Shown: positions 1 through 64,000, counted from the stretch's first letter. The stretch: DNA of 64,000 nucleotides from Acidobacteriota bacterium (GCA_965217775.1 CBDCJH010000002.1:2112001-2176000), one strand, 5' to 3'. Made by a program: numbers and translations. Notes: generated from the letters alone by a model not told the origin.

Positions 1-3
1 ATT

Positions 4-465
4 GTGGGCAATGGATACGTGGCGGCCGTGGAAACCACTGGCAGGTGCCTGATGGAGGACTTTGGTAATGAGGATGTCTGGGTCACCGGAGTCGATCCTT
101 CTGGATTTTCCGCCGGGGCCGACGACCAACAAGCCGCTGCGGAAGCCTTCCAGCGAGAGCACCGTGTCGCTCTCCTTGACATGATTCATGAGGCACCTGA
201 TTTCGAGAGCTTTAGCACCATGGTCCATGAGTTCCATGCTCAGAAGAGTGTGATCGGCCAGAAGGAATGGTGGGAAGCCGTTGCTCAAGTAAGGGCTGGG
301 GTAATCACATCTGAGTGGCTGGAGAAAGTGTCGGCCGACACTGAACCCAAGCTCAAGGTTCAGTGTATTTCTTTGGGCAATTCCGAGGAGCCCGTGGAAC
401 ATCGGGCTGTACCGAGCCCGTCACTCAATCCTGACGAGTATCAGATTAGAAAACTCGCTGCGTGA
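4..465 (+). CDS. Hypothetical protein, possibly HicB-like antitoxin (5' end may lie outside the window)
   Basis: 153-aa ORF. The acidic segment 'WVTGVDPSGFSAGADDQQAAAEAF' loosely resembles a HicB RNase H-like fold. A short basic ORF follows with overlapping TGATG coupling. Confidence 0.35.
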   Translation: MGNGYVAAVETTGRCLMEDFGNEDVWVTGVDPSGFSAGADDQQAAAEAFQREHRVALLDMIHEAPDFESFSTMVHEFHAQKSVIGQKEWWEAVAQVRAGVITSEWLEKVSADTEPKLKVQCISLGNSEEPVEHRAVPSPSLNPDEYQIRKLAA

Positions 466-545
466 TGCCGGCGAAAGGGCAGATTCCCATCAGGCAAGTG
501 AAGAAAATGCTTGATGAATGTGCCCCCGGATCCGAACTGCCTTGA
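465..545 (+). pseudogene. Short ORF MPAKGQIPIRQVKKMLDECAPGSELP, probably a truncated HicA-like partner ending at repeat 1
   Basis: Translationally coupled to the upstream ORF and stops 1 bp before the 25-bp repeat. Confidence 0.3.
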
Positions 546-546
546 G

Positions 547-571
547 GAGAGGAGGTGACTGTCCCCTTCTC
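547..571 (+). repeat. 25-bp array repeat, copy 1 (GAGAGGAGGTGACTGTCCCCTTCTC)
   Basis: Read directly. Imperfect hairpin GAGAGGAGG/CCCCTTCTC around TGACTGT. Confidence 0.95.
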
Positions 572-730
572 CCGAAGTGGCCCACATGCACGCGCGATGG
601 CGCTGTCCGCGACCTCGCGCCGGACACTGCCGAGGTCGAGGCTCCCACTGATCCGCAGGCTGGCCGTGCCCGGCCTGAAGATGCGGTCCCGCAAGACCCG
701 CTTCTCTCATCTCAGTTCGTCGGCAGTCTT
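572..730 (-). pseudogene. N-terminal remnant of a GAF-type sensor/regulator
   Basis: 'LRDRIFRPGTASLRISGSLDLGSVRREVADSA' resembles the helix preceding GAF domains (SLDLxxVLREVxxSA). It has an internal stop and runs into repeat 1. Confidence 0.4.
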
Positions 731-1090
731 CAATTGTCCTTCCTCGACGGAATCCGGAGCGAGACTTGGTTCAGCGTCCCTAACCGTCGGTTCGCCGAAG
801 GATCGGGGTGCGCCACGTTCTCCAGCCCATGGCAATTGCTGATTGATCGATTACTTCACGTACTTTACACTATATAAGCTCATAATATCACTATAATTTC
901 ACTCTATTCTGCTATCGTTGATTCAAGTATGTTGCTCGACGCGTTAGAGGCCATTTGTTGGCCTTCGAACGTTTCACAGAGAACTCAGCATGGGAAGCGC
1001 AGGTCACCGCGGGGTACCCGATCCAGTTGAGATCCTAGAGACGATTGACGTGATTACCCGTTCGGCACCCATGTAGTTGAAAAGAATCCA

Positions 1091-2716
1091 ATGAGAAAGC
1101 AGATGAGACCGATTGTCTTGGTTTTCGTGACGGCGTTGTTCGGCTGGGTGACCGGTGCCTCCGGGCTTGCCCAGACCATCTACGAGGTCACCATCTATAA
1201 CCTCACTCGGGGTCAGTTGATCACCCCTCCATTGCTGGCCACGCTCGGCCGAGAGGTTCAGAGCACGGATCAGACCGATCCACCGTATGCGGGCACTGTC
1301 TGGATCGACCCGGACATCATCACGCCATCAGATCCGACTGCGCTCGTGAGCGTGACGGATGCCGGAAGGGGGCAACGGACGATGTTCGACCAGCGGATCA
1401 AGGACTGGATCATGGTCAACGCCTATTTGTTCATGGCCCGATTTGATGATGGGCTGACTGCGGAGATTCAGGTCAATCCAGAGTTCGGCAGTGCGTCCTC
1501 CGCGATGGCAAAGGCAAGCAAATATGGGAGATCCATTGGCCAATTGCCGACCGTTCTTCGAACCAATGTCGAGACGGTCTGGATCCATAAAGGGAATGCA
1601 CCTCTCGGGGGTGGGAACAACAATATTCTCATTCATGTCGATTTTCCGGAAGATTATCTGGAGGAGGGATTGGTCCACGAGGGGGCGCACACTTCCCTGG
1701 ACCCACCTTGGATGGGGATTGTCAATGCCGCCGATTGGCGCGCTGCCCAGACGGCCGATGGCAACTTCATTTCCAACTACGCACGAGACCATCCGGAGCG
1801 AGAAGACATCGCCGAATCGTTCCTGCCGTACTTGGCCGTCCGAAATCGTTCGGCTCGAATCTCCCGATCTTACGAGCGGACAATCTTGGAGACGATGCCG
1901 AACCGGATCGCATACTTCGACCGACTTCTCCAGGCTCAATCGGACAACGCATTGCATCCAATCACGTTGGACCTTCGAAAGTCTCTGGACTTCGCGCATT
2001 TCGGGAATGGCGGGTCCATCACCTCGGACTTGGTGTTGATGAACGTGGAGCCGTCGGCGACTTACCCGGCCGTCTACTTCTACGACGAAATGGGTGAACT
2101 GATCGACCCCGAATCGGTGGTGGAGGTGACGGAAAATCTGGAAGTCCGGGAGGACGGAGCGTTGACCACCCGGACGGGGATTGAGCCTCTGGGTGAACTG
2201 GTGATTTCGACCCATGGGCGAGGGAAGTTGGTGACCGGATCGGTTACGGTCTTCTCCGACATCGTGCGCTCCAATCTCCAGGGCGGCAAGAACCGAGCGG
2301 ATGCGGGTGGCGCGGCCCGCATCGGCGGGGTCCTGCGGTTCGACTCCCCGTCCCTGGGCGTGGCCGGCGTGGGGGCCAGTGCGCCCGTAAACGACGTCAT
2401 TTTCCCGGCGCGTCGCCAAGAGGGCGGAATCAACACCGGAGCCGCGATCCGGAACCTGGGAGAGAATCGGATCGATGTGAGTTGCCAATTGATGAAAGCA
2501 GGCGCCGTATTGGAGACGAAGGACATTTCACTGGCCGGTAACGGACAGACGGCCAAGTTCATCCACGAGTTGTTCACCCAGACCGATACGTCCGATTTTG
2601 TCGGGTCGGTTCGTTGCACCGCTCCTGAAGGGGAACGGTTCACCGGTGTCGCCCTGGAGATGGATGCCGATAGCCGAATCTTTACGACTTTGCCGGTGGT
2701 TCCCGTCCCGCAGTGA
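1091..2716 (+). CDS. Secreted modular protein with a zincin-like metallopeptidase domain
   Basis: Signal peptide; spondin-like start YEVTIYNLTRGQ; HEGAH (HExxH) followed by SNYARDHPEREDIAE; beta-rich C-terminal domain starting LDFAHFGNGG. Confidence 0.65.
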   Translation: MRKQMRPIVLVFVTALFGWVTGASGLAQTIYEVTIYNLTRGQLITPPLLATLGREVQSTDQTDPPYAGTVWIDPDIITPSDPTALVSVTDAGRGQRTMFDQRIKDWIMVNAYLFMARFDDGLTAEIQVNPEFGSASSAMAKASKYGRSIGQLPTVLRTNVETVWIHKGNAPLGGGNNNILIHVDFPEDYLEEGLVHEGAHTSLDPPWMGIVNAADWRAAQTADGNFISNYARDHPEREDIAESFLPYLAVRNRSARISRSYERTILETMPNRIAYFDRLLQAQSDNALHPITLDLRKSLDFAHFGNGGSITSDLVLMNVEPSATYPAVYFYDEMGELIDPESVVEVTENLEVREDGALTTRTGIEPLGELVISTHGRGKLVTGSVTVFSDIVRSNLQGGKNRADAGGAARIGGVLRFDSPSLGVAGVGASAPVNDVIFPARRQEGGINTGAAIRNLGENRIDVSCQLMKAGAVLETKDISLAGNGQTAKFIHELFTQTDTSDFVGSVRCTAPEGERFTGVALEMDADSRIFTTLPVVPVPQ

Positions 2717-2745
2717 CGAGAATCAATTGAAAAGACGTCCTTCCG

Positions 2746-2846
2746 ATAGCCGATGCCGCCGCTCTCCGTGCCGACCTCGGTCTGATACTTGAGGATAAAG
2801 GTGATCAGGTCGGCCATCTCCTGGTGGTCGATGTTCTCTTCCAGAC
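2746..2846 (-). pseudogene. 3' fragment of a paralog of the PVC-type heme-binding CxxCH gene
   Basis: Ungapped hand alignment to 14811-14911 with about 14 mismatches in 101 nt. Encodes EMADLITFILKYQTEVGTESGGIGY versus EMADLISFILKYQYEVGTESAGIGY. Confidence 0.85.
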
Positions 2847-2863
2847 TCTTGTAACGGGCCCGC

Positions 2864-2888
2864 GAGAGGAGGTGACTGTCCCTTTCTC
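2864..2888 (+). repeat. 25-bp array repeat, copy 2
   Basis: GAGAGGAGGTGACTGTCCCTTTCTC. Confidence 0.95.
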
Positions 2889-2907
2889 CGTTTCACTTGA
2901 CTTACAG

Positions 2908-3189
2908 TCAGCAAAACGACCCCATTACGTAGATACCACCGAGAAGCGCCCCAGTGAGAACAATTGCCGGAATGTATCCTCCCGATGGTGCCGCCGGTGG
3001 TGGTGCCGATGGTGCCGCCGGTGGTGGTGCCGACCTGGAGTTTAGCCATCGGATCGACGCCCAAATCAGCAGAATCACGAAGACCGGAAGTAGAGCCAGT
3101 GCAGCAAGATACAAAAATGCAAGAATCCCCAGGCCACCGACCCCCAAGATTACCGCTATCGCTGCCAGTAACTCTGCTATCTCTGCCAT
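2908..3189 (-). CDS. Small membrane protein with a Pro/Ala-rich linker
   Basis: ATG preceded by GAGGGGG; hydrophobic helices; a 24-nt tandem duplication encodes SAPPPAAP twice. Confidence 0.5.
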   Translation of the reverse strand: MAEIAELLAAIAVILGVGGLGILAFLYLAALALLPVFVILLIWASIRWLNSRSAPPPAAPSAPPPAAPSGGYIPAIVLTGALLGGIYVMGSFC

Positions 3190-3521
3190 GGCGAAGCCCC
3201 CCTCAGTATTTGCCCCTCTTCTCGCCGGTCGCCTTCCACCATCCGAACGCCAGAGCTGCCCGTTGCTCCCGGTCGGGATGCTCGAAGTCATGCGCGAATA
3301 GTCGATCAGGTCTGGAAGCCGGACCCTTGTAGCGTAGATCGAACGCAGCCGCGACGAGCCGAACGAGGAAGCTTCTCACTTGCCATTGATCCGCCTTGAG
3401 ACCCGGGGTCCGCTGCCGAGACATGCTACCCAGGATTGCAGACAGTTGGAACCGGGGGACCTCCAGTAAATCCAGGCTGGAGTTGATTGCCGATCAAATT
3501 CGACCTGGAGCATCCGTTTCC

Positions 3522-3785
3522 TCATTCTGCCGCCTCGTAGAGCGATGAAATCCCGAACCCCTGGACCTCGACGCCCTCAGAGTAGGCAGTCGACATAGCG
3601 GGAGATTTCCAACGCAGGATGACCGCGACCGCATGCGCCGGTATACCGTTCAATGTGAGCTGCTGAGCCAGACCCCCTCTCAGGGAATGACCGGAGACCC
3701 TGCCCCGGATGCCCGATTGACGTGCCCTTTTCTTGATCACGTCTCGAACTGCCCGAGCTACGAGCTTCACGTGGAGAGTGAAGAG
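3522..3785 (-). pseudogene. C-terminal fragment of a tyrosine recombinase/integrase
   Basis: VIKKRARQSGIRGRVSGHSLRGG...LRWKSPAMSTAY contains HxxR, W and the catalytic Y. The N-terminal part is missing and the fragment begins at repeat 3. Confidence 0.8.
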
Positions 3786-4174
3786 AGGTGACTGTCCCCT
3801 TCTCTCGTCCCCGTTGAAGTCAACGAGACATCGAGCCTCACTTGGTCGTAAGGCACCCGCGGGACCAGCCTCCCACGCGCTCCCCGTTGCAATTCCACGA
3901 TCCCGTATTGAGACATCGTCTTCAGAGTTCGCGAAAGGTTCGACTTGCTTCGTCCGGCCATCTCCGCGAGCTCCGTGAGCGAACCCGGTTGCTCTCGGGC
4001 AATCAGCTCCAGGAGATGCCTGTTGTGCTCGGACAGCAACTTCGCAATGCTCTCGATCGAGGTGAACCACACCTTCGGCTCACCCTTCGCGGGCGTGTGC
4101 TCGCCGCGGGCAATCGCCAGGGTGCGCGCCTTCATCTGATCATAACCGGCAATCCCGATCTCTAACGTCTTCAT
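3767..4174 (-). CDS. HTH transcriptional regulator/antitoxin (HVO_A0114-like)
   Basis: MKTLEIGIA...VWFTSIESIAKLLS...PGSLTELAEMAGRSKSNLSRTLK. The ORF reads through repeat 3 before stopping. Confidence 0.8.
   Translation of the reverse strand: MKTLEIGIAGYDQMKARTLAIARGEHTPAKGEPKVWFTSIESIAKLLSEHNRHLLELIAREQPGSLTELAEMAGRSKSNLSRTLKTMSQYGIVELQRGARGRLVPRVPYDQVRLDVSLTSTGTREGDSHLSSLST
3780..3804 (+). repeat. 25-bp array repeat, copy 3 (left arm variant)
   Basis: GAAGAGAGGTGACTGTCCCCTTCTC. Confidence 0.9.
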
Positions 4175-4543
4175 GGAATCGAGCCTCCTTTCTCCAAGAA
4201 CTTGGTCCACTTCTTTCCAGAAATCCTCGAGGAGCGTCGCTGCGTCTTAGTATTCATAGGGCCGGATCGTCCGCAGCCGATGCCGATGGTCGCCCTCTGC
4301 CCGTCGTCGCCTGCCCGGGCCCGACCGCTCCCTAACCGGGTGCGCATTATCGATTCCAACCAATCTGGCGCCATCCGGCGCGTGCAGCGTCAACGAGTAC
4401 CGGAGGCCGTGCGGTCGTTCGGGAGTCACCTCGGTCCGCACTACGATGAACTTCACCCAATACCCCGTGTCGTCCACAAACAGCGTCTCGCCGTGAAGGT
4501 CGAGCAGGGTGTCCAGTCCGGGATCTCGGCCCGGAATCGTCAT
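4175..4543 (-). pseudogene. DUF6516/TumE-like toxin with a premature in-frame TAA (4247-4249)
   Basis: PERPHGLRYSLTLH...LVGIDNAH motif. After the TAA the frame continues DAATLLEDFWKEVDQVL, the expected family C-terminus. Confidence 0.7.
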
Positions 4544-4551
4544 CGATTGAT

Positions 4552-4570
4552 GTTATCAGATAATGATAAC
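4552..4570. promoter_or_regulatory. Palindromic operator GTTATCA-N5-TGATAAC upstream of the TA pair
   Basis: Perfect 7-bp inverted repeat 8 nt upstream of the toxin start codon. Confidence 0.6.
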
Positions 4571-4581
4571 CGAGGACGGGC

Positions 4582-4606
4582 GAGAGGAGATGACTGTCCC
4601 CTTCTC
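4582..4606 (+). repeat. 25-bp array repeat, copy 4
   Basis: GAGAGGAGATGACTGTCCCCTTCTC. Confidence 0.95.
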
Positions 4607-4693
4607 TCGCCTTGCGTTACCCTGCCTTGACCGCCTGATTCGGTGCCCTCTACGATTCACCCCAGATTCCAGCCCACAGAAAGGACAGCCATC

Positions 4694-5923
4694 ATGGTGA
4701 GATCGAAAGCACGATCCCAATCCATCAGTCGCCGAATGTTTTTCCAAGGTGCAAAGGCAGCTGGTACGACAGCATTGACGGCTTCACTATTCGGAAGACG
4801 GTACCGCCCGCTTGAGGCTGGCAAGCAGTTGCGCATCGGCGTGGTGGGCGGTGGATTCGGCGCAGCGTTTCCCTGGCATCGGCATCCCAACTGCAAGGTG
4901 ACCGCAGTCGCTGATCTCAGGGAGGACCGCCGGAAAAAGATGGAAGAGCGGTTCGAGTGCTCTAACGCCTATGCGGATTTCCGCGCCATGCTCAAGGACC
5001 CCTCAGTGGATGCAGTCTCCATCTTCACCGGGGCGCCCCGTCACGTTCCCCATTGCGTGGAGGTCATGGAATCCGGTCGACACGTTATCAGCGCCGTTCC
5101 GGCCGCCATAACCCTGGAACAGTGCCAGCAGCTTCTCGTGGCCGTCAAAAAAACCGGCCAGATCTACATGATGGCCGAAACCAGCTGCTTTCACCCATCC
5201 ACCATGACTGCCCGCAGACTAAGGCAAGACGGCAAGTTCGGGAGAATCTATTACACGCAGGGGGACTACCTCCATGACCACGGCACCTACTTGGCGAAGG
5301 GGGAGATGCCGGAGTATCTGGATCGGATGTTCTTTCACGAGGGCAAGCGAACATGGCGGTACGGCAACGCGCAAGGCCTCTATATCACCCATGCCAGCGG
5401 TCCGATCATTTATGTGACCGGCGAGAGCTTGGTTGAGGTCGCGGCGGTCGGAACGCCGTTGGATCACCCGTTCTACAAGGAGAACCGGTACGGCAACCCC
5501 TTCATGAACACCACCTTCTTCTTCAAAACGTCGGGTGGAAACTCCTCCCGAGTCAACATCCACTGGTGGACCGCAGCTCCCGGCCGTGAAGGTGCGGACT
5601 ATTTTGGGACCGAAATGTCGTTATTCGAGAGGTGGAAGGGTCTGCGCCCTTCCGCTTACGTGACTCGTCCTCATTCAGAACCCGAACTTCTGCAGGCAGA
5701 CCACTCCGGGGAACTGCCGCCGTCACTGCGGACCGTTGGGGGACACGGGGGTTCCCATCCCTTCATCATTCATGAGTTCGTTTCGGCATGTCTGGAGCAG
5801 CGCCCCCCGTCAGTCGATGTCCATCAGGCCCTGTCCTATACTGCGCCCGGAATCGTAGGATTCCACTCGGCTCTGAAGGGTGGAGACTGGCTGAAGATTC
5901 CCGATTTTGGACCCGTCAGTTAG
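4694..5923 (+). CDS. Gfo/Idh/MocA family oxidoreductase, Tat-exported
   Basis: SRRMFF twin-arginine motif; LRIGVVGGGFG Rossmann motif; VDAVSIFT; GGHGGSH. Confidence 0.9.
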   Translation: MVRSKARSQSISRRMFFQGAKAAGTTALTASLFGRRYRPLEAGKQLRIGVVGGGFGAAFPWHRHPNCKVTAVADLREDRRKKMEERFECSNAYADFRAMLKDPSVDAVSIFTGAPRHVPHCVEVMESGRHVISAVPAAITLEQCQQLLVAVKKTGQIYMMAETSCFHPSTMTARRLRQDGKFGRIYYTQGDYLHDHGTYLAKGEMPEYLDRMFFHEGKRTWRYGNAQGLYITHASGPIIYVTGESLVEVAAVGTPLDHPFYKENRYGNPFMNTTFFFKTSGGNSSRVNIHWWTAAPGREGADYFGTEMSLFERWKGLRPSAYVTRPHSEPELLQADHSGELPPSLRTVGGHGGSHPFIIHEFVSACLEQRPPSVDVHQALSYTAPGIVGFHSALKGGDWLKIPDFGPVS

Positions 5924-5964
5924 CCATAACCGGTGAGCCCGGTTGTTTTGGAAACTCGCGCGGC

Positions 5965-5989
5965 GAGAGGAGGTGACTGTCCCCTTCTC
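5965..5989 (+). repeat. 25-bp array repeat, copy 5
   Basis: Exact consensus. Confidence 0.95.
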
Positions 5990-6099
5990 CCGGTTATGGC
6001 CGCCAATTTCCTCCGGGCTATGGCAGGAAGAATAGAGTCGTTTAAACTGCACTCATAGGCTGAAAATGTAGCACCATCCCATCGGCGAGGAGAGAGTCA

Positions 6100-6780
6100 A
6101 TGGCATCGGCACTCAAGAACTTGTCGCCAATTCGTGCTTGCGGCGAAGTCTTGCCGCCACCGCAGCTATTCGAGAATATCCCGATGCTGCACTGGTTTTT
6201 GACAGAGGTGCTTGAGGATTGGCTGCGTGCAGTCGGTCCTTATCAAGAGCAAGTTGATAACGCGGAGGACGAAGCAGCGATGATATATGCGTTCGTGGAT
6301 CTCCAATCCATGTTCTTGAAGTGCCTATTCTCCTATGCCTTCTTCTTCGTTTCAGCTGATAACGCTTATGCGTTTTTTTACAAGAAGTTGAACCGCGCAA
6401 ACTTTCTTTCAGGTCTGAGATTAAAGCATGGAAAACCACCGAAAAAGACGTCATTGGTTTGCAAACTCCGTCGGATCAGAAACATTTCCATCGCGCATTT
6501 TCCGTCTGACGATGCCAATCCCATTGATGCTTTCGCTGGTATGTCCTGGACACCGATGAGTCTGTCGTCATCCAGTGGTGGTCGCGTGGATCTTGAGAAA
6601 CTTACCTTCGTACCAGGTCGATTTCGCGGGATAGATGCATCAGGCCAAAGTATCGAATCTGAAGACTTTGAAATTTCTGGAATTAGGACCCTGCACCAGC
6701 ATTGTATGTCGTACTTGGAGCAATACGATCAGATTTGCTGCGACTATTTGGGTGGACTAAAAATCGCAATTGGAACTTGA
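6100..6780 (+). CDS. Hypothetical protein with a HEPN-like RNxxxxH motif
   Basis: 226-aa ORF, visibly AT-richer than the backbone, with RBS GAGGAG. It fills one repeat-bounded segment and contains LRRIRNISIAH. Confidence 0.55.
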   Translation: MASALKNLSPIRACGEVLPPPQLFENIPMLHWFLTEVLEDWLRAVGPYQEQVDNAEDEAAMIYAFVDLQSMFLKCLFSYAFFFVSADNAYAFFYKKLNRANFLSGLRLKHGKPPKKTSLVCKLRRIRNISIAHFPSDDANPIDAFAGMSWTPMSLSSSSGGRVDLEKLTFVPGRFRGIDASGQSIESEDFEISGIRTLHQHCMSYLEQYDQICCDYLGGLKIAIGT

Positions 6781-6805
6781 AACGCGTCGGCAACAAAATA
6801 CGGAC

Positions 6806-6830
6806 AAGAGGAGGTGACTGTCTCCTTCTC
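6806..6830 (+). repeat. 25-bp array repeat, copy 6
   Basis: AAGAGGAGGTGACTGTCTCCTTCTC. Confidence 0.92.
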
Positions 6831-6914
6831 CCGCCCGTCAAAGCTGGAGACGAAATTGTTGGGTGGAGTTCCGGAAACCCCGGTGTTCCACTTTGACCGA
6901 CAAGAACTCCCATC

Positions 6915-7568
6915 ATGCTTGACATCGCGAGAGTTATGAGCGAACTGGCTAGCGATAGGCCGGTGTTTCATTCCGAGGCCGACTTCCAGCACGCGTTTGC
7001 GTGGCACATTCACTCCTTAATGCCGAACGGCAAGGTTCGTCTGGAATACCGACCCTTACCGGACGAAGCGGTGTACCTGGACCTCTGGTTTCCTGCTATC
7101 GGAGTTGTCGTGGAACTGAAGTACTACACCCGAGAGCTTAAGCTTGAACACGACAGTGAATTGTTCTCGCTACGCAATCAGGCAGCGATGCCACCCCGCC
7201 GATATGACTTTCTAAAAGACATTCAACGGCTTGAGCGAGTGTGCAGAAAGCGGAGGGACATTCGAACCGGTTTCGCGGTCCTGCTGACCAACGATTACCT
7301 CTATTGGACACAATCGGCACGGGACAATGTTGTGGATGCCGATTTCTGCCTCTACGCCGGACGGCTAGTTGCGGGAGAAATGGATTGGTCGATGGGCGCT
7401 GCCGACGGAACGAAGAGAGGCCGGGAAAAACCCATCTGTCTTGCTGGTTCCTACGAACTGCAATGGCGTGATTATCCGGCGGAGATTGGCGACGCACGCC
7501 ATGGACAGTTTCGTTACCTAGCGGTCCAGGTGTCCCCGCTGGGCTGTGGTGGCCTCGCTCCCGAATAG
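6915..7568 (+). CDS. Putative PD-(D/E)XK nuclease-fold protein
   Basis: FHSEADFQHAFAW...LEY...YLDLW...VVELKY...FLKDIQRLE motif order. Confidence 0.7.
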   Translation: MLDIARVMSELASDRPVFHSEADFQHAFAWHIHSLMPNGKVRLEYRPLPDEAVYLDLWFPAIGVVVELKYYTRELKLEHDSELFSLRNQAAMPPRRYDFLKDIQRLERVCRKRRDIRTGFAVLLTNDYLYWTQSARDNVVDADFCLYAGRLVAGEMDWSMGAADGTKRGREKPICLAGSYELQWRDYPAEIGDARHGQFRYLAVQVSPLGCGGLAPE

Positions 7569-7773
7569 GGTATGGCAAGGTATTTTTTGGGACTACAACC
7601 CACAACCCTAACTGGCTGATTTTCTGCGCCGGACGTGGTCCTGTGCCCCACTCTTTCCGGCCTTGGTGAGTTCACTCCGACGAAATAATCGCATTTGCCC
7701 CTTCTGGGATCATTCCAACCAGGAGGTCGATGCCTGAGGCGCCGGACCCACAAATGCGGAGGAAGGGCCAAAC

Positions 7774-7798
7774 GAGAGGAGGTGACTGTCCCCTTCTC
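7774..7798 (+). repeat. 25-bp array repeat, copy 7
   Basis: Exact consensus. Confidence 0.95.
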
Positions 7799-7864
7799 GT
7801 CCGATTTTGGACCCGTCGGTTAGCCGATCCCGGAGAGGCCGGCGGCTTTGGGAACTCGCGGGAC

Positions 7865-7889
7865 GAGACGAGGTGACTGTCCCCTTCTC
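7865..7889 (+). repeat. 25-bp array repeat, copy 8
   Basis: GAGACGAGGTGACTGTCCCCTTCTC. Confidence 0.95.
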
Positions 7890-8116
7890 CCGCGCCCGGT
7901 TGCGGCGGGGGAGCGGAGCTGGCCCACGCGCTACAGTGCGAGACCGAGGGCCGATTTCGATGATCTGGAAGCTACCACTATTCAACTCGGGCTCCCGCAC
8001 CCGAGCTACTGGCCCGAGACTCGGGCAAGGGATAGACTGGGGGACAGGAGGGTAGTTCTCTGTGGGCTCGTCAGGCCGAGTGGGAACGTGTCGAAACAGC
8101 GGGTTGAGTAAAGACT

Positions 8117-9136
8117 ATGGACGTGAGTTTACGGGTTCCTGCGATAGAAAAACTCTTAGATTATGCCGCTAGTGGAATCGGGGCGATCGCCGGACCGATG
8201 TTAGCCAATTGGAGAGCATCCAGAGAAGGAAAGGCTCGACTCACTTCCGCCCATGTTGATGCGGAAGTGCGCCACATTGAAACGAAATCAAACACCCGAT
8301 CCTTGCAGATCATCGCCAAAGCTCAGGCCACGGCTCGGCAATCTATTGACACAACGATTGAGTCAGGGCACGGCATGGTGAAAATCACCCGTGACGACAT
8401 TACCCAGTCAATTGAGTTTCAGGGGCGAAAACGCCTAGCAAATGCCGGATCCGTCGTAGAGAGTGCTGCCGATGAGCTTGGCGGCAAGGAAGTTTCAGGT
8501 CACGAGCCTAACCATGACTGGACGGCGCGAGTCTTTAACTACATACAGGACGTATCTTCAGAAGAGATGCAGTTGCTTTGGGCGAAAGTGCTCGCTGGCG
8601 AGATTCAACGACCCGGGAGTACGTCCATTCAGGCTCTAAGTATTCTGAGAAATCTTGACCAGACCACGGCTAGACTTTTTGAAAAGCTCTGCTCCGCCTG
8701 TGTCTCGATTAGGGTGTCTGGAGATCATTTCATGGATGCTAGAGTTCCTTCATTGGGTGGTCATGCAGGACACAACGTCCTGCGAGATTACGGACTCAGT
8801 TTTGATAACCTCAATGTACTCAACGAGCATGGGCTCGTAATCTCCGACTACAACTCTTGGTACGACTACAGGCTGTGCATAGGGATTCGTATAGGCGAAC
8901 CTGTGCAGCACACCGTCCGAATTCCCTTCCGTTTTCAGGGGCGAAATTGGACTTTGAAGCCGACAACCGAACAGGCTGTAGACCAAGAATTCAAGTTATC
9001 GGGTGTAGCTTTGACCGGATCAGGACGGGAGCTGTCAAGGATTGTCGATTTGGTGCCCGTGAACAAGTACGCTCAAGCCCTAATGAATTTCTTTCAAAAG
9101 AATAATTTGAAAATGATTGAGGTTGATAGAGCCTGA
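8117..9136 (+). CDS. DUF2806 domain-containing protein
   Basis: DWTARVFNYIQDVSSEEMQLLWAKVLAGEIQRPGSTS signature. Confidence 0.8.
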   Translation: MDVSLRVPAIEKLLDYAASGIGAIAGPMLANWRASREGKARLTSAHVDAEVRHIETKSNTRSLQIIAKAQATARQSIDTTIESGHGMVKITRDDITQSIEFQGRKRLANAGSVVESAADELGGKEVSGHEPNHDWTARVFNYIQDVSSEEMQLLWAKVLAGEIQRPGSTSIQALSILRNLDQTTARLFEKLCSACVSIRVSGDHFMDARVPSLGGHAGHNVLRDYGLSFDNLNVLNEHGLVISDYNSWYDYRLCIGIRIGEPVQHTVRIPFRFQGRNWTLKPTTEQAVDQEFKLSGVALTGSGRELSRIVDLVPVNKYAQALMNFFQKNNLKMIEVDRA

Positions 9137-9531
9137 TAGATACGCTTGTCATTGAAGTCGGCACGGACGTTACCGGTCTTTGGGAAGGCTCCAATAAACC
9201 CCTTTTGTGCCCTGAGGGCTTCCCTGGAAGCACCCAGTTTGTTCAATGGGTCATTGCCTCGAACCATGAAGGGTCGGTTGGTTCGCAAGCGAATACTGTG
9301 AGCCGCGCCACCGTTTCTATTCAGCCAAGTCATCGTCTCTTTCAGCAATTCCACCATTCCCACTCATGTGTGTGTCTGCTGCGCCTTCGAAGAAGTGGTC
9401 ACCAAGGAGAAGCCGACCCCAAACTCAGCCATGACGAATGTTCTCTAGCATAACGGTCCGTGCTGAACAGGACAGATCATGTGCCAACGACAGTGCAGCG
9501 CACTAGGATTGCACGGTGGGATGGTTCCTCA

Positions 9532-10128
9532 ATGAGTATCGAGCAGCGCTTCGATGTTCCCGTCATCGCCGCAATGGCGCTCCGGGAGAAGCAGATCCAG
9601 CAGAACTACCGCCCGATCATCAGTGTCCATAAATGGTTCGCCCGCCGGCCGGGAACCTTGTTTCGCGGCCTCGTACTTGCAGAATTCGGCAAAGACCCAC
9701 TGAAAAATGCTTTCTTTCGAGCAAACAACTTTTACGGACTCCGGATCGCCGACTCGTTCATGGGCGGCGGCACGCCGCTGATCGAGGCGAATCGCGTTGG
9801 CTGTGACGTGGATGGTTGTGACGTCAACCCGATGGCGGCCTGGATCGTCCGTGAGGAGGTCGAACACATTGACATGCCGGCCTATGAACGGGCGGCTGAT
9901 GCGCTCACCGCTGCCCTCCGCTCGGAGATCGGCCGATACTATCGGACTTCCTGCCCCCACTACGGAGATGAGGACGTCCCGGTGGAATCCTTTCTGTGGC
10001 TCAAGCAACTCGATTGCGAAGCCTGCAGAATGCCCTTCGATCTATTCCCTGGCTACCTTCTCGCCAAGAATAGGCGGCACCCCAAAAATGTCCTGGTCTG
10101 TCCAACGTGCGGCGATCTCAACGAAGTC
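9532..10128 (+). pseudogene. N-terminal fragment of a DUF1156-type adenine DNA methyltransferase
   Basis: REKQIQQNYRPIISVHKWFARRPG; DSFMGGGTPLIEANRVG; CxxC pairs. Ends abruptly after CGDLNEV. Confidence 0.8.
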
Positions 10129-10551
10129 CGGTCGGATCTTGACACTTATGTCGATGCCGTGTTCGGGTGTCTCACGTTCGAGTTTCTCGTCATGCCCAAG
10201 GGCGACGGGTTTGTCGAGTTTCCCGTGTTCGAGAACGGGTACGAAGCCCTGAAGCGCGCCACCGCCAGCTTCCGCGAAGTCACCCCTGGTACAGTCGCAG
10301 CGGTTGTATTCGAGACGCCAATTTTACTGATCGTCCTTCGGTGCATGCTGGGGTTCACACCGCCGGAGTGGACTTAATACGCAAACAGGCACACCGGCGT
10401 CAACGTGACGCAGGGCGCGGCCCGTGCGATCGACCGGAAAATCCGCATGAAACCCGAGACGGCCTTGCCTACGAAGGGAAGTGTGACCGAACGGCGCATT
10501 CGCGCGCTGATCGCTGCCGCCTGTCATGCCCTGGAGTCCGGGGTTCGTGAG
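10129..10551 (+). pseudogene. Fragment of a probable R-M partner gene (putative endonuclease), fused in frame to the MTase piece
   Basis: EFLVMPKGDGFVEFPVFENGYEALK...LRCMLGFTPPEW. After an in-frame TAA at 10375 the frame stays open until repeat 9. Confidence 0.5.
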
Positions 10552-10576
10552 GAGAGGAGGTGACTGTCCCCTTCTC
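10552..10576 (+). repeat. 25-bp array repeat, copy 9
   Basis: Exact consensus. Confidence 0.95.
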
Positions 10577-11023
10577 CCGGGTGGGTCTGGCGGGGACGAA
10601 GTGGGCGCGGCACAGAGCTGGACGATGCGCCTGAAACTGCTGAAGATCGGGGCCCAGGTCCGGGTCACGACGCGCAAGGTCTGGTTGTCGTTTTCCGAGA
10701 GCTACCCCTATGCGGCGTTGTTGAGAACGGCTCTGGCGCAAGTGCAAGCCCTCCCGCTTCGCTGTTAGCGAGAACTCGCCCGATGCAAGACGTCCGGTTG
10801 GGAATCCGCGGGATGGACTTTGCCCTGGAGTCGGTTCATTGGGGGTGAAACGTCGCTCATGAGTGCCGGCGGGAGGCCAAATGCTTCTGGACTTTGCCGG
10901 ATTCCGGCATTCGTCAACGCATTCGAGCCGACGGCATGGTTCTCGATTTCATGTGGACAAGAAACCACTGAAATGCTGTTAATAAAACCGATTGTCGCGT
11001 CCGTGTTGAGAAATTGCGGCTAG
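10577..11023 (+). mobile_element. IS1380-family remnant: transposase C-terminus plus probable right end
   Basis: TMRLKLLKIGAQVRVTTRKVWLSFSESYPY, typical of the IS1380 C-terminus; end-like TGAGAAATTGCGGCTAG near 11007-11023. Starts immediately after repeat 9. Confidence 0.8.
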
Positions 11024-11073
11024 CAGTTGAAGGACGAATTGCTCTTGGGGTGTTGTCAGTTCTTCGGGTTCGG

Positions 11074-11550
11074 TCATGCTGTCCATTTGCAAAAGATGAG
11101 GCAAAGATTGACGATCATGGTAACGAAGAATAGTAATAGGAATGAAGTTGGCAGGATTGTCTCGACAACTGTTAGCTTTGCGTAGCTTCGATATTCCTTC
11201 CCTTCTTTCAGCAGTTCCCATTCTCGTTTGAAGAACGGATAAGGCAACTCCTTCTCCATTTCTTGCAAGGCTTTGAACTTTCCGGAGTTGAGTTGTCTGT
11301 AGGATCGAATAACAATGTACCACGAGAGTGAAAGGAAAATCCCCACGACTGAAGCGACGGCCAGGACGGTTGGCACGGGTCCGTCACCAAATCTGACTAA
11401 GGCTCCGGTAAATGCTACGAATGTTGTAAGCATCCCGGCATAAAGCCGATTGGCTCCCTCCCGACGTTGACTTACTCTGTCAGCAAGTCGAGCGTGAAGC
11501 TTGTAGATTTCCAATAGCGTACTGGATTGCGAATCGGGAGGATCGGTCAT
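11074..11550 (-). CDS. Small multi-TM membrane protein, candidate defence effector (resembles proteins annotated RipA-like/octameric membrane protein)
   Basis: EIYKL...ADRVSQRREGANRLY; about 3 hydrophobic helices; SYRQLNSGKFKALQEMEKELP. Starts 3 nt downstream of the TIR gene. Confidence 0.65.
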   Translation of the reverse strand: MTDPPDSQSSTLLEIYKLHARLADRVSQRREGANRLYAGMLTTFVAFTGALVRFGDGPVPTVLAVASVVGIFLSLSWYIVIRSYRQLNSGKFKALQEMEKELPYPFFKREWELLKEGKEYRSYAKLTVVETILPTSFLLLFFVTMIVNLCLIFCKWTA

Positions 11551-11553
11551 TGT

Positions 11554-11964
11554 CTAACCCTGCCTTCTAATCGCAGCGACGATACTCTCGGTATTCCAGT
11601 TAACAATCTCGTCGGCGGCCACCGTAACCACCGTTGACATATTCGTATTTCCCCACGGTTTAATTGCGATTATAGGTTTGGGGGACGAGAAACCGTTTTT
11701 TGCTATACCAATCTCTTCTTTTATCCACTTGCTATAAGTGGAGTACACTCCGGCCATGATAAGTATGACGTGACATGGTCTCATATGGTTTGTGATTGCT
11801 TCTCGAAGCTCGTCCTCATTGTCCGCGTCGTGGACTGGATCATCTTTGGGAACCGAATAGTCCCTGAACGAGAAGTAGGCTCTAGAATTCAAAAGATTTA
11901 TAAGTCTATCGTAATTCTCTGAGTAGGACCATGAATGGCTAATAAACAAATTGTAAGTTTTCAT
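11554..11964 (-). CDS. TIR-like domain protein (ThsB/MTH538/DUF1863 type)
   Basis: YNLFISHSW...DYSVPKDDP...SKWIKEEI (catalytic Glu)...KPIIAIKPWG...ADEIVNWNTESIVAAIR. Confidence 0.88.
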   Translation of the reverse strand: MKTYNLFISHSWSYSENYDRLINLLNSRAYFSFRDYSVPKDDPVHDADNEDELREAITNHMRPCHVILIMAGVYSTYSKWIKEEIGIAKNGFSSPKPIIAIKPWGNTNMSTVVTVAADEIVNWNTESIVAAIRRQG

Positions 11965-12209
11965 TCCTGTCTCCTTGAACGGTAGTCTCACCGTCGATTA
12001 CTGGGCAATCTGCTCACTTTACTACAATGGACTGACGAATACCTCAGTGACTTTCCTGAGTCGAAGGGAGTATCATGAACTGAGGACGGGCAATGACTGT
12101 CTGACTCCTGTAGCTCAGTCAAAGGTTCAGCAGGAGTCGCATTCTGGTTCTACCTGTCATCCTTCCCTTACCACAGGTTGGAGTCTGGCTTGAGTTTGTC
12201 AACTAGGAT

Positions 12210-12640
12210 TTATAATTCCCAATTCAAAACATTCTCGCCGAAATCTCCAAGAGAAGAGATCCGGTTCCTCAAGGCGGCAAGAGGGATGGAGTCAAAGTAG
12301 TTAGCAAGATCAGTGATGACGACGTAGTTGTAGGATCGCGCGAACTTCCAGATCCGTTCCTGGAATCGCGGCCACAGAATCCACCAAGGATACGCGAATG
12401 TGCCGTCAACCTCCTCGGGAGTCGGGAGAGCATGATTCTGGGAGTAGTAGGCGTTCGGATGGGGCTGATCAGCCCTGATCTCCCTCTCTAGAACATTGAC
12501 CAGAGTCTGGAGAAGAATAGCGTCTGCCGCCGACGGCAGAACCAATCGCCGAGGGATTCCTCCCCGTTTCTCTAGCAGTATGATCTCGGGTGGGGACGGG
12601 CGATACTGACCTGAAAGGACTTCACTTCTTAGCAAGGACC
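12210..12640 (-). pseudogene. Internal fragment of a non-intron reverse transcriptase (RT1-RT3 region)
   Basis: YRPSPPEIILLEKRGGIPRRLVLPSAADAILL and VVITDLANYFDSI. No start codon, no YxDD; begins at repeat 10. Confidence 0.75.
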
Positions 12641-12665
12641 GAGAGGAGGTGGCTGTCCCCTTCTC
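12641..12665 (+). repeat. 25-bp array repeat, copy 10
   Basis: GAGAGGAGGTGGCTGTCCCCTTCTC. Confidence 0.93.
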
Positions 12666-12758
12666 ACGCGCACGCACGAGTGTTGGAACCTCTCCGCTGT
12701 GTCCAATGGAATCCAGGAGACGACCCAAGGGTGGCGAGAGTGTACGTGAGAACGATGG

Positions 12759-13031
12759 TCATTCGAGCGCTACGAGGCCCAGGATGACACTCATGACGAT
12801 GGCTGTGATGAGAGGGATAACGAGGTAGTAGAGGGTGAGGATGGCCAGGAAAACGTAGAGTATCCACTTGACAGCCCAGACCATGCCGCCGAGATGGCGA
12901 GCTAAGCCAGCCGGGGGAGCTTGTCGGCGCGGCGGCTGGCGCTGTTGGAGGGCCTTCCGCAGATTCTCCGCCTCGCGGCGCATCCTTTCCGCCCGCGAAG
13001 GGCCGGGCGCTGGCGGACATCCTCGAACCAC
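12759..13031 (-). CDS. Small membrane protein (start uncertain)
   Basis: Two C-terminal hydrophobic helices. Confidence 0.35.
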   Translation of the reverse strand: MVRGCPPAPGPSRAERMRREAENLRKALQQRQPPRRQAPPAGLARHLGGMVWAVKWILYVFLAILTLYYLVIPLITAIVMSVILGLVALE

Positions 13032-13260
13032 TGGCCTACATCTGGCGGGTCTTCCCCGTCAGCCTCCCTGAAAAGGCCCGAGAAGTAGTGGTCACGGACC
13101 TGCTCAACCAGAACAACCACCAGCCGTCCATTAGGTCGTCTGGTTGGCAAGTTCCATGGGTCATAAACTAAGTATAGCCCGCCTCAGAACGGACAATCCA
13201 CTTCCCCCACTGTGGACTGTCTCCTCTGGGGCCACAAAAAACGTGACCGATCTCCGTGGC

Positions 13261-13285
13261 GAGAGGAAATGACTTTCCCCTCTCT
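13261..13285 (+). repeat. Degenerate array repeat, copy 11
   Basis: GAGAGGAAATGACTTTCCCCTCTCT, same orientation as the others. Confidence 0.6.
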
Positions 13286-13377
13286 AAAGGGCAACAGACA
13301 TGGCTTTCAAAAACTCTTTTTTGCGCCTTTCGATTTCCTTCCCGTTGATCAGGATTTTCATAGATAAACTCCAATTT

Positions 13378-14019
13378 TCACTGTCGTCGGTCGGCGCCAC
13401 GCAGAGAGGTGGAAAGCTCCGGTGAGGGCGTTTGCAAACTCCATTCGGTCTTGTCGTGCAGACGATCTGGCGGTTCGGAAAGCAGCTCCCAGTGGTTCTC
13501 AAAGGCCAATAGATGGCGCTCGATCATCCTCAAATGGGCCAAGTGTGGGTGACCCGGTGCAATCGGAAAGCGCAAATGAAAGGGAAATGAGGGACTGCGT
13601 TGTGAGCCGTCCTTCTTCGGCACGGGGTACCAATAGTCGAAGTGCTTCTGAGTGAGCTTTTCTGCAAGGGCCACGGGCAGGACGACGAACCTGGGCGAAG
13701 CGCCATAGCTCACTCCGACAACGATGTCGGCCACGAGTGGACTGGGTTTAGAGTTGAACATCGGCTTGGAGCCATGAAGGTAACCGGTCCCGTAATAACC
13801 GAAGGCCAGTGACAGAGAGCGGGGATTCTCCGAGGTCGCATTGTTCGCTGTCTTCACTTGTACGGAGACTCGATGCAACCCCCTGATGGCCACCAAATCA
13901 GCATTGGATGCCATTTGCGCGGCATCAAGACGTACAGGGTGCCAACCATGTTCGATCAACTGCTTCTCGACTAGCAACTCGCCCAGTCGGCCAATTAGCT
14001 TAGTGTCCATGGTGGCCAT
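13378..14019 (-). CDS. PD-(D/E)XK family nuclease
   Basis: IGRLGELLVEKQL...NADLVAI...VSVQVKT. Confidence 0.75.
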   Translation of the reverse strand: MATMDTKLIGRLGELLVEKQLIEHGWHPVRLDAAQMASNADLVAIRGLHRVSVQVKTANNATSENPRSLSLAFGYYGTGYLHGSKPMFNSKPSPLVADIVVGVSYGASPRFVVLPVALAEKLTQKHFDYWYPVPKKDGSQRSPSFPFHLRFPIAPGHPHLAHLRMIERHLLAFENHWELLSEPPDRLHDKTEWSLQTPSPELSTSLRGADRRQ

Positions 14020-14062
14020 GACTTTTCTCTTTGGGTCTGCTCTCCATGCCGGAGAGGAGTGC

Positions 14063-14662
14063 CTACTCAGAAGGTGTCCAGTTGAGACGATGTTCGATGC
14101 GGCTACGGTAGGGTGTCTTGATTCGCCGGGGGGCGTAGCGCACGTATTGCTTGGCATGGGCTCGGGCGCAGCCGGAGAGGCCGTCGAGATGTGCGACAGC
14201 CTCATCCTCTGTCGGACAGACACCCTCTTGGTCGAAGAATCTCGGTCCTAGTGCTGTCCAGATCACATGGTCAATACTACGGCTTGAAGCCCAGGCTCCT
14301 AGGTTTTCGATATTCGGCTCCCCGTTTTCTTTGGGCCAATGCCCGATCTTGCAGATGCTTGTTCCCTCTCGCCTTGCCAAGTCTCTCAGCGCTTCGTCTG
14401 GAGTCGTCACGGTCATACGAGCCCAGAAACTGCATACGGATTTCGGGGTGTCGTGTAGCACCAGAGTGAGACGGTCCCCCTTAGACTGACGCACGAATTC
14501 CACCTTAACCTTCGGGCCATCTGGCTGCCAGTCGCCAACCTCTTTCCCCAGCGTCTCGGCGCAACGCGCCCAGTACGGAAGATTCCTACGTGTCTTCAGC
14601 TTCTCTATGGGCAGCCCACCAAGATTCCAAATGAGCGATCCCCAGCCCAGACACACAATCAT
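14063..14662 (-). CDS. Hypothetical protein, gamma-glutamylcyclotransferase-like N-terminus
   Basis: IVCLGWGSLIW...DGP..VEFVRQS..RLTLVL...LARREG...YVRYAP. Confidence 0.55.
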   Translation of the reverse strand: MIVCLGWGSLIWNLGGLPIEKLKTRRNLPYWARCAETLGKEVGDWQPDGPKVKVEFVRQSKGDRLTLVLHDTPKSVCSFWARMTVTTPDEALRDLARREGTSICKIGHWPKENGEPNIENLGAWASSRSIDHVIWTALGPRFFDQEGVCPTEDEAVAHLDGLSGCARAHAKQYVRYAPRRIKTPYRSRIEHRLNWTPSE

Positions 14663-14732
14663 GTCGTAATTTTACAATCGTTAACTGAAATTATCGGCAG
14701 CAATCCCCGTCGCGCTCCCCACCTGAAATCAA

Positions 14733-17700
14733 CTAATTTCCCTTCTGTGGATCCTGATTCTCCGGCCTCAGCGACGGGTGAAGCATCATCTCTTCGTAGA
14801 CTTCCTCCCCGTAGCCGATCCCGGCGCTCTCGGTGCCGACCTCGTACTGATACTTGAGGATGAAAGAGATCAGATCGGCCATTTCCTGATGGTTGATGGT
14901 CTCTTCCAGACCCTCGGGCATGAGGGAGTTGGTCGTCGCCCGGATCTCACGGATGTTCTCCCGCAACAGGGTGTTCCGCAGGTCGTCGCCCTCCACCAGG
15001 GTCACGCTGGTGGCCGTCTCATCCGTTAGCAGACCGGTGTAGAGCCCCCCTTTGAGGTCCGTCGCAACGTACTGCAAATACTGGGGTTCGACGAAACGGT
15101 TGGGATCCAGGATGTTCACCAGGAGGGACTCGGGATCCTTCTCCGAGCCGCGGATCAGGTTCGGTCCGATGGGGTGCTCCCGGGAAGAGAGCCGGTGGCA
15201 CTTGAGGCATTCCCGACGGTAGACGGCCTCGCCGCGTTTGTGGTCGCCGGTCAGAGACAAGCTGGCCTGAAATTCGACCAGCACGTCCTTGCGAGACCCC
15301 AGTTCCTCGGACCCCAGTAGCCGGGCCGCCCGCTCGCGGATAGTCTCGTCGTCGTGGTTCACGAGGAGATCCCGACGCTTGGCGTCGATCTGGTTGGCTG
15401 CGACCGACTCCTCCGAGACGGCCTCAAGCAAGGCCGAGGTCCATTCCTGTCGCGCGAAGAGAGTCTCCAGGATCTTGCTTCGGGTTCGGGGAGAATGCGC
15501 CATCCAGTCCTCCAGCAGGAGACCCGGTATCTCCGGGCTCTGGAAGCCCGCCAAGGCATCGATTGCCGCGATTTGGAGGTCCTGAGGCTGTTGGGGATCC
15601 ACCAGCGAGGCCAGTACGGGCTTCACTCGAGCCAGCCGGTCATGGTGAAGCAGCCGGATGGATTCGAGCCGGTCCCCCAGGGAAGCGGACTCGTCGGCGA
15701 CGATCTTGCCCGCACGCTCCATGTGAGCCTTGATCATGGAGGCTGCGGAGGCCGGGAGCCTTCGCAGCCCCAAGAGCGACCCGCCGGAATAGGCCAGGCC
15801 TTCGGCCATTCCGAGGATGATCTCCTGCCTTGCGGACGGTCTTGCGGCCAACACCGGATTGGCGGCCATGACGCCGAGAACCCGCCTCAACTCCCGTGCG
15901 CGTTCCCGGGCCCCCACGGCCCGGGCTAGCCGGGACAACCACTGGACCGATTTGGGTTGCGCCAGAAACGTCTCCTCGTTGGCCAACCGGGCAAACAGTT
16001 GGTGGCCGAATTCGGCACAGGAACTCAGGACGGCGTTCCGGACCCAGAAGTCGCCCGTATCTTCCCGGGCGATCCGGACCAGTGCGGGAAGAGCCCTCTG
16101 CCCTCGCACCTCGCCCAGACTCAGGGCCACCTGGAACCGGACCCGGATTTCCGGGTCCTGGGCCAGGTCCGACACCTTCCGGAACAGGGCGCGGGACCGA
16201 TTCAAGCGGGATTCGGCCAGCCGGACGGCGTGGACCCGGACACCGGCTTCAGGATCCCCCAGACCCCGCAGCAGGTCCCGGTCCCGGAGCGAACCAAGAC
16301 CCTCCAGGGACCAGAGTGCATGCATCCGGGCCAGGGGACGGGAACTCTCCCTCAAGAGCCGGCGCAGGAGGGGCGCCGCCGACCGGTCTTCCCGTTCACG
16401 GATCAGACGGTGGGCCGTCGCCCGCCACCAGCCCCCATCGTGTTCCAGATGGGCGACCAGTTCCTCGATCGTCGCCTCGCCCAACCGGGGCGGAGGCGGC
16501 GACACGAATCCCGGGGGCGCCAGGCGATAGATGCGTCCCCGATCTCGTCCGCTGGTGAAATCCAGGTGCTTCATCACCCGTCCGGGGACGTGGGTCGCCT
16601 CGATCAGCTCCCGGGACATGTCCAGGAAGTACACGGTTCCATCAGGCGCATTGACCGCATTCACGGGCCGAAACCAGTTGTCGGCGGTGCGGACGAACTC
16701 CGAGCCCTCCGCCTCCCCCCGCTCTGAGCGGAAAGTGACTCCGTCGTCGATGAGAACCCGGCGGTGGATCAGGTTGCCCGTATTGGCGCCCATGAAGTAG
16801 CTGCCCCGGTACTTCTCCGGGTAGGCGTGGCCCGTATACATGGTCACCCCCGAACCGGCCGTCAGGTAGTCGTGACCGACGCCCGCGCTCCGGGAAGAGG
16901 ACCCGGCGAAGATTCGCCGCGCCTGACGAATGGTGCGCCAGCCCTCCACCGGACTGATCTTGTAGAGGCGGGTCTGGCCCTGGACCAAGGGCTTCACCTG
17001 GTTGGCGCCCGGTCCCAGCCACCGGTGCAGATTGACGAAAAGGTAGGGGTTCCGTTCCAGGTAGCGGGCCGGCAACACCACGTGGCACCCCGGCATCCCC
17101 TGGTTGCAGACGAAGCGGTTGAACCATTGGTCGAAGGCGTGCCCGAACTGGAAGGTCTGGGTGGTGGTCTCGAACCGTCCGCTCACGGGATCGAAGCGGA
17201 AATCCCGGGCGCCCAATGAGACTGGACGCGAATCCGGATTCTCCAAGGATCGGATCTCGCCGGCGTTTCCGGAAGCGATCCCATAGATCCAATGGTCCAC
17301 CCCCATGATGATGCTGTTCATCATCTGCTGCTCGTTCTGGTGTCCGAAGCCCGAATAGACCTTCTTCCGGATGTCGGCCTTGGCGTCACCGTCGGTGTCC
17401 TTGAGGTACCAGATGTCGGGGGGAGCGGTAACGTAGACCCCTCCGTTCCAGACCGTCACTCCGGTGGGCCACAGCAACTCGTCGGCAAAGACGTGGCTCT
17501 GGTCCAGGGTGCCGTCGCCGTCGGTGTCCTCCAGCAAGCGGACCACGCCGATGGGCTTCTCGCCCGGACCCGGCTGGTAGGGATAGTCCCGCATCTCGGC
17601 CACGTAGAGGCGGCCGTTCTCGTCGAACGCGGCCGCCACCGGGTCGTTCACCAGGGGCTCATGGGCCACCATCTCCATACGGAATCCGTCGACCGCCTCG

Positions 17701-17900
17701 AACGATGCCAGGGCCTCCTGCGGCTCCTTGGGCGGAACCGGCTGGAGATACTCGGCCAAGGCCGCCTCGTCCCGGGAAATGTCCACGATCTCGCGGAACG
17801 GATCCCGCGTGTCTTCGTCAACCCCGCAAGCCAGGAACGGGATCAGAAACGCTCCGGCGACGAAACGTCCAGCCGTTCGCAGACACAGATTGGACTCCAT
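14733..17900 (-). CDS. PVC-type heme-binding CxxCH protein (membrane-bound dehydrogenase-like, HEAT repeats, cytochrome c)
   Basis: GFRMEMVAHEPLVNDPV; DNWFRPVN; RGRIYR; CLKCH; SLMPEGLE. Confidence 0.92.
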   Translation of the reverse strand: MESNLCLRTAGRFVAGAFLIPFLACGVDEDTRDPFREIVDISRDEAALAEYLQPVPPKEPQEALASFEAVDGFRMEMVAHEPLVNDPVAAAFDENGRLYVAEMRDYPYQPGPGEKPIGVVRLLEDTDGDGTLDQSHVFADELLWPTGVTVWNGGVYVTAPPDIWYLKDTDGDAKADIRKKVYSGFGHQNEQQMMNSIIMGVDHWIYGIASGNAGEIRSLENPDSRPVSLGARDFRFDPVSGRFETTTQTFQFGHAFDQWFNRFVCNQGMPGCHVVLPARYLERNPYLFVNLHRWLGPGANQVKPLVQGQTRLYKISPVEGWRTIRQARRIFAGSSSRSAGVGHDYLTAGSGVTMYTGHAYPEKYRGSYFMGANTGNLIHRRVLIDDGVTFRSERGEAEGSEFVRTADNWFRPVNAVNAPDGTVYFLDMSRELIEATHVPGRVMKHLDFTSGRDRGRIYRLAPPGFVSPPPPRLGEATIEELVAHLEHDGGWWRATAHRLIREREDRSAAPLLRRLLRESSRPLARMHALWSLEGLGSLRDRDLLRGLGDPEAGVRVHAVRLAESRLNRSRALFRKVSDLAQDPEIRVRFQVALSLGEVRGQRALPALVRIAREDTGDFWVRNAVLSSCAEFGHQLFARLANEETFLAQPKSVQWLSRLARAVGARERARELRRVLGVMAANPVLAARPSARQEIILGMAEGLAYSGGSLLGLRRLPASAASMIKAHMERAGKIVADESASLGDRLESIRLLHHDRLARVKPVLASLVDPQQPQDLQIAAIDALAGFQSPEIPGLLLEDWMAHSPRTRSKILETLFARQEWTSALLEAVSEESVAANQIDAKRRDLLVNHDDETIRERAARLLGSEELGSRKDVLVEFQASLSLTGDHKRGEAVYRRECLKCHRLSSREHPIGPNLIRGSEKDPESLLVNILDPNRFVEPQYLQYVATDLKGGLYTGLLTDETATSVTLVEGDDLRNTLLRENIREIRATTNSLMPEGLEETINHQEMADLISFILKYQYEVGTESAGIGYGEEVYEEMMLHPSLRPENQDPQKGN

Positions 17901-17956
17901 ACTTCACGCCTCCCGATGTCACCGGGCCCTTCAGAGGGCGGCGACTCAATTTCGAA

Positions 17957-19375
17957 TCAGGTCAATCGTCCCCGGGGTCGCTTGTCCATGATCTTGCCGG
18001 CCACCCTGAGGAAATTGCCGCCGATGATCTTGCGAATGTCGTCGTCCGAGTAGCCTCTCACCACCAACCCCACCGTCAGATAGGGAGCGTTGACCCAGGA
18101 CAGGGGACGGGGCCCGGTCTCCCATTCCCAGTAGGTCCGCGTGCCCTTGAAGCCGGTGGCCAGAAACTTCCGGGGTTTCAGGATCTTAACGATTTCCGGA
18201 GCCTGCACGGCCCGGCCCATGGGACCCTGGTCCGAGGCCAGGCCCACATGGTCCACACCCACCAGCTTGACCGCATGGTCCAGGTGCCGGTAGACGGCCT
18301 CCGCACCGAATCCACCCAACAGGTTGGGCACGGTGATGATTCCGATCATTCCCCCTCTGTCGGCCGTACTTCGAATCGCCTCGTCGGTGGCGTTTCGATT
18401 TGGGCTCTTGCCTCCGCGGGACAGCGCCCGGCAAGCCGTGTGGCTGATGAGTACCGGTTCCTGCGAGGCCTGGATGGCGTCCAACGTCGTCTGGGTTCCG
18501 CAGTGGGAAAGATCCACCATCATCCCCAGTTGGTTCATGCGCCGGATGACGGACTCCCCCATCTCCGTGAGGCCCGCGTCCGTCTCCTGATAGTGGGAAG
18601 TTCCCAACTGGTTCCGGGTGCTGTTGGTCAACTGGCAGTGGCGGACGCCGAACCCATAGAAAAAGTCGAGACTCTTGATGGGATCCTTGATGTGTGGGCC
18701 GGCGAAACAGGCGTCGGGGCGGCCTACGTGCCAGATGACGGCATGCTTCCCGGCTCGCTTGAACTCGGGAAGATCCTCGATTCGCAGAAACTTTTCCATG
18801 TAGGACAAGTGGTCGAAGGCGTAGGTGGCGCTGGCCAGGTACTCGAGGGAACCCCGGTCCCCTTCCCCTTCCGGAGCCCAGGCCACGTCGGCGAGGCCCA
18901 GGTCGATCTGGGCCGATTCCCACGCCAGCCGGTGGTTGGCCCGAAAACCGGGATCGTGGACCACCTCCAGCGCGCGCCATTTCTGAATCTGCGGCCGGAC
19001 GGTGGACCTGAACAGCTCTAGTTTCCGTTCCGGGTCCGGCTCCCGGTCCAGAACCTCAAGCGCCCAAGCCTTCATGGATTCGGAGTAGAACCCGGTCACG
19101 TGAACTGGATTGGACCCTCCGTAGAGATCGCAGACCATGGATTCCCGATGGAGCTCGAGTCCATGCTCCAACTGGGCCGGTGTCGGCTTGATTTCGTCCA
19201 GAATGGCTTTTCTGGCCCCGTCGATATGTCCTCTGAACCTACGGGTGGCCAGACCAGCGTATTCCTTTGCCGCCGCCTTCGCCTGCGGGCTCCCGACGGG
19301 GCCCTGGGCGAGCAACGACACGGCGCCCACCTGGACCAGGAACCGCCGACGATCGGTCGCAGACTGTAGAGTCAT
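17957..19375 (-). CDS. Membrane dipeptidase (peptidase M19) family, Tat signal
   Basis: DRRRFL; GLTEMGESVIRRMNQLGMMVDLSH; SHT; RNATD; HVGLASD; GGNFLRV. Confidence 0.9.
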   Translation of the reverse strand: MTLQSATDRRRFLVQVGAVSLLAQGPVGSPQAKAAAKEYAGLATRRFRGHIDGARKAILDEIKPTPAQLEHGLELHRESMVCDLYGGSNPVHVTGFYSESMKAWALEVLDREPDPERKLELFRSTVRPQIQKWRALEVVHDPGFRANHRLAWESAQIDLGLADVAWAPEGEGDRGSLEYLASATYAFDHLSYMEKFLRIEDLPEFKRAGKHAVIWHVGRPDACFAGPHIKDPIKSLDFFYGFGVRHCQLTNSTRNQLGTSHYQETDAGLTEMGESVIRRMNQLGMMVDLSHCGTQTTLDAIQASQEPVLISHTACRALSRGGKSPNRNATDEAIRSTADRGGMIGIITVPNLLGGFGAEAVYRHLDHAVKLVGVDHVGLASDQGPMGRAVQAPEIVKILKPRKFLATGFKGTRTYWEWETGPRPLSWVNAPYLTVGLVVRGYSDDDIRKIIGGNFLRVAGKIMDKRPRGRLT

Positions 19376-19558
19376 CTCGATTCCCTCCGATAATTCCCGG
19401 TCAGTCTACTACGACACCCGGAGGTTCGCGCGTCCCGCCCCGGTCCCTGCCGCCCGGGAACCGGGCCGATCTGGGCGGTCATGGTATCCTGCGTCTTGCC
19501 GGTGCTCCATGGACCGGAGACGGAAAACGTGAGCGCATCTCCTCGTTTTGCTTCCTCC

Positions 19559-20794
19559 ATGATCCTCCCCTATATCGCTGTTGTGCTCTGTCTGGCGGGA
19601 GGAATCCGGAGCCAGTCCGTCCCGTCGCCTGACAGCGCCATGGAGAAGATGAAGCTGCACCAGGACTACCTGGGAGCGCTGGCCGATCTCGAACAACTGC
19701 TGAAGGCTCCCAACCCTTCGCCGGTCATCTACTATCTGGCCGGTATCTGTCAGACCTCCCTTCGCAACTACCCGGAAGCCATAGAGAACTTCCGACAAGC
19801 CATGGACAAGGGTCTGGACAGTTGGGAGCTGAGGCTGAGCCTGGGAGTCGCGTTCGCCCGCATGGGCCGGGATGCGGACGCCCGCCGGGAGTTGGAGCTG
19901 GTGCTTCAGCTCCGGCCCGACGAGCCGACCACTCTCTTCCACCTGGGAGAGCTGGATCTGAAGGAAGGCCTTTACCCCGCGGCGGAAAGGAATTTCCGCC
20001 AGGTCCTGCGCCTTAATCCGGGCCACGAGAACATCCTCTTCAATCTGGGGACCAGCCTTCTGCGCCAGGGAAAAGAGGCGGAAGGCCGGGCGGTCCTGAA
20101 GAACCACCGGCAGAGAGCGCACTTGCGGGGACGGCTCAAGACACTTCGATGGATGTCCGCCTCGCCCCGGGCCAGCGCGGAAGTGTTCGCCGACCTGGGA
20201 GACGCGAACCTGGAGATCGGCGATCAGCGGGCCGCTCTGGATGCCTACGCCCGCGCGGAGAGACTGGAGCCGAACACCCATCTGACCGGTTTCGGGCGGG
20301 GCAAGCTCAGTTTCGGACGAGGAGATCTCCATGCCGCCGGCACGCACCTTCGCCGTTATCTTGACCAAGGCGGCCAGAGCTGCGAGGCGTATCTCCTACT
20401 GGCACTGGTGGAACGACGGACCCAGCGCCACCAGGAGGCCCGGGACTCCGCGGCGAAGGGCCTGGACGCCTGTCCCCAAGACGTGGGCCTGCTCTCCACC
20501 GCGGCCCGGCTGGAGATGGAACGGGGCAACCTGGAACAGACCGGCGCCCTGGCCGAGCGGATCATGCGAGTCGATCCCACAGATCCTACGGGCCCCTTCA
20601 TCAGGGCGCTCTCATTCCTCTATCGAAAACGGCTGGACGAGGCCGAACCAATGGCCCGCAAGGCGCTGGAACTGAACGATAAGGATCCCAAGCACCATCA
20701 ACTGCTGGAACGAATCTACCAGTCCATGGGAGCCTTCGAGAAAGCTCGTTTCCACGGCGCCAAGGCGCGGGAGTTGGCGGGGAAGGCGCGATGA
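19559..20794 (+). CDS. Tetratricopeptide repeat protein
   Basis: Signal peptide followed by multiple TPR-like helical repeats. Confidence 0.8.
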   Translation: MILPYIAVVLCLAGGIRSQSVPSPDSAMEKMKLHQDYLGALADLEQLLKAPNPSPVIYYLAGICQTSLRNYPEAIENFRQAMDKGLDSWELRLSLGVAFARMGRDADARRELELVLQLRPDEPTTLFHLGELDLKEGLYPAAERNFRQVLRLNPGHENILFNLGTSLLRQGKEAEGRAVLKNHRQRAHLRGRLKTLRWMSASPRASAEVFADLGDANLEIGDQRAALDAYARAERLEPNTHLTGFGRGKLSFGRGDLHAAGTHLRRYLDQGGQSCEAYLLLALVERRTQRHQEARDSAAKGLDACPQDVGLLSTAARLEMERGNLEQTGALAERIMRVDPTDPTGPFIRALSFLYRKRLDEAEPMARKALELNDKDPKHHQLLERIYQSMGAFEKARFHGAKARELAGKAR

Positions 20795-20795
20795 A

Positions 20796-20820
20796 GAGGG
20801 GGACAAGACTGTCCCCCCTC
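20796..20820. repeat. REP-like palindrome GAGGGGGACAAGACTGTCCCCCCTC
   Basis: Intergenic hairpin with related copies elsewhere in the window. Confidence 0.75.
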
Positions 20821-20903
20821 CCAGGGGCGGCGTGGCGGGTTGCGGGAGGCACTGCTAACATGAGGTTGAACCCACCGAAATCCGGAATGGACGGAGACAT
20901 GCA

Positions 20904-22064
20904 ATGAGAGATGAACGATCCCTTTCACGACGCGAGTGGCTGCGCGGAGGTTTGGCGGCGACCGGCGCTTCGCTCCTTCACTCTTCAGTATTCGGTTTCG
21001 TGCTGCCTCCCGTGGAGACCGGAGAGACGGTGGTGCCCTTCCTGGATCCACAGCCGGTGAATCCGGATCGGTCCATGGTCCAGTGGGACCAGCTCGAATC
21101 CTGGATCACCCCCGAATCGGACTTCTTCAGCGTCAAACACTACGGGGTCCCGGAAGTGGACATGGGGAAGTGGAGGCTGTCCATCGGAGGATTCGTGAAC
21201 CAGCCCCTTTCTTTGACTCTGGAAGACTTGAAGGCCCGTCCCAAGAGTCATTACACCGCCACGCTCGAGTGCTCCGGAAACGGTGCCTCGGAGCGATTCA
21301 TGGGAGCCATCGGCAACGCTCGCTGGAGCGGGACGCGGCTGGGTCCGGTCCTGGAGGAATGCGGTCTGAGCCCGGAGGCCACCGAGGTGGTCTTCTTCGG
21401 AGTGGACCGCGGCAAGGAGGAGATCCGCGGCAACGAGTACGAGCAGAATTTCGGGCGCAGTCTTTCGGTCAAAGAAGCGTTTCGGGATCGGGTCCTGCTG
21501 GCCTACGAGATGAATGGGAAGCCGTTGAGCCAGACCCATGGCGCTCCGCTACGCCTGGTGGTTCCCGGTTGGTACGGAGTGGCCTGGGTCAAGTGGCTCT
21601 GGCGCATCGAGGTCCATGACCGGCGTTTCCTGAGCCGCTTCATGGGACGCGACTACGTTACGATCCGCGGTGAGGAGCGGGACGGCGAAACCATCTGGCG
21701 CGAGACCTCGGTCGGCCGCATGAATCTCAAGTCCATCGTGGCCCGAGTGACCCGTCTGGATGGCGGTGCCGTCCGGGTCATGGGCGCGGTCTGGAACGAC
21801 GGGACTCCGTTGAAGGGGGTCGAGCTGAAGCTGGACGACGGCCCCTGGAGGAAGACCGAGTTGGGCGAGGGGAAGGATTATCCCCACTGCTGGACCTTCT
21901 GGTCCTACGTCTGGAATGATCCCTCTCCGGGCGAGCACACCCTGGTCTCCAGAGCCGTCGACGCTCGGGGCCAGGTCCAGCCGGCGCCGGAAGACGAGAT
22001 GATCCGGCTGAAGAAGACCTACTGGGAAGCCAACCAACAGATCCAGCGGCGGATCCGGCTCTGA
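20904..22064 (+). CDS. Sulfite oxidase family molybdopterin oxidoreductase, Tat-exported
   Basis: SRREWL; TLECSGN; LAYEMNGKPL..HGAPLRLVVPGWYG..VKWL. Confidence 0.92.
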   Translation: MRDERSLSRREWLRGGLAATGASLLHSSVFGFVLPPVETGETVVPFLDPQPVNPDRSMVQWDQLESWITPESDFFSVKHYGVPEVDMGKWRLSIGGFVNQPLSLTLEDLKARPKSHYTATLECSGNGASERFMGAIGNARWSGTRLGPVLEECGLSPEATEVVFFGVDRGKEEIRGNEYEQNFGRSLSVKEAFRDRVLLAYEMNGKPLSQTHGAPLRLVVPGWYGVAWVKWLWRIEVHDRRFLSRFMGRDYVTIRGEERDGETIWRETSVGRMNLKSIVARVTRLDGGAVRVMGAVWNDGTPLKGVELKLDDGPWRKTELGEGKDYPHCWTFWSYVWNDPSPGEHTLVSRAVDARGQVQPAPEDEMIRLKKTYWEANQQIQRRIRL

Positions 22065-22068
22065 CCGA

Positions 22069-23127
22069 ATGGGAAAACGTCTGGCTGTCTTTGGCGCCGG
22101 CGCCATCGGGGGCCAGGTCGGCGCCCGGATGTTCGGCGCGGGACATGACGTCACGCTGATCGAGCCGTGGCCGGAGCAATTCCGGGCCATTCGGGACTCG
22201 GGCCTTCGGATCGAAGACGAAGAAGGACCGGTTCTCTTCCGCCCGCCGGTCGTCCATCCGGACCAACTCCACCTTCCGGACCCGGTGGACATCCTCTTTC
22301 TGGCGGTGAAATCGTACGACTCAGACACCGCCGTGGAGAGGATTCTTCCCCACCTGTCGCCGCAGGCCTGGGTGGTGAGCACCCAGAACGGCATCAACGA
22401 AGAGATCATTGCCCAACGAGTCGAAAGCGGACGGATCCTGGGCGTCGTCATCCTGATCAACGCCGTGTTGGAGGCACCCGGCCGGATCCAAGTCTCCACC
22501 CAGTCCGTCTCCCGGTCCTCCAACCTCAACGCTCCCGGCGCCTACGTGGGTGAGTACGTCGGGTCCTCGGTCAACAAAGCTGAAGAAGTGGCCCATTATC
22601 TGAACGCCGTGTGGCCGACGAAGACCACGGGCGATCTGATGGCCATGCGCTGGACCAAGCTGGCCACCAGCGCCATGGTCAATGCGCTTTCGGGAATCAC
22701 CGGGTTGCGGTCAGCCCCACTCCTGGGTGAGCCGGATGTGCGTAAGATCATGATCCAGTTGGCAGCGGAGGTGGTCCATGTGGCCCGGGCCCATGGACAC
22801 GCCATCCACCGCGTCCTGGGCCACTGCACGCCGGATCAGGTGCTGGCGGCCGCCCGCGGACGGGATGGGACCATGGACCGGCGACTGGCCCGGATGTCGG
22901 AACGGATCAGTCCGGCTGCCGCCACTTCCCTGCTCCAGGACCACTGGAAGGGACGGATCACCGAGGTGGATCACTTCAACGGATTCGTGGTCCGCAAAGG
23001 AAGGGAGAAAGGAGTGCCGACACCGGTCAACGAGGCGGTCCGACAACTCATGAAGCGGATCGAGCGAAAAGAGATCTCCTCCAGACTGCACGCCCTGGAG
23101 CCGCTACTGAGCTTGGTGAACGGGTAG
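22069..23127 (+). CDS. Ketopantoate reductase family protein
   Basis: GAGAIG; FLAVKSYD; QNG; WTKL; SLLQD..GR.TEVD..NG. Confidence 0.88.
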   Translation: MGKRLAVFGAGAIGGQVGARMFGAGHDVTLIEPWPEQFRAIRDSGLRIEDEEGPVLFRPPVVHPDQLHLPDPVDILFLAVKSYDSDTAVERILPHLSPQAWVVSTQNGINEEIIAQRVESGRILGVVILINAVLEAPGRIQVSTQSVSRSSNLNAPGAYVGEYVGSSVNKAEEVAHYLNAVWPTKTTGDLMAMRWTKLATSAMVNALSGITGLRSAPLLGEPDVRKIMIQLAAEVVHVARAHGHAIHRVLGHCTPDQVLAAARGRDGTMDRRLARMSERISPAAATSLLQDHWKGRITEVDHFNGFVVRKGREKGVPTPVNEAVRQLMKRIERKEISSRLHALEPLLSLVNG

Positions 23128-23130
23128 GGG

Positions 23131-23234
23131 CAGGAGGGGGGACATTCCTGTCCCCCATAGGAGGGGGGACATTTTGTCCCCTATTCTTGATTTGGGGGCG
23201 ACGACGAAGAGGGGGACAAAATGTCCCCCCTCCT
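23131..23234. repeat. Cluster of three REP-like GGGGACA-N-TGTCCCC palindromes between convergent genes
   Basis: GGGGGACATTCCTGTCCCCC, GGGGACATTTTGTCCCC and GGGGGACAAAATGTCCCCC read directly. Confidence 0.8.
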
Positions 23235-24192
23235 ATAAGACCTCCGGATTGACGCAGTGCCGGGGCCGTCTTCCCTCCAGCACGGCCAACATGTCGTTGG
23301 CCATGGAACGCCCGACCCGGTCCATGGCCAGGTAGCTCATCCCCAGGGAGTGGGGCGCGAAAAGGCACCTGGGGTTTTTGAAGATCCGGTGGGAGACGTC
23401 GGGCGGTTCGGTGGGAAACACGTCCAGTCCCACGTAGCTGAGTTGTCCGTCTTCAAGCGCGTCGGCGAGGGTGTCGAGACCATCGGTGATGCCGCCGCGG
23501 GCCAGGTTCAGCAGCACCGCTCCCCGTTTCATGCCGGCGACGGCCTCCCGGTCGATCATGCCGCGGGTCTCGTCATTCAGGAGCATGTGCAAGGAGACAT
23601 AGTCGGACTGGGCCAGCAATTGCTTCAATGCAACCTTTCGGACTCCGAACTCGGCCATTCGATCGGCGTCAACGTATGGGTCGTAGCCCAGGACCGTCAC
23701 TTCGAAGGGTTGCAGCAGCCTGGCCAGATACGACCCGATCCGGCCCAATCCCACGATGCCGAACGTGTGGCCGGCCACGTCCCCGACCAGTTCGTCGTAA
23801 CGGCGCTCCCAGTTGCCGCTTCGGACCGCGGCGTCCATGATGCGCATGTTCTTGACCAGGCAGAGCAGCATCCCCAGGGCCCCTTCGGCAACGGAGAATC
23901 CGCCCACCGGGGCGATGATGAGGGGAATCGACCGGCGGGTCAGGGCCGGAACGTCCACGTTGTCGTACCCGACGCCGGTCCTGCCCACGACCTTGAGATC
24001 GGGGGCGGCCTCCACCAATTCGCGGGTGATCCGGGCCTCCCCCCGGGCGACGATCCCGATCATTCCCGAGAGCAGACCCATCAGGGTCGTCTGGTCGGTG
24101 CTGGGCGAGGTCACCGTGGGAGCATGGGCCTCCAGCAACTCGATCACGATCTCTTCCACCGGGGCCGTCACCAGGATTCTCTTCTGAGTCAT
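23233..24192 (-). CDS. D-isomer specific 2-hydroxyacid dehydrogenase
   Basis: GVGYDNVD; GIVGLGRIG; NLARG; LDVFPTEP; PH. Confidence 0.92.
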   Translation of the reverse strand: MTQKRILVTAPVEEIVIELLEAHAPTVTSPSTDQTTLMGLLSGMIGIVARGEARITRELVEAAPDLKVVGRTGVGYDNVDVPALTRRSIPLIIAPVGGFSVAEGALGMLLCLVKNMRIMDAAVRSGNWERRYDELVGDVAGHTFGIVGLGRIGSYLARLLQPFEVTVLGYDPYVDADRMAEFGVRKVALKQLLAQSDYVSLHMLLNDETRGMIDREAVAGMKRGAVLLNLARGGITDGLDTLADALEDGQLSYVGLDVFPTEPPDVSHRIFKNPRCLFAPHSLGMSYLAMDRVGRSMANDMLAVLEGRRPRHCVNPEVL

Positions 24193-24328
24193 GGAGGTTT
24201 CCTATCCTTAGTCAGTGTCTACGTTTAGGGATCGTACGGACCTTGTCGGGTTGCACCCACTTCGCTACCATTGTCCAATCGGTTCCGACAACCGGAACCC
24301 GTCGATCAAACCTGACGGAGTATGAGCC

Positions 24329-25657
24329 ATGAGTCAATCTTCCATCAACAGGCGATCCTTCCTGTCCCATTCGGCCGGCGCCGGAGCCGGACTCGCACTG
24401 GCCGGATTTCCCGCCATAGCCAAATCCCGGGACGTAAACGGTCAGATCCGGGTCGGCATCGCCGGTCCCGGCGGCCGCGGCAGGGGCATCATGAGGGAGT
24501 TCTTCGAGCATAATCAGCGTTTCAACGCCCGCCTCACGGCGGTTTGCGACGTCTGGAACGACGCTCGGGAGCAAGCGAAGGCACTGACCGAGGAACGGCA
24601 GGGAACGACCCCGAAGGTCTACAGCCACCACGAGCAGATCGTGAACGACCCGGATATCGACGCTCTCATCATCGCCACTCCGGATCACGCCCACGCCCAG
24701 ATCCTCGAAATGGCCGCCCAAGCGGGCAAGGACGCCTACTGCGAGAAGCCCATGGGCAACGTCCTGTCGGAGACCAACGCGGCGCTGGACGCGGTGAAGA
24801 AAGCGGGCAGCGTCGTCCAGATCGGCACCCAGCGGCGAAGTTCCCCCAAGTACCGGCAGGCGGCCAAGATGATCGAGGACGGGATCATCGGAGACGTGGT
24901 CAAGGTCGACCTCCACTGGAGCTGGTACAGCCCCTACCGCTGGGCCAAGAAGGACCAGGACCTGGCGAAGATCAAGGAAAGCGACGTGGATTGGAACACC
25001 TGGCTCATGGGGAAACCGCACCGCCCCTTCGACCCCAGGGTGTTCCGCTGCTTCCGCCTCTGGAAGGACTTCTCCAGCGGCATCATCGACCAGTGGATGA
25101 CCCACGGCATCGACTTGGCCCACATGCTCACCGGCACCTCCTATCCCCTGAGCGCCGTGGCCCACGGCGGCATCTACGCCTGGAAGGACTGGAGGGAGAA
25201 CGCCGACACCATCGAGGTCTCTCTGGAGTACGAGAAGAACGGCCGAAAGTTCTTGACCGTCTATTCCACCAACCTGATCAACGGATACGGGAAAGCCACC
25301 CAGTTGCACGGCACCCTGGGCAGCTTCGAGGCCGGAGGCTCCAACAATCGTGAGGACTGGAGCAAGGGCCGGGCCGAGTCCAGCGCCAACCCCAACGTCC
25401 CCTGGCACTTCTCGGGCCGGGGAGTGAAGGCCGAGGGCAAGATCGAGGATCAGGTCCCCATTCCTGACGCTCCGGGCGAAAGGAGCCACGTGGCCAACTG
25501 GCTTGACGCCGTTCGCACCCGGGACAGCAAGAGGCTGTACTGCCCCGTAGAGGCCGGATACGGTCATTCCATCGCCTGCATCATGTCCACCGATTCCTAT
25601 TGGAGCGGCCGGCGCTTGACCTTCGATCCCGTCAAGCGGACGATTCAGGCTGGCTGA
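24329..25657 (+). CDS. Gfo/Idh/MocA oxidoreductase, Tat-exported
   Basis: NRRSFL; GPGGRG; ATPDHAH; YCEKP; QIGTQRRS. Confidence 0.92.
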   Translation: MSQSSINRRSFLSHSAGAGAGLALAGFPAIAKSRDVNGQIRVGIAGPGGRGRGIMREFFEHNQRFNARLTAVCDVWNDAREQAKALTEERQGTTPKVYSHHEQIVNDPDIDALIIATPDHAHAQILEMAAQAGKDAYCEKPMGNVLSETNAALDAVKKAGSVVQIGTQRRSSPKYRQAAKMIEDGIIGDVVKVDLHWSWYSPYRWAKKDQDLAKIKESDVDWNTWLMGKPHRPFDPRVFRCFRLWKDFSSGIIDQWMTHGIDLAHMLTGTSYPLSAVAHGGIYAWKDWRENADTIEVSLEYEKNGRKFLTVYSTNLINGYGKATQLHGTLGSFEAGGSNNREDWSKGRAESSANPNVPWHFSGRGVKAEGKIEDQVPIPDAPGERSHVANWLDAVRTRDSKRLYCPVEAGYGHSIACIMSTDSYWSGRRLTFDPVKRTIQAG

Positions 25658-25670
25658 GCTCGATTTTCCC

Positions 25671-25712
25671 GAAAGGGCCTGCATCCACCGGGGTGCAAGC
25701 CTTTTCTTTTTT
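25671..25712 (+). terminator. Probable intrinsic terminator
   Basis: GC-rich hairpin followed by a T-rich tract just after the stop codon. Confidence 0.6.
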
Positions 25713-25805
25713 GCGGCCGCCGTGGAAATCCCGGGCGCCGATTGCGAGCGATCGAGCGTCCCGCCGTGTGAGGCTCCGTCATCATTCTGTTTCAAGGAGG
25801 GTTCC

Positions 25806-26864
25806 ATGGCGTCCATCGAGATCCTGGGCACGGGCCGAATCGACGAGCGTGAGTCGGCATTTCCCCAGGCGGTCCAACTCCCCGACGGAGACATCCTCTG
25901 CTCCTTTAATGTCGGTGGCGGCGCTCACGCCACCGGCGGCTCGGACTGGGCCCGCTCCACTGACGGAGGCGAAACCTGGGAGGTGGAAGGCACGCTTCTG
26001 CCTCGCAAGGAAGACTCCACCAACGCGTTGAAGCTGAGCCTTTCGGCCGACGGCCGGACCGTCTATGCCTACGGCTCCCGTCACTTCACGCGAGCTACGA
26101 AGGTGTTCGGTGACTCCGAGAATGAGCCCGTCTTCCTCCGCTCCTTGGACGGAGGACGGAACTGGTCCCCTCCCCGCTCCGTCCCCATGCAGGGGCACAG
26201 GAAGCTGGAGATCTCGCACGGAATCCTCCCCCTGCGGTCCGGCCGCCTGCTGGCGCCGGCCGCCACCCTCGATTCCAAGGACACGTTGGGCAAGCAGGTC
26301 CTGGCCGCCGTGTCCGACAACGGCGGGGAGACGTGGCCGCGCCATGCAATCGTGTTCGAAGACCCGGAGGCGAAGCTGGGGTACCTGGAGCAGAAGCTGG
26401 CCCAGACCGATGAGGGCCTGCTCATCGCCACCTGCTGGACCGTGACCCTGGGGGAGGTGGTCGACGAGGAAGACTCGTTCGTGATCTCCCGGGACGACGG
26501 CCTCACCTGGAGCGTTCCCCGCAGTACCGGTATTCGGGGCCAGACCATGACTCCCATCCCTCTGGGCGGCGACCGGCTCCTGGTCCTCTACAACCGGCGG
26601 TACGGGGATCAGGGAATTGTGATGAACCTGGTCACCTTCACTCCCGAAGGATGGGAGATCCACTACGAGGGACTGATGTACGATCCCGGAACCCGCCGGG
26701 ATCGGCCGGCTGGTCTGGCCACGGGGGTGGAGGAGTTCGGAGGCTTCCAGTTCGGGTTCCCCACCGCCATCCGCCTCCAGGACGGCGACTTCCTGGCCAC
26801 GCACTGGTCCCGGGAAGGGGGCCGGTTCGGCGTGCGCTGGACCCGCCTGAGGATCGACTGGTAG
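25806..26864 (+). CDS. BNR/Asp-box (sialidase-like) protein
   Basis: Four SxDxGxTW Asp-boxes; AGGAGG RBS. Confidence 0.85.
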   Translation: MASIEILGTGRIDERESAFPQAVQLPDGDILCSFNVGGGAHATGGSDWARSTDGGETWEVEGTLLPRKEDSTNALKLSLSADGRTVYAYGSRHFTRATKVFGDSENEPVFLRSLDGGRNWSPPRSVPMQGHRKLEISHGILPLRSGRLLAPAATLDSKDTLGKQVLAAVSDNGGETWPRHAIVFEDPEAKLGYLEQKLAQTDEGLLIATCWTVTLGEVVDEEDSFVISRDDGLTWSVPRSTGIRGQTMTPIPLGGDRLLVLYNRRYGDQGIVMNLVTFTPEGWEIHYEGLMYDPGTRRDRPAGLATGVEEFGGFQFGFPTAIRLQDGDFLATHWSREGGRFGVRWTRLRIDW

Positions 26865-26885
26865 GACGTCCCCGAAACGGCACGC

Positions 26886-27677
26886 TCAGCGGCCGGCGGA
26901 CTTGGTGAAACGGACGGCGTGGACCAGATAACGTCGGATCGCATCCAATTGCCAGGTCCACGGCTCAACTTGTTTCACACCCCGAAACGACTCCGCCACA
27001 TGCGGAACCGCCCGGAGAGCATCCTCCAGCCCCTGCGGACCCAGACCGAGAAAGTACCGTCCCATCTGCTCCGACTCCCGGGATGAGGCCGGCTCACGTG
27101 GTTCGGCAGCGCCGGGTTCCGCGACGGCCTCGGCCATGTCGGTCACCACGACCCCCGTCCCGCCTGGGGCGATCAGATCGGTCAAGAGACGAACGTGTGC
27201 GTCTCGGACCCGCAGCATGGTCCGGTCGCGGCGGGATCCGGGTGGATGGAGGCGGCTCACCGTCTCCAGGAGTTGGCTTACCACACAGGTGGAGACCACG
27301 AGTTCGAAGTCTTTGGCCGGGACCTTCGCCGTGTCGGCATCCGGACCGCCGAGGCCCGAAAGGTCCAGATCGTCCCGCAAGTGAATGTTGGAACCCTCCG
27401 GAATCCCTTGTCTCAGAAGCGCCTGCTCCATGGCCTCCCGGTCCAGGTCGAAGAGATGGATCTCACCGCACTCGGCGGCCAACTGGCGCAGATCCAGGTC
27501 GTTGCAGTTCCCCGCCCCCAGGATCGCCACCCTGCCCTGCAGCCGGCTCTCGGCGCCCAGCAGGTCCATGACCCGGTTTCGATGCCTGCTGAAGAAGTCC
27601 CAGTTTTTCCGCGTGCTTCGGTTGACGATCCGATGCGCCTGGCTTCTCTGCCGGAGTTCATCTCCGAGTCGACTCAC
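26886..27677 (-). CDS. Hypothetical SAM-methyltransferase-like protein
   Basis: VAILGAGNCNDLDL..IHLFDLD glycine loop. Confidence 0.6.
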   Translation of the reverse strand: MSRLGDELRQRSQAHRIVNRSTRKNWDFFSRHRNRVMDLLGAESRLQGRVAILGAGNCNDLDLRQLAAECGEIHLFDLDREAMEQALLRQGIPEGSNIHLRDDLDLSGLGGPDADTAKVPAKDFELVVSTCVVSQLLETVSRLHPPGSRRDRTMLRVRDAHVRLLTDLIAPGGTGVVVTDMAEAVAEPGAAEPREPASSRESEQMGRYFLGLGPQGLEDALRAVPHVAESFRGVKQVEPWTWQLDAIRRYLVHAVRFTKSAGR

Positions 27678-27789
27678 GGCCCTCTCCTCGAATACGTCAT
27701 TTCCACGCTTGCCGTTGGAGTCTGGAATTCTACGCTGTAGCCACCCAGGAGAAAAAGCCGTTATAGAATACGCCCGTCGTTTCACCTCG

Positions 27790-27867
27790 GTGAAGCGGGG
27801 TGAGTTGCGGCGGGGGACCTTTGTTGGCATGTTGAAACAGTTGAACATCAGCAGGGAGGACTTCTGA
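27790..27867 (+). pseudogene. hicA: C-terminal remnant of a HicA toxin
   Basis: VKRGELRRGTFVGMLKQLNISREDF immediately before hicB. Confidence 0.6.
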
Positions 27868-27868
27868 G

Positions 27869-28200
27869 GTGCGATACGCTTACCCCTGTGGCCTGACTCC
27901 CGAACAAGAGGGCGGATTCTCTGTCACGTTTCCAGACGTTCCCGAGGCGCTGACTTGCGGAAACGACAAGGCTGAAGCCTTGGCGATGGCCGAGGACGCA
28001 CTCGCGACAGCTTTGGCCGGTTACGTTCAGGAAGGCTGGGACATTCCAATTCCGAGCAGGACCACCAGTGGTCAAGAAATGATCGCCGTAGCGAGGCCGC
28101 TGTCCGAAGACTTCTGAACCTGGACCATCGGTCCCATATCAACCAGGTCGAGAGAGCGCTTCGGGTTGTAGGGCGCGGACTGGTCGTCGAAGATAGAGTC
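27869..28200 (+). pseudogene. hicB: HicB antitoxin with internal deletion/frameshift
   Basis: GGFSVTFPDVPEALTCG...AEDAL. The HTH tail EAAVRRLLNLDHRSHINQVERAL continues in another frame. Confidence 0.75.
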
Positions 28201-28373
28201 GTCCGAAGGCGAGTTGGATTCTTCCTGCGGTCTTCGACAACCCTCCACAGGTTCAGAGAAGAACCCGCAAACCGTTTTAAGTATCGGAGGTGAACAGCCA
28301 ACACCTGTGTGGTAGTTTTCGGTGTTCCCGGACAAAAATGTTAACCCGTTGATCCGCACCCGGAGAGGAGCCC

Positions 28374-29942
28374 ATGAAAACCGACTTCTGGACGCGAATG
28401 CTCTGTCTTCTCTTGCTGTCCACTTTCACCGCCCACGCCGCTTCCGACGTGGCGAGCCTGGTTGAGATCGGCAATCGCAAGCAGTTGTTCATCGACGACT
28501 ACATGATCCAGAGCCTGACCGACGCCAAACAGGTGCTCAACACCGCGGTCAAGGAGCCCAGCAACCCGGTCATCCGCCCGGACCGGCCCTGGGAGGGACA
28601 TTTCTCTCCTGTGGCCAAGGTCCTCTACGACCCGGGGGAGAAGCTCTTCAGGATGTGGTACTCCACCAGCGGCGACTGGCGCGCGGAACCGGGAGGGCAG
28701 CTCGTGGAATTCCACTGGACCGACACCGGCGCCACTCGGGAAATAGTCGATGCTCCCTACCGATACGTGGGGATCTACGGCAACTACAACTACCGGCTCT
28801 GCTACGCCACCTCCAAGGACGGAGTCCATTGGGAAAAACCGAATCTGGGCAAGGTGGAGTTCAACGGCAGCCGCAACAACAACTTGCTGCCGGCCGGCGG
28901 CCGGGCGCCGACCTTCGAGGACCCCAACGAGACCGATCCCGCCAAGCGGTACAAGTCGATTGCCATGACGCGGACCAAGAATCCGCCCGGCATGCAGTTG
29001 CACGTCTACTATTCCCCGGACGGATTCAATTGGACTCCCGAGCCGACCAACCCGGTGATGGACACGACCCCGGAGCCCGGTCGCTGGGGCCCCACCCACT
29101 ACATGGGATGGGACCCGATCCGGAAGGTCTACGCCGCCCACATCGAGAACTGCCTGCACCGCGCATGCCCCACCGGCAAGAGGATCGTGGGGCGGGCGGA
29201 GAGCCCCGACTTCAGGAATTGGAGTCTCCCCCAGAACATCCTCCTTCCGGACGCCGAGGACTACCCGGACACCGAGTTCTACCTCTTTCCGGTGGTGGCG
29301 TACGAGGGCACCTACATTGCCGTGCCCTGGATCTATCGGACCACACGGACCCTCCATTATCCGACGCTGGCCTTCAGCCGCGACGGCGTGAACTACGAAC
29401 GGAAATTCCGCGAGCCCCTGGTTCGGCCCGGCGCCGAGGGGAGCTTCGATTCGGTCAGTGTCTACTCCCAGGCGCCGATCATGCAGGGCGGGAAGATCCG
29501 GATCTACTACACGGGCGCCAACTGGCGGGGGCCCGAACAGCTTTATCTCAGGCAGGAGGCCGAGGGAGAATCGCCGCTGCGGGCGCCCGGTCTGGCGACC
29601 CTGCCGGAGGACGGGTTCGTCTCCATCGACGCGGGCAAGCTCAAGCCCGGGATCCTGCTCACCCAGACCTTCAGCTTCGATGGCTCAGGCCTTTACGTCA
29701 ACATGGAGGCCGCCCGGAACAACGACGGCTCCGGGATTCCCCAGATCAAGGTGGAAATCCTGGATCACCAGACTAAGCCGCTTCCCGGCTTCTCGTTGAA
29801 GGAGTCGGACCCCATGGCCGTCCGGGGAGCCGCCCAGGCCAGTTGGCAGGGCAAGAGCGACGTGAGTTCATTGGAGGGCCGCCCCGTCCAGCTCCGCTTC
29901 TGGATCCGGAACGCGAGCCTTTTTTCGTTTCAGTTCAAGTAG
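28374..29942 (+). CDS. Secreted beta-propeller glycoside-hydrolase-like protein
   Basis: Signal peptide; QLFIDD; YATSKDGVHWEKPNLG; SRDG; DGFVSI. Confidence 0.75.
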   Translation: MKTDFWTRMLCLLLLSTFTAHAASDVASLVEIGNRKQLFIDDYMIQSLTDAKQVLNTAVKEPSNPVIRPDRPWEGHFSPVAKVLYDPGEKLFRMWYSTSGDWRAEPGGQLVEFHWTDTGATREIVDAPYRYVGIYGNYNYRLCYATSKDGVHWEKPNLGKVEFNGSRNNNLLPAGGRAPTFEDPNETDPAKRYKSIAMTRTKNPPGMQLHVYYSPDGFNWTPEPTNPVMDTTPEPGRWGPTHYMGWDPIRKVYAAHIENCLHRACPTGKRIVGRAESPDFRNWSLPQNILLPDAEDYPDTEFYLFPVVAYEGTYIAVPWIYRTTRTLHYPTLAFSRDGVNYERKFREPLVRPGAEGSFDSVSVYSQAPIMQGGKIRIYYTGANWRGPEQLYLRQEAEGESPLRAPGLATLPEDGFVSIDAGKLKPGILLTQTFSFDGSGLYVNMEAARNNDGSGIPQIKVEILDHQTKPLPGFSLKESDPMAVRGAAQASWQGKSDVSSLEGRPVQLRFWIRNASLFSFQFK

Positions 29943-29986
29943 ATCGCGATGAAGAGGGGAACTGCAAGTCCCCCCTCCCAGGGTGC

Positions 29987-30874
29987 TCAGGCTTCGGGCA
30001 TCAGTTCGCGGAAGCGGTTCCAGACGCGGTCTGCCTGCTCCCGGGTCAACGGAATGCCCGGAGGCCGGGGGACACCGCAGTCGATTCCGAGTCGCCTCCC
30101 CATGAGCTCCTTGAGGACGGCGACGTAGGGCCCGTACTCTCCGTCGAAGAGGCCGAAGATCTCCGTCGCCTTGTCCTGAGCCTTCCGGGCCCGCGCCCAA
30201 TCCCCGTCCTGATAAGCGCCCCAGACCTGGAGGAAGGGTTCGGGAGCCACCCCGGGCGGGCCGTCGACACACCCCACGGCGCCCTCGACCAGGGCCGGCA
30301 GCATCAGGCAGCTGAAACCCTTCAAACAGGCCAGACCCATGCGGGAGAAGATCCAGACGTTCCTGAAGTTGACCGCCGAATGCTTGAGACCGGTCAGTTC
30401 AGGCACCTCATCCTGGAGCTTCTTCATCAGCCCGGGGGTGAACTCCAGACCCGTGGCGTCGGGCAGGTTGTAGACGAAGAGGGGGAGGCCGGCGGCCTTG
30501 CCGATGGCCTGGTAGTAGCCGATCGCTTCGTCCTCGCCCGCACCGTAGAATGAGCCGGGCAAGGCGCAGACGGCGTCAACGCCGGCCCGGGCGGCCTGCT
30601 CCGCCATCCCGGCGGCAGCCGACGTGGTCGCCGCGCCTACGTGCATGATGATCCGCACGCGGCCCCGGCACTGATCCGCGGCGATCTCGGCGATTCGCCG
30701 GTTCTCGTCCGGCTGGAGCAACACGCTCTCGCCGCTCCCGCCGGCCACCCAGAACCCATGGACCCCGGCCTGGACATTGAATTCCAGGACCTGCCGAAAG
30801 GCCTCCTCGTTGAGCCGGTCCTCTCGGTCCATGGGAGTGATGACGGCCGGATAGAGCCCTCGGAAACTGGTCAT
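29987..30874 (-). CDS. Dihydrodipicolinate synthase/N-acetylneuraminate lyase family
   Basis: GLYPAVITP; GGSGE; YNLP; GLKHS Schiff-base Lys. Confidence 0.88.
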   Translation of the reverse strand: MTSFRGLYPAVITPMDREDRLNEEAFRQVLEFNVQAGVHGFWVAGGSGESVLLQPDENRRIAEIAADQCRGRVRIIMHVGAATTSAAAGMAEQAARAGVDAVCALPGSFYGAGEDEAIGYYQAIGKAAGLPLFVYNLPDATGLEFTPGLMKKLQDEVPELTGLKHSAVNFRNVWIFSRMGLACLKGFSCLMLPALVEGAVGCVDGPPGVAPEPFLQVWGAYQDGDWARARKAQDKATEIFGLFDGEYGPYVAVLKELMGRRLGIDCGVPRPPGIPLTREQADRVWNRFRELMPEA

Positions 30875-30941
30875 GTGGGTCCTTTCGTTGCCGGATGAAG
30901 GTTCGGTGGCGATCGGCGCGGCGGTCTGCACCGCTGGAGAT

Positions 30942-32372
30942 TCAGGCCATGATATCGGTGATCACGTTGCCGTGGATGTCGGTGAGGCGAAAATCCCGTC
31001 CCGCGTAGCGGTAGGTCAGCCGCGTATGGTCGAGTCCCATGAGGTGCAGGATCGTGGCGTGCAGATCGTGGATGTGCACCTTGTTCTCCACCGAGTAGTA
31101 GCCGTAGTCGTCGGTGGCTCCGTAGGAGAAGCCGGGTTTCACTCCGCCGCCGGCCATCCACATGGTGAATCCCTGGGGATTGTGGTCCCGGCCGTCGGAT
31201 CCCTGGGCCACCGGTGTGCGTCCGAACTCGCCCCCCCAGAGGACCAGCGTGTCCTGCAACAGGCCTCTCCCCTTGAGGTCGCGGAGCAGGCCGGCGATGG
31301 GCTTGTCCACTTCCCGGGCATTCTGGGTGTGGTCGCGGCGCAGCCGCCGGTGCTGGTCCCACTTGTAGCTGTGGCTCACCTGCACGAAACGGACGCCGGC
31401 CTCGGCCAGACGCCGGGCCATCAGGCACTGGCGGCCGAAGTCCTCGGTCATCCGGTCGTCCAAGCCGTAGAGCTTCCGGGTGGTCTCGGACTCCAGGGAG
31501 AGGTCCTGCAAACCGGGAGCCTGAGCCTGCATCCGGAAGGCCAGCTCGAAGGCCTGGATCCGGCCTTCCAGATTCCGGTCGGGACCGGTCCGGGCCAGTT
31601 GCTGCTGGTTCATCTCCCGAATGAAGTCCAAGTGCTTGCGCTGGATGTCTCGCGGGACCTGGTCGTTGGTGATGAACGGGATCTTCGCGTCCTTGGCCTC
31701 GATTCGGCTGGTGCCCATGGCGGTGCCGGAGTAGGGAGCGGGGAGGAACGCCGAACTGTAGTTGTTGGCTCCACCGTGACCCTGAGTGGGACAGATGGTG
31801 ATGAACCCCGGCATGTCCTGGTTTTCGCTTCCCAGACCGTAGGTGAGCCAGGAGCCGATGCTGGGGCGGACGAAGGTGTCGCTGCCGGTGTGCAACTCCA
31901 GCAGGGCCGCTCCGTGACGGGAGTTGGAGGCGTGCATGGACTTGATGAAGCAGAGGTCATCCACGAATTCGGCCACGTGGGGAAAGAGCTCACTGACCCA
32001 TTGCCCGCTCTCGCCATACCGCTTGAACGCCCAGGGGGATTTGAGCAGGTTGAAGGTCTCGCTGGAGACCACCCGGGGACGCTCGTAGGGGAACGGCTTG
32101 CCGTGGTCCCGCTGGAGCAGGGGTTTGTAGTCGAAGGTGTCGACCTGGGAGGGACCGCCGTGCATGAAGAGAAAGATGATCCGCTTGGCCCGGGGCGTAA
32201 AATGGGGCGCCTTCTGGACCAGAGGATTGTCGGAATCGCCAGGAACCGCTGCTGCGGCCTCCTCGGCCAACAGCCCCGCCAGGGCCAGAGAACCGAACCC
32301 GGCGCTACTGGCCAGAAGCATCTCCCGGCGCGAGATTCGGGTTCCCATCAGATCGTTCCAATGTGAGTTCAT
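30942..32372 (-). CDS. DUF1501 domain protein
   Basis: IFLFMHGGPSQVDTFDYKP; WGGEFGRTP; GRDHNP; GRDFRLTD. Confidence 0.93.
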   Translation of the reverse strand: MNSHWNDLMGTRISRREMLLASSAGFGSLALAGLLAEEAAAAVPGDSDNPLVQKAPHFTPRAKRIIFLFMHGGPSQVDTFDYKPLLQRDHGKPFPYERPRVVSSETFNLLKSPWAFKRYGESGQWVSELFPHVAEFVDDLCFIKSMHASNSRHGAALLELHTGSDTFVRPSIGSWLTYGLGSENQDMPGFITICPTQGHGGANNYSSAFLPAPYSGTAMGTSRIEAKDAKIPFITNDQVPRDIQRKHLDFIREMNQQQLARTGPDRNLEGRIQAFELAFRMQAQAPGLQDLSLESETTRKLYGLDDRMTEDFGRQCLMARRLAEAGVRFVQVSHSYKWDQHRRLRRDHTQNAREVDKPIAGLLRDLKGRGLLQDTLVLWGGEFGRTPVAQGSDGRDHNPQGFTMWMAGGGVKPGFSYGATDDYGYYSVENKVHIHDLHATILHLMGLDHTRLTYRYAGRDFRLTDIHGNVITDIMA

Positions 32373-32383
32373 GGTTCGAACCT

Positions 32384-35300
32384 CTAATTCAGATACGCGA
32401 ATTCACTCGACGCCATCAGCGCTTGGCAGAATCCCTGCCAGGACCGCAGCCGGCGTTCGTCGGGCTCTTCGACCCGATCCCGCCAGCCCGCATCCATGCC
32501 GGCCACGAATTCCAGGGCCCGCCGGGACTCCTCATCGTTGGGCCGACGGCCCAATGCGCGTTCGTAGGCCACGCGGACCCGACCGGTCTCGTCCAGGTCT
32601 TCCCTGGCCAAGAGCTGGGTGGCCATGCGGCGCGAGTTCTCCAGCACCAGAGAATCGTTCATTAGGAACAAGGCCTGGGGCGCCACCACGCTGGCTCCAC
32701 GGTCTCCGTCCGTCACCGACGGGTCGGCGAAATCGAAGGCCCGGAGGAAATCGTACATGGAACTGCGCACCACCGGAAGATAGATCGACCTTCGATTCCA
32801 GTCGTAACGGACTCCAGGACTGATGTAACCCCGGCCGCTCTGGCCCAACAACGATCCTCCCGGTTCCAGGTCCAAATTGGCGGAAACAGCGAGGATGGAG
32901 TCGCGAATCGCCTCGGCTTCCAACTGGCGGCGGTTCATCCGCCAAAGCAAGCGATTCTCAGGATCCTTTCCGGCTCCCTCCGCGGAATAGCGGGTGCTCA
33001 TCCGATACGTGGCCGAAAGCATGATCAGACGGTGCATCCGCTTCAGGGACCAGTCCCCTTTTACGAACCGGGTCGCCAGCCAGTCGAGCAATTCGGGGTG
33101 ACTGGGCGCCTCGCCCAGTCGGCCGAAGTTGTCGGTGGAGACGACGAGACCCCGTCCCATGTGCCAGCGCCAGATCCGGTTGACCATGACCCGGGCGGCC
33201 AGGGGATTGTCCTCACGAACCATCCAGTTCGCCAACTGGAGACGGCCGCTGCGCGCCGGGTCGCTCAGCTTCTCGGGCGGCTTGCTGCCCAGACCCGGAA
33301 ACCCGCGGGGCACCTGCTCGCCCAGGTCCCAATGGCTGCCGCGCAGATGGATGGCCAGATCGTCGACCTGCTTGCCTTCGGTGACTCCCATGGCGCTGGG
33401 AAGCTCGGGCCGGCCCTCCTCCAGCTTCCTCCGCTCCTCTTCCAGGGCTTCCAACTCCTGGCGAGCGGCCTGGGGAAAGTACTCGGTGGTCTTCTCGGGC
33501 GGCCGAAAGGGCCCCCACTTCTCGTAGAGGATCGCCCTCATGGCTTCCAGGGCCGGATCCTCCAGCTTGATCTCTTCAGTCTCGTCGTCGGTCCGGACCG
33601 TGCTGAATTTCTTGCCGACGACTTCCCGGTCGCCCACCAGCGCTTTCCACGCCTCCTCGGCCCGCTGGAACTGCGCCTGGTAGCGGGTGGCCAGTTCCGT
33701 CTCGCCGGTCGCCTCAAGATCCTCGAAGAGTCTGGCCGCCGGCGACTGCCACCCCTCCCGCGATCGCCCCTCGGTCAGGGCGTGCCAGGCGTACAGCACC
33801 GAATAGGGCGCCCCGCGGCTCCGGCGCAGGCGGTCGATCCACTGCTGCAGAAAGACCGGATTCAGATCGTCCCGAAGGGCCACCTGGATCAGGGTTCTGG
33901 GGATGGGAGCTCCGTCCGGAAGGGGATTGGGGGCGAACAGCAGCTTCTCGAAATAGGGATAGCGGTTCTTGTGCTCCAGCCGGAGTGTGTTGTGTCCGGT
34001 GTTCAGGTCGAAGATTCCGGCCACCAGCCAACCACCCGCATCGGGCGAGGCCGTCCGGTTCTCGATGGCCTCGATCCCCCGCTTGACCAGGGTGCCGTTG
34101 AGGTGGATATCGGCGGTGCCGGCACCCGTCTCGGCTTCCAGAAACTCCAACTGGTAGGGACCGGCGGCGGGGATCCGGACATCGAATTCGGCGAAATAGG
34201 CATCGGGAGGCGCGTCGGAACTCCCGGCTTCGGGGATATTCGTCTTTCCCTTCTTCAGTTGCCGATCGACGTTTCCCCGGTCCCAGCTTCCCGCCTCCCG
34301 CACGGTCAGGGAATCGGGTTCGGGATTCCTTCCTTCAAAAACGCTCAGGAGCCGGATCTTTTCGTAACCGGCCAACTCCTGCGCGGCCAGCAGGTAGGCC
34401 CCTACCCGGGTGCGGCCCTCCTCGACCAGCTTCCGGTTCTCCCGCTTGCTGACGGCTTCGATGGCCTTGGTCTTGGCCTCGATTTTCTCCCGATGTTGCT
34501 GCAGCCGGAGACGATCGTCCGCCGGCGCCAGGACGTGCTCATGCCACTCGGCCACCACCTTGTGGTGCTCCATGGTCTTGGAGCTCCTGAAGATGCCGGC
34601 CAGCGAGTAGTAGTCCCGGATCGAGATGGGATCGAACTTGTGGTCGTGGCAACGGGCGCAGCCCAGGGTCAGCCCCAGGAAAGCCCGAAAGCTGGTGTCC
34701 AACTGTTCGTCGATGATGTCCATCCGCATCTTCACGGGGTCGTCTTCCGCCAGCATCTTGGGACCCAGGGAGAGGAATCCGGTGGCCGTCCAGCGCTCCA
34801 GCGTGGTCTCCAGATCACCCGAATCGGGCAGGAGGTCTCCCGCCAGTTGCTCTCGCACGAACAGATCGTAGGGCTTGTCCCGGTTGAGGGCCTGGACCAC
34901 GTAATCCCGATAGCGGAAGGCGGTCGTATGCGCCATGTTCTCGTCCAGCCCGTTGGAATCGGCGTAGCGGGCCACGTCCAACCAGTGGCGGCCCCAGCGC
35001 TCTCCATAGCGGGGCGAGGCCAGGAGGCGTTCGACCAGCCGCGCGTAGGCGCCCGGAGACCGGTCGTGGAGGAAATCCCGGATCTCTTCGATGGTGGGGG
35101 GAAGACCGGTCAGATCGAAGGTGGCCCGCCGAATCAGAGTCCGCCGGTCGGTGGCCGGGGCCGGCTCCAGTCCTTCCGCTTCCAAGCGAGCCAGTATGAA
35201 TCGGTCGATGGGCGAACGGACCCAGCCAGCGCGCCGGACCTGCGGCAGGGAGGGCTCCACCGGGGGCTCGAAGGCCCAGAAGGCTTCCGTCTCGGAGGTC

Positions 35301-35701
35301 GTTTGGTCGGGATCGGCAACCACGCCCCAGGGGGCGCCCATGCGGACCCAATTCGTGAGCAGGGCGATTTCCTCATCCGGAAGCCGGCCCGCAAGGGGCA
35401 TGCGCAGTTTCTCGTCGCGATGGGTGACGGCGCGAATCAGCAGACTCGACTCGGGATCGCCGGCGACGACGGGAGAGCCGCGGGTGCCACCCTTACGGAA
35501 GCTTTCCTCGTGGTCCAGGATCAGCCCGCCCATGACCGGCTGGCTGGCGCTGGAGTGACACGCGTAGCAGTGCCGGGCCAGGAGCGGACGGATCTTCTTC
35601 TCGAAATAATCGCCGTCGTTCGCCGGACCGGCGATGAGAGGCTGGGAAAGCAGCACCGCGAGCAGCCACGGCGCCGGACGCCTCCGGTTTGCCAAATCCA
35701 T
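32384..35701 (-). CDS. PSD1 / planctomycete cytochrome c domain protein (DUF1549/DUF1553)
   Basis: CYACH; YGERWGRHWLDVARYADS; CARCHDHKFDP; PSHPELLDWLA. Confidence 0.93.
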   Translation of the reverse strand: MDLANRRRPAPWLLAVLLSQPLIAGPANDGDYFEKKIRPLLARHCYACHSSASQPVMGGLILDHEESFRKGGTRGSPVVAGDPESSLLIRAVTHRDEKLRMPLAGRLPDEEIALLTNWVRMGAPWGVVADPDQTTSETEAFWAFEPPVEPSLPQVRRAGWVRSPIDRFILARLEAEGLEPAPATDRRTLIRRATFDLTGLPPTIEEIRDFLHDRSPGAYARLVERLLASPRYGERWGRHWLDVARYADSNGLDENMAHTTAFRYRDYVVQALNRDKPYDLFVREQLAGDLLPDSGDLETTLERWTATGFLSLGPKMLAEDDPVKMRMDIIDEQLDTSFRAFLGLTLGCARCHDHKFDPISIRDYYSLAGIFRSSKTMEHHKVVAEWHEHVLAPADDRLRLQQHREKIEAKTKAIEAVSKRENRKLVEEGRTRVGAYLLAAQELAGYEKIRLLSVFEGRNPEPDSLTVREAGSWDRGNVDRQLKKGKTNIPEAGSSDAPPDAYFAEFDVRIPAAGPYQLEFLEAETGAGTADIHLNGTLVKRGIEAIENRTASPDAGGWLVAGIFDLNTGHNTLRLEHKNRYPYFEKLLFAPNPLPDGAPIPRTLIQVALRDDLNPVFLQQWIDRLRRSRGAPYSVLYAWHALTEGRSREGWQSPAARLFEDLEATGETELATRYQAQFQRAEEAWKALVGDREVVGKKFSTVRTDDETEEIKLEDPALEAMRAILYEKWGPFRPPEKTTEYFPQAARQELEALEEERRKLEEGRPELPSAMGVTEGKQVDDLAIHLRGSHWDLGEQVPRGFPGLGSKPPEKLSDPARSGRLQLANWMVREDNPLAARVMVNRIWRWHMGRGLVVSTDNFGRLGEAPSHPELLDWLATRFVKGDWSLKRMHRLIMLSATYRMSTRYSAEGAGKDPENRLLWRMNRRQLEAEAIRDSILAVSANLDLEPGGSLLGQSGRGYISPGVRYDWNRRSIYLPVVRSSMYDFLRAFDFADPSVTDGDRGASVVAPQALFLMNDSLVLENSRRMATQLLAREDLDETGRVRVAYERALGRRPNDEESRRALEFVAGMDAGWRDRVEEPDERRLRSWQGFCQALMASSEFAYLN

Positions 35702-35795
35702 CGAGTCCTCCCCGGACGTGAGGGTAAAAGCCACTCAATTCTAACATTCCGAGTCTGGGAAATTCAGCCGCCACGTCCAGTTCGGACTTTCCCCA

Positions 35796-36051
35796 CAGGA
35801 GGGGGGACATCCCTGTCCCCCATTGGCGACTTTCTTGTCGCCTGTTCTTCTATGTTCCCATGCGATGTCGGTGGCCGGAAAGTGTAGAGTGGGGACTCCG
35901 TCCACCCTAGACCCCCCTAATCGGTGGCAAGAAAGCCGCCGCTCCTTTAGAGGTCTTTTATTATCAATGGCACAGAATGGGGTCACAATTTGCTATTGAT
36001 AGCGAAATTTGCATGAAGGAAGAGTTGGGGGACAAGACTGTCCCTCCTCCT
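35796..36051. repeat. Intergenic cluster of REP-like palindromes
   Basis: GGGGGACATCCCTGTCCCCC; GGCGACTTTCTTGTCGCC; GGTGGCAAGAAAGCCGCC; GGGGGACAAGACTGTCCCTCC. Confidence 0.75.
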
Positions 36052-36145
36052 AGTCGCTCCTCCTTTTCTGGAAAAGCGTTCCCGAATCGGGTAAGAATGA
36101 AGCCGCTTCTCGGGGACGCGTGCCGTCTCCGCCTCCGGACTCTCT

Positions 36146-37903
36146 ATGCGATCACGAAAGAGCAGGAAGAAGCCCTCTCTCACTACCGTCCGCTACGCCT
36201 TCAGGAAGATCATCTGGCCGCGCCGGAAGCTGCTCTTGTTGGGATTGGCCCTGATCCTGCTGAACCGCGTGGCGGGACTCGCTCTGCCCGCCGCCAGCAA
36301 GTTCCTCGTCGACGACGTGATCGGAGAGGGAAATCTCGAGCTGCTCCGGACTCTGCTGGCCGCCGTGACGGTGGCCATCGTGGTGCAGTCTTTCAGCTCC
36401 TTCTTTCTGACCAAACTCCTGAGCGTGGAGGCTCAGCACCTGATTTCCCTGCTCCGGGCGCAGGTCCAGCGCCACATCATCTATCTGCCCATCCGGTTCT
36501 TCGACAACACCAAGTCGGGTGAGTTGGTCTCCCGGATCATGACCGACGTGGAGGGCATCCGGAATCTGGTCGGCACCGGACTCGTCCACCTCTTCGGCGG
36601 AGTTCTGACCGCCATCGGCTCCCTCTTTTTCCTCTTCAGAATCAGCGTCCTGATGACGCTCTACACCCTGGTTCCCCTCACCATCCTGGGGCTGATCTCG
36701 CTCAAGGCCTTCGGCCACATCCGGCCCATCTTCCGCGAGCGAGGCAAGATCAACGCCGACGTCACCGGCCGCCTCGCCGAATCCCTGGGCGGCATCCGGG
36801 TCATCAAGGGTTTCAGCGCCGAGCGGCAGGAGATCCGCATCTTCGAAAAGGGGGTGGCGAGGATCTTCGACAACGTCCGGAAGTCCCTCACCGCCACCAG
36901 CCTGGTCACCAGCGCGTCGACGCTGCTGCTGGGGCTGGCCAGCGTGGGGATCATGGGTCTGGGGAGCTCCATGATCCTGGAGGGCGAGATGACGGTGGGA
37001 GATTTCGTCTCCTTCACCCTCTTCCTGGGATTCCTCATCGCTCCCATCGTCCAGATGGGCAACATCGGCAGCCAGATCACCGAGGCGTTCGCCGGCCTCG
37101 ACCGGAGCGAAGAGATCCTGACGACGTCCCGGGAGGACGACGACCCGGGCCGGACCGTGGTGTTGGACGATGTGGAAGGCCGCATCGTCTTCCAAGACGT
37201 GACCTTCTCCTACGAGCCGGGAAACCCGGTGCTGAAGGAGGTGAGCTTCGACGCTCCGGCCGGGAGCGTGACGGCGCTGGTGGGAAGCTCCGGATCCGGA
37301 AAGACCACCCTGGCCGGCCTGGCGGCCTCCTTCCTGAAACCGGACCGGGGCCGGGTCCTGGTCGACGGCCGCGATCTCTCCACCGTGACCCTGGAATCGT
37401 ACCGATCCCGGCTGGGAGTCGTGCTGCAGGACGACTTCCTGTACGAGGGGACCATCCGCGAGAACATCCGCTTCGGCCGGCCCCGCGCCAGCGACGAAGA
37501 GTTGCTGGAAGCGGTGCGGGCGTCCCACGTCAAGGAGTTCACCGACCACTTCGACGCGGGACTCGAAACCCTCATCGGAGAGCGGGGTGTGAAGCTCTCG
37601 GGAGGTCAGCGCCAGCGGGTCTCCATCGCCCGCGCCCTGTTGGCTGATCCCAGCATCCTGATCCTGGACGAGGCCACCTCCAACCTGGACACGGAGAGCG
37701 AGCTCTACATCCAGCAGAGTCTGGCCGGGCTGATGCGGGGACGCACGACCTTCGTCATCGCCCATCGTCTCAGCACCATACGCCAGGCTCATCAGATCCT
37801 GGTGGTGGAGGCGGGCGAGATCGTGGAGCGGGGAGATCACGAGGAACTGATCCGGCGACGGGGACGCTACTACCAGCTCTACACTTACCAGGCGCGAATC
37901 TGA
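36146..37903 (+). CDS. ABC transporter, fused permease/ATPase
   Basis: GSSGSGKT; LSGGQRQR; ILDEATS; IAHRLST. Confidence 0.95.
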   Translation: MRSRKSRKKPSLTTVRYAFRKIIWPRRKLLLLGLALILLNRVAGLALPAASKFLVDDVIGEGNLELLRTLLAAVTVAIVVQSFSSFFLTKLLSVEAQHLISLLRAQVQRHIIYLPIRFFDNTKSGELVSRIMTDVEGIRNLVGTGLVHLFGGVLTAIGSLFFLFRISVLMTLYTLVPLTILGLISLKAFGHIRPIFRERGKINADVTGRLAESLGGIRVIKGFSAERQEIRIFEKGVARIFDNVRKSLTATSLVTSASTLLLGLASVGIMGLGSSMILEGEMTVGDFVSFTLFLGFLIAPIVQMGNIGSQITEAFAGLDRSEEILTTSREDDDPGRTVVLDDVEGRIVFQDVTFSYEPGNPVLKEVSFDAPAGSVTALVGSSGSGKTTLAGLAASFLKPDRGRVLVDGRDLSTVTLESYRSRLGVVLQDDFLYEGTIRENIRFGRPRASDEELLEAVRASHVKEFTDHFDAGLETLIGERGVKLSGGQRQRVSIARALLADPSILILDEATSNLDTESELYIQQSLAGLMRGRTTFVIAHRLSTIRQAHQILVVEAGEIVERGDHEELIRRRGRYYQLYTYQARI

Positions 37904-37915
37904 TGGGTACTATGG

Positions 37916-38293
37916 GTGCCCATGCCTGCAATCGTGGCGCTCACGGGCACCCTCATGGCCGTACTGGGAGTCCTGGGACTGGTGCGCCCCGCGGTTCTGA
38001 TCGAGGTGACGGCCCCGTTCCGAAAGGCTCGCTCGAGCCTCTACCTGGCCTCCGGGATCCGGCTGCTGGTCGGCATCGCCTTGATCCAGGTCGCCCCCGA
38101 ATCCCGCTTTCCCCAGGCGCTCCGGATCCTGGGCTGGCTGCTGCTGGGGATCGCCGTCTTCATCCTGCTCCTGGGGTCGGAACGTCTCAGTCGTCTCGCC
38201 GACTGGTGGATGGCGGCCTCGGAGCGGATCATCCGGGTCTGGTCGCTGCTGACCGCCCTGCTGGGAGTACTGCTCCTCTACTCGGTGTCGTGA
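37916..38293 (+). CDS. Small 4-TM membrane protein
   Basis: Hydrophobic ORF within the operon. Confidence 0.7.
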   Translation: MPMPAIVALTGTLMAVLGVLGLVRPAVLIEVTAPFRKARSSLYLASGIRLLVGIALIQVAPESRFPQALRILGWLLLGIAVFILLLGSERLSRLADWWMAASERIIRVWSLLTALLGVLLLYSVS

Positions 38294-38301
38294 GCTGAGC
38301 G

Positions 38302-39549
38302 ATGCAGTCAGGCGACGCCAGAGCAGGCACTCCGCGACTCGGTCTGGTGTTCGGCCTCGCGCTGGCCAACTACCTGTCCCACGCGCTCATCCGCTACAGC
38401 ACGCCATTGTATTTCAGCGCCCTCGACTATCCGAAAGACGCTTACGAAACCTTCAGCTTCTACTGGCTGGTCGCCTTCATCGCAGGCTCCACCTTCTCGG
38501 GTCTGCTGGCGTCCCGATTCGACGAGCGGAACGTCTGGTCCAGCGGCGTCGCCGGGTTTGCCGGGCTGGGTCTGCTGCTGATCTTCATCCCCGGTTACTG
38601 GATGGTTCCTTTTGCGGGGCTGCTCTACGGGATCACGGCCGCCGCACAATGGGTCGGAGCCATGGCCTTCGTCCAGACCGCGGCTCCCGGCAAGCGGGGA
38701 TGGGCCAACGCCCTGCTGATGATCGCGCTCGGTGGGGGCAGCTTCGTGGGAGCTCCCCTGGGAGCGGCGATTCTGAACTGGACCTCCAGCGGGGATCCCA
38801 CTCCCGGCGACTTCTTTCCCATGCTTTGGTTTCACACCGCCCTCTGCCTTGCGGGGGCCCTGCTGATCCGGATCGTGGCGAGACATCCGGGGACGGTCCG
38901 GCGCCAGCGCGTGGAGGAGAACTGGAAGACCAACTTCTCGCTGTTGCGGATGCCCCGTTACCTGGCCATGGTCATCCCGCTGAGCCTGATGGGAGGCCCG
39001 GTCTTCCAGACCGTCAACATCTATCTGCCGTACCGCGCCGAAGCTCCGGAGATCGCGCTGAAGGTGGGCGCCGTAGACCAGGGATGGTCCATGCTCCTCA
39101 CCACCGGGTACGGGATGCAGTTCCTGGGCGGCCTTTTCATCATGCTCATCGCCGGGAAGAGGGCCGGCGCCCTCATGGCCGCGGCGGTGCTGGGAGGTTA
39201 CGCCGTCTGTAGTCTGGGCATCGGACTGTCGGACTATGTCTATGGCGTGGTGATTTTCACGGCCTTGTTCGAGTTTCTGAGGCAACTCATGCGCTGGTCC
39301 CAGACCGGCTACATCACCGAGCACATGCCCCTCGAGCTACGGGGTCCCGCCATCGGATTCTCCACCACTTTGAGCGGTCTCAGCTCCACACTGTTCGCCA
39401 CCGTGATGAGAAACTTGCAGTCGCCGGACAGTCCCGATTTCTCCTCTTCCCTCCCCTTCGTCGTGGGAGGGTCCATCGGACTGACCGGGGCGGTGCTGCT
39501 CTTGATTGCCCACTACACCATATTGAATTCAAAGGAGAACCATCGCTGA
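38302..39549 (+). CDS. MFS transporter
   Basis: About 12 hydrophobic helices; GLLASRFDER loop. Confidence 0.8.
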   Translation: MQSGDARAGTPRLGLVFGLALANYLSHALIRYSTPLYFSALDYPKDAYETFSFYWLVAFIAGSTFSGLLASRFDERNVWSSGVAGFAGLGLLLIFIPGYWMVPFAGLLYGITAAAQWVGAMAFVQTAAPGKRGWANALLMIALGGGSFVGAPLGAAILNWTSSGDPTPGDFFPMLWFHTALCLAGALLIRIVARHPGTVRRQRVEENWKTNFSLLRMPRYLAMVIPLSLMGGPVFQTVNIYLPYRAEAPEIALKVGAVDQGWSMLLTTGYGMQFLGGLFIMLIAGKRAGALMAAAVLGGYAVCSLGIGLSDYVYGVVIFTALFEFLRQLMRWSQTGYITEHMPLELRGPAIGFSTTLSGLSSTLFATVMRNLQSPDSPDFSSSLPFVVGGSIGLTGAVLLLIAHYTILNSKENHR

Positions 39550-40838
39550 TGTCCATGGCCGACAGCCGCTGGCAACGTATCGCAACTCTTTGCGGACTCT
39601 ACGCCGCCCAGGGGCTCCCCTGGGGATTCATGACCATCGCCCTGATTTCGTACCTCACGGCCAAAGGCATCAACGAGACTCAGGCGGGTGAACTGGCTGC
39701 CATCGTCCTGGTCCCCTGGACCTTCAAGCTGATCTGGGCGCCTCTGATCGACACCGTGACCATCCGCTCCATGGGCCGGCGCCGCCCCTGGATCATCGGG
39801 GCGGAACTGATGATGGGCATCACCCTGCTGGGGCTCCTCCTCATGGGCAACCTGGAGGGAGATCTGAAGTTCCTGGGTTGGATGTTCTTTCTGCACAACT
39901 GCTTCGCCTCGCTGCAGGACGTCTCCACCGACGCCTTGGCGGTGGACATCCTGCCCCGTAGCGAATACGGGCAGGTCAACGGCTTGATGTGGGGCTCCAA
40001 GCTGGTCGGCAAGGGGATCGGCGCGGGTCTCATGGCCGTGGTGATGAACCACTGGGGGATCCCGGCTGCGGTTCTGGTGCAGTTCGCCATCATGCTGGGC
40101 ATCATGCTGATTCCTCTGCTGCTGCTGGAGAGGTCCGGGGAGAAGCGCTTTCCCTGGAGCCGGGGCCAGGCATCCGACGAGGTGAAGGCCCCCAGCGTCC
40201 GCAGTCCCTGGGAGGTGCTGCGGGACATGCGTCGCGGCTTCGCCCTGAGCTCCATGTACATCTTCGCCATTCTCGGAACCATCAAGACCATCGGCTACGG
40301 CGTGACGGAAATCGTTAACAAGACCCTCTACACCCAACGCCTGGGTTGGAGCTCCGTAGACTACTCTGTCGTGTCGGCTTACGCCGTGGTTCCCGAGCTG
40401 TTGGGAGCCATCGGGGCCGGGTTCCTGGCCGACCGCTTCGGCCGCCGCCGCGTCATGGGCGTCAGCCTGGGAGCATCGGCCCTCCTGGCTCTGCTCTTCG
40501 GCGCATTGCCCGAACTCTGGTCCGCCACTTGGTTCACCACGCTCTACCTGGTGCTGGCGCCGGCCCTGTGGGCCGTGGTTGGCGTCAGTTTCCTTTCGTT
40601 CTCCATGCGAATCACCTGGACGCGTTCCGCGGCCACCATCTTCACGACCTACATGACCCTCTCCAACGTGGGTCACGTGATCGGGAACTGGATAGCCGGA
40701 CCGGTCCGCGAGGTCTTCTCCTTTGAGCACTCGTTCATGGTCTCGGGTCTGATGATTTTCGTGCCCATCCTGCTGCTCCCGCTGGTTCGGCCCGCCCAGG
40801 TCGACCGGGCCCGCCGGCTGGACGAGGCGATAGCGTAA
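39549..40838 (+). CDS. AmpG-like MFS transporter
   Basis: LYAAQGLP; PWTFKLIWAPLID; QDVSTDALAVD. Confidence 0.85.
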   Translation: MSMADSRWQRIATLCGLYAAQGLPWGFMTIALISYLTAKGINETQAGELAAIVLVPWTFKLIWAPLIDTVTIRSMGRRRPWIIGAELMMGITLLGLLLMGNLEGDLKFLGWMFFLHNCFASLQDVSTDALAVDILPRSEYGQVNGLMWGSKLVGKGIGAGLMAVVMNHWGIPAAVLVQFAIMLGIMLIPLLLLERSGEKRFPWSRGQASDEVKAPSVRSPWEVLRDMRRGFALSSMYIFAILGTIKTIGYGVTEIVNKTLYTQRLGWSSVDYSVVSAYAVVPELLGAIGAGFLADRFGRRRVMGVSLGASALLALLFGALPELWSATWFTTLYLVLAPALWAVVGVSFLSFSMRITWTRSAATIFTTYMTLSNVGHVIGNWIAGPVREVFSFEHSFMVSGLMIFVPILLLPLVRPAQVDRARRLDEAIA

Positions 40839-41050
40839 ACCGGAGTACGAAAACAGTGAGAAATGGAGACGAACATGGCGCCTGCAAGCGACTCGGGAGC
40901 GTGTATCTCATCTCTTTGTTTAGACGGCCATCTAATCGGTCGCGAGAACGATGAAAGCTGCGATTTTATCGTCCATTTGTTCGAGCTGAATCGATTCGAA
41001 CCCGACTAAATGTGGCCACCTCCATTTCTATCAAGAATTCAGGAGGATGC

Positions 41051-41254
41051 ATGATGCCAAGCATTGCAGAAATTCAGCAGGCGATATTGGAACTTCCCGA
41101 ATCCGATCTCGTTCGATTGAGACATTGGTTCAACGAGTTGGACTGGGCAGAATGGGACCAGGAAATCGAAACGGATTCAGATTTGGGCAAGTTGGATTTT
41201 TTAGTCGCGGAAGCCATGGACGCGAAAGAGCAGGGCAAGCTTGAAGCACTCTAG
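41051..41254 (+). CDS. Putative antitoxin
   Basis: WDQEIETDSDLGKLDFL; small acidic ORF coupled to the downstream toxin. Confidence 0.7.
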   Translation: MMPSIAEIQQAILELPESDLVRLRHWFNELDWAEWDQEIETDSDLGKLDFLVAEAMDAKEQGKLEAL

Positions 41255-41509
41255 ATGCATCGGACAACACCCGGCTTCTGGCGGCATTTCGAACGGCTTC
41301 CTGAACCGATTCAGAAAATTGCGAGCCGGAATTTCGTCCGGCTCAAGGTGAATCCGAGACATCCCTCACTCCGATTCAAGAAGGTCGGCAAATTCTGGTC
41401 TATCCGAGCCGGGCTTGCGTATCGAGCACTTGCCGTTGAAGATGACGATGGCTTCATTTGGGTGTGGATCGGCAACCACAACGACTACGAAAGGCTGATC
41501 GGAACTTAG
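41255..41509 (+). CDS. RelE/ParE-superfamily toxin-like protein
   Basis: FWRHFERLP...HPSLRFKKVGKFWSIR...YRAL...WIGNHNDY. Confidence 0.8.
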   Translation: MHRTTPGFWRHFERLPEPIQKIASRNFVRLKVNPRHPSLRFKKVGKFWSIRAGLAYRALAVEDDDGFIWVWIGNHNDYERLIGT

Positions 41510-41641
41510 CGGGCTGTCCGCCGACCTGCTGACAAGGCTTGTGATATTCGCCGTTGTCATCGAGGAAAGCGATAGAGGCTAATCCTAATTTTCCGCGACT
41601 TGATTTTTTGAGACAGGCTGGGCTCGATCGGGGGAATTGTC

Positions 41642-41878
41642 ATGAAGCACATCGTTGTCATCGAGAAATCTGACAACGATTATTCGGCATATCTGCCGGA
41701 CCTGCCGGGCTGTGTAGCTGCTGGAGACACTCTTGCCGAAACGACAATTCTGATTCGTAAAGGCATCGTCTACCACTTGGAAATGCTCCGGGACAATGGC
41801 GACCCGACTCCCCAACCCCGGGCCATGACCATCCAGGTCACGCTAGAGGAAGCGACACCGGATCTCCGCCGGTCGTAA
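41642..41878 (+). CDS. hicB: HicB family antitoxin (orphan)
   Basis: YSAYLPDLPGCVAAGDT. Confidence 0.8.
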   Translation: MKHIVVIEKSDNDYSAYLPDLPGCVAAGDTLAETTILIRKGIVYHLEMLRDNGDPTPQPRAMTIQVTLEEATPDLRRS

Positions 41879-42038
41879 TCCGGAAGTTGGTGATGCGACG
41901 TTCATCCCACCTGAGACAGGGATCAGAATGGGCGAGACGGTGATGCGTACCTGGAGCGAACTGCAAGCGGAAGTTGGCGGCAGTCAGTACTGGATACAAG
42001 ACTGGAGCAAGACCCGCTGACCCTCATCACGGAGCAAC

Positions 42039-42296
42039 ATGGCACGAACCAGCAAGACGATCAGGTTCTCGCTTCCGCTTGAGTTGGCGGACAGGGTGGA
42101 CGAAATCTTGAAACAGGAGGAATGCACCAGGAGTGCACTTCTACGAACGGCATTGATCCGGCACATCGAAGAGTGTGAGTGGAGACAATTATTCAAGTAT
42201 GGAGAACGCCGGACGAAGGATACGGCCATCGGACCTGAGGATGTGGGGATCCTGGTCGAGGAGTTTCGAGCCGAAACTGACGCTTTTCGCTCATGA
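42039..42296 (+). CDS. CopG/RHH antitoxin
   Basis: KTIRFSLPLELADRVDEI...RSALLRTAL. Confidence 0.75.
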   Translation: MARTSKTIRFSLPLELADRVDEILKQEECTRSALLRTALIRHIEECEWRQLFKYGERRTKDTAIGPEDVGILVEEFRAETDAFRS

Positions 42297-42442
42297 GGAT
42301 CCTTCTTGACACCAACGGCATCGTCTCTTTCCCTATCCTCCCTGGAAACGGGTGTCCAGCTCTTGAACTGACCCGCCGAGGCCGTTATACACCGTACTTC
42401 TCCCCGTCTGTGCTCCGTGAACATATTACGGAGAACAAGTAA
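42293..42442 (+). pseudogene. Truncated PIN toxin
   Basis: ATGA overlap with the antitoxin; MRILLDTN start; stops after 49 codons. Confidence 0.65.
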
Positions 42443-42540
42443 TCCCTCGGAGTGAACGTAGGCCGTACCGGCTTCCACGATCCGTTCCCTGGTGACCCGG
42501 TCCCGCGACCTGATCTACCCGCGCCTCCCGATCGAGTAGA

Positions 42541-43278
42541 ATGACGCGCATGCACACTCGGAAACCGCAACATCGGATCGACGTCCTGGAGCATGGCCGG
42601 GACCGGGACGGGAACGAACATTCGACCGACCGGAGGCTGTTTATGCAGCTTCACGTCTTCAGCGGCTGCCGCGACACCGGGCCGCTGATCCAACAGCTCA
42701 AGGCCAGCGGCCTGAAGCCGGCTGTTCTTTATCTGGATCTGAATCATCCGCGAGGAGTCGGACTCCTGACCATGTCCGAGGATCCGGCCGACTTCGTCAC
42801 GCTGGTGCGCCCGTTCCTGAATGGGGGCCCCTTCGGCGCCCTTACGCTGCGGCCCGAGTTCACCATGCTGGGAAGGAGCTACGCCAGCGGTTACGAGCCC
42901 GACGTCGAGGACTGGCTCATCGGGCGTCCCCAGCGTACGGCCCTGAATCCGGAATGGCCCTGGGCCGTCTGGTACCCCCTGCGCCGCACCGGGGCCTTCA
43001 ATGCCCAGCCACAGAACGTGCAGCAGAGCATCCTGAGGGAACACGGCGGCGTCGGCCGGCTCTACGGACAGCAGGATCTGGCCCACGACATCCGGCTGGC
43101 CTGCCACGGAATCGACACCAACGACAACGAGTTCGTCATCGGCCTGGTGGGTAAGGAACTGCATCCGCTCTCCCATCTGGTCCAGCGAATGCGCAGGACC
43201 CGGCAGACCTCCGAGTTCATGCAGCAGATGGGTCCGTTCTTCGTGGGACGGACTCTGTGGCAGAGCCCGAGGGTCTAA
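42541..43278 (+). CDS. Chlorite dismutase/coproheme decarboxylase family protein
   Basis: WYPLRR...LREHG...DIRLACHGID.NDNEF...MR..QTS...GPFFVG. Confidence 0.85.
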   Translation: MTRMHTRKPQHRIDVLEHGRDRDGNEHSTDRRLFMQLHVFSGCRDTGPLIQQLKASGLKPAVLYLDLNHPRGVGLLTMSEDPADFVTLVRPFLNGGPFGALTLRPEFTMLGRSYASGYEPDVEDWLIGRPQRTALNPEWPWAVWYPLRRTGAFNAQPQNVQQSILREHGGVGRLYGQQDLAHDIRLACHGIDTNDNEFVIGLVGKELHPLSHLVQRMRRTRQTSEFMQQMGPFFVGRTLWQSPRV

Positions 43279-43417
43279 CAGCAGCAGCAGCCGCGACCAC
43301 ACTCCGGTTCGCCAGTTCGCAGAAACAGGAAAGGCGATTTGGGAGGCGTGGCTATGCGATCCGGCGAATTCCGTATATTGGTGCGTCGTTTGTTGGTTGG
43401 GAGTGTGGCGACAAGAA

Positions 43418-45334
43418 GTCACGGTAGGAACGGCAGTTTCCTGCCGCCCCCCGCACAGATCCGGACGTGCCCGTTAAGGCATCCGGCTCCTACCTTGGGT
43501 GTGGACGGCCAGCGGAACCGCTGCCCCGGCCACGGGTGACGGATCTTCACGGATGGCCAGAGCAATTCCGTCATCCGTCGCAACCGTCCCCAGCTGAAGC
43601 GGTCGCGTTGGGACCGGCGGCGCAAGGCTCGCAGCCACCGCCGTTGCAGCAGATAGCAGAAACCTCGCAGCCAGCGCGTACTCCCCGGAACCGCAAAATA
43701 GTTCAGCCAGCCGTTCAGGACCCGGCTCAACCATTTCCCGACCTCCCAGTGATCCGCGTGCCGTTGTCTCCACAGCCTCTCCCCCACCCGTCGCAGGGTC
43801 CGGTTCATCCGTTTCGCGCTTGGCTTCCGCCCCAGCCGGAAGCGTCCCTTCCGGGTCTTCGCACAGTAGTGCGTGAACCCCAGAAAGTCGAACGTCTCCG
43901 GTTTCCGCTCCCCGCGTCGTCGCCGATCCGCTGCCGCAAATCGTCCGAACTCCACCAGTCGCGTCTTTTCCGGGTGCAGTTCCAGCCCGAACTCGGCGCA
44001 CCGTTCCCCCAGGTCTCGGAGAAACCGTTTCGCGTCCGCCCGTCTCTGGAATCCGGCCACGAAGTCGTCCGCATATCGCACCAGGATCGCTTCGCCTTTC
44101 GGGACTCGTGGGCGCCACGTCCGATGGAACCATTGGTCCAGCACGTAGTGCAGGTACACGTTGGCCATGACCGGCGAGACGTTGGCGCCCTGAGGCGTCC
44201 CTCTCCCCGTGTCCGACCAGGTCCCTTCTTCCATCACGCCGGCGTTCAGCCACTTGCGCAGCAGCCGCAGCACCCGCCGGTCTCCGATCCGCCGTTCCAC
44301 GAACTGCATCAGGCAGTCCCGGTCGATCGCATCAAAGAACGTCCGAATGTCCGCGTCCACGATCCCATTGACTTTCCGCCGTTCGATCCCGTAGGCCAGT
44401 GCATCCAGCGCGTCATGCGCCTTCCGTCCGGGCCGGAACCCGTAGCTGAGCCCGAGAAACTCCGCCTCGTAAATCGGCGCCAGGAGCTCGTCCACGACTG
44501 CCTTCTGGAGGATCTTGTCCTCCAGCGCGGCCACGCCGAGCGGTCGTGTCCTTCCATCCGGCTTGGGGATGTTCACCCGCCGGACGGGAGGCGCTCGGTA
44601 CGCGCCCCGGTGCACGCGGCGATGCAGGTCCAGCAGTCGCTCTTCCAGCTTCGCCCCGTACTCCTCCCACCGGACCCCGTCGATTCCCGGGGCAGCGTCC
44701 TTTCTCAGTCCGAGATAGGCGCGGCGCAGGGCCTCCACAGTGATATGGTGCAGCAGCGCGGTCAGTCGCTCCTTGGGGTTTCTCGCGATCGCTCGCCGTA
44801 TCCGGTCCACCGCTTGGGACACGCTCCCCCGACTCTGCGTCCGGCGCGTGCTTTGGCTCACCGAATTCCCCTTGGTTCCATCCCTTCGCTCCACCGGCTC
44901 CGCCGAGGGTCGCCCCTCTTTGTTCGCCCGCTTCATCGCTACTATGGATGAATCCGATTGCTTCGTTCCGTCCATCATGAGTTTCGGGTTACTCCTTTCT
45001 CATGCGACCCCGGGGCGACCCCCCGGGGTGAAATGAAGCCCTCCCAGGTCCCGGAACAAGATTTGCGTACGTGCCTGGGTTCTTTGACACCGCGGAGCCC
45101 GGCCGTCCCTCACCTGGGCGGTCCAGCCGGTGTTGCCTTCGACCGCGACTACAGCCTCGGCACTTCCGATCATGGAGCTTTCGATGCTCAATAGCCTGCC
45201 CATACGCACCGCTACCGACGCTTCGCCGACACCCTCACGGGTGCCAACGCACGGCTCGCGGAGAAACGTGGATGGTTAGTCCTTCGTTTCGGCGGACTTC
45301 CACCGCCTATCTTGTGCCAGTTAGCCTGGCGCAC
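43418..45334 (-). mobile_element. Group II intron, complete
   Basis: 5' GTGCG at 45334; domain V GAGCCGGATGCCTTAACGGGCACGTCCGGATC; domain VI ending CTACCGTGAC at 43418; internal RT ORF. Confidence 0.93.
43419..44978 (-). CDS. ltrA: Group II intron reverse transcriptase/maturase (no endonuclease domain)
   Basis: APGIDG; IPKPDGRTRPLG; SYGFRPGR; GTPQG; RYADD; FDFLGF; GWLNYF. Confidence 0.96.
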   Translation of the reverse strand: MMDGTKQSDSSIVAMKRANKEGRPSAEPVERRDGTKGNSVSQSTRRTQSRGSVSQAVDRIRRAIARNPKERLTALLHHITVEALRRAYLGLRKDAAPGIDGVRWEEYGAKLEERLLDLHRRVHRGAYRAPPVRRVNIPKPDGRTRPLGVAALEDKILQKAVVDELLAPIYEAEFLGLSYGFRPGRKAHDALDALAYGIERRKVNGIVDADIRTFFDAIDRDCLMQFVERRIGDRRVLRLLRKWLNAGVMEEGTWSDTGRGTPQGANVSPVMANVYLHYVLDQWFHRTWRPRVPKGEAILVRYADDFVAGFQRRADAKRFLRDLGERCAEFGLELHPEKTRLVEFGRFAAADRRRRGERKPETFDFLGFTHYCAKTRKGRFRLGRKPSAKRMNRTLRRVGERLWRQRHADHWEVGKWLSRVLNGWLNYFAVPGSTRWLRGFCYLLQRRWLRALRRRSQRDRFSWGRLRRMTELLWPSVKIRHPWPGQRFRWPSTPKVGAGCLNGHVRICAGGGRKLPFLP

Positions 45335-45414
45335 AGTCGCCGCTCCCAATCGGCGGCAAGAAAGCCGCCGCTCCCATTGGCATTTGTTATGCTGACCGAA
45401 GAAGGAGGAGACCC

Positions 45415-46023
45415 ATGAGTTTCTTCAACCGGTACTTCTTCGTTGGTCTGGCTGCAGGCGTGGGACTCACGATCGCCCTGATCTTTGCCGTCGGCCTCCT
45501 GTTCATGCTCCAGTCCAGGCCGCCGATGGGCGGGATGGGCGACCTGGGCGGTGGCCTTCCCCCGCCGCCATTTCCCCAACAGGAATCGCTTGCCGACGTG
45601 GAGTGGAGCCTCCAGAGTCTGGACGGGGAGGAGACTTCTCTGTCCGCATTCGAGGGGAAGGTGCTTTTCGTCAATCTCTGGGCTACGTGGTGCGGCCCGT
45701 GCATCGTCGAAATGCCCAGCATTCAGCGGCTCTACGAACAGTTTCCCCAAGAGGACATGGCGTTCCTGCTGGTCTCCGACGAGCGGCCGGACGTGGTCGA
45801 GACGTTCGTCCAGGAGAAGGGGTGGGAACTGCCCTGGTACGTCTCGGACGACGAGAAGCCCTCCGCCTTCGAGAGCCGGGGGATCCCGGCGACCTTCATA
45901 CTCGACCGGATGGGCCGGATCGTGTTCCGGCACGTGGGGAGCGCCCGCTGGGACGATGAATCGTCCGTCCGCTTCTTGAACGAACTGCTGGAGAAGGGGG
46001 TCATGGAAGGAGACAGCACATGA
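45415..46023 (+). CDS. TlpA-family thiol:disulfide oxidoreductase
   Basis: N-terminal TM helix; NLWATWCGPC; GIPATF. Confidence 0.92.
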   Translation: MSFFNRYFFVGLAAGVGLTIALIFAVGLLFMLQSRPPMGGMGDLGGGLPPPPFPQQESLADVEWSLQSLDGEETSLSAFEGKVLFVNLWATWCGPCIVEMPSIQRLYEQFPQEDMAFLLVSDERPDVVETFVQEKGWELPWYVSDDEKPSAFESRGIPATFILDRMGRIVFRHVGSARWDDESSVRFLNELLEKGVMEGDST

Positions 46024-47033
46024 GCGCGGAACGACAGGGACTGCGCGTCCTGGTCACAGACTATGCCTGGCCGACCCTCGACCCGGAGCAGGAGATCCTG
46101 GGGCGGATCGGAGCCTCCCTGATGGTGGCTTCCACCGGCGAGGAGGACGAGCTGGTGGAGATGGCGCCCCAAGCCGACGCTATCCTGACCTGCTGGAAGG
46201 CGGTGTCGACGCGGACGATCCGGGAGGCCCCGCGCTGTCAGATCATCTCCCGCTACGGGATCGGCCTGGACAACATCGACATCCCGTTCGCCACCGAACA
46301 GGGCGTCATCGTGGCCAACGTTCCCGCCTACTGCCTGGAAGAGGTCACCGACCAGGCCCTGGCGCTGCTTCTGGCCTCGGCCCGCAAGGTGGTCCTCTTC
46401 GACCGGGAGGCCAAGGCTGGCCGTTACGGAATGGCGCCGGGCCGGCCCATCTTCCGGATTCGGGGACGGACTCTGGGCATCGTGGGATTCGGAAAGATCG
46501 GCCGCACCCTGGGACGCAAGGCCCGGGCTTTCGGTCTCAAGGTCGCCGCCTTCGACCCCTACCTGGACGACTCGTCCGTGCGGGAGAATGGCGCGGAGCC
46601 GATGGATCTGGATCGTCTGATGGAGGTCAGCGACTACATCTCCATCCACGTCCCGCTCAACGATGAGACTCACCACCTCTTCAACCGTGCCGCCTTTCGG
46701 CGGATGCGTCCCGAGGCCTTCCTCATCAACACTTCCAGGGGAGCCGTGGTGGACACGGCCGCGCTGGTGGAGGCGCTCGATGCGGGCGAGATCGCGGGCG
46801 CGGGACTGGACGTGCTTCCCCAGGAGCCGCCGGACCCGGACGATCCGGTGGTCCTCCACCCCAAGATCATCATCACTCCCCACGCCTCCTTCTACTCGCA
46901 GGAGTCGCTCCTGGAGTTGCAAACCACGGCGGCTCAGCAGGTTGCCGACGCCCTGTCGGGCAAGGTCCCGGAATGGGTCGTGAATCCCGACGTCCTTGGC
47001 CGGCCTAATCTCAGATCCTCCATCGCCTCGTAG
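46020..47033 (+). CDS. 2-hydroxyacid dehydrogenase (CtBP-like)
   Basis: GIGLDNID; NVPAYC.EEV; GFGKIG; NTSRG; TPH. Confidence 0.92.
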   Translation: MSAERQGLRVLVTDYAWPTLDPEQEILGRIGASLMVASTGEEDELVEMAPQADAILTCWKAVSTRTIREAPRCQIISRYGIGLDNIDIPFATEQGVIVANVPAYCLEEVTDQALALLLASARKVVLFDREAKAGRYGMAPGRPIFRIRGRTLGIVGFGKIGRTLGRKARAFGLKVAAFDPYLDDSSVRENGAEPMDLDRLMEVSDYISIHVPLNDETHHLFNRAAFRRMRPEAFLINTSRGAVVDTAALVEALDAGEIAGAGLDVLPQEPPDPDDPVVLHPKIIITPHASFYSQESLLELQTTAAQQVADALSGKVPEWVVNPDVLGRPNLRSSIAS

Positions 47034-47232
47034 CCCGCAGGTCTCCCTCGTAGGCACGGGGATCACCCTGGAATTTCTCTTTTGGCGCGTGCTCTCTATT
47101 GAAACAGGAGCACGCGCGCGAACAGTCGGCGCGGGCGAGCCCGGCGCCGCCAGGGCCTGAGAAACTTCAATACAATGAATAGACAAGCTCCCCCACCGGC
47201 CCGGTCCGGCGGACGCCCGGTAGAAAAAGGAT

Positions 47233-47306
47233 GGGAGCGGCGGTTTCCAACCGCCGAACTCCGGTGGAGCATGGAGAAATGGGCGACTGGAAGTCGCCCC
47301 TCCTTT
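47233..47306. repeat. REP-like palindromes
   Basis: CGGCGGTTTCCAACCGCCG and GGGCGACTGGAAGTCGCCC. Confidence 0.65.
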
Positions 47307-47398
47307 TTCTAAGAAGTGCCTGAGGACGAAAACATGCTCCTCGAAGGCTCAGTAACCCGGTGATAAGTACGGTCTAGAACAGGAGGCATCCGAGCACC

Positions 47399-48661
47399 AT
47401 GGAAAGAACCATCTGGGACGTGGCGCGCCAGCAATTTTTCGAAGCGGCCGAGCTGACCGATCTGGACGACGATCTCAAGGAGATCCTGAGCCAGTGCAAC
47501 CGCGACCTGACCGTCCGGTTTCCGGTCTGCATGGACGACGGATCCATCCGGGTCTTCGAAGGCTACCGGGTCCAACACAATCTGGCCCGTGGACCCACCA
47601 AGGGTGGAATTCGGTTCTCACCCGAGGTGACCCTCGACGAGGTGAGGGCCCTGGCCATGTGGATGACGTGGAAGACGGCCGTGGTGCGGATTCCGTACGG
47701 CGGGGCCAAGGGCGGGGTCATCTGCGACCCGCATAGCATGAGCCTGGGTGAATTGGAGAACCTGACCCGCCGGTACGCCACCGAGATCTCCATCATCGTG
47801 GGACGGGAGAAGGACATTCCGGCTCCCGACATCAACACCAATCCCCAGATCATGGCCTGGATCATGGACACGCTGTCCATGCGAAGCGGTTTTTCGGACA
47901 CGGGCGTGGTCACGGGCAAACCCATCGAGATCGGCGGTTCTCTGGGGCGTCTGGACGCCACCTCGCGGGGATGCCTCTACGTCGCCGAGGAAGTCCTCAA
48001 GGAGCGAGGGGAGACGTTGGAGGGCAAGACCATTGCCATCCAGGGCTTCGGAAATGCCGGCAGCTTCGCCGCCGCTCTCTTCGCCCGGGCCGGCGCCCGC
48101 GTGGTGGCTGCCTGCGACTCCCGCGGAGGCGTCTACAACTCGGCCGGGCTGGACCCGGACCGGTTGATCCGGCTCAAGCAGGAAGATACGACGGTGGCCG
48201 AATATCCGGACGGGGATCGGGTGGATCCGAAGCAACTCCTGGAACAGCCCTGCGACATCCTGATTCCGGCGGCCGTCGAGGACCAGATCACCGAGGCCAA
48301 CGCCGATCGGATTCAGGCCCGCATCGTGGTGGAAGCCGCCAACGGCCCCACCACTCCCGAGGCGGACCAGATCCTGAACGAACGGGGGGTGACGGTGCTC
48401 CCCGACGTTCTGGCCAACGCCGGCGGCGTGACGGTGTCGTACTTCGAATGGGTGCAGGACCTGGGATCCTTCTTCTGGGACGAGGAACGGGTCTACCGGG
48501 AGTTGAAGCGGGTCATGACGGCCGCGTACCGCGACGTGTCGGCCGAGTTGGAGCGGCTCCAGCGTCTCCACGGCCCGCAGATCAACCATCGCCAGGCCGC
48601 CTACGTCCTGGCCATTCAGAGGGTCGCCCGGGCCACCCAGCTTCGGGGCATCTATCCGTGA
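47399..48661 (+). CDS. gdhA: Glu/Leu/Phe/Val dehydrogenase (glutamate dehydrogenase)
   Basis: GPTKGGIRF; MTWK; GGAKGG; DIPAPD; QGFGNAG; EAANGP; ANAGGV.VSYFEW. Confidence 0.9.
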   Translation: MERTIWDVARQQFFEAAELTDLDDDLKEILSQCNRDLTVRFPVCMDDGSIRVFEGYRVQHNLARGPTKGGIRFSPEVTLDEVRALAMWMTWKTAVVRIPYGGAKGGVICDPHSMSLGELENLTRRYATEISIIVGREKDIPAPDINTNPQIMAWIMDTLSMRSGFSDTGVVTGKPIEIGGSLGRLDATSRGCLYVAEEVLKERGETLEGKTIAIQGFGNAGSFAAALFARAGARVVAACDSRGGVYNSAGLDPDRLIRLKQEDTTVAEYPDGDRVDPKQLLEQPCDILIPAAVEDQITEANADRIQARIVVEAANGPTTPEADQILNERGVTVLPDVLANAGGVTVSYFEWVQDLGSFFWDEERVYRELKRVMTAAYRDVSAELERLQRLHGPQINHRQAAYVLAIQRVARATQLRGIYP

Positions 48662-48722
48662 GGCGGCGACTTCCTTGTCGCCGATTCCGGGGGGTGTTGG
48701 GGGGCCTGGAAGCCCCCCTCCA
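48662..48722. repeat. REP-like palindromes
   Basis: GGCGACTTCCTTGTCGCC and GGGGGGCCTGGAAGCCCCCC. Confidence 0.65.
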
Positions 48723-48892
48723 AAATCGTCCCGCGAGGGGAGAAGAATACGGGGGTCGTGGCCAGTCTTTCGGAGGTGTCGGTTAGGATAGCGGCCTTGC
48801 AGGAAAAGCCCCGGCAGGCGTATTCTTGACCGTAATTCGTCCACCAGGAGGTGGCGAATCCGCGTAGGTTCTCAGCGCGGGTACATGAGACG

Positions 48893-51800
48893 ATGGCTTT
48901 TTTCAGATCTTCACTTCCGCACATCATAATTTTGGCGACCGTTTTGGCGTCAGGGACGGCAGGCTCGACCGCGAGGCGTCCGGACCCGGCCGTCGAGTTC
49001 AATCGGGACATTCGGCCGATCCTGTCGGACAAGTGCTTCGCTTGTCACGGGCCGGACGAGAACAAGCGCATGAGTCCCTTGCGCCTGGACACGCGGGACG
49101 GCGCTCTGGCCGATCTGGGCGGCCGCTTTGCCATCCTGCCGGGAGACGCGGAGGGGAGCGGCCTCATCAGCCGGGTGAACTCGGCGGACAGCCTGACCCG
49201 AATGCCTCCCAGCTACTCCGGGAAGATCCTCTCGGATCATGAGAAGGAGCTCCTCCGGAACTGGATCGATCAGGGCGCCCACTGGCAGAACCACTGGTCG
49301 TTTCGTCCACCCGAGCGGCCCGAACCGCCGACCATCAGCGACCCGGAGTGGGTCCGGAATCCCATCGACCGATTCGTTCTGGCCCGTCTGGAAGGGACCG
49401 GGTTGAAGCCGTCTCCCGAGGCCGATCCGGCCGCGCTCATCCGCCGGGTCTCGCTGGACCTGACCGGCTTTCCTCCCGAGCGGGAGGACCTGGACCGCTT
49501 TCTGGAGGACCCGACCGACGAGGCGTACGAGCGGGCCGTCGACCGGTTGCTCAACTCGTCCCGCTACGGGGAGCGCATGGCCGTTCGTTGGCTGGACGCC
49601 GCCCGCTATGCCGACACCAACGGCTACCAGACCGACGCCGAGCGCAGCATGTGGCGCTGGCGCGACTGGGTGATCGACGCCTTCAACCGGAATCTCCCCT
49701 TCGACGACTTCACCGTCGAGCAGGTCGCAGGCGACATGCTGCCGGACGCCACGTTGGATCAGCGGATCGCCAGCGCCTTCAATCGCAACCACCGGGGAAA
49801 CGGGGAAGGCGGAATCATTCCCGAGGAATACCGCGTGGAATACGTCGTGGATCGGGTCGAGACCACCTCCACGGTCTGGTTGGGCCTGACCATGGGCTGC
49901 GCTCGCTGCCACGATCACAAGTACGACCCGTTCACCCAACGCGAGTTCTACGAGATGTTCGCCTACTTCAACAACGTCCCGGAGAAGGGACGAGCGTTCA
50001 AGTACGGGAACTCTCCCCCCTACATCTACGCGCCGACGGACGCTCAGCGGCGCCGGTTGCAGGAGTTGGAGGCGGATCTGTCCGAGGCAAAACGGATATT
50101 CGAAGAGCACCGACCCGAGTCGGACCGGCTCCAGAGATCGTGGGAAGAGGCGCTCACGAGCTCGAACCTGGTGAACTGGTCCCTGCGGGACGACCTCGAA
50201 GTCGCCTACTCCCTGGACGGGCACCTGACGGCCGAGACGCCGGGAGTGCATCCTCCCGCCACCCGGCTCCTGGACGGAGTGCCTCACTTCGTGCCGGGTC
50301 CCGTCGGGACGGCGGCCAGCTTCGACGACAAGAGATACGTGGACGCCGGCACGGTGGCCGCGTTCGGCGTGACCGACCGCTTCACCCTGGCGGTATGGGT
50401 CCGGCCCGAGACGTCCGAGGGGGCCATTCTCTCCAAGACCCAGAGTGAGTTCGAGGGAGAGGGTCAGGGCTCTCGCGGCTACGGCCTCTTTTTGCGGGAC
50501 GGGAAACTCCAGTTGAATCTGGTGGTGCGCTGGTTGGATGACTCCCTCCGGGTCGAGACGGTCGAGTCGCTGAAGCCCGGCGAGTGGCGCCACGTGGCCG
50601 CGACCTACGACGCCTCGTTCCAGGCCAAGGGCATCCGGATCTACATCGACGGCAAGCCGGCGCCCATCCGGGTCCTGCTGGACTTCATGAACCAGAACTT
50701 CTACGTCAAGGATCCGTTGCGGATCGGCGCGGCCGGTCCCAAGGAGCGGTTTCGAGGTCAGATCGACGACATCCGCATCTACCGCGGCGTCCTGCCCCCG
50801 GAGCGCGTCGCCGTCCTCGCCACCAGCCGGAGCCTGGACCAGATCGCCAGGATCCCAAGGGCGGAGAGGACTCCGGGACAGACGGAAAAACTGCGCCTCG
50901 GCTTCGTGGATCAGTACGCGCCGGTGGAAATCCGGGACAGTTGGCGGCGGGTTCTGGACCTGGCGGCCGAGCGAAAGAGCCTGATCCTGACCTTTCCCAC
51001 CGTCATGGTGATGCAAGAGCGAACGACTCCCAGGGAGACCTTCATCCTGGACCGGGGAGCCTACGACAGCCCGACCGAGAGGGTCGAGCCCGGCGTGCCC
51101 GCCTTGTTCTCGGGACTCCGCAACGGAGCACCCGCGAATCGGCTGGAATTCGCCCGCTGGCTGGTGGACCCGTCCAATCCGCTTACGGCGCGGGTCACCG
51201 TCAACCGTTTCTGGCAGATGTATTTCGGGCAGGGCCTGGTTCGGACGGCCGAGAATTTCGGCTCTCAGGGAGAGTGGCCCACCCATCCGCTCCTGCTGGA
51301 CTGGCTGGCCACCGAGTTCATGGAGTCAGGCTGGGACGTGAAGGCGCTCCAACGGGCCATCGTCTTGAGCGCCACGTATCGACAGTCCTCTCAATCCACT
51401 CCCGCACTCCGTTCCCGGGACCCGCAGAACCGCCTGCTGGCCCGGGGGCCCCGCTTCCGGCTTCCGGCCGAAGTGATTCGGGACCAGGCTTTGTTCCTGG
51501 CGGGTCTGATGGTGGAGAAACAAGGGGGACCGTCCGTGAAGCCCTATCAGCCGGACGGGCTGTGGGAAGAGCTCACCAGCGGGCAGTTCTACAATCAGAG
51601 CGAGGGAGAAGATCTCTATCGGCGAAGTCTCTACACCTACTGGAAGCGGACGATAGCTCCGCCCTTCATGCTCACCTTCGACGCTTCGGGGCGGGAGGCC
51701 TGCGCGGTACTGGAAACACGGACCAACACGCCGTTGCAGGCCTTGAACCTGATGAACGACGTGACCTACGTGGAGGCCGCCCGTTTTCTGGCTCAGCGGA

Positions 51801-52075
51801 TGATGCTGGAGGGGGGCGCCTCACCCGGGGAACGGATCGGATTTGCCTACCGGTTGGCCACGGGCCGGCAGCCTGACGCCCGGAGAAAGGCGATCCTCCT
51901 GGAGAGCTATCGCCACTATCTGGCCAACTACGAAAAGAATCGAAAGGCGGCGCTCCAACTGGTGATCCAGGGAGAGAGACCCCGAAATCCGGAGTTGGAC
52001 TTGGCGGAGCTGGCCTCGTATACGACGGTGGCCAGTCTGATCCTGAATCTGGACGAGACTATCTCCAAGGAATAA
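48893..52075 (+). CDS. DUF1549/DUF1553 planctomycete cytochrome c protein with a LamG-like domain
   Basis: FNRDIRPILSDKCFACHGPD; CARCHDHKYDP; WRHVAATYD; TNTPLQAL. Confidence 0.92.
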   Translation: MAFFRSSLPHIIILATVLASGTAGSTARRPDPAVEFNRDIRPILSDKCFACHGPDENKRMSPLRLDTRDGALADLGGRFAILPGDAEGSGLISRVNSADSLTRMPPSYSGKILSDHEKELLRNWIDQGAHWQNHWSFRPPERPEPPTISDPEWVRNPIDRFVLARLEGTGLKPSPEADPAALIRRVSLDLTGFPPEREDLDRFLEDPTDEAYERAVDRLLNSSRYGERMAVRWLDAARYADTNGYQTDAERSMWRWRDWVIDAFNRNLPFDDFTVEQVAGDMLPDATLDQRIASAFNRNHRGNGEGGIIPEEYRVEYVVDRVETTSTVWLGLTMGCARCHDHKYDPFTQREFYEMFAYFNNVPEKGRAFKYGNSPPYIYAPTDAQRRRLQELEADLSEAKRIFEEHRPESDRLQRSWEEALTSSNLVNWSLRDDLEVAYSLDGHLTAETPGVHPPATRLLDGVPHFVPGPVGTAASFDDKRYVDAGTVAAFGVTDRFTLAVWVRPETSEGAILSKTQSEFEGEGQGSRGYGLFLRDGKLQLNLVVRWLDDSLRVETVESLKPGEWRHVAATYDASFQAKGIRIYIDGKPAPIRVLLDFMNQNFYVKDPLRIGAAGPKERFRGQIDDIRIYRGVLPPERVAVLATSRSLDQIARIPRAERTPGQTEKLRLGFVDQYAPVEIRDSWRRVLDLAAERKSLILTFPTVMVMQERTTPRETFILDRGAYDSPTERVEPGVPALFSGLRNGAPANRLEFARWLVDPSNPLTARVTVNRFWQMYFGQGLVRTAENFGSQGEWPTHPLLLDWLATEFMESGWDVKALQRAIVLSATYRQSSQSTPALRSRDPQNRLLARGPRFRLPAEVIRDQALFLAGLMVEKQGGPSVKPYQPDGLWEELTSGQFYNQSEGEDLYRRSLYTYWKRTIAPPFMLTFDASGREACAVLETRTNTPLQALNLMNDVTYVEAARFLAQRMMLEGGASPGERIGFAYRLATGRQPDARRKAILLESYRHYLANYEKNRKAALQLVIQGERPRNPELDLAELASYTTVASLILNLDETISKE

Positions 52076-52078
52076 GAC

Positions 52079-53554
52079 ATGGATCCACGACCTGAAATGG
52101 GCCTGCTACTGACCCGGCGTCATTTCTTCGGGCTCGGCAGCACAGGGATCGGGACGGCGGCTCTGGCGACGCTCCTGAATCGGGACCTGGGCGCTGCGGG
52201 TCTGGGACGGTCCCCCTCCTCCGGGGACACGACGCGCGGGCTGCCCGGCTATCCCCATTACGCCCCGACGGCCAAACGGGTCATCTACCTGTTCCAGTCG
52301 GGCGCCCCCTCGCAGATGGAGCTTTTCGACTACAAGCCGGGACTGCAGGAGCTGCGCGGAACGGAGCTTCCCGACTCCATCCGCAAGGGGCAGCGCCTGA
52401 CCGGCATGACGGCCGCCCAGTCCAGCTTCCCGGTGGCTCCCACGCTGTTCAATTTCAGCCAGCATGGCCAGTCGGGGGCCTGGGTCAGCGAACTCATGCC
52501 GCACACCGCCGGAATCGTCGACGACATCAGCTTCGTGAAATCGATGCACACCGAGGCCATCAATCACGACCCGGCGGTCACCTTCTTCCAGACCGGAGCC
52601 CAGTTGGCCGGCCGGCCCAGCATCGGTTCCTGGATCTCCTACGGCCTGGGCAGCGACACCGAGGACCTGCCGTCGTTCGTGGTCATGGTCTCCATGGGAA
52701 CGGGTGCGCCCGGCGGTCAACCGCTTTACGACCGGCTCTGGGGCAGCGGCTTCCTACCGACCCGCTACCAGGGAGTGAAGTTCCGATCCGTGGGAGACCC
52801 GGTCCTGTACCTCTCCAATCCACCCGGCCTGAATCGGACCGGCCGCCGGCGTTTTCTGGACGATCTGGGCCGCCTCAACCAGCTCAAGGCCGAGGAATAC
52901 CAGGACCCGGAGATCAACACGCGGATCTCCCAGTACGAGATGGCCTATCGAATGCAGGCGTCGGTTCCGGATCTGACCGATCTCTCGGACGAGCCGGAGC
53001 AGATTTTCGAACTGTACGGCCCGGAGTCCCGGAAACCGGGCACCTTCGCGGCCAACTGCCTGCTGGCCCGGCGTCTGGCCGAGCGCGGCACCCGGTTCAT
53101 CCAGCTCTTTCACCGGGGCTGGGATCAACACACCCGCCTTCCCAAGCAGATCCGGGGACAGTGCTACGATACGGACCAGCCGTCGGCCGCCCTGGTTCAG
53201 GACCTCAAGGAGCGAGGGCTGCTGGAGGACACCCTGGTCATCTGGGGAGGAGAGTTCGGACGAACCGTCTACTCCCAGGGGCGTCTCACCGAGGACGACT
53301 ACGGACGGGACCACCATCCCCGCTGCTTCACCATCTGGTTGGCCGGAGGCGGCATCCAGCCGGGAGTCGTCTATGGAGAGACCGACGACTTCTGCTACAA
53401 CATCACTCGGGACCCGGTCCACGTCCACGATCTGCAGGCCACCATCCTCCACTGCCTGGGAATCGACCACACCCGCCTGACCTACAAGTACCAGGGCCGG
53501 GACTTCAGGCTCACCGACGTTCATGGCAACCCGGTGAAGCCGATCCTCTCCTGA
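52079..53554 (+). CDS. DUF1501 domain protein
   Basis: TRRHFF; [11 protein letters not shown]; WGGEFGRT; GRDHHP. Confidence 0.93.
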
Positions 53555-53588
53555 CCCGTTTTTCATCTCCCCAGAAAGGAGTCATGGC

Positions 53589-54827
53589 ATGGGCACCTTG
53601 CTCACGGTGGCCGCGCTCACGCTGATCATTTCGGGAATGTGCTCGCTCTTCGAGGCGACCCTTTACTCGACCACGGTTCCCACTCTGGAGGCGGCCCAGG
53701 CCAAGGGTCCGAGACGCCAACTGGCGCGGCGTTTCCTGACCATGAAGACGGCCATCGCCCGCCCCACCTCCGCCATCCTGATCCTGAACACCCTCGCCAA
53801 TACGGGAGGCGCCACCATCGCCGGCATGTACGCCGCCCAGGTCCTGGGCGTGTCCTGGGTACCGGTCTTCTCAGGGGGCCTGACCCTGGCTATTCTGCTG
53901 CTGTCGGAGATCCTGCCCAAGACCTACGGCGCCGTTCATTGGCGCCGTCTCTGGCCCTTCATCGTCTGGCCGCTGGCCAGCATGGAGAAACTCTTCTATC
54001 CGGTCATCCGGTCTTTGGAGGGGCTGACCCGGCTCCTGACCCGGGGGACCCCGGTGGGCCAACCGACCGAGGGGGAGATTCTCTCCATGATCCGGTTGGG
54101 AGCCCGCTCGGGAGAGTTGAGCGCCACCGAACTGCAACTGCTGAACTCCGTCTTTCGCTTCGACGAGATGGTCTGCCGCCAAGCGATGGTGCCGCGCCGC
54201 GAGGTCGCCTTTCTGAGGATGGACGACACTTTGGACAAGGCCCTGGCATTGGCCCGTCAGACCCGGCACTCGCGTTATCCCCTATGCCGGACCTCCCTGG
54301 ACGACGCCACAGCGCTGATCCACGTCAAGGATCTTCTCAACGTCTCCCGGGACCTGAACCCGGATCTGGTTTCCCTGGCCCGATCGTTCCCGGCGATCCC
54401 GGAAACCCTGTCCTTGAGCCGGCTGTTGCGGCGCATGCAGGCTGAGCATTTGCACATGGCTCTGGTGGTGGACGAGCACGGAACCGCGGTGGGGGTCATC
54501 ACCCTCGAGAACGTGCTGGAGGAACTGGTGGGAGCGGTCCAGGACGAGTTCGACCGGGAGGCGCCGGACATCGTGCCCGACGGCGCGGATCGTTTCCGGG
54601 TCAGGGGGCAGATCTCTCTGGGCTGGCTCAATCAGGAGCTGGAGCTGGAGTTGGAGGCTCCGCATGTCGACACCCTCTCGGGTCTGATCGTGAGCCATCT
54701 GGGCCGCCTGCCCGCAAGAGGCGACGCGTTGGAGCTGGAACAGGTCACCTTCCGGGTGCTGGAGGTCAAGCAAGGACTGGCGTCCCAGGTCCGGCTTCAG
54801 ATAAAGCCGAAGGCCCCGGACCGGTGA
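53589..54827 (+). CDS. Hemolysin-family CNNM/CBS/CorC protein
   Basis: CSLFEA; EILPK; HSRYP; VVDEHG; LEELVG. Confidence 0.9.
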   Translation: MGTLLTVAALTLIISGMCSLFEATLYSTTVPTLEAAQAKGPRRQLARRFLTMKTAIARPTSAILILNTLANTGGATIAGMYAAQVLGVSWVPVFSGGLTLAILLLSEILPKTYGAVHWRRLWPFIVWPLASMEKLFYPVIRSLEGLTRLLTRGTPVGQPTEGEILSMIRLGARSGELSATELQLLNSVFRFDEMVCRQAMVPRREVAFLRMDDTLDKALALARQTRHSRYPLCRTSLDDATALIHVKDLLNVSRDLNPDLVSLARSFPAIPETLSLSRLLRRMQAEHLHMALVVDEHGTAVGVITLENVLEELVGAVQDEFDREAPDIVPDGADRFRVRGQISLGWLNQELELELEAPHVDTLSGLIVSHLGRLPARGDALELEQVTFRVLEVKQGLASQVRLQIKPKAPDR

Positions 54828-55582
54828 TGGCGGGCGTGATACATTCAATTCGTTCCCGGCTCATTCTGATCCTGCTCTTCCTCGTTGCCACCAACGGGGC
54901 TGCGTGCATCCTGCACTCCGGCCAACAGTATCGCCATTTCGCCACACCCACACCGATCAAGCAGGACGACACCCTGATCCTGGGTTTCATGGGCGGCCGC
55001 GACGCCTGGAACAACACCAACGTCGGCGTGGGCCGGATCGCCCGGCGTCTCCGTCAACGAAATCTTTCGGGAGTGCACGTCGAGACGGTCGAGAACCAGA
55101 AGCGGGATCTGGCCCTGCGCCTCGTCCGTGAGGCCTTGGACGCGAACCGCGACGGACGGCTCGAGTCCGAGGAACGCATCCAGGCGCGAATCGTGGTTTA
55201 CGGACAGAGCTTCGGCGGGGCCGCCGTCGTCAAGTTTGCCCGCCAGCTCGACGCGCTGGGGATCCCGATCCTGCTGACCATCCAGGTGGACAGTGTCGGG
55301 CGCGGCGACGCGATGATTCCCCCCAACGTCCGCGCCGCGGCCAACATCTACCAGGACAACGGACGCCTGATCCGGGGAGAGGCGCCGATCCGAGCCGTGG
55401 ATCCAACCCGGACCAAGATTCTCGGCAATTTCCGCTTCGACTACGCGGACAGCCCCATCGACGTGTCCGATCTCCCCTGGTACAAAACCCTGGCCCGCAT
55501 CGCCCACGCCAAAATGGATCGCGATCCCAAGGTATGGAACAAGGTGAAGAAGCTAATCCTTGAGGGCCTGAAAGGGCCTTGA
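54824..55582 (+). CDS. Hypothetical exported alpha/beta-hydrolase-like protein
   Basis: N-terminal hydrophobic segment; YGQSFGG nucleophile-elbow-like motif. Confidence 0.6.
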   Translation: MMAGVIHSIRSRLILILLFLVATNGAACILHSGQQYRHFATPTPIKQDDTLILGFMGGRDAWNNTNVGVGRIARRLRQRNLSGVHVETVENQKRDLALRLVREALDANRDGRLESEERIQARIVVYGQSFGGAAVVKFARQLDALGIPILLTIQVDSVGRGDAMIPPNVRAAANIYQDNGRLIRGEAPIRAVDPTRTKILGNFRFDYADSPIDVSDLPWYKTLARIAHAKMDRDPKVWNKVKKLILEGLKGP

Positions 55583-55729
55583 ATTGAAGGAACTGCCTCA
55601 CCGCGCGGCGACTCGCCGAAGCCACGAGAAAAACCCGTACTTGGTCTCCGCCGGCACGTGTGATGAAACCGCCGCCGGTTTTCCGTCTTCCGTTTGGAAT
55701 TTGTGATTTGGAATTTGTCCGAGTTGGGG

Positions 55730-55802
55730 TGGGCCGTGCTGGGATCGAACCAGCGACCCTCTGCTTAAAAGGCAGATGCTCTACCGACTGAGCTAACGGC
55801 CC
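55730..55802 (-). tRNA. tRNA-Lys (TTT), CCA not encoded
   Basis: GGGCCGTTAGCTCAGTCGGTAGAGCATCTGCCTTTTAAGCAGAGGGTCGCTGGTTCGATCCCAGCACGGCCCA folds as a cloverleaf. Confidence 0.95.
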
Positions 55803-55919
55803 ACAATTGGACGCCGGAAGCACGCATCAAGATCGGGCTGGGGTTTCCGGCGAGCGTCAGTCTAGCAGATTCCCCGCGATTCGAGCCATGGAAGGTCAAG
55901 GGCCAAAGTGAACACTAAT

Positions 55920-55937
55920 TATGACTGGTCATATAAT
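55920..55937 (+). promoter_or_regulatory. Operator TATGAC-TG-GTCATA overlapping a TATAAT -10 box
   Basis: Palindrome about 30 nt upstream of the Phd antitoxin start. Confidence 0.55.
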
Positions 55938-55963
55938 ATGTCCAATTTAGAGGAATCCGTACG

Positions 55964-56188
55964 ATGAAGACGATTGGAGCTGCAAAATTCAAAGAGCAGT
56001 GCTTGGCCCTGTTGGATCGGCTTGATGCAGAGGGCTTGATCGTCACCAAGCATGGCAAGCCGGTCGCACGCGTCCTCCCCTTCGATCAGGATTGCGCCGA
56101 CTTGATCGGCAGCCTGAAAAACAAGATTGAGATCCGGGGCGATATCCTGACGACTGGCGTCCGCTGGAACGCAGATGCTCAATCTTGA
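55964..56188 (+). CDS. Phd/YefM family antitoxin
   Basis: IGAAKFKEQCLALLD...IVTKHGKPVARV. Confidence 0.88.
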   Translation: MKTIGAAKFKEQCLALLDRLDAEGLIVTKHGKPVARVLPFDQDCADLIGSLKNKIEIRGDILTTGVRWNADAQS

Positions 56189-56699
56189 CAGCCCGTGGTA
56201 AAAGTCGTCACGGCATTCGACCGTCCCTGCATCCCGGCGGACTGCGTTGCGACTCGGTCACATACTCCCGGTATGCTCCCTCATCGCGCCTTGTCCGGCG
56301 GGTGCAGGACCGGTCTCGGTGCTCGCGAGACTTTCACCACGGACTGTTGATACTCACATTCTGGTCCGTGCCCTCGCTGGTGAACTCCGCCCGTCCGAGC
56401 GGATCCTTCTGACACGGAACCGAGGGTCAGTTTCCGACATCGTGTTATGGGAGTTGGCCAAACTCGTTCAACTGGGCCGGGCGGAACTCGACCTCGCCGA
56501 CCGTGAAGTAGTGCGCACCTTGAATCGCGTGCAGATATGGCCGATCGACCTCGCTGTCGCCATCGCGTGCACCCGCCTCGATTTCAAGGGCGATCCCGCG
56601 GACGAGCTTATTGCCGCGACCAGCATCGTCCACAACGTACCGCTCCTCACCCGGGACCGGGCCATCCTGGGCTCGAGGATCGTCCCCTTGGCGTCGTAG
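56175..56699 (+). pseudogene. vapC: VapC/PIN toxin disrupted by a MITE
   Basis: Removing 56189-56350 restores MLNLDTHILVRAL...WELA...DPADELIAATS..LLTRD. Confidence 0.88.
56189..56346 (+). mobile_element. 158-bp MITE, copy A, TTGA target duplication
   Basis: Imperfect TIRs CAGCCCGTGGTAAAAGTC / GACTTTCACCACGGACTG; TTGA on both sides. Confidence 0.9.
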
Positions 56700-56920
56700 G
56701 TCAGAACGCGGACCCAGCCGGAAGAAACGATTCCGCTGCCGATTTCTTGGGGGAAGTCCTGCTCGTCGATTTCGGAACTGGGCGCCCCCAAGACGATCTC
56801 CACTCGACATTGGGTCCGAAGTGAACCCTGTATCACGTTCGTTCATCGAACCAATCGAAAGCCGTGTTCTTTCAAATTCGGAAACAAGTCCGGTTATTTA
56901 GAATCCGCTCCTTCAGATCC

Positions 56921-58423
56921 ATGAGGTTGCAACGGCGGATTCTCCCGGCGTGTCTGACGGCGCTCTGGCCGGTATGGTTGTGGACGATCTACGCTCAGGA
57001 TCAGATTCCCAGCTTCCGAGCCGAATCGGACGTGGTGCTCGTGGACGTCATCGTCACTGACCGGAAGGGCAAATTCATAGCCGATCTGACCCCCGAAGAG
57101 ATCCAGGTGTTCGAGGATGGAAAGCCTCAGGACATCCGATACTTTCGAATCAGTCGACGGGGGTCTGCGGGAAAGGAATCCTGCGTCGAACTTCCGGCGT
57201 TGACGGGCGCCTATTATGCCTTCCTCGTCGATCTCCAGACCCTGACCCTGGACACGGTGGAGAGGACCAAGGAATCCATTCGAGAGTTCTTGCGTTCGGA
57301 GATCAATCCCCGCGACCGGTTCATGCTGGCTGCCGTCGGCCCCAAATTTCGAGTGGTTCAACCATTTACCCGGGACCGCAACAAGCTGGAGGAAGCCTTG
57401 GACGAGATTGCCTTCTATCCCTGGTTACCTCCAGCGCTCACGCCTCTGCAGGTACTCCATCTGGTCACCGGGCAAGCGAAGCTGTCGTGCCGGACACTCT
57501 CGTCTCTCTCCCGGCACCTGGGCTTCCTGCCGAACCGCAAGCACATACTCTATTTCTCCCGGGGGTACAAGCTGAGAATGTCGGCCTTGGCGAGTGTGTC
57601 CCGACGAGCTCCCAAAGTCACCGTCTCTCTGACGAAAGATCTTCTCTCCGTGGTCGATCAGGCCAATCGCAACCAGGTGACCGTCCACAGCATCGATCCA
57701 CGAGGACTGATGGCGGTTCCGTCCGGGTTCATCGCTTCCGCCGGGATCGTGGACCCGGAGTCCACCCACGAGTTCCTTGCAATACTTTCGAAGGACACGG
57801 GAGGACTTCTCGCAACCAGAGAGAACGATCTGCTGGTCCCGATTCGAGAGGCCTACCAGGACGGCCGGGAATTTTATCTCCTGGGGTACGTTCCGAATAC
57901 CAAGAAGAAGGTCGGCGAGTTCCATGAGATCACGGTCAGGGTGAAACGGGAAGGCCTACGGCTCCGGTACCGCAAGGGATACGTGGACCGGGACCCGCAG
58001 GCTTCTGCCGAGTCCGAGTTGTCGAATGCATTCAAGTTTCCGGACCTGTACAAGGAATTTTCCTTCGACCTCGATGTCGTCCAGAAGGGTGGAAAGCTCG
58101 CCGTACGCGCCCGGATCCCCACCAAAGCGCTTCACTTTACTCCCGAGGGAGAAAACAACCGTTGTGTCCTGGAAATCTTCGGAGTCGTCTTCGACCAGTT
58201 CGACGAACCCACGGAGAAGGAGTTTTTCCTGGCCAAGAGCATTGATCTCGATTTCGACACCAAGAGTCTGGAGGCTTTCCGCCGCTATGAGAGCCTGGGA
58301 CCCTGGATGGAGAAGAATTCTCCTGAGAATGGCAGCTATCTCGTGGTGGTTCTCCGGCAGAAACGCACCGGAGAACTTGCTGCGGCCAAGGCCGATCTGG
58401 AAGGGAGCGAGCGCTCCGACTGA
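56921..58423 (+). CDS. VWA domain protein (acidobacterial VWFA-related type)
   Basis: FRAESDVVLVDVIVTDRKG...VFEDGKPQ; RKHILYFS.G; IDPRGL; DTGG; YLLGY; RYRKGY. Confidence 0.88.
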   Translation: MRLQRRILPACLTALWPVWLWTIYAQDQIPSFRAESDVVLVDVIVTDRKGKFIADLTPEEIQVFEDGKPQDIRYFRISRRGSAGKESCVELPALTGAYYAFLVDLQTLTLDTVERTKESIREFLRSEINPRDRFMLAAVGPKFRVVQPFTRDRNKLEEALDEIAFYPWLPPALTPLQVLHLVTGQAKLSCRTLSSLSRHLGFLPNRKHILYFSRGYKLRMSALASVSRRAPKVTVSLTKDLLSVVDQANRNQVTVHSIDPRGLMAVPSGFIASAGIVDPESTHEFLAILSKDTGGLLATRENDLLVPIREAYQDGREFYLLGYVPNTKKKVGEFHEITVRVKREGLRLRYRKGYVDRDPQASAESELSNAFKFPDLYKEFSFDLDVVQKGGKLAVRARIPTKALHFTPEGENNRCVLEIFGVVFDQFDEPTEKEFFLAKSIDLDFDTKSLEAFRRYESLGPWMEKNSPENGSYLVVVLRQKRTGELAAAKADLEGSERSD

Positions 58424-58532
58424 GGCACCCCACCGACGGCAAAGTCGCAGATCAGGGAATCCCGAGGGTCAAAAGATTCGACAAATAGAATCGGTCGAAT
58501 CTTCCAAAGAATTGATGACAATTGTACAAAGT

Positions 58533-58638
58533 ATGGATTGCGCGGTACGGTGCCGCGCTCCCCTATTGACATTGGATCGGTCACTGAGGCGCGCCGCAGA
58601 AGAACTCGCCATCAAGGTCTTAGTTCCAGAGGACTACA
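58533..58638 (+). pseudogene. C-terminal remnant of a PIN toxin
   Basis: DCAVRCRAPLLTLDRSLRRAAEELAIKVL directly upstream of an antitoxin. Confidence 0.6.
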
Positions 58639-58881
58639 ATGGAGATCTATTCCTACTCGGAAGCCAGACAGAAACTTGCCAGTGTATTGGACGAGGCGGA
58701 TTCAACAGGCAAGGTGTTCATCCGTCGAAGAGACGGCAGGACCTATGCTCTGGTTCCGGAGGGAATCCCCACGTCACCCTTGGACGTTCCCTCGATCAGT
58801 GCAGATATTTCTACCCAGGAGATCGTCTCACTGATCAGACACGAGCGAGGCAGATCGAGAGGTTTGAAGAGGCTCGGCTGA
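58639..58881 (+). CDS. Phd/YefM-like antitoxin
   Basis: YSYSEARQKLASVLDEA...VFIRRRDG. Confidence 0.8.
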   Translation: MEIYSYSEARQKLASVLDEADSTGKVFIRRRDGRTYALVPEGIPTSPLDVPSISADISTQEIVSLIRHERGRSRGLKRLG

Positions 58882-58976
58882 CCTCAGCCACTACGTCTGG
58901 AGACGCAGTGCGACAAGCAACGTCGGAGGGATGTCGCTTCACACGCAACGACCCGGTGCAACCTGCCGGTTCGAAC

Positions 58977-59066
<90 letters not shown>

Positions 59067-59150
59067 GATCATGGAAATTCAAGCCGTGAATTTTACTTCC
59101 TGGGTGGGTCCGGAACAAGGCCGCGTCCCGGCGGGAGCCTGGTCGAGGCC

Positions 59151-59987
59151 TTACCTGGAGGTGGCATCCGGCCAGTAGGCGGCCGCGGCGTTCCCTCCCA
59201 TGACGGCCGCCAATTCCCCGGGTTCCAGGTCGGTGTAGAAGCGTTCCTGGAGTCCCAAAGCACTAGCGTAGCTGCACTTGAGCAGGACGTGGGGGAAGTC
59301 GCTTCCCCAGACCAGCCGATCCGCGCCGAAGGCCTCGTGGAAGGCCCTGAAGAACGGATGGCAGTCCCGGTACGGCCACCCTTGCCGGGAGTGGTAGTAG
59401 TAGCCGCTGACCTTCACCGAAATCTGGGGAAACCGGCTCAGATCCAGCAGGTCCCGGAATGCCGGATCGCCGGTTCCGGCCGTCACGTCGGGATAGGCCA
59501 TGTGATCGATGAGGAGAGGAACCCGCGGAAACCGCTCCGCCAACCCGGCCAGGGCCGGGACATGCTCCATCCTCATGAGCAGGTTGACGGCGATTCCCAG
59601 ATCCTGGGCCGCTTCCCAGACCGGATACGAAGCGGGCCGGCCAAATGTCAATTCCTCGCCGGGAACGCTGGGACGGATTCTCAATCCCCGGCAACCCCGT
59701 TCCCGGACCCAGTAGCGAAGACGCCGGTCCGCGCCCTCCCGCCGCGGGTCCACGTAACACACGGCCGCCAAGCGATCCGGATCACGGGCGGCGCAATCGG
59801 CCACGTAGGAATTGTCCTCGCCCGGGTAGAAAGGCTGCACCACGACGGCCCGGTCAACTCCATGTTCGTCCATATACTGCTTCAGCAAATCCACGGGGAC
59901 GTCCGAGGTCGGACTCACGATGGTGGCGCCGGGATTGGGATGATCGGGAGCCGAGCGCCAGACATGAAGATGCGCATCTACGATCAT
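59151..59987 (-). CDS. Amidohydrolase_2 family protein
   Basis: IVDAHLHVW; IDHMA; VKVSG; WGSDFP. Confidence 0.9.
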   Translation of the reverse strand: MIVDAHLHVWRSAPDHPNPGATIVSPTSDVPVDLLKQYMDEHGVDRAVVVQPFYPGEDNSYVADCAARDPDRLAAVCYVDPRREGADRRLRYWVRERGCRGLRIRPSVPGEELTFGRPASYPVWEAAQDLGIAVNLLMRMEHVPALAGLAERFPRVPLLIDHMAYPDVTAGTGDPAFRDLLDLSRFPQISVKVSGYYYHSRQGWPYRDCHPFFRAFHEAFGADRLVWGSDFPHVLLKCSYASALGLQERFYTDLEPGELAAVMGGNAAAAYWPDATSR

Positions 59988-60030
59988 TCTTCGTTCCCGG
60001 AAGTGGCATGGAATGGGAGCGCCCGGTGCC

Positions 60031-61314
60031 TCATCCCCCGCCCGTCTTCTCCAGGGTCCAGAAAACTCCCGCGACGACCCCTTTGAGGTGGTCCGGGACC
60101 GACTTGATGTGTTCGTAGTGGTAGACGGCCGTCATGAAGCGTCCCGGAGAAATCTCGACGGTCGGGGAGGTAAATCCCGCCACGGGAGCCAGCAGGAACT
60201 TCTTGGACCGGTTCATGAGCGGGGTCCCGGAGCGGGTGCCGTCGACCCAGGTCTGTCCGCCGTCCAGGCTGATTCGCGCCGCCCTGCGCGTATTTCCACT
60301 ATGCCCCCAAGCGTGGGTCACCACCACGACGTTGCTGGGGGTCCAATCGACCGTCCCCCGGTGGCCGTACCAGTCGGTCATTCCTCCGGGCGCCAACTGA
60401 AACATCCGCCCCGCGTCCTTCGACTCGAAGAGCGCCCCCTGCTTGTAGTAGTGCATGGGGTTCCCCGTCTCCATCATCATCTTGGCGCCGTCCTCTTCGG
60501 GCCGGCCCAAGCGTTGGATCCGGGTCATGACCAGAACGTGGTCCGGGTCGTTGGGTCCGATGGCCAGTGTCGACTCGTGGGCGTTCAGGTCGGTGTAGAC
60601 CCGGCTGGGTTCCCCCCAAGTGACGCCGCCGTCGGTGGACCGCAGGACCACGTCCCCGAAATAGTCGTCCGGCGTGCCCCCGTACATGAAGTTGGGAGGA
60701 CTCACCGGATCGGTGGGTGGATGTTTTTTCTTGTAATCCTCGCTTGAAACGACGGTCGTGTTGAACAAGAGGGTCCCGTCCGGCTGCTCGATGACGGCTC
60801 GATTTCCATCCTCATGGAATTTGATGTTGGGCGTCCCTGCCCCGAACTTGGTGAAGTCGGTCTCCGACGAGGTCCAGGTCTTCCCGCCGTCGTCCGAGTA
60901 GGAGACGAACAGATCCTGGCCGTAGAGGCGCAGCTCCTTCTGGTTGGGCGGATGGTCTCCGCTGGTCTGGTGGATCAGAAAGATCCTGCCCTTCCGGCTC
61001 ACACCCATTCCCTGCACCACTTGGTGGGGCCGACCGAGATCCGCCGGGGAGGAGGTCCAGGTCTCGCCATTGTCCGCGCTCGAGTAAAGAGCGGGCGGAT
61101 CGTTCTGGATCGCAAGGTAGATGTTCCCGTCCGGATGCCGCGCCATGGCCATCATGGCCCGGTTGGAGGCGCCCGCCGGGACGATGTTCACCAGCCGTTC
61201 GATCTTCACCGTCACCCGGTGATCCATCTCTTCTTTCTCTGTTTTCTGCGGTCCTTGCTGGCAGGCAGGAGAGATCAGCAAAATCAACGTTAGCCAGATT
61301 GGGATTCGATTCAT
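60031..61314 (-). CDS. Exported BNR/Asp-box (sialidase-like) protein, probable lipoprotein
   Basis: Signal peptide ending SPAC; five SxDxGxTW-type boxes. Confidence 0.8.
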   Translation of the reverse strand: MNRIPIWLTLILLISPACQQGPQKTEKEEMDHRVTVKIERLVNIVPAGASNRAMMAMARHPDGNIYLAIQNDPPALYSSADNGETWTSSPADLGRPHQVVQGMGVSRKGRIFLIHQTSGDHPPNQKELRLYGQDLFVSYSDDGGKTWTSSETDFTKFGAGTPNIKFHEDGNRAVIEQPDGTLLFNTTVVSSEDYKKKHPPTDPVSPPNFMYGGTPDDYFGDVVLRSTDGGVTWGEPSRVYTDLNAHESTLAIGPNDPDHVLVMTRIQRLGRPEEDGAKMMMETGNPMHYYKQGALFESKDAGRMFQLAPGGMTDWYGHRGTVDWTPSNVVVVTHAWGHSGNTRRAARISLDGGQTWVDGTRSGTPLMNRSKKFLLAPVAGFTSPTVEISPGRFMTAVYHYEHIKSVPDHLKGVVAGVFWTLEKTGGG

Positions 61315-61501
61315 GATATTTCGTTCTCCGTGAGCGGACTTGGTGGAAACGACGACGGAAGATACCCGAACTGAGCGACTTCCATACCGTCGAGAGGAAT
61401 CAGTAGCGTAAAACGTTTGTCCATTGTCAACGCGGCCAATGGCTGCCGTCAAGGTGCGCACCTTACCGTATCTACCAAACAGACGGCGTCCCACCGATAA
61501 T

Positions 61502-62218
61502 TCACTTCCCGGCGACGAAAAGCACCCGTCTCGCTTCTTCGATCCCTCGATTGCGGTCAAGGGAAATACAGGAGACCTCCGTAAAGCCGCTACGTTCGAG
61601 CGCCTGGACAACCGTGGAAACGGGATACCAAGTCTGTACCAGATGAACAACGTCGGGGCGAACCCGATGCGGAGAGGTTACCGTCGCCCGGAACTCCGCC
61701 AGCCGAGTGTCCTCGCAATAGGAAGTCGATGCCACCGTGGTCGAACTCGGATCAGGGATAGTCCAAGTGCCCGACCAAGAGGTCCGGTATTGAACTTCCG
61801 TATTGAGATCGAAGGCAAATACGCCTCCTGGAGCGAGGCAACTTGAAACGTTGAGGAGCGCCGACTCAAGGTCGTCCAACGTCAGCAGATGATTGAGACT
61901 ATCGTACAGCGAGAAGGCGGCATCAAACTTGCGAGACAGGCAAAATGATCGAATATCCGTACAGATGAACCCACAACCGGGAGCATTCACGGTCGCATGG
62001 CGGAGCATTTCGTAAGAGGCGTCGACGCCAACAACCCGAAAGCCCCCTGCGCTCAGCTTTCGGGCAAACTGGCCGGTGCCACAGCAGGCATCGAGGATGG
62101 CGCTGCCGGGATCGAGCTTGCGCAATACAAGGCGTTCCAATTGCGGGAACGAGCCCAGGGAGTCCTCACCCCAGTGCCGGTTGTAGACGGCGGCGAATTT
62201 GTCGTACCTGGAAAGCAT
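61502..62218 (-). CDS. Class I SAM-dependent methyltransferase
   Basis: ILDACCGTG; GVDAS; YDSLNH; LAPGGVFAFD. Confidence 0.9.
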   Translation of the reverse strand: MLSRYDKFAAVYNRHWGEDSLGSFPQLERLVLRKLDPGSAILDACCGTGQFARKLSAGGFRVVGVDASYEMLRHATVNAPGCGFICTDIRSFCLSRKFDAAFSLYDSLNHLLTLDDLESALLNVSSCLAPGGVFAFDLNTEVQYRTSWSGTWTIPDPSSTTVASTSYCEDTRLAEFRATVTSPHRVRPDVVHLVQTWYPVSTVVQALERSGFTEVSCISLDRNRGIEEARRVLFVAGK

Positions 62219-62456
62219 GACCTCTACGGGTTTGAAGTTCCGTGGAACCGACAGCGGCCCCGGTCCTCATTTCTCACCGGGAAATGCGATGATCACACCG
62301 GGTAGTGTCTTCGGTGTGCGCTCGCGAAAGCAAGCACGAAAGCTTCGGGCACAAGACCGGAATAGTACTTGAAATTTTCACTCTTGAACCCTCCACCAAC
62401 AGCGAAATTGCCGGGCGTTAACAGTACATCGCCTTTGAAAGCGAAGCCATGCTTAA

Positions 62457-62614
62457 CAGTCCGTGGTGAAAGTCCCGCGAGCACCGAGACCGTTCCTGCG
62501 CCCGCCGGACAAGGCGCGATTCGGGTGCATACCGGGAGTATGTGCCCGAATCGCAACGCCGTCCGCCGGGATGCAGGGACGGTCGAATGCCGTGATGACT
62601 TTTGCCACGGGCTG
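62457..62614 (-). mobile_element. 158-bp MITE, copy B
   Basis: Reverse complement of copy A; flanked by TTAA. Confidence 0.9.
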
Positions 62615-62618
62615 TTAA

Positions 62619-62777
62619 CAGTCCGTGGTGAAAGTCCCGCGAGCACCGAAACCGTTCCTGGGCCCGCCGGACAACGCGCGATGAGGGAGCATACCGTGAG
62701 TAGGTGACCGAATCGCAACGCAGTCCGCGCACGATGCAGGGACGGTCGAATGCCGTGACGACTTTTGCCACGGGCTG
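62619..62777 (-). mobile_element. 159-bp MITE, copy C, tandem with B
   Basis: Shares the TTAA at 62615-62618 with copy B and is followed by TTAA. Confidence 0.9.
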
Positions 62778-62807
62778 TTAATGTCGGCCAGGTCACCAAG
62801 GATCACC

Positions 62808-63152
62808 TCACCCAGCCTGAGCAAGCTGCTTTTCTTTGCTCGGCTGCTGTATGACGACGTAGTCCCGCACAATCTCTTGGTGGAAGCTCTCGGGCAACTT
62901 TGCCCAGTCGTGCGCCTGGACCAGGATGGGAATGTTGGACTGCTCCACCGCCTTTACGAATTCGACGTATCTATCCCCTGGTACCGGCTCCAGCGTAGGA
63001 CTGCGCAATACTAGATCCAGGTCGCTGCCCGGATGGCTTTGGCCGTTGATGCGGCTGCCGTAGGCCCATGCCTCCACTTCAGGCAGATGCTCCCGCAGCA
63101 GGGCTTCGATCTGCTCCCGATAGCGATCGGGCAGGTCCAGGCGCTCAGTCAT
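62808..63152 (-). CDS. Minimal nucleotidyltransferase (MNT)
   Basis: WAYGSRING...SDLDL. Confidence 0.88.
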   Translation of the reverse strand: MTERLDLPDRYREQIEALLREHLPEVEAWAYGSRINGQSHPGSDLDLVLRSPTLEPVPGDRYVEFVKAVEQSNIPILVQAHDWAKLPESFHQEIVRDYVVIQQPSKEKQLAQAG

Positions 63153-63567
63153 TCGACCCCTCCGCTATGACCTGAGCCATCTCCTTGGCGTCGTCTATGA
63201 AACGGGGAAATAGCTTCAGAGTCGTCTCAGCGAAACCCTCGCCATACTGGTGAGCCGTGTCGTTCCGGTTGTCCCGGTACTCGAGCCAGCGTTCGCAACT
63301 CTCAACGGAGATCAACCCGTGTTTGGCGGCATGACGGAACCGATTCTTGAAGCTGAGACGGTCCGCCTGCCGGTTGCTGGAAAAATATGGTCTGAGCCTC
63401 TTCTTTAGCAGGCTGCCGCTTTGCTCCAAGACCAATTCGAACTCCTTGACACCAGCGGCGCGAAAGACGTCGTAGGCAATATCGCCCGCTTCATGCTGTT
63501 GCAAGTGCTCGAACGCCGTCTCCAAGGTCCGAATACAGCGAGTGATGAAGTCTGTGTTGATGATCAT
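63145..63567 (-). CDS. HEPN / nucleotidyltransferase substrate-binding protein (HI0074-like)
   Basis: KEFELVLE; RNDTAHQY (RxxxxH). Confidence 0.85.
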
Positions 63568-64000
63568 GTTCCGTCACCTTTCCCAAACCCCAAGCGCTCC
63601 CGATTCGCCTCGATAGCTGCGTCCAGCTTGGCGGGCTCGGCCTGCTGCTCCTGCCATTGAGCGGTGAGCCGGGCCATCTTCTTCCCGAGTTGAAAGGAGG
63701 ATTGGCCAGGATGTAATCGGCCTTCAGATCGGGATGCCGGTCGTTGTGGAAAGTGTCTCCATGCGCAATCTGCCCCTCGATGCCTCGAATGGCCAAGTTC
63801 ATCTTGGCCAGTCGCCAAGTGGTGTAGTTCGATTCCTGGCCGTAGATCGAGATGTCGGCCCGCGTGCCCCTCGGAAGTTTCCCGCCGTTGCCAATGCCGG
63901 TCGTGTGGGCGCGGATGAACTCCACCGACTGCACGAACATCCCCGAGGAGCCGCAACATGGGTCGTAGACCCGACCCTGGTAGGGCTCCAGCATCTCTAC
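63564..64000 (-). pseudogene. hsdM: Type I R-M methyltransferase subunit, internally deleted and partial at the window edge
   Basis: [12 protein letters not shown]; YGQE; MNL; ANPPFN joined out of frame to the terminal helix [23 protein letters not shown]. Confidence 0.85.

What the first reader, a model, noticed from the sequence alone, without database searches (positions are those of the whole stretch)
547..13285. Candidate new system: co-oriented 25-bp palindromic repeats delimit an array of gene-sized, defence-rich cassettes
Seen: GAGAGGAGGTGACTGTCCCCTTCTC occurs at 547, 2864, 3780, 4582, 5965, 6806, 7774, 7865, 10552 and 12641, with a degenerate copy at 13261. All copies are on the same strand and I found none in the remaining 50 kb. 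Start-to-start spacings are 2317, 916, 802, 1383, 841, 968, 91, 2687, 2089 and 620 bp. The repeat is an asymmetric hairpin (GAGAGGAGG/CCCCTTCTC arms, TGACTGT loop), so it is directional. Several segments hold exactly one gene or module (TA pair, oxidoreductase, HEPN-like ORF, nuclease). Cargo lies on either strand and varies in base composition. Known: CRISPR spacers are short and uniform, attC sites have RYYYAAC/GTTRRRY ends, and dif sites have XerC/D arms; none of these fits. Inference: this is an integron-like platform in which a recombinase or HUH/RAYT-type enzyme acting in trans captures, stacks or deletes DNA at this site, accumulating defence and TA genes.
Basis: partly seen in the sequence, partly recalled or inferred. 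Interest (0 to 1): 0.92.

Follow-up and report, generated by a model that had tools for sequence, protein, structure and literature searches.

The report
Transposase-linked repeats punctuating a variable island
The 25-base repeat is one local variant of a genome-wide short repeat that belongs to a known type of single-strand DNA transposase system, so this is not a new integron-like machine, although the repeats do sit where genes in this variable region were cut, lost or reshuffled.

Summary
Ten copies (3 or fewer mismatches) lie on the + strand at the stated coordinates, with none expected by chance.

The repeat is not confined to this locus:
- Its core GACTGTCCCCTT occurs 104 times exactly in the 6.4-Mb genome, on both strands, against 1 for a reversed control. 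It is mostly intergenic.
- Eleven paralogous 311-aa Y1/HUH transposase genes are each flanked by inverted copies of it. Their best fold match is the E. coli REP-associated transposase 4ER8.
- The reverse strand, GGGGACAG, fits the published GGGGWSAS motif of repeats flanking such genes (PMC3733652).
- Repeat and transposase co-occur across 41 related genomes.
- No integron integrase was found.

- Neighbouring copies are strongly co-oriented genome-wide: 121 same against 29 opposite within 5 kb.
- The locus is hypervariable in seven congeners.
- Truncated genes and insertion-sequence fragments repeatedly abut the repeats.

Other arrays carry ordinary metabolic genes. Verdict: a new member of a known kind (REPtron/TIRtron), with repeat-adjacent rearrangement. 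Cassette capture is not shown.

The parts
547..571 (+). repeat copy, 0 mismatches
1091..2716 (+). 541-aa ORF of unknown family. The only Pfam hit is a sub-threshold Peptidase_Mx match.
2720..2863 (-). 3'-terminal fragment (about 47 codons plus stop) of a paralogue of the flanking DUF7133/HEAT/cytochrome c gene. Its 5' side is cut at the repeat.
   Evidence: My reading of the sequence. 117 bp are 85% identical to the region at window 14798-14914.
2864..2888 (+). repeat copy, 1 mismatch
   Evidence: Bridged by contigs with 0 differences.
3578..3770 (-). C-terminal fragment of a tyrosine recombinase (Phage_integrase profile positions 102-166 of 172). The 5' two-thirds are missing and the break lies 10 nt from the repeat.
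3780..3804 (+). repeat copy, 3 mismatches
3767..4210 (-). HTH protein (HVO_A0114/IclR-type), the likely antitoxin. Its reading frame runs on through the repeat at 3780.
4247..4543 (-). TumE-family toxin
4582..4606 (+). repeat copy, 1 mismatch. It is kept next to the TA module in five congeners.
4643..5923 (+). Gfo/Idh/MocA oxidoreductase. It is a paralogue (91% DNA identity) of the gene just upstream of the window. The 1358-bp segment between repeats has the same length in G007 and G002.
5965..5989 (+). repeat copy, 0 mismatches
6100..6780 (+). 226-aa ORF with no family. A 73% identical counterpart lies at the same relative place in G005.
6806..6830 (+). repeat copy, 2 mismatches
6915..7568 (+). 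217-aa ORF with no family. The nearest named Atlas clusters are restriction or PD-(D/E)XK nucleases at 0.75-0.77, which is a lead only.
7774..7798 (+). repeat copy, 0 mismatches
7799..7864 (+). 66-bp remnant between two repeats: the last ~25 nt of an oxidoreductase gene plus its downstream hairpin
7865..7889 (+). repeat copy, 1 mismatch
8117..9136 (+). DUF2806 protein
9460..10550 (+). N-terminal fragment of a DUF1156-type DNA methyltransferase. The matching profiles are about 950 positions long, and only roughly the first 200 are matched. A second frame runs up to the repeat.
10552..10576 (+). repeat copy, 0 mismatches
10578..11022 (+). 3' end fragment of a multicopy insertion sequence, starting 2 nt after the repeat. 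The family name IS1380-like is my recollection from the C-terminal peptide, not a tool result.
11074..11550 (-). 8xMP membrane protein
11554..11991 (-). ThsB-like TIR protein
12210..12640 (-). internal fragment of a UG13a-type defence reverse transcriptase (profile positions 58-194 of 589). Its 5' side is cut at the repeat.
12641..12665 (+). repeat copy, 1 mismatch
13261..13285 (+). degenerate copy, about 7 mismatches by eye

Best explanation
The 25-mer is the locus-specific variant of a genome-wide family of short, weakly palindromic repeats. The consensus is G-A-R-A-A-N-G-W-GACTGTCCCCTTYTC, and the reverse strand reads GGGGACAG. The family belongs to a REPtron/TIRtron-type system: a Y1 HUH single-strand DNA transposase (RAYT/TIRYT, 311 aa, 11 gene copies) whose genes are flanked by inverted copies of the repeat. 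The enzyme presumably nicks and rejoins DNA at or beside the repeat in trans.

The array in the window is the longest co-oriented cluster of this family. It lies in a low-G+C region between two conserved genes, and that region differs in every congener examined.

Shown:
- family membership of the repeat;
- the link between repeat and enzyme;
- local co-orientation;
- hypervariability of the locus;
- gene and IS fragments that end at the repeats.

Inferred:
- The transposase spreads copies locally on one strand, which would explain the co-orientation and the cluster-specific left arms.
- Cleavage and rejoining at the repeat edges, and perhaps at the palindrome centre, cause adjacent deletions, half-site duplications and occasional reshuffling of the DNA between repeats.
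- The gene-sized spacing mainly reflects one repeat per intergenic gap or breakpoint. It does not reflect a cassette-capture machine.
For: Genome-wide family:
- The 25-mer at 3 or fewer mismatches occurs 45 times, 23 forward and 22 reverse, against 0 for the control.
- The exact 12-mer core occurs 104 times against 1 for the reversed control. With 1 or fewer mismatches it occurs 236 times against 20.
- Of the 104 exact copies, 84 lie outside my crude gene calls, although those calls cover 86% of the genome.

The enzyme:
- There are 11 full-length copies at 83-100% aa identity.
- PF01797 is matched above its cut-off in 3 of the 3 copies scanned. NF047646 REP_Tyr_transpos aligns over 3-145 of 146 positions, but scores 48-51 bits against a cut-off of 80.
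- The HUH residues (N62/H63/H65) and Y162 are invariant or nearly so in 51 homologues.
- The AF2 model has pLDDT 82.9. Its top PDB match is 4er8_A (REP-associated tyrosine transposase bound to a REP hairpin), with E = 6.2e-7 and TM 0.75 normalised to the target. IS200/IS608/ISDra2 transposases follow.
- JGI names several homologues 'REP element-mobilizing transposase RayT'.

Arrangement around the genes:
- 11 of 11 gene copies have a core copy 118-264 bp upstream on the opposite strand.
- 10 of 11 have one downstream on the gene's strand.

Co-occurrence across genomes:
- The 10 genomes with a homologue at 73% identity or more hold 29-129 copies of the 15-mer.
- The other 31 hold at most 21.

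Literature (passages read):
- RAYT-like genes flanked by inverted repeats sharing GGGGWSAS, some forming repeat families arranged in dimers or clusters. One transposase group is specific to Acidobacteria. [quoted passage not shown]
- High-copy atypical hairpins with several transposase gene copies occur in an acidobacterium (PMC6006769).
- TnpA_REP cleaves single-stranded DNA both 5' and 3' of the REP (PMC8266576).

Co-orientation:
- Neighbours 5 kb or less apart: 121 same against 29 opposite. Neighbours more than 10 kb apart: 40 against 31.
- In the 11-copy array at C2:4417717-4432426 the repeats stay on + while the genes change strand.

Breakpoints at the repeats:
- Four truncated genes abut the left edge of repeats in the window, and two fragments abut right edges.
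- 5 of 7 truncated copies of one IS in this genome have a repeat within 50 nt of the truncated end, at four different internal IS positions.
- Deletions of 160 bp and 2.7 kb end exactly at a repeat edge. One polymorphism is repeat-1.2 kb-repeat against a single repeat. One is a clean presence or absence of a 26-bp repeat.
- 44 of 158 left ends and 90 of 163 right ends of homology blocks lie within 80 nt of a repeat. Roughly 7% of the sequence does, which is my estimate and not a computed control.
Against: - The hairpin is no more stable than shuffled sequence, with z-scores of -1.22 to +0.20. There is no GTAG tag. The one variable stem position shows no clear covariation. The canonical REP structure is therefore not met.
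- The transposase is multicopy. It is not the single-copy domesticated gene of the classical REPIN-RAYT model (PMC5581495).
- NCBIfam's curated cut-off is not reached. Sequence searches of the PDB found nothing.
- No cleavage, circle or excision product was seen. Every joint in the laid contigs has only 25-31 nt on one side, which is the repeat itself.
- Orientation does not follow replication direction at the level of clusters, so a simple lagging-strand rule does not explain the co-orientation.
- Recombination between repeats by host pathways could give the same breakpoints without the transposase.
- Breakpoint counts rest on 8 related loci, so they are not independent.
Confidence: 0.75

Rival explanations
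1. The repeats act as a cassette platform, the first reader's model with the enzyme now identified. The Y1 transposase recombines repeat with repeat on single-stranded DNA. Whole inter-repeat segments are excised as circles and reinserted at other repeats, which builds co-oriented arrays that collect defence and TA genes.
For: - Module order differs between genomes: TA then oxidoreductase in G000, G007, G002 and G003, but oxidoreductase then TA in G004, with repeats at the junctions.
- One polymorphism is repeat-1.2 kb-repeat against a single repeat.
- The same repeat/IS-fragment junction nucleotide occurs at two distant loci, each with its own locus-specific left arm.
- Left-half duplications end at GAC (6-7 cases) and right-half-only duplications start at (T)GTCC (22 cases). 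This is as expected if DNA is cut at the palindrome centre.
- In G023, 133-bp and 200-bp units each headed by the repeat are stacked in mixed order.
Against: - Most junctions carry truncated genes, not intact cassettes.
- Segment boundaries are not at a fixed offset from the repeat. The TA module has a repeat on its left in G000 but unrelated sequence there in G007 and G002.
- Other arrays hold native-looking metabolic genes with high GC3.
- No circular or excised form was seen.
- Tandem duplication and unequal crossing-over explain the G023 arrays equally well.
- Known TnpA_REP enzymes cut outside the hairpin (PMC8266576).
Confidence: 0.12
2. The repeats are passive. They are spread by the transposase or only inherited, and they accumulate in a dispensable, horizontally acquired region. 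The rearrangements come from host homologous recombination, slippage and unequal crossing-over between 25-30-bp repeats, not from the transposase.
For: - Tandem reiterations of units headed by the repeat.
- The oxidoreductase plus its repeat is duplicated within the locus at 91% identity.
- Repeats at orthologous sites are conserved across species that are about 90% identical, so many copies are old.
- Low G+C in the clusters.
Against: - Deletions that run from a repeat edge into unique DNA, such as a gene or IS interior, have no second repeat to recombine with.
- Half-site duplications share one sharp boundary.
Confidence: 0.2
3. The locus is an integron-type or Xer-type site-specific recombination array, with attC-like or dif-like sites used by a tyrosine recombinase.
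For: - A tyrosine recombinase fragment lies next to the repeat at 3780.
- The copies are co-oriented.
- The site is an imperfect palindrome.
Against: - No integron integrase was found: TIGR02249 scores at best 80.6 bits against a cut-off of 265.
- The recombinase beside the repeat is a 5'-truncated fragment, so it is itself a casualty.
- By position, none of the 23 other PF00589 matches at E <= 0.001 lies within about 4 kb of a repeat cluster (my comparison, not a computed test).
- The site is 25-29 bp with no conserved flanks and no RYYYAAC/GTTRRRY ends.
- There are more than 100 copies genome-wide on both strands.
Confidence: 0.02
4. The repeat is a regulatory or RNA element, such as a terminator, an mRNA stabiliser or a protein-binding site, kept by selection in intergenic DNA.
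For: - It is mostly intergenic.
- The core is conserved across a genus and beyond.
Against: - Its orientation is unrelated to the flanking genes. The four classes of flanking-gene orientation count 29, 28, 14 and 13, and orientation stays constant across a strand switch.
- There is no Rfam match.
- The fold is weak.
- It is linked to a transposase.
- Copies lie at truncated genes.
Confidence: 0.04

Closest known systems
TIRtron / TIRYT: tyrosine transposase genes flanked by inverted repeats sharing GGGGWSAS (Di Nocera et al. 2013, PMC3733652; passages read with 'find')
   Same: - The reverse strand of the core reads GGGGACAG, which fits GGGGWSAS.
- The transposase genes are flanked by inverted copies.
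- The repeats form a genome-wide family found singly, in dimers and in clusters.
- The paper describes a distinct transposase group in Acidobacteria.
   Different: - The copy number is high (more than 100-230) and there are 11 gene copies. The paper calls such families 'moderately abundant'.
- I could not see its Figure 9 or supplements, so I cannot say whether this exact repeat or protein group is listed.
REPtron: E. coli TnpA_REP with REP/BIME (PDB 4ER8; Corneloup et al. 2021, PMC8266576, passages read; Ton-Hoang et al. 2012, recalled only)
   Same: - The best fold match is 4ER8.
- HUH and Tyr motifs are present.
- The gene is flanked by inverted repeats and the repeats are dispersed in intergenic DNA.
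- Cleavage on both sides of the repeat would fit the breakpoints seen at both edges.
   Different: - There is no GTAG tag.
- The palindrome is weak.
- The protein is 311 aa, with about 130 extra C-terminal residues, against 165 aa.
- The gene is multicopy.
- Arrays are head-to-tail over kilobases, not alternating BIMEs.
REPIN-RAYT systems of Pseudomonas (Bertels and Rainey 2011, search listing only; Bertels et al. 2017, PMC5581495, passages read)
   Same: Short repeats are tied to a Y1 transposase, they persist across a genus, and repeat and enzyme co-occur.
   Different: - REPINs are inverted doublets served by a single-copy, vertically inherited RAYT.
- Here single and direct copies dominate. 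Within 200 bp, 40 neighbour pairs are co-oriented against 4 opposite.
- The gene has 11 copies.
- A 79% identical homologue with the same repeat sits in another family, G023.
Class 3 TnpA_Y1 with atypical hairpins in Solibacter usitatus (Quentin et al. 2018, PMC6006769, passages read)
   Same: - The phylum is Acidobacteria.
- There are several closely related gene copies and hundreds of atypical hairpins. The authors say the system resembles 'both IS and REPtrons'.
- Many copies here have C-R-G-A at positions -10 to -7, which is compatible with the reported CnGA foot.
   Different: The Tyr motif here is Y-x-x-x-N (YVELNA), as in TnpA_REP class 2. It is not the Y----Q of class 3. Class membership was not tested with their profiles.
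Integron cassette arrays / CALINs
   Same: The sites are co-oriented and gene-sized apart in a variable region rich in TA and defence genes.
   Different: - There is no IntI.
- The site is 25-29 bp without attC ends.
- The family is genome-wide.
- Cargo lies on both strands and is often truncated.
IS200/IS605 elements and their non-autonomous derivatives (recalled knowledge)
   Same: They belong to the same transposase superfamily. Hairpin ends are read on one strand, so both ends are co-oriented.
   Different: - The transposase genes here are flanked by inverted copies, not direct ones.
- No defined left and right ends or target tetranucleotide were found.

Membership tests
REPtron/TIRtron (RAYT or TIRYT with its repeats) | Y1 HUH transposase with a HUH motif and a catalytic tyrosine | tested here: met
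   PF01797 scores 30-37 bits against a cut-off of 23. H63, H65, Y162 and N166 are invariant and N62 is nearly invariant in 51 sequences. The fold's top hit is 4er8_A, E = 6.2e-7.
REPtron/TIRtron (RAYT or TIRYT with its repeats) | Transposase gene flanked by inverted copies of the repeat | tested here: met
   11 of 11 copies have an upstream copy on the opposite strand. 10 of 11 have a downstream copy on the gene's strand.
REPtron/TIRtron (RAYT or TIRYT with its repeats) | The same repeat is abundant and mainly extragenic across the genome | tested here: met
   104 exact core copies against 1 for the control. 84 of 104 lie outside crude gene calls that cover 86% of the genome.
REPtron/TIRtron (RAYT or TIRYT with its repeats) | Repeat and transposase co-occur across genomes | tested here: met
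   10 of 10 genomes with a homologue at 73% identity or more hold 29-129 copies. 0 of the 31 others hold more than 21. G016, an unpublished genome, is among the 31.
TIRtron (Di Nocera 2013) | GGGGWSAS motif in the flanking repeats | tested here: met
   The reverse complement of CTGTCCCC is GGGGACAG, read directly from the sequence. The consensus is taken from PMC3733652.
Canonical REP (GTAG-tagged) | Stable G+C-rich stem-loop with a 5' GTAG tetranucleotide | tested here: not met
   Fold energy is -4.1 to -5.8 kcal/mol with z-scores of -1.22 to +0.20. The position table shows no GTAG.
Domesticated RAYT / REPIN model | Single-copy transposase with repeats as inverted doublets | tested here: not met
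   There are 11 full-length copies. Close neighbours are co-oriented in 40 pairs against 4 within 200 bp.
REPtron/TIRtron | The enzyme binds and cleaves the repeat as single-stranded DNA | not testable with these tools
   This needs purified protein and oligonucleotide assays.
Integron / CALIN | Integron integrase (IntI) | tested here: not met
   TIGR02249 scores at best 80.6 bits against a cut-off of 265 in a genome that is 97.9% complete.
Integron / CALIN | attC site: 57-141 bp, RYYYAAC...GTTRRRY ends, paired R and L boxes (features recalled) | tested here: not met
   The alignment of 11 sites with 80-nt flanks shows conservation only over about 29 bp, and no such ends.
Integron / CALIN | Sites confined to one or a few arrays | tested here: not met
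   There are 86 clusters or singletons across both contigs.
Xer/dif modules | 28-bp site with 11-6-11 arms and alternating orientation of sites (features recalled) | tested here: not met
   The palindrome is centred on a single T (GAC-T-GTC) with no 6-bp spacer. All sites in the array are co-oriented.
CRISPR | Short uniform spacers between identical repeats | tested here: not met
   Spacings range from 91 to 2687 bp.

The most novel reading that the evidence does not exclude
A Y1 HUH transposase and its short repeat work as a single-strand-DNA analogue of an integron. Cutting at the centre of the palindrome joins a resident left half to an incoming right half plus cargo. Gene-sized segments are then excised, stacked and reshuffled in co-oriented arrays, and these arrays turn certain intergenic hotspots into variable defence and TA islands.
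Probability: 0.12. Interest if true: 0.8.

Novelty: new member of a known kind. Interest (0 to 1): 0.35.

Why it matters
- The finding places a striking 'cassette array' inside an already described class, namely tyrosine-transposase-associated repeats. This avoids a false claim of a new recombination system.
- It adds a well-resolved case from uncultured Acidobacteriota. These repeats are head-to-tail over kilobases, keep locus-specific variants across species, and lie exactly at the ends of truncated genes and IS copies.
- How RAYT-type enzymes spread their repeats, and what they do to neighbouring DNA, is still open. The breakpoints and half-site duplications listed here give concrete sites for a cleavage assay.

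Tried and rejected
- Rfam scan of window 1-15000 at E <= 1: no match.
- Pfam search of the genome for PF01797 found only 5 places and missed 8 of the 11 gene copies. The protein search found them.
- phmmer and a 6-sequence profile against PDB sequences: nothing relevant.
- First structure model, from a 6-sequence alignment: pLDDT 49, unusable and not searched.
- Laid contigs of runs X2-X5. All repeat-to-repeat 'joints' have 25-31 nt on the shorter side, which is the repeat itself, and they may come from other loci or organisms. I draw nothing from them about excision. Uncovered parts are not interpreted.
- Replication-direction hypothesis. Copy counts show a modest bias, 89+/51- against 32+/48-. 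Pure clusters of both orientations occur in the same replichore, so I dropped it.
- Covariation of the outer stem. Only one variable pair, with no clear co-variation. The core 12-mer is conserved by construction of the search.
- attC, dif and CRISPR readings: rejected (see the membership tests).
- The tyrosine recombinase fragment as the enzyme of the array: rejected, because it is itself truncated at a repeat.
- Atlas look-ups of the two unnamed cargo proteins gave only hypothetical clusters.
- The supplements and figures of PMC3733652 and PMC6006769 could not be seen. They may list this repeat type or protein group.
- Literature searches for co-oriented REP arrays. I found no paper on this genus. 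I do not claim the head-to-tail habit is unpublished, because PMC3733652 describes head-tail dimers and tandem reiteration.

Full report
**The observation.** The 25-mer occurs 10 times at 3 or fewer mismatches, at the stated coordinates and all on the + strand. None is expected in shuffles and none lies elsewhere in the 64-kb window. The copy at 13261 is a degenerate look-alike. Aligning the sites with 80-nt flanks shows conservation over only about 29 bp, C-GAGAGGAGGTGACTGTCCCCTTCTC-CCG. The first 15 kb has lower G+C than the rest of the window. Two more + copies lie just upstream of the window, at -270 and -1652. The run therefore has 12 good copies.

**The repeat is genome-wide.** The window is G000:C2:2112001-2176000 in a 6.43-Mb, two-contig genome.
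- The 25-mer at 3 or fewer mismatches occurs 45 times there, 23 forward and 22 reverse, against 0 for a reversed control.
- The core GACTGTCCCCTT occurs 104 times exactly (control 1) and 236 times with 1 or fewer mismatches (control 20).
- Of the 104 exact copies, 84 lie outside my crude gene calls, although those calls cover 86% of the genome. Orientation relative to the flanking genes is mixed: 29, 28, 14 and 13 in the four classes.
- The family consensus is G-A-R-A-A-N-G-W-GACTGTCCCCTTYTC. It is an imperfect palindrome centred on GAC-T-GTC.
- The fold is weak. As single-stranded DNA it gives -4.1 to -5.8 kcal/mol, with z-scores of -1.22 to +0.20. Rfam has no match.

**The enzyme.** A family search found Y1_Tnp genes next to repeat copies. 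A protein search then showed 11 full-length paralogues of 311-313 aa at 83-100% identity, plus one fragment.
- All 11 have a core copy 118-264 bp upstream on the opposite strand. Ten of the 11 have one downstream on the gene's strand. This is the inverted flanking arrangement typical of REPtrons.
- PF01797 is matched above its cut-off. NCBIfam's REP-associated tyrosine transposase model aligns end to end but below its curated cut-off.
- The HUH residues and Y162 (in LYVELNAVRAGL) are conserved in 51 homologues.
- A model built from that alignment (pLDDT 82.9) matches best the E. coli REP-associated transposase bound to its hairpin (4er8_A, E = 6.2e-7). IS200, IS608 and ISDra2 transposases follow.
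- There are 554 homologues at E <= 1e-5, and several are named RayT by JGI.

**Co-occurrence across genomes.** I searched 41 genomes of the order.
- The ten with a homologue at 73% identity or more (all nine of the genus, plus G023 in another family) hold 29-129 copies of the 15-mer.
- The other 31 hold at most 21.
- The sister genus has a homologue at about 53% identity and a variant core.
- Records holding the repeat in many copies are titled uncultured Acidobacteriota.

**Fit to the literature.**
- Di Nocera et al. (PMC3733652, passages read) describe RAYT-like genes flanked by inverted repeats that share GGGGWSAS. Some of these form repeat families arranged in dimers or clusters, and one transposase group is specific to Acidobacteria. 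The reverse strand of the core here reads GGGGACAG. [quoted passage not shown]
- Quentin et al. (PMC6006769) describe high-copy atypical hairpins with three transposase gene copies in an acidobacterium. They say the system resembles 'both IS and REPtrons'.
- Corneloup et al. (PMC8266576) show that TnpA_REP cuts single-stranded DNA at sites 5' and 3' of the REP.
- Bertels et al. (PMC5581495) describe classical RAYTs as mostly single-copy. This system is not.

**What remains notable.**
- *Local co-orientation is a property of the whole family.* Neighbours 5 kb or less apart are co-oriented in 121 pairs against 29 (exact cores: 50 against 6). Beyond 10 kb the counts are 40 against 31. There are 24 clusters of 4 or more copies, and 11 of them are pure in orientation. 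Seven of the mixed clusters contain a transposase gene with its inverted flanks. Co-orientation follows neither transcription nor replication direction at the cluster level. Each cluster has its own left-arm variant, and congeners keep that variant at this locus.
- *The locus is hypervariable.* The stretch between a conserved hydrolase gene and the DUF7133 gene (92-97% aa identity in 8 of 8 congeners) differs in all seven congeners examined, and all carry + oriented repeats there. Among the eight genomes compared (G000 and seven congeners), the 1358-bp oxidoreductase segment occurs in all eight (twice in G000) and the TA module in six. The order of the two modules is swapped in G004. Several G000 segments have no counterpart in the 20 kb examined at this locus in each congener.
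- *Repeats sit at breakpoints.* In the window, four genes are cut at the left edge of a repeat: a DUF7133-gene 3' fragment, a tyrosine recombinase C-terminal fragment, a methyltransferase N-terminal fragment and a defence reverse-transcriptase fragment. An oxidoreductase remnant and an IS 3' fragment start at right edges. Genome-wide, 5 of 7 truncated copies of that IS have a repeat at the truncated end, at four different internal positions.
- *Orthologous comparisons agree.* They show a clean 26-bp presence or absence of a repeat, deletions of 160 bp and 2.7 kb that end at a repeat edge, and a repeat-1.2 kb-repeat state against a single repeat.
- *Half-site duplications share one boundary.* Left halves end at GAC (6-7 cases) and right halves start at (T)GTCC (22 cases).

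**Defence cargo is not a property of these arrays.**
- This array holds a TumE/HTH pair, a ThsB-like TIR gene with an 8xMP gene, and fragments of a reverse transcriptase and a methyltransferase.
- Two other arrays hold PhyH, EamA, PEMT, SAM-methyltransferase, FAD-oxidase and enolase-superfamily genes.
- No integron integrase is present.

**Assembly.** Contigs of four runs from one study bridge the repeats at 2864, 3780, 5965, 6806, 7774 and 12641 with no differences. One of those runs may be the source sample. The repeats at 547, 4582, 7865 and 10552 were not bridged in the pieces listed.

**Verdict.**
- The array is a cluster of transposase-associated repeats of a known kind, lying in a variable island.
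- The most likely mechanism is trans action of the Y1 transposase at the repeats. That action would give local spread on one strand, adjacent deletions and occasional reshuffling. This part is inferred.
- Host recombination between repeats is a serious alternative for the rearrangements.
- True cassette capture is possible but not shown.

Noticed in passing
window 11074-11991 (-): A two-gene module pairs a ThsB-like TIR protein (PF08937) with an 8xMP octameric membrane protein (PF24838), and no ThsA is nearby. It is a possible TIR-plus-membrane-effector defence pair.
   Followed up: partly
window 10578-11022; G006 and G003 genome-wide: This is the 3' end of an insertion sequence. It is present in at least 17 copies in G006 and 5 in G003 but is mostly fragmentary in G000. 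The family name IS1380-like is recalled from the peptide, not tested.
   Followed up: partly
L002 (G023:C1:1458801-1461200) and L003: In a genome of another family, the same repeat heads 133-bp and about 200-bp non-coding units. These are stacked in mixed order in one intergenic region, with TRF periods of 202 and 337.
   Followed up: partly
window 547-571 and other copies of this array: The local variant contains GGAGGTGA, which looks like a full Shine-Dalgarno sequence (my recollection of the 16S 3' end). No start codon follows at a suitable distance. It may be chance.
   Followed up: no
G000:C2:2807131-2809498, 3539583-3541983, 1689242-1691639, 2396814-2399265: Four loci each hold three to four adjacent tyrosine recombinase matches. 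They look like recombinase-trio mobile elements and are not near repeat clusters.
   Followed up: no
G000:C2:2085289-2085438, about 27 kb upstream of the window: An isolated C-terminal fragment (aa 261-310, 96% identity) of the Y1 transposase.
   Followed up: no
L001:11629-11892 (window -2371..-2108): A BrnT-family toxin gene lies at the left border of the variable region. The stretch just after it (window -2144..-1673) is kept in G007.
   Followed up: no
window 3767-3808: The HTH (antitoxin-like) reading frame runs through the repeat at 3780. In five congeners the homologous module ends at about 3809, where a TGA lies. The junction seems to have replaced the gene's native end.
   Followed up: partly
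G000 as a whole: Contamination is listed as 7.47% for this two-contig genome. Contig C1 (144 kb) carries the same repeat family and an IS fragment, so it likely belongs to the same organism.
   Followed up: no
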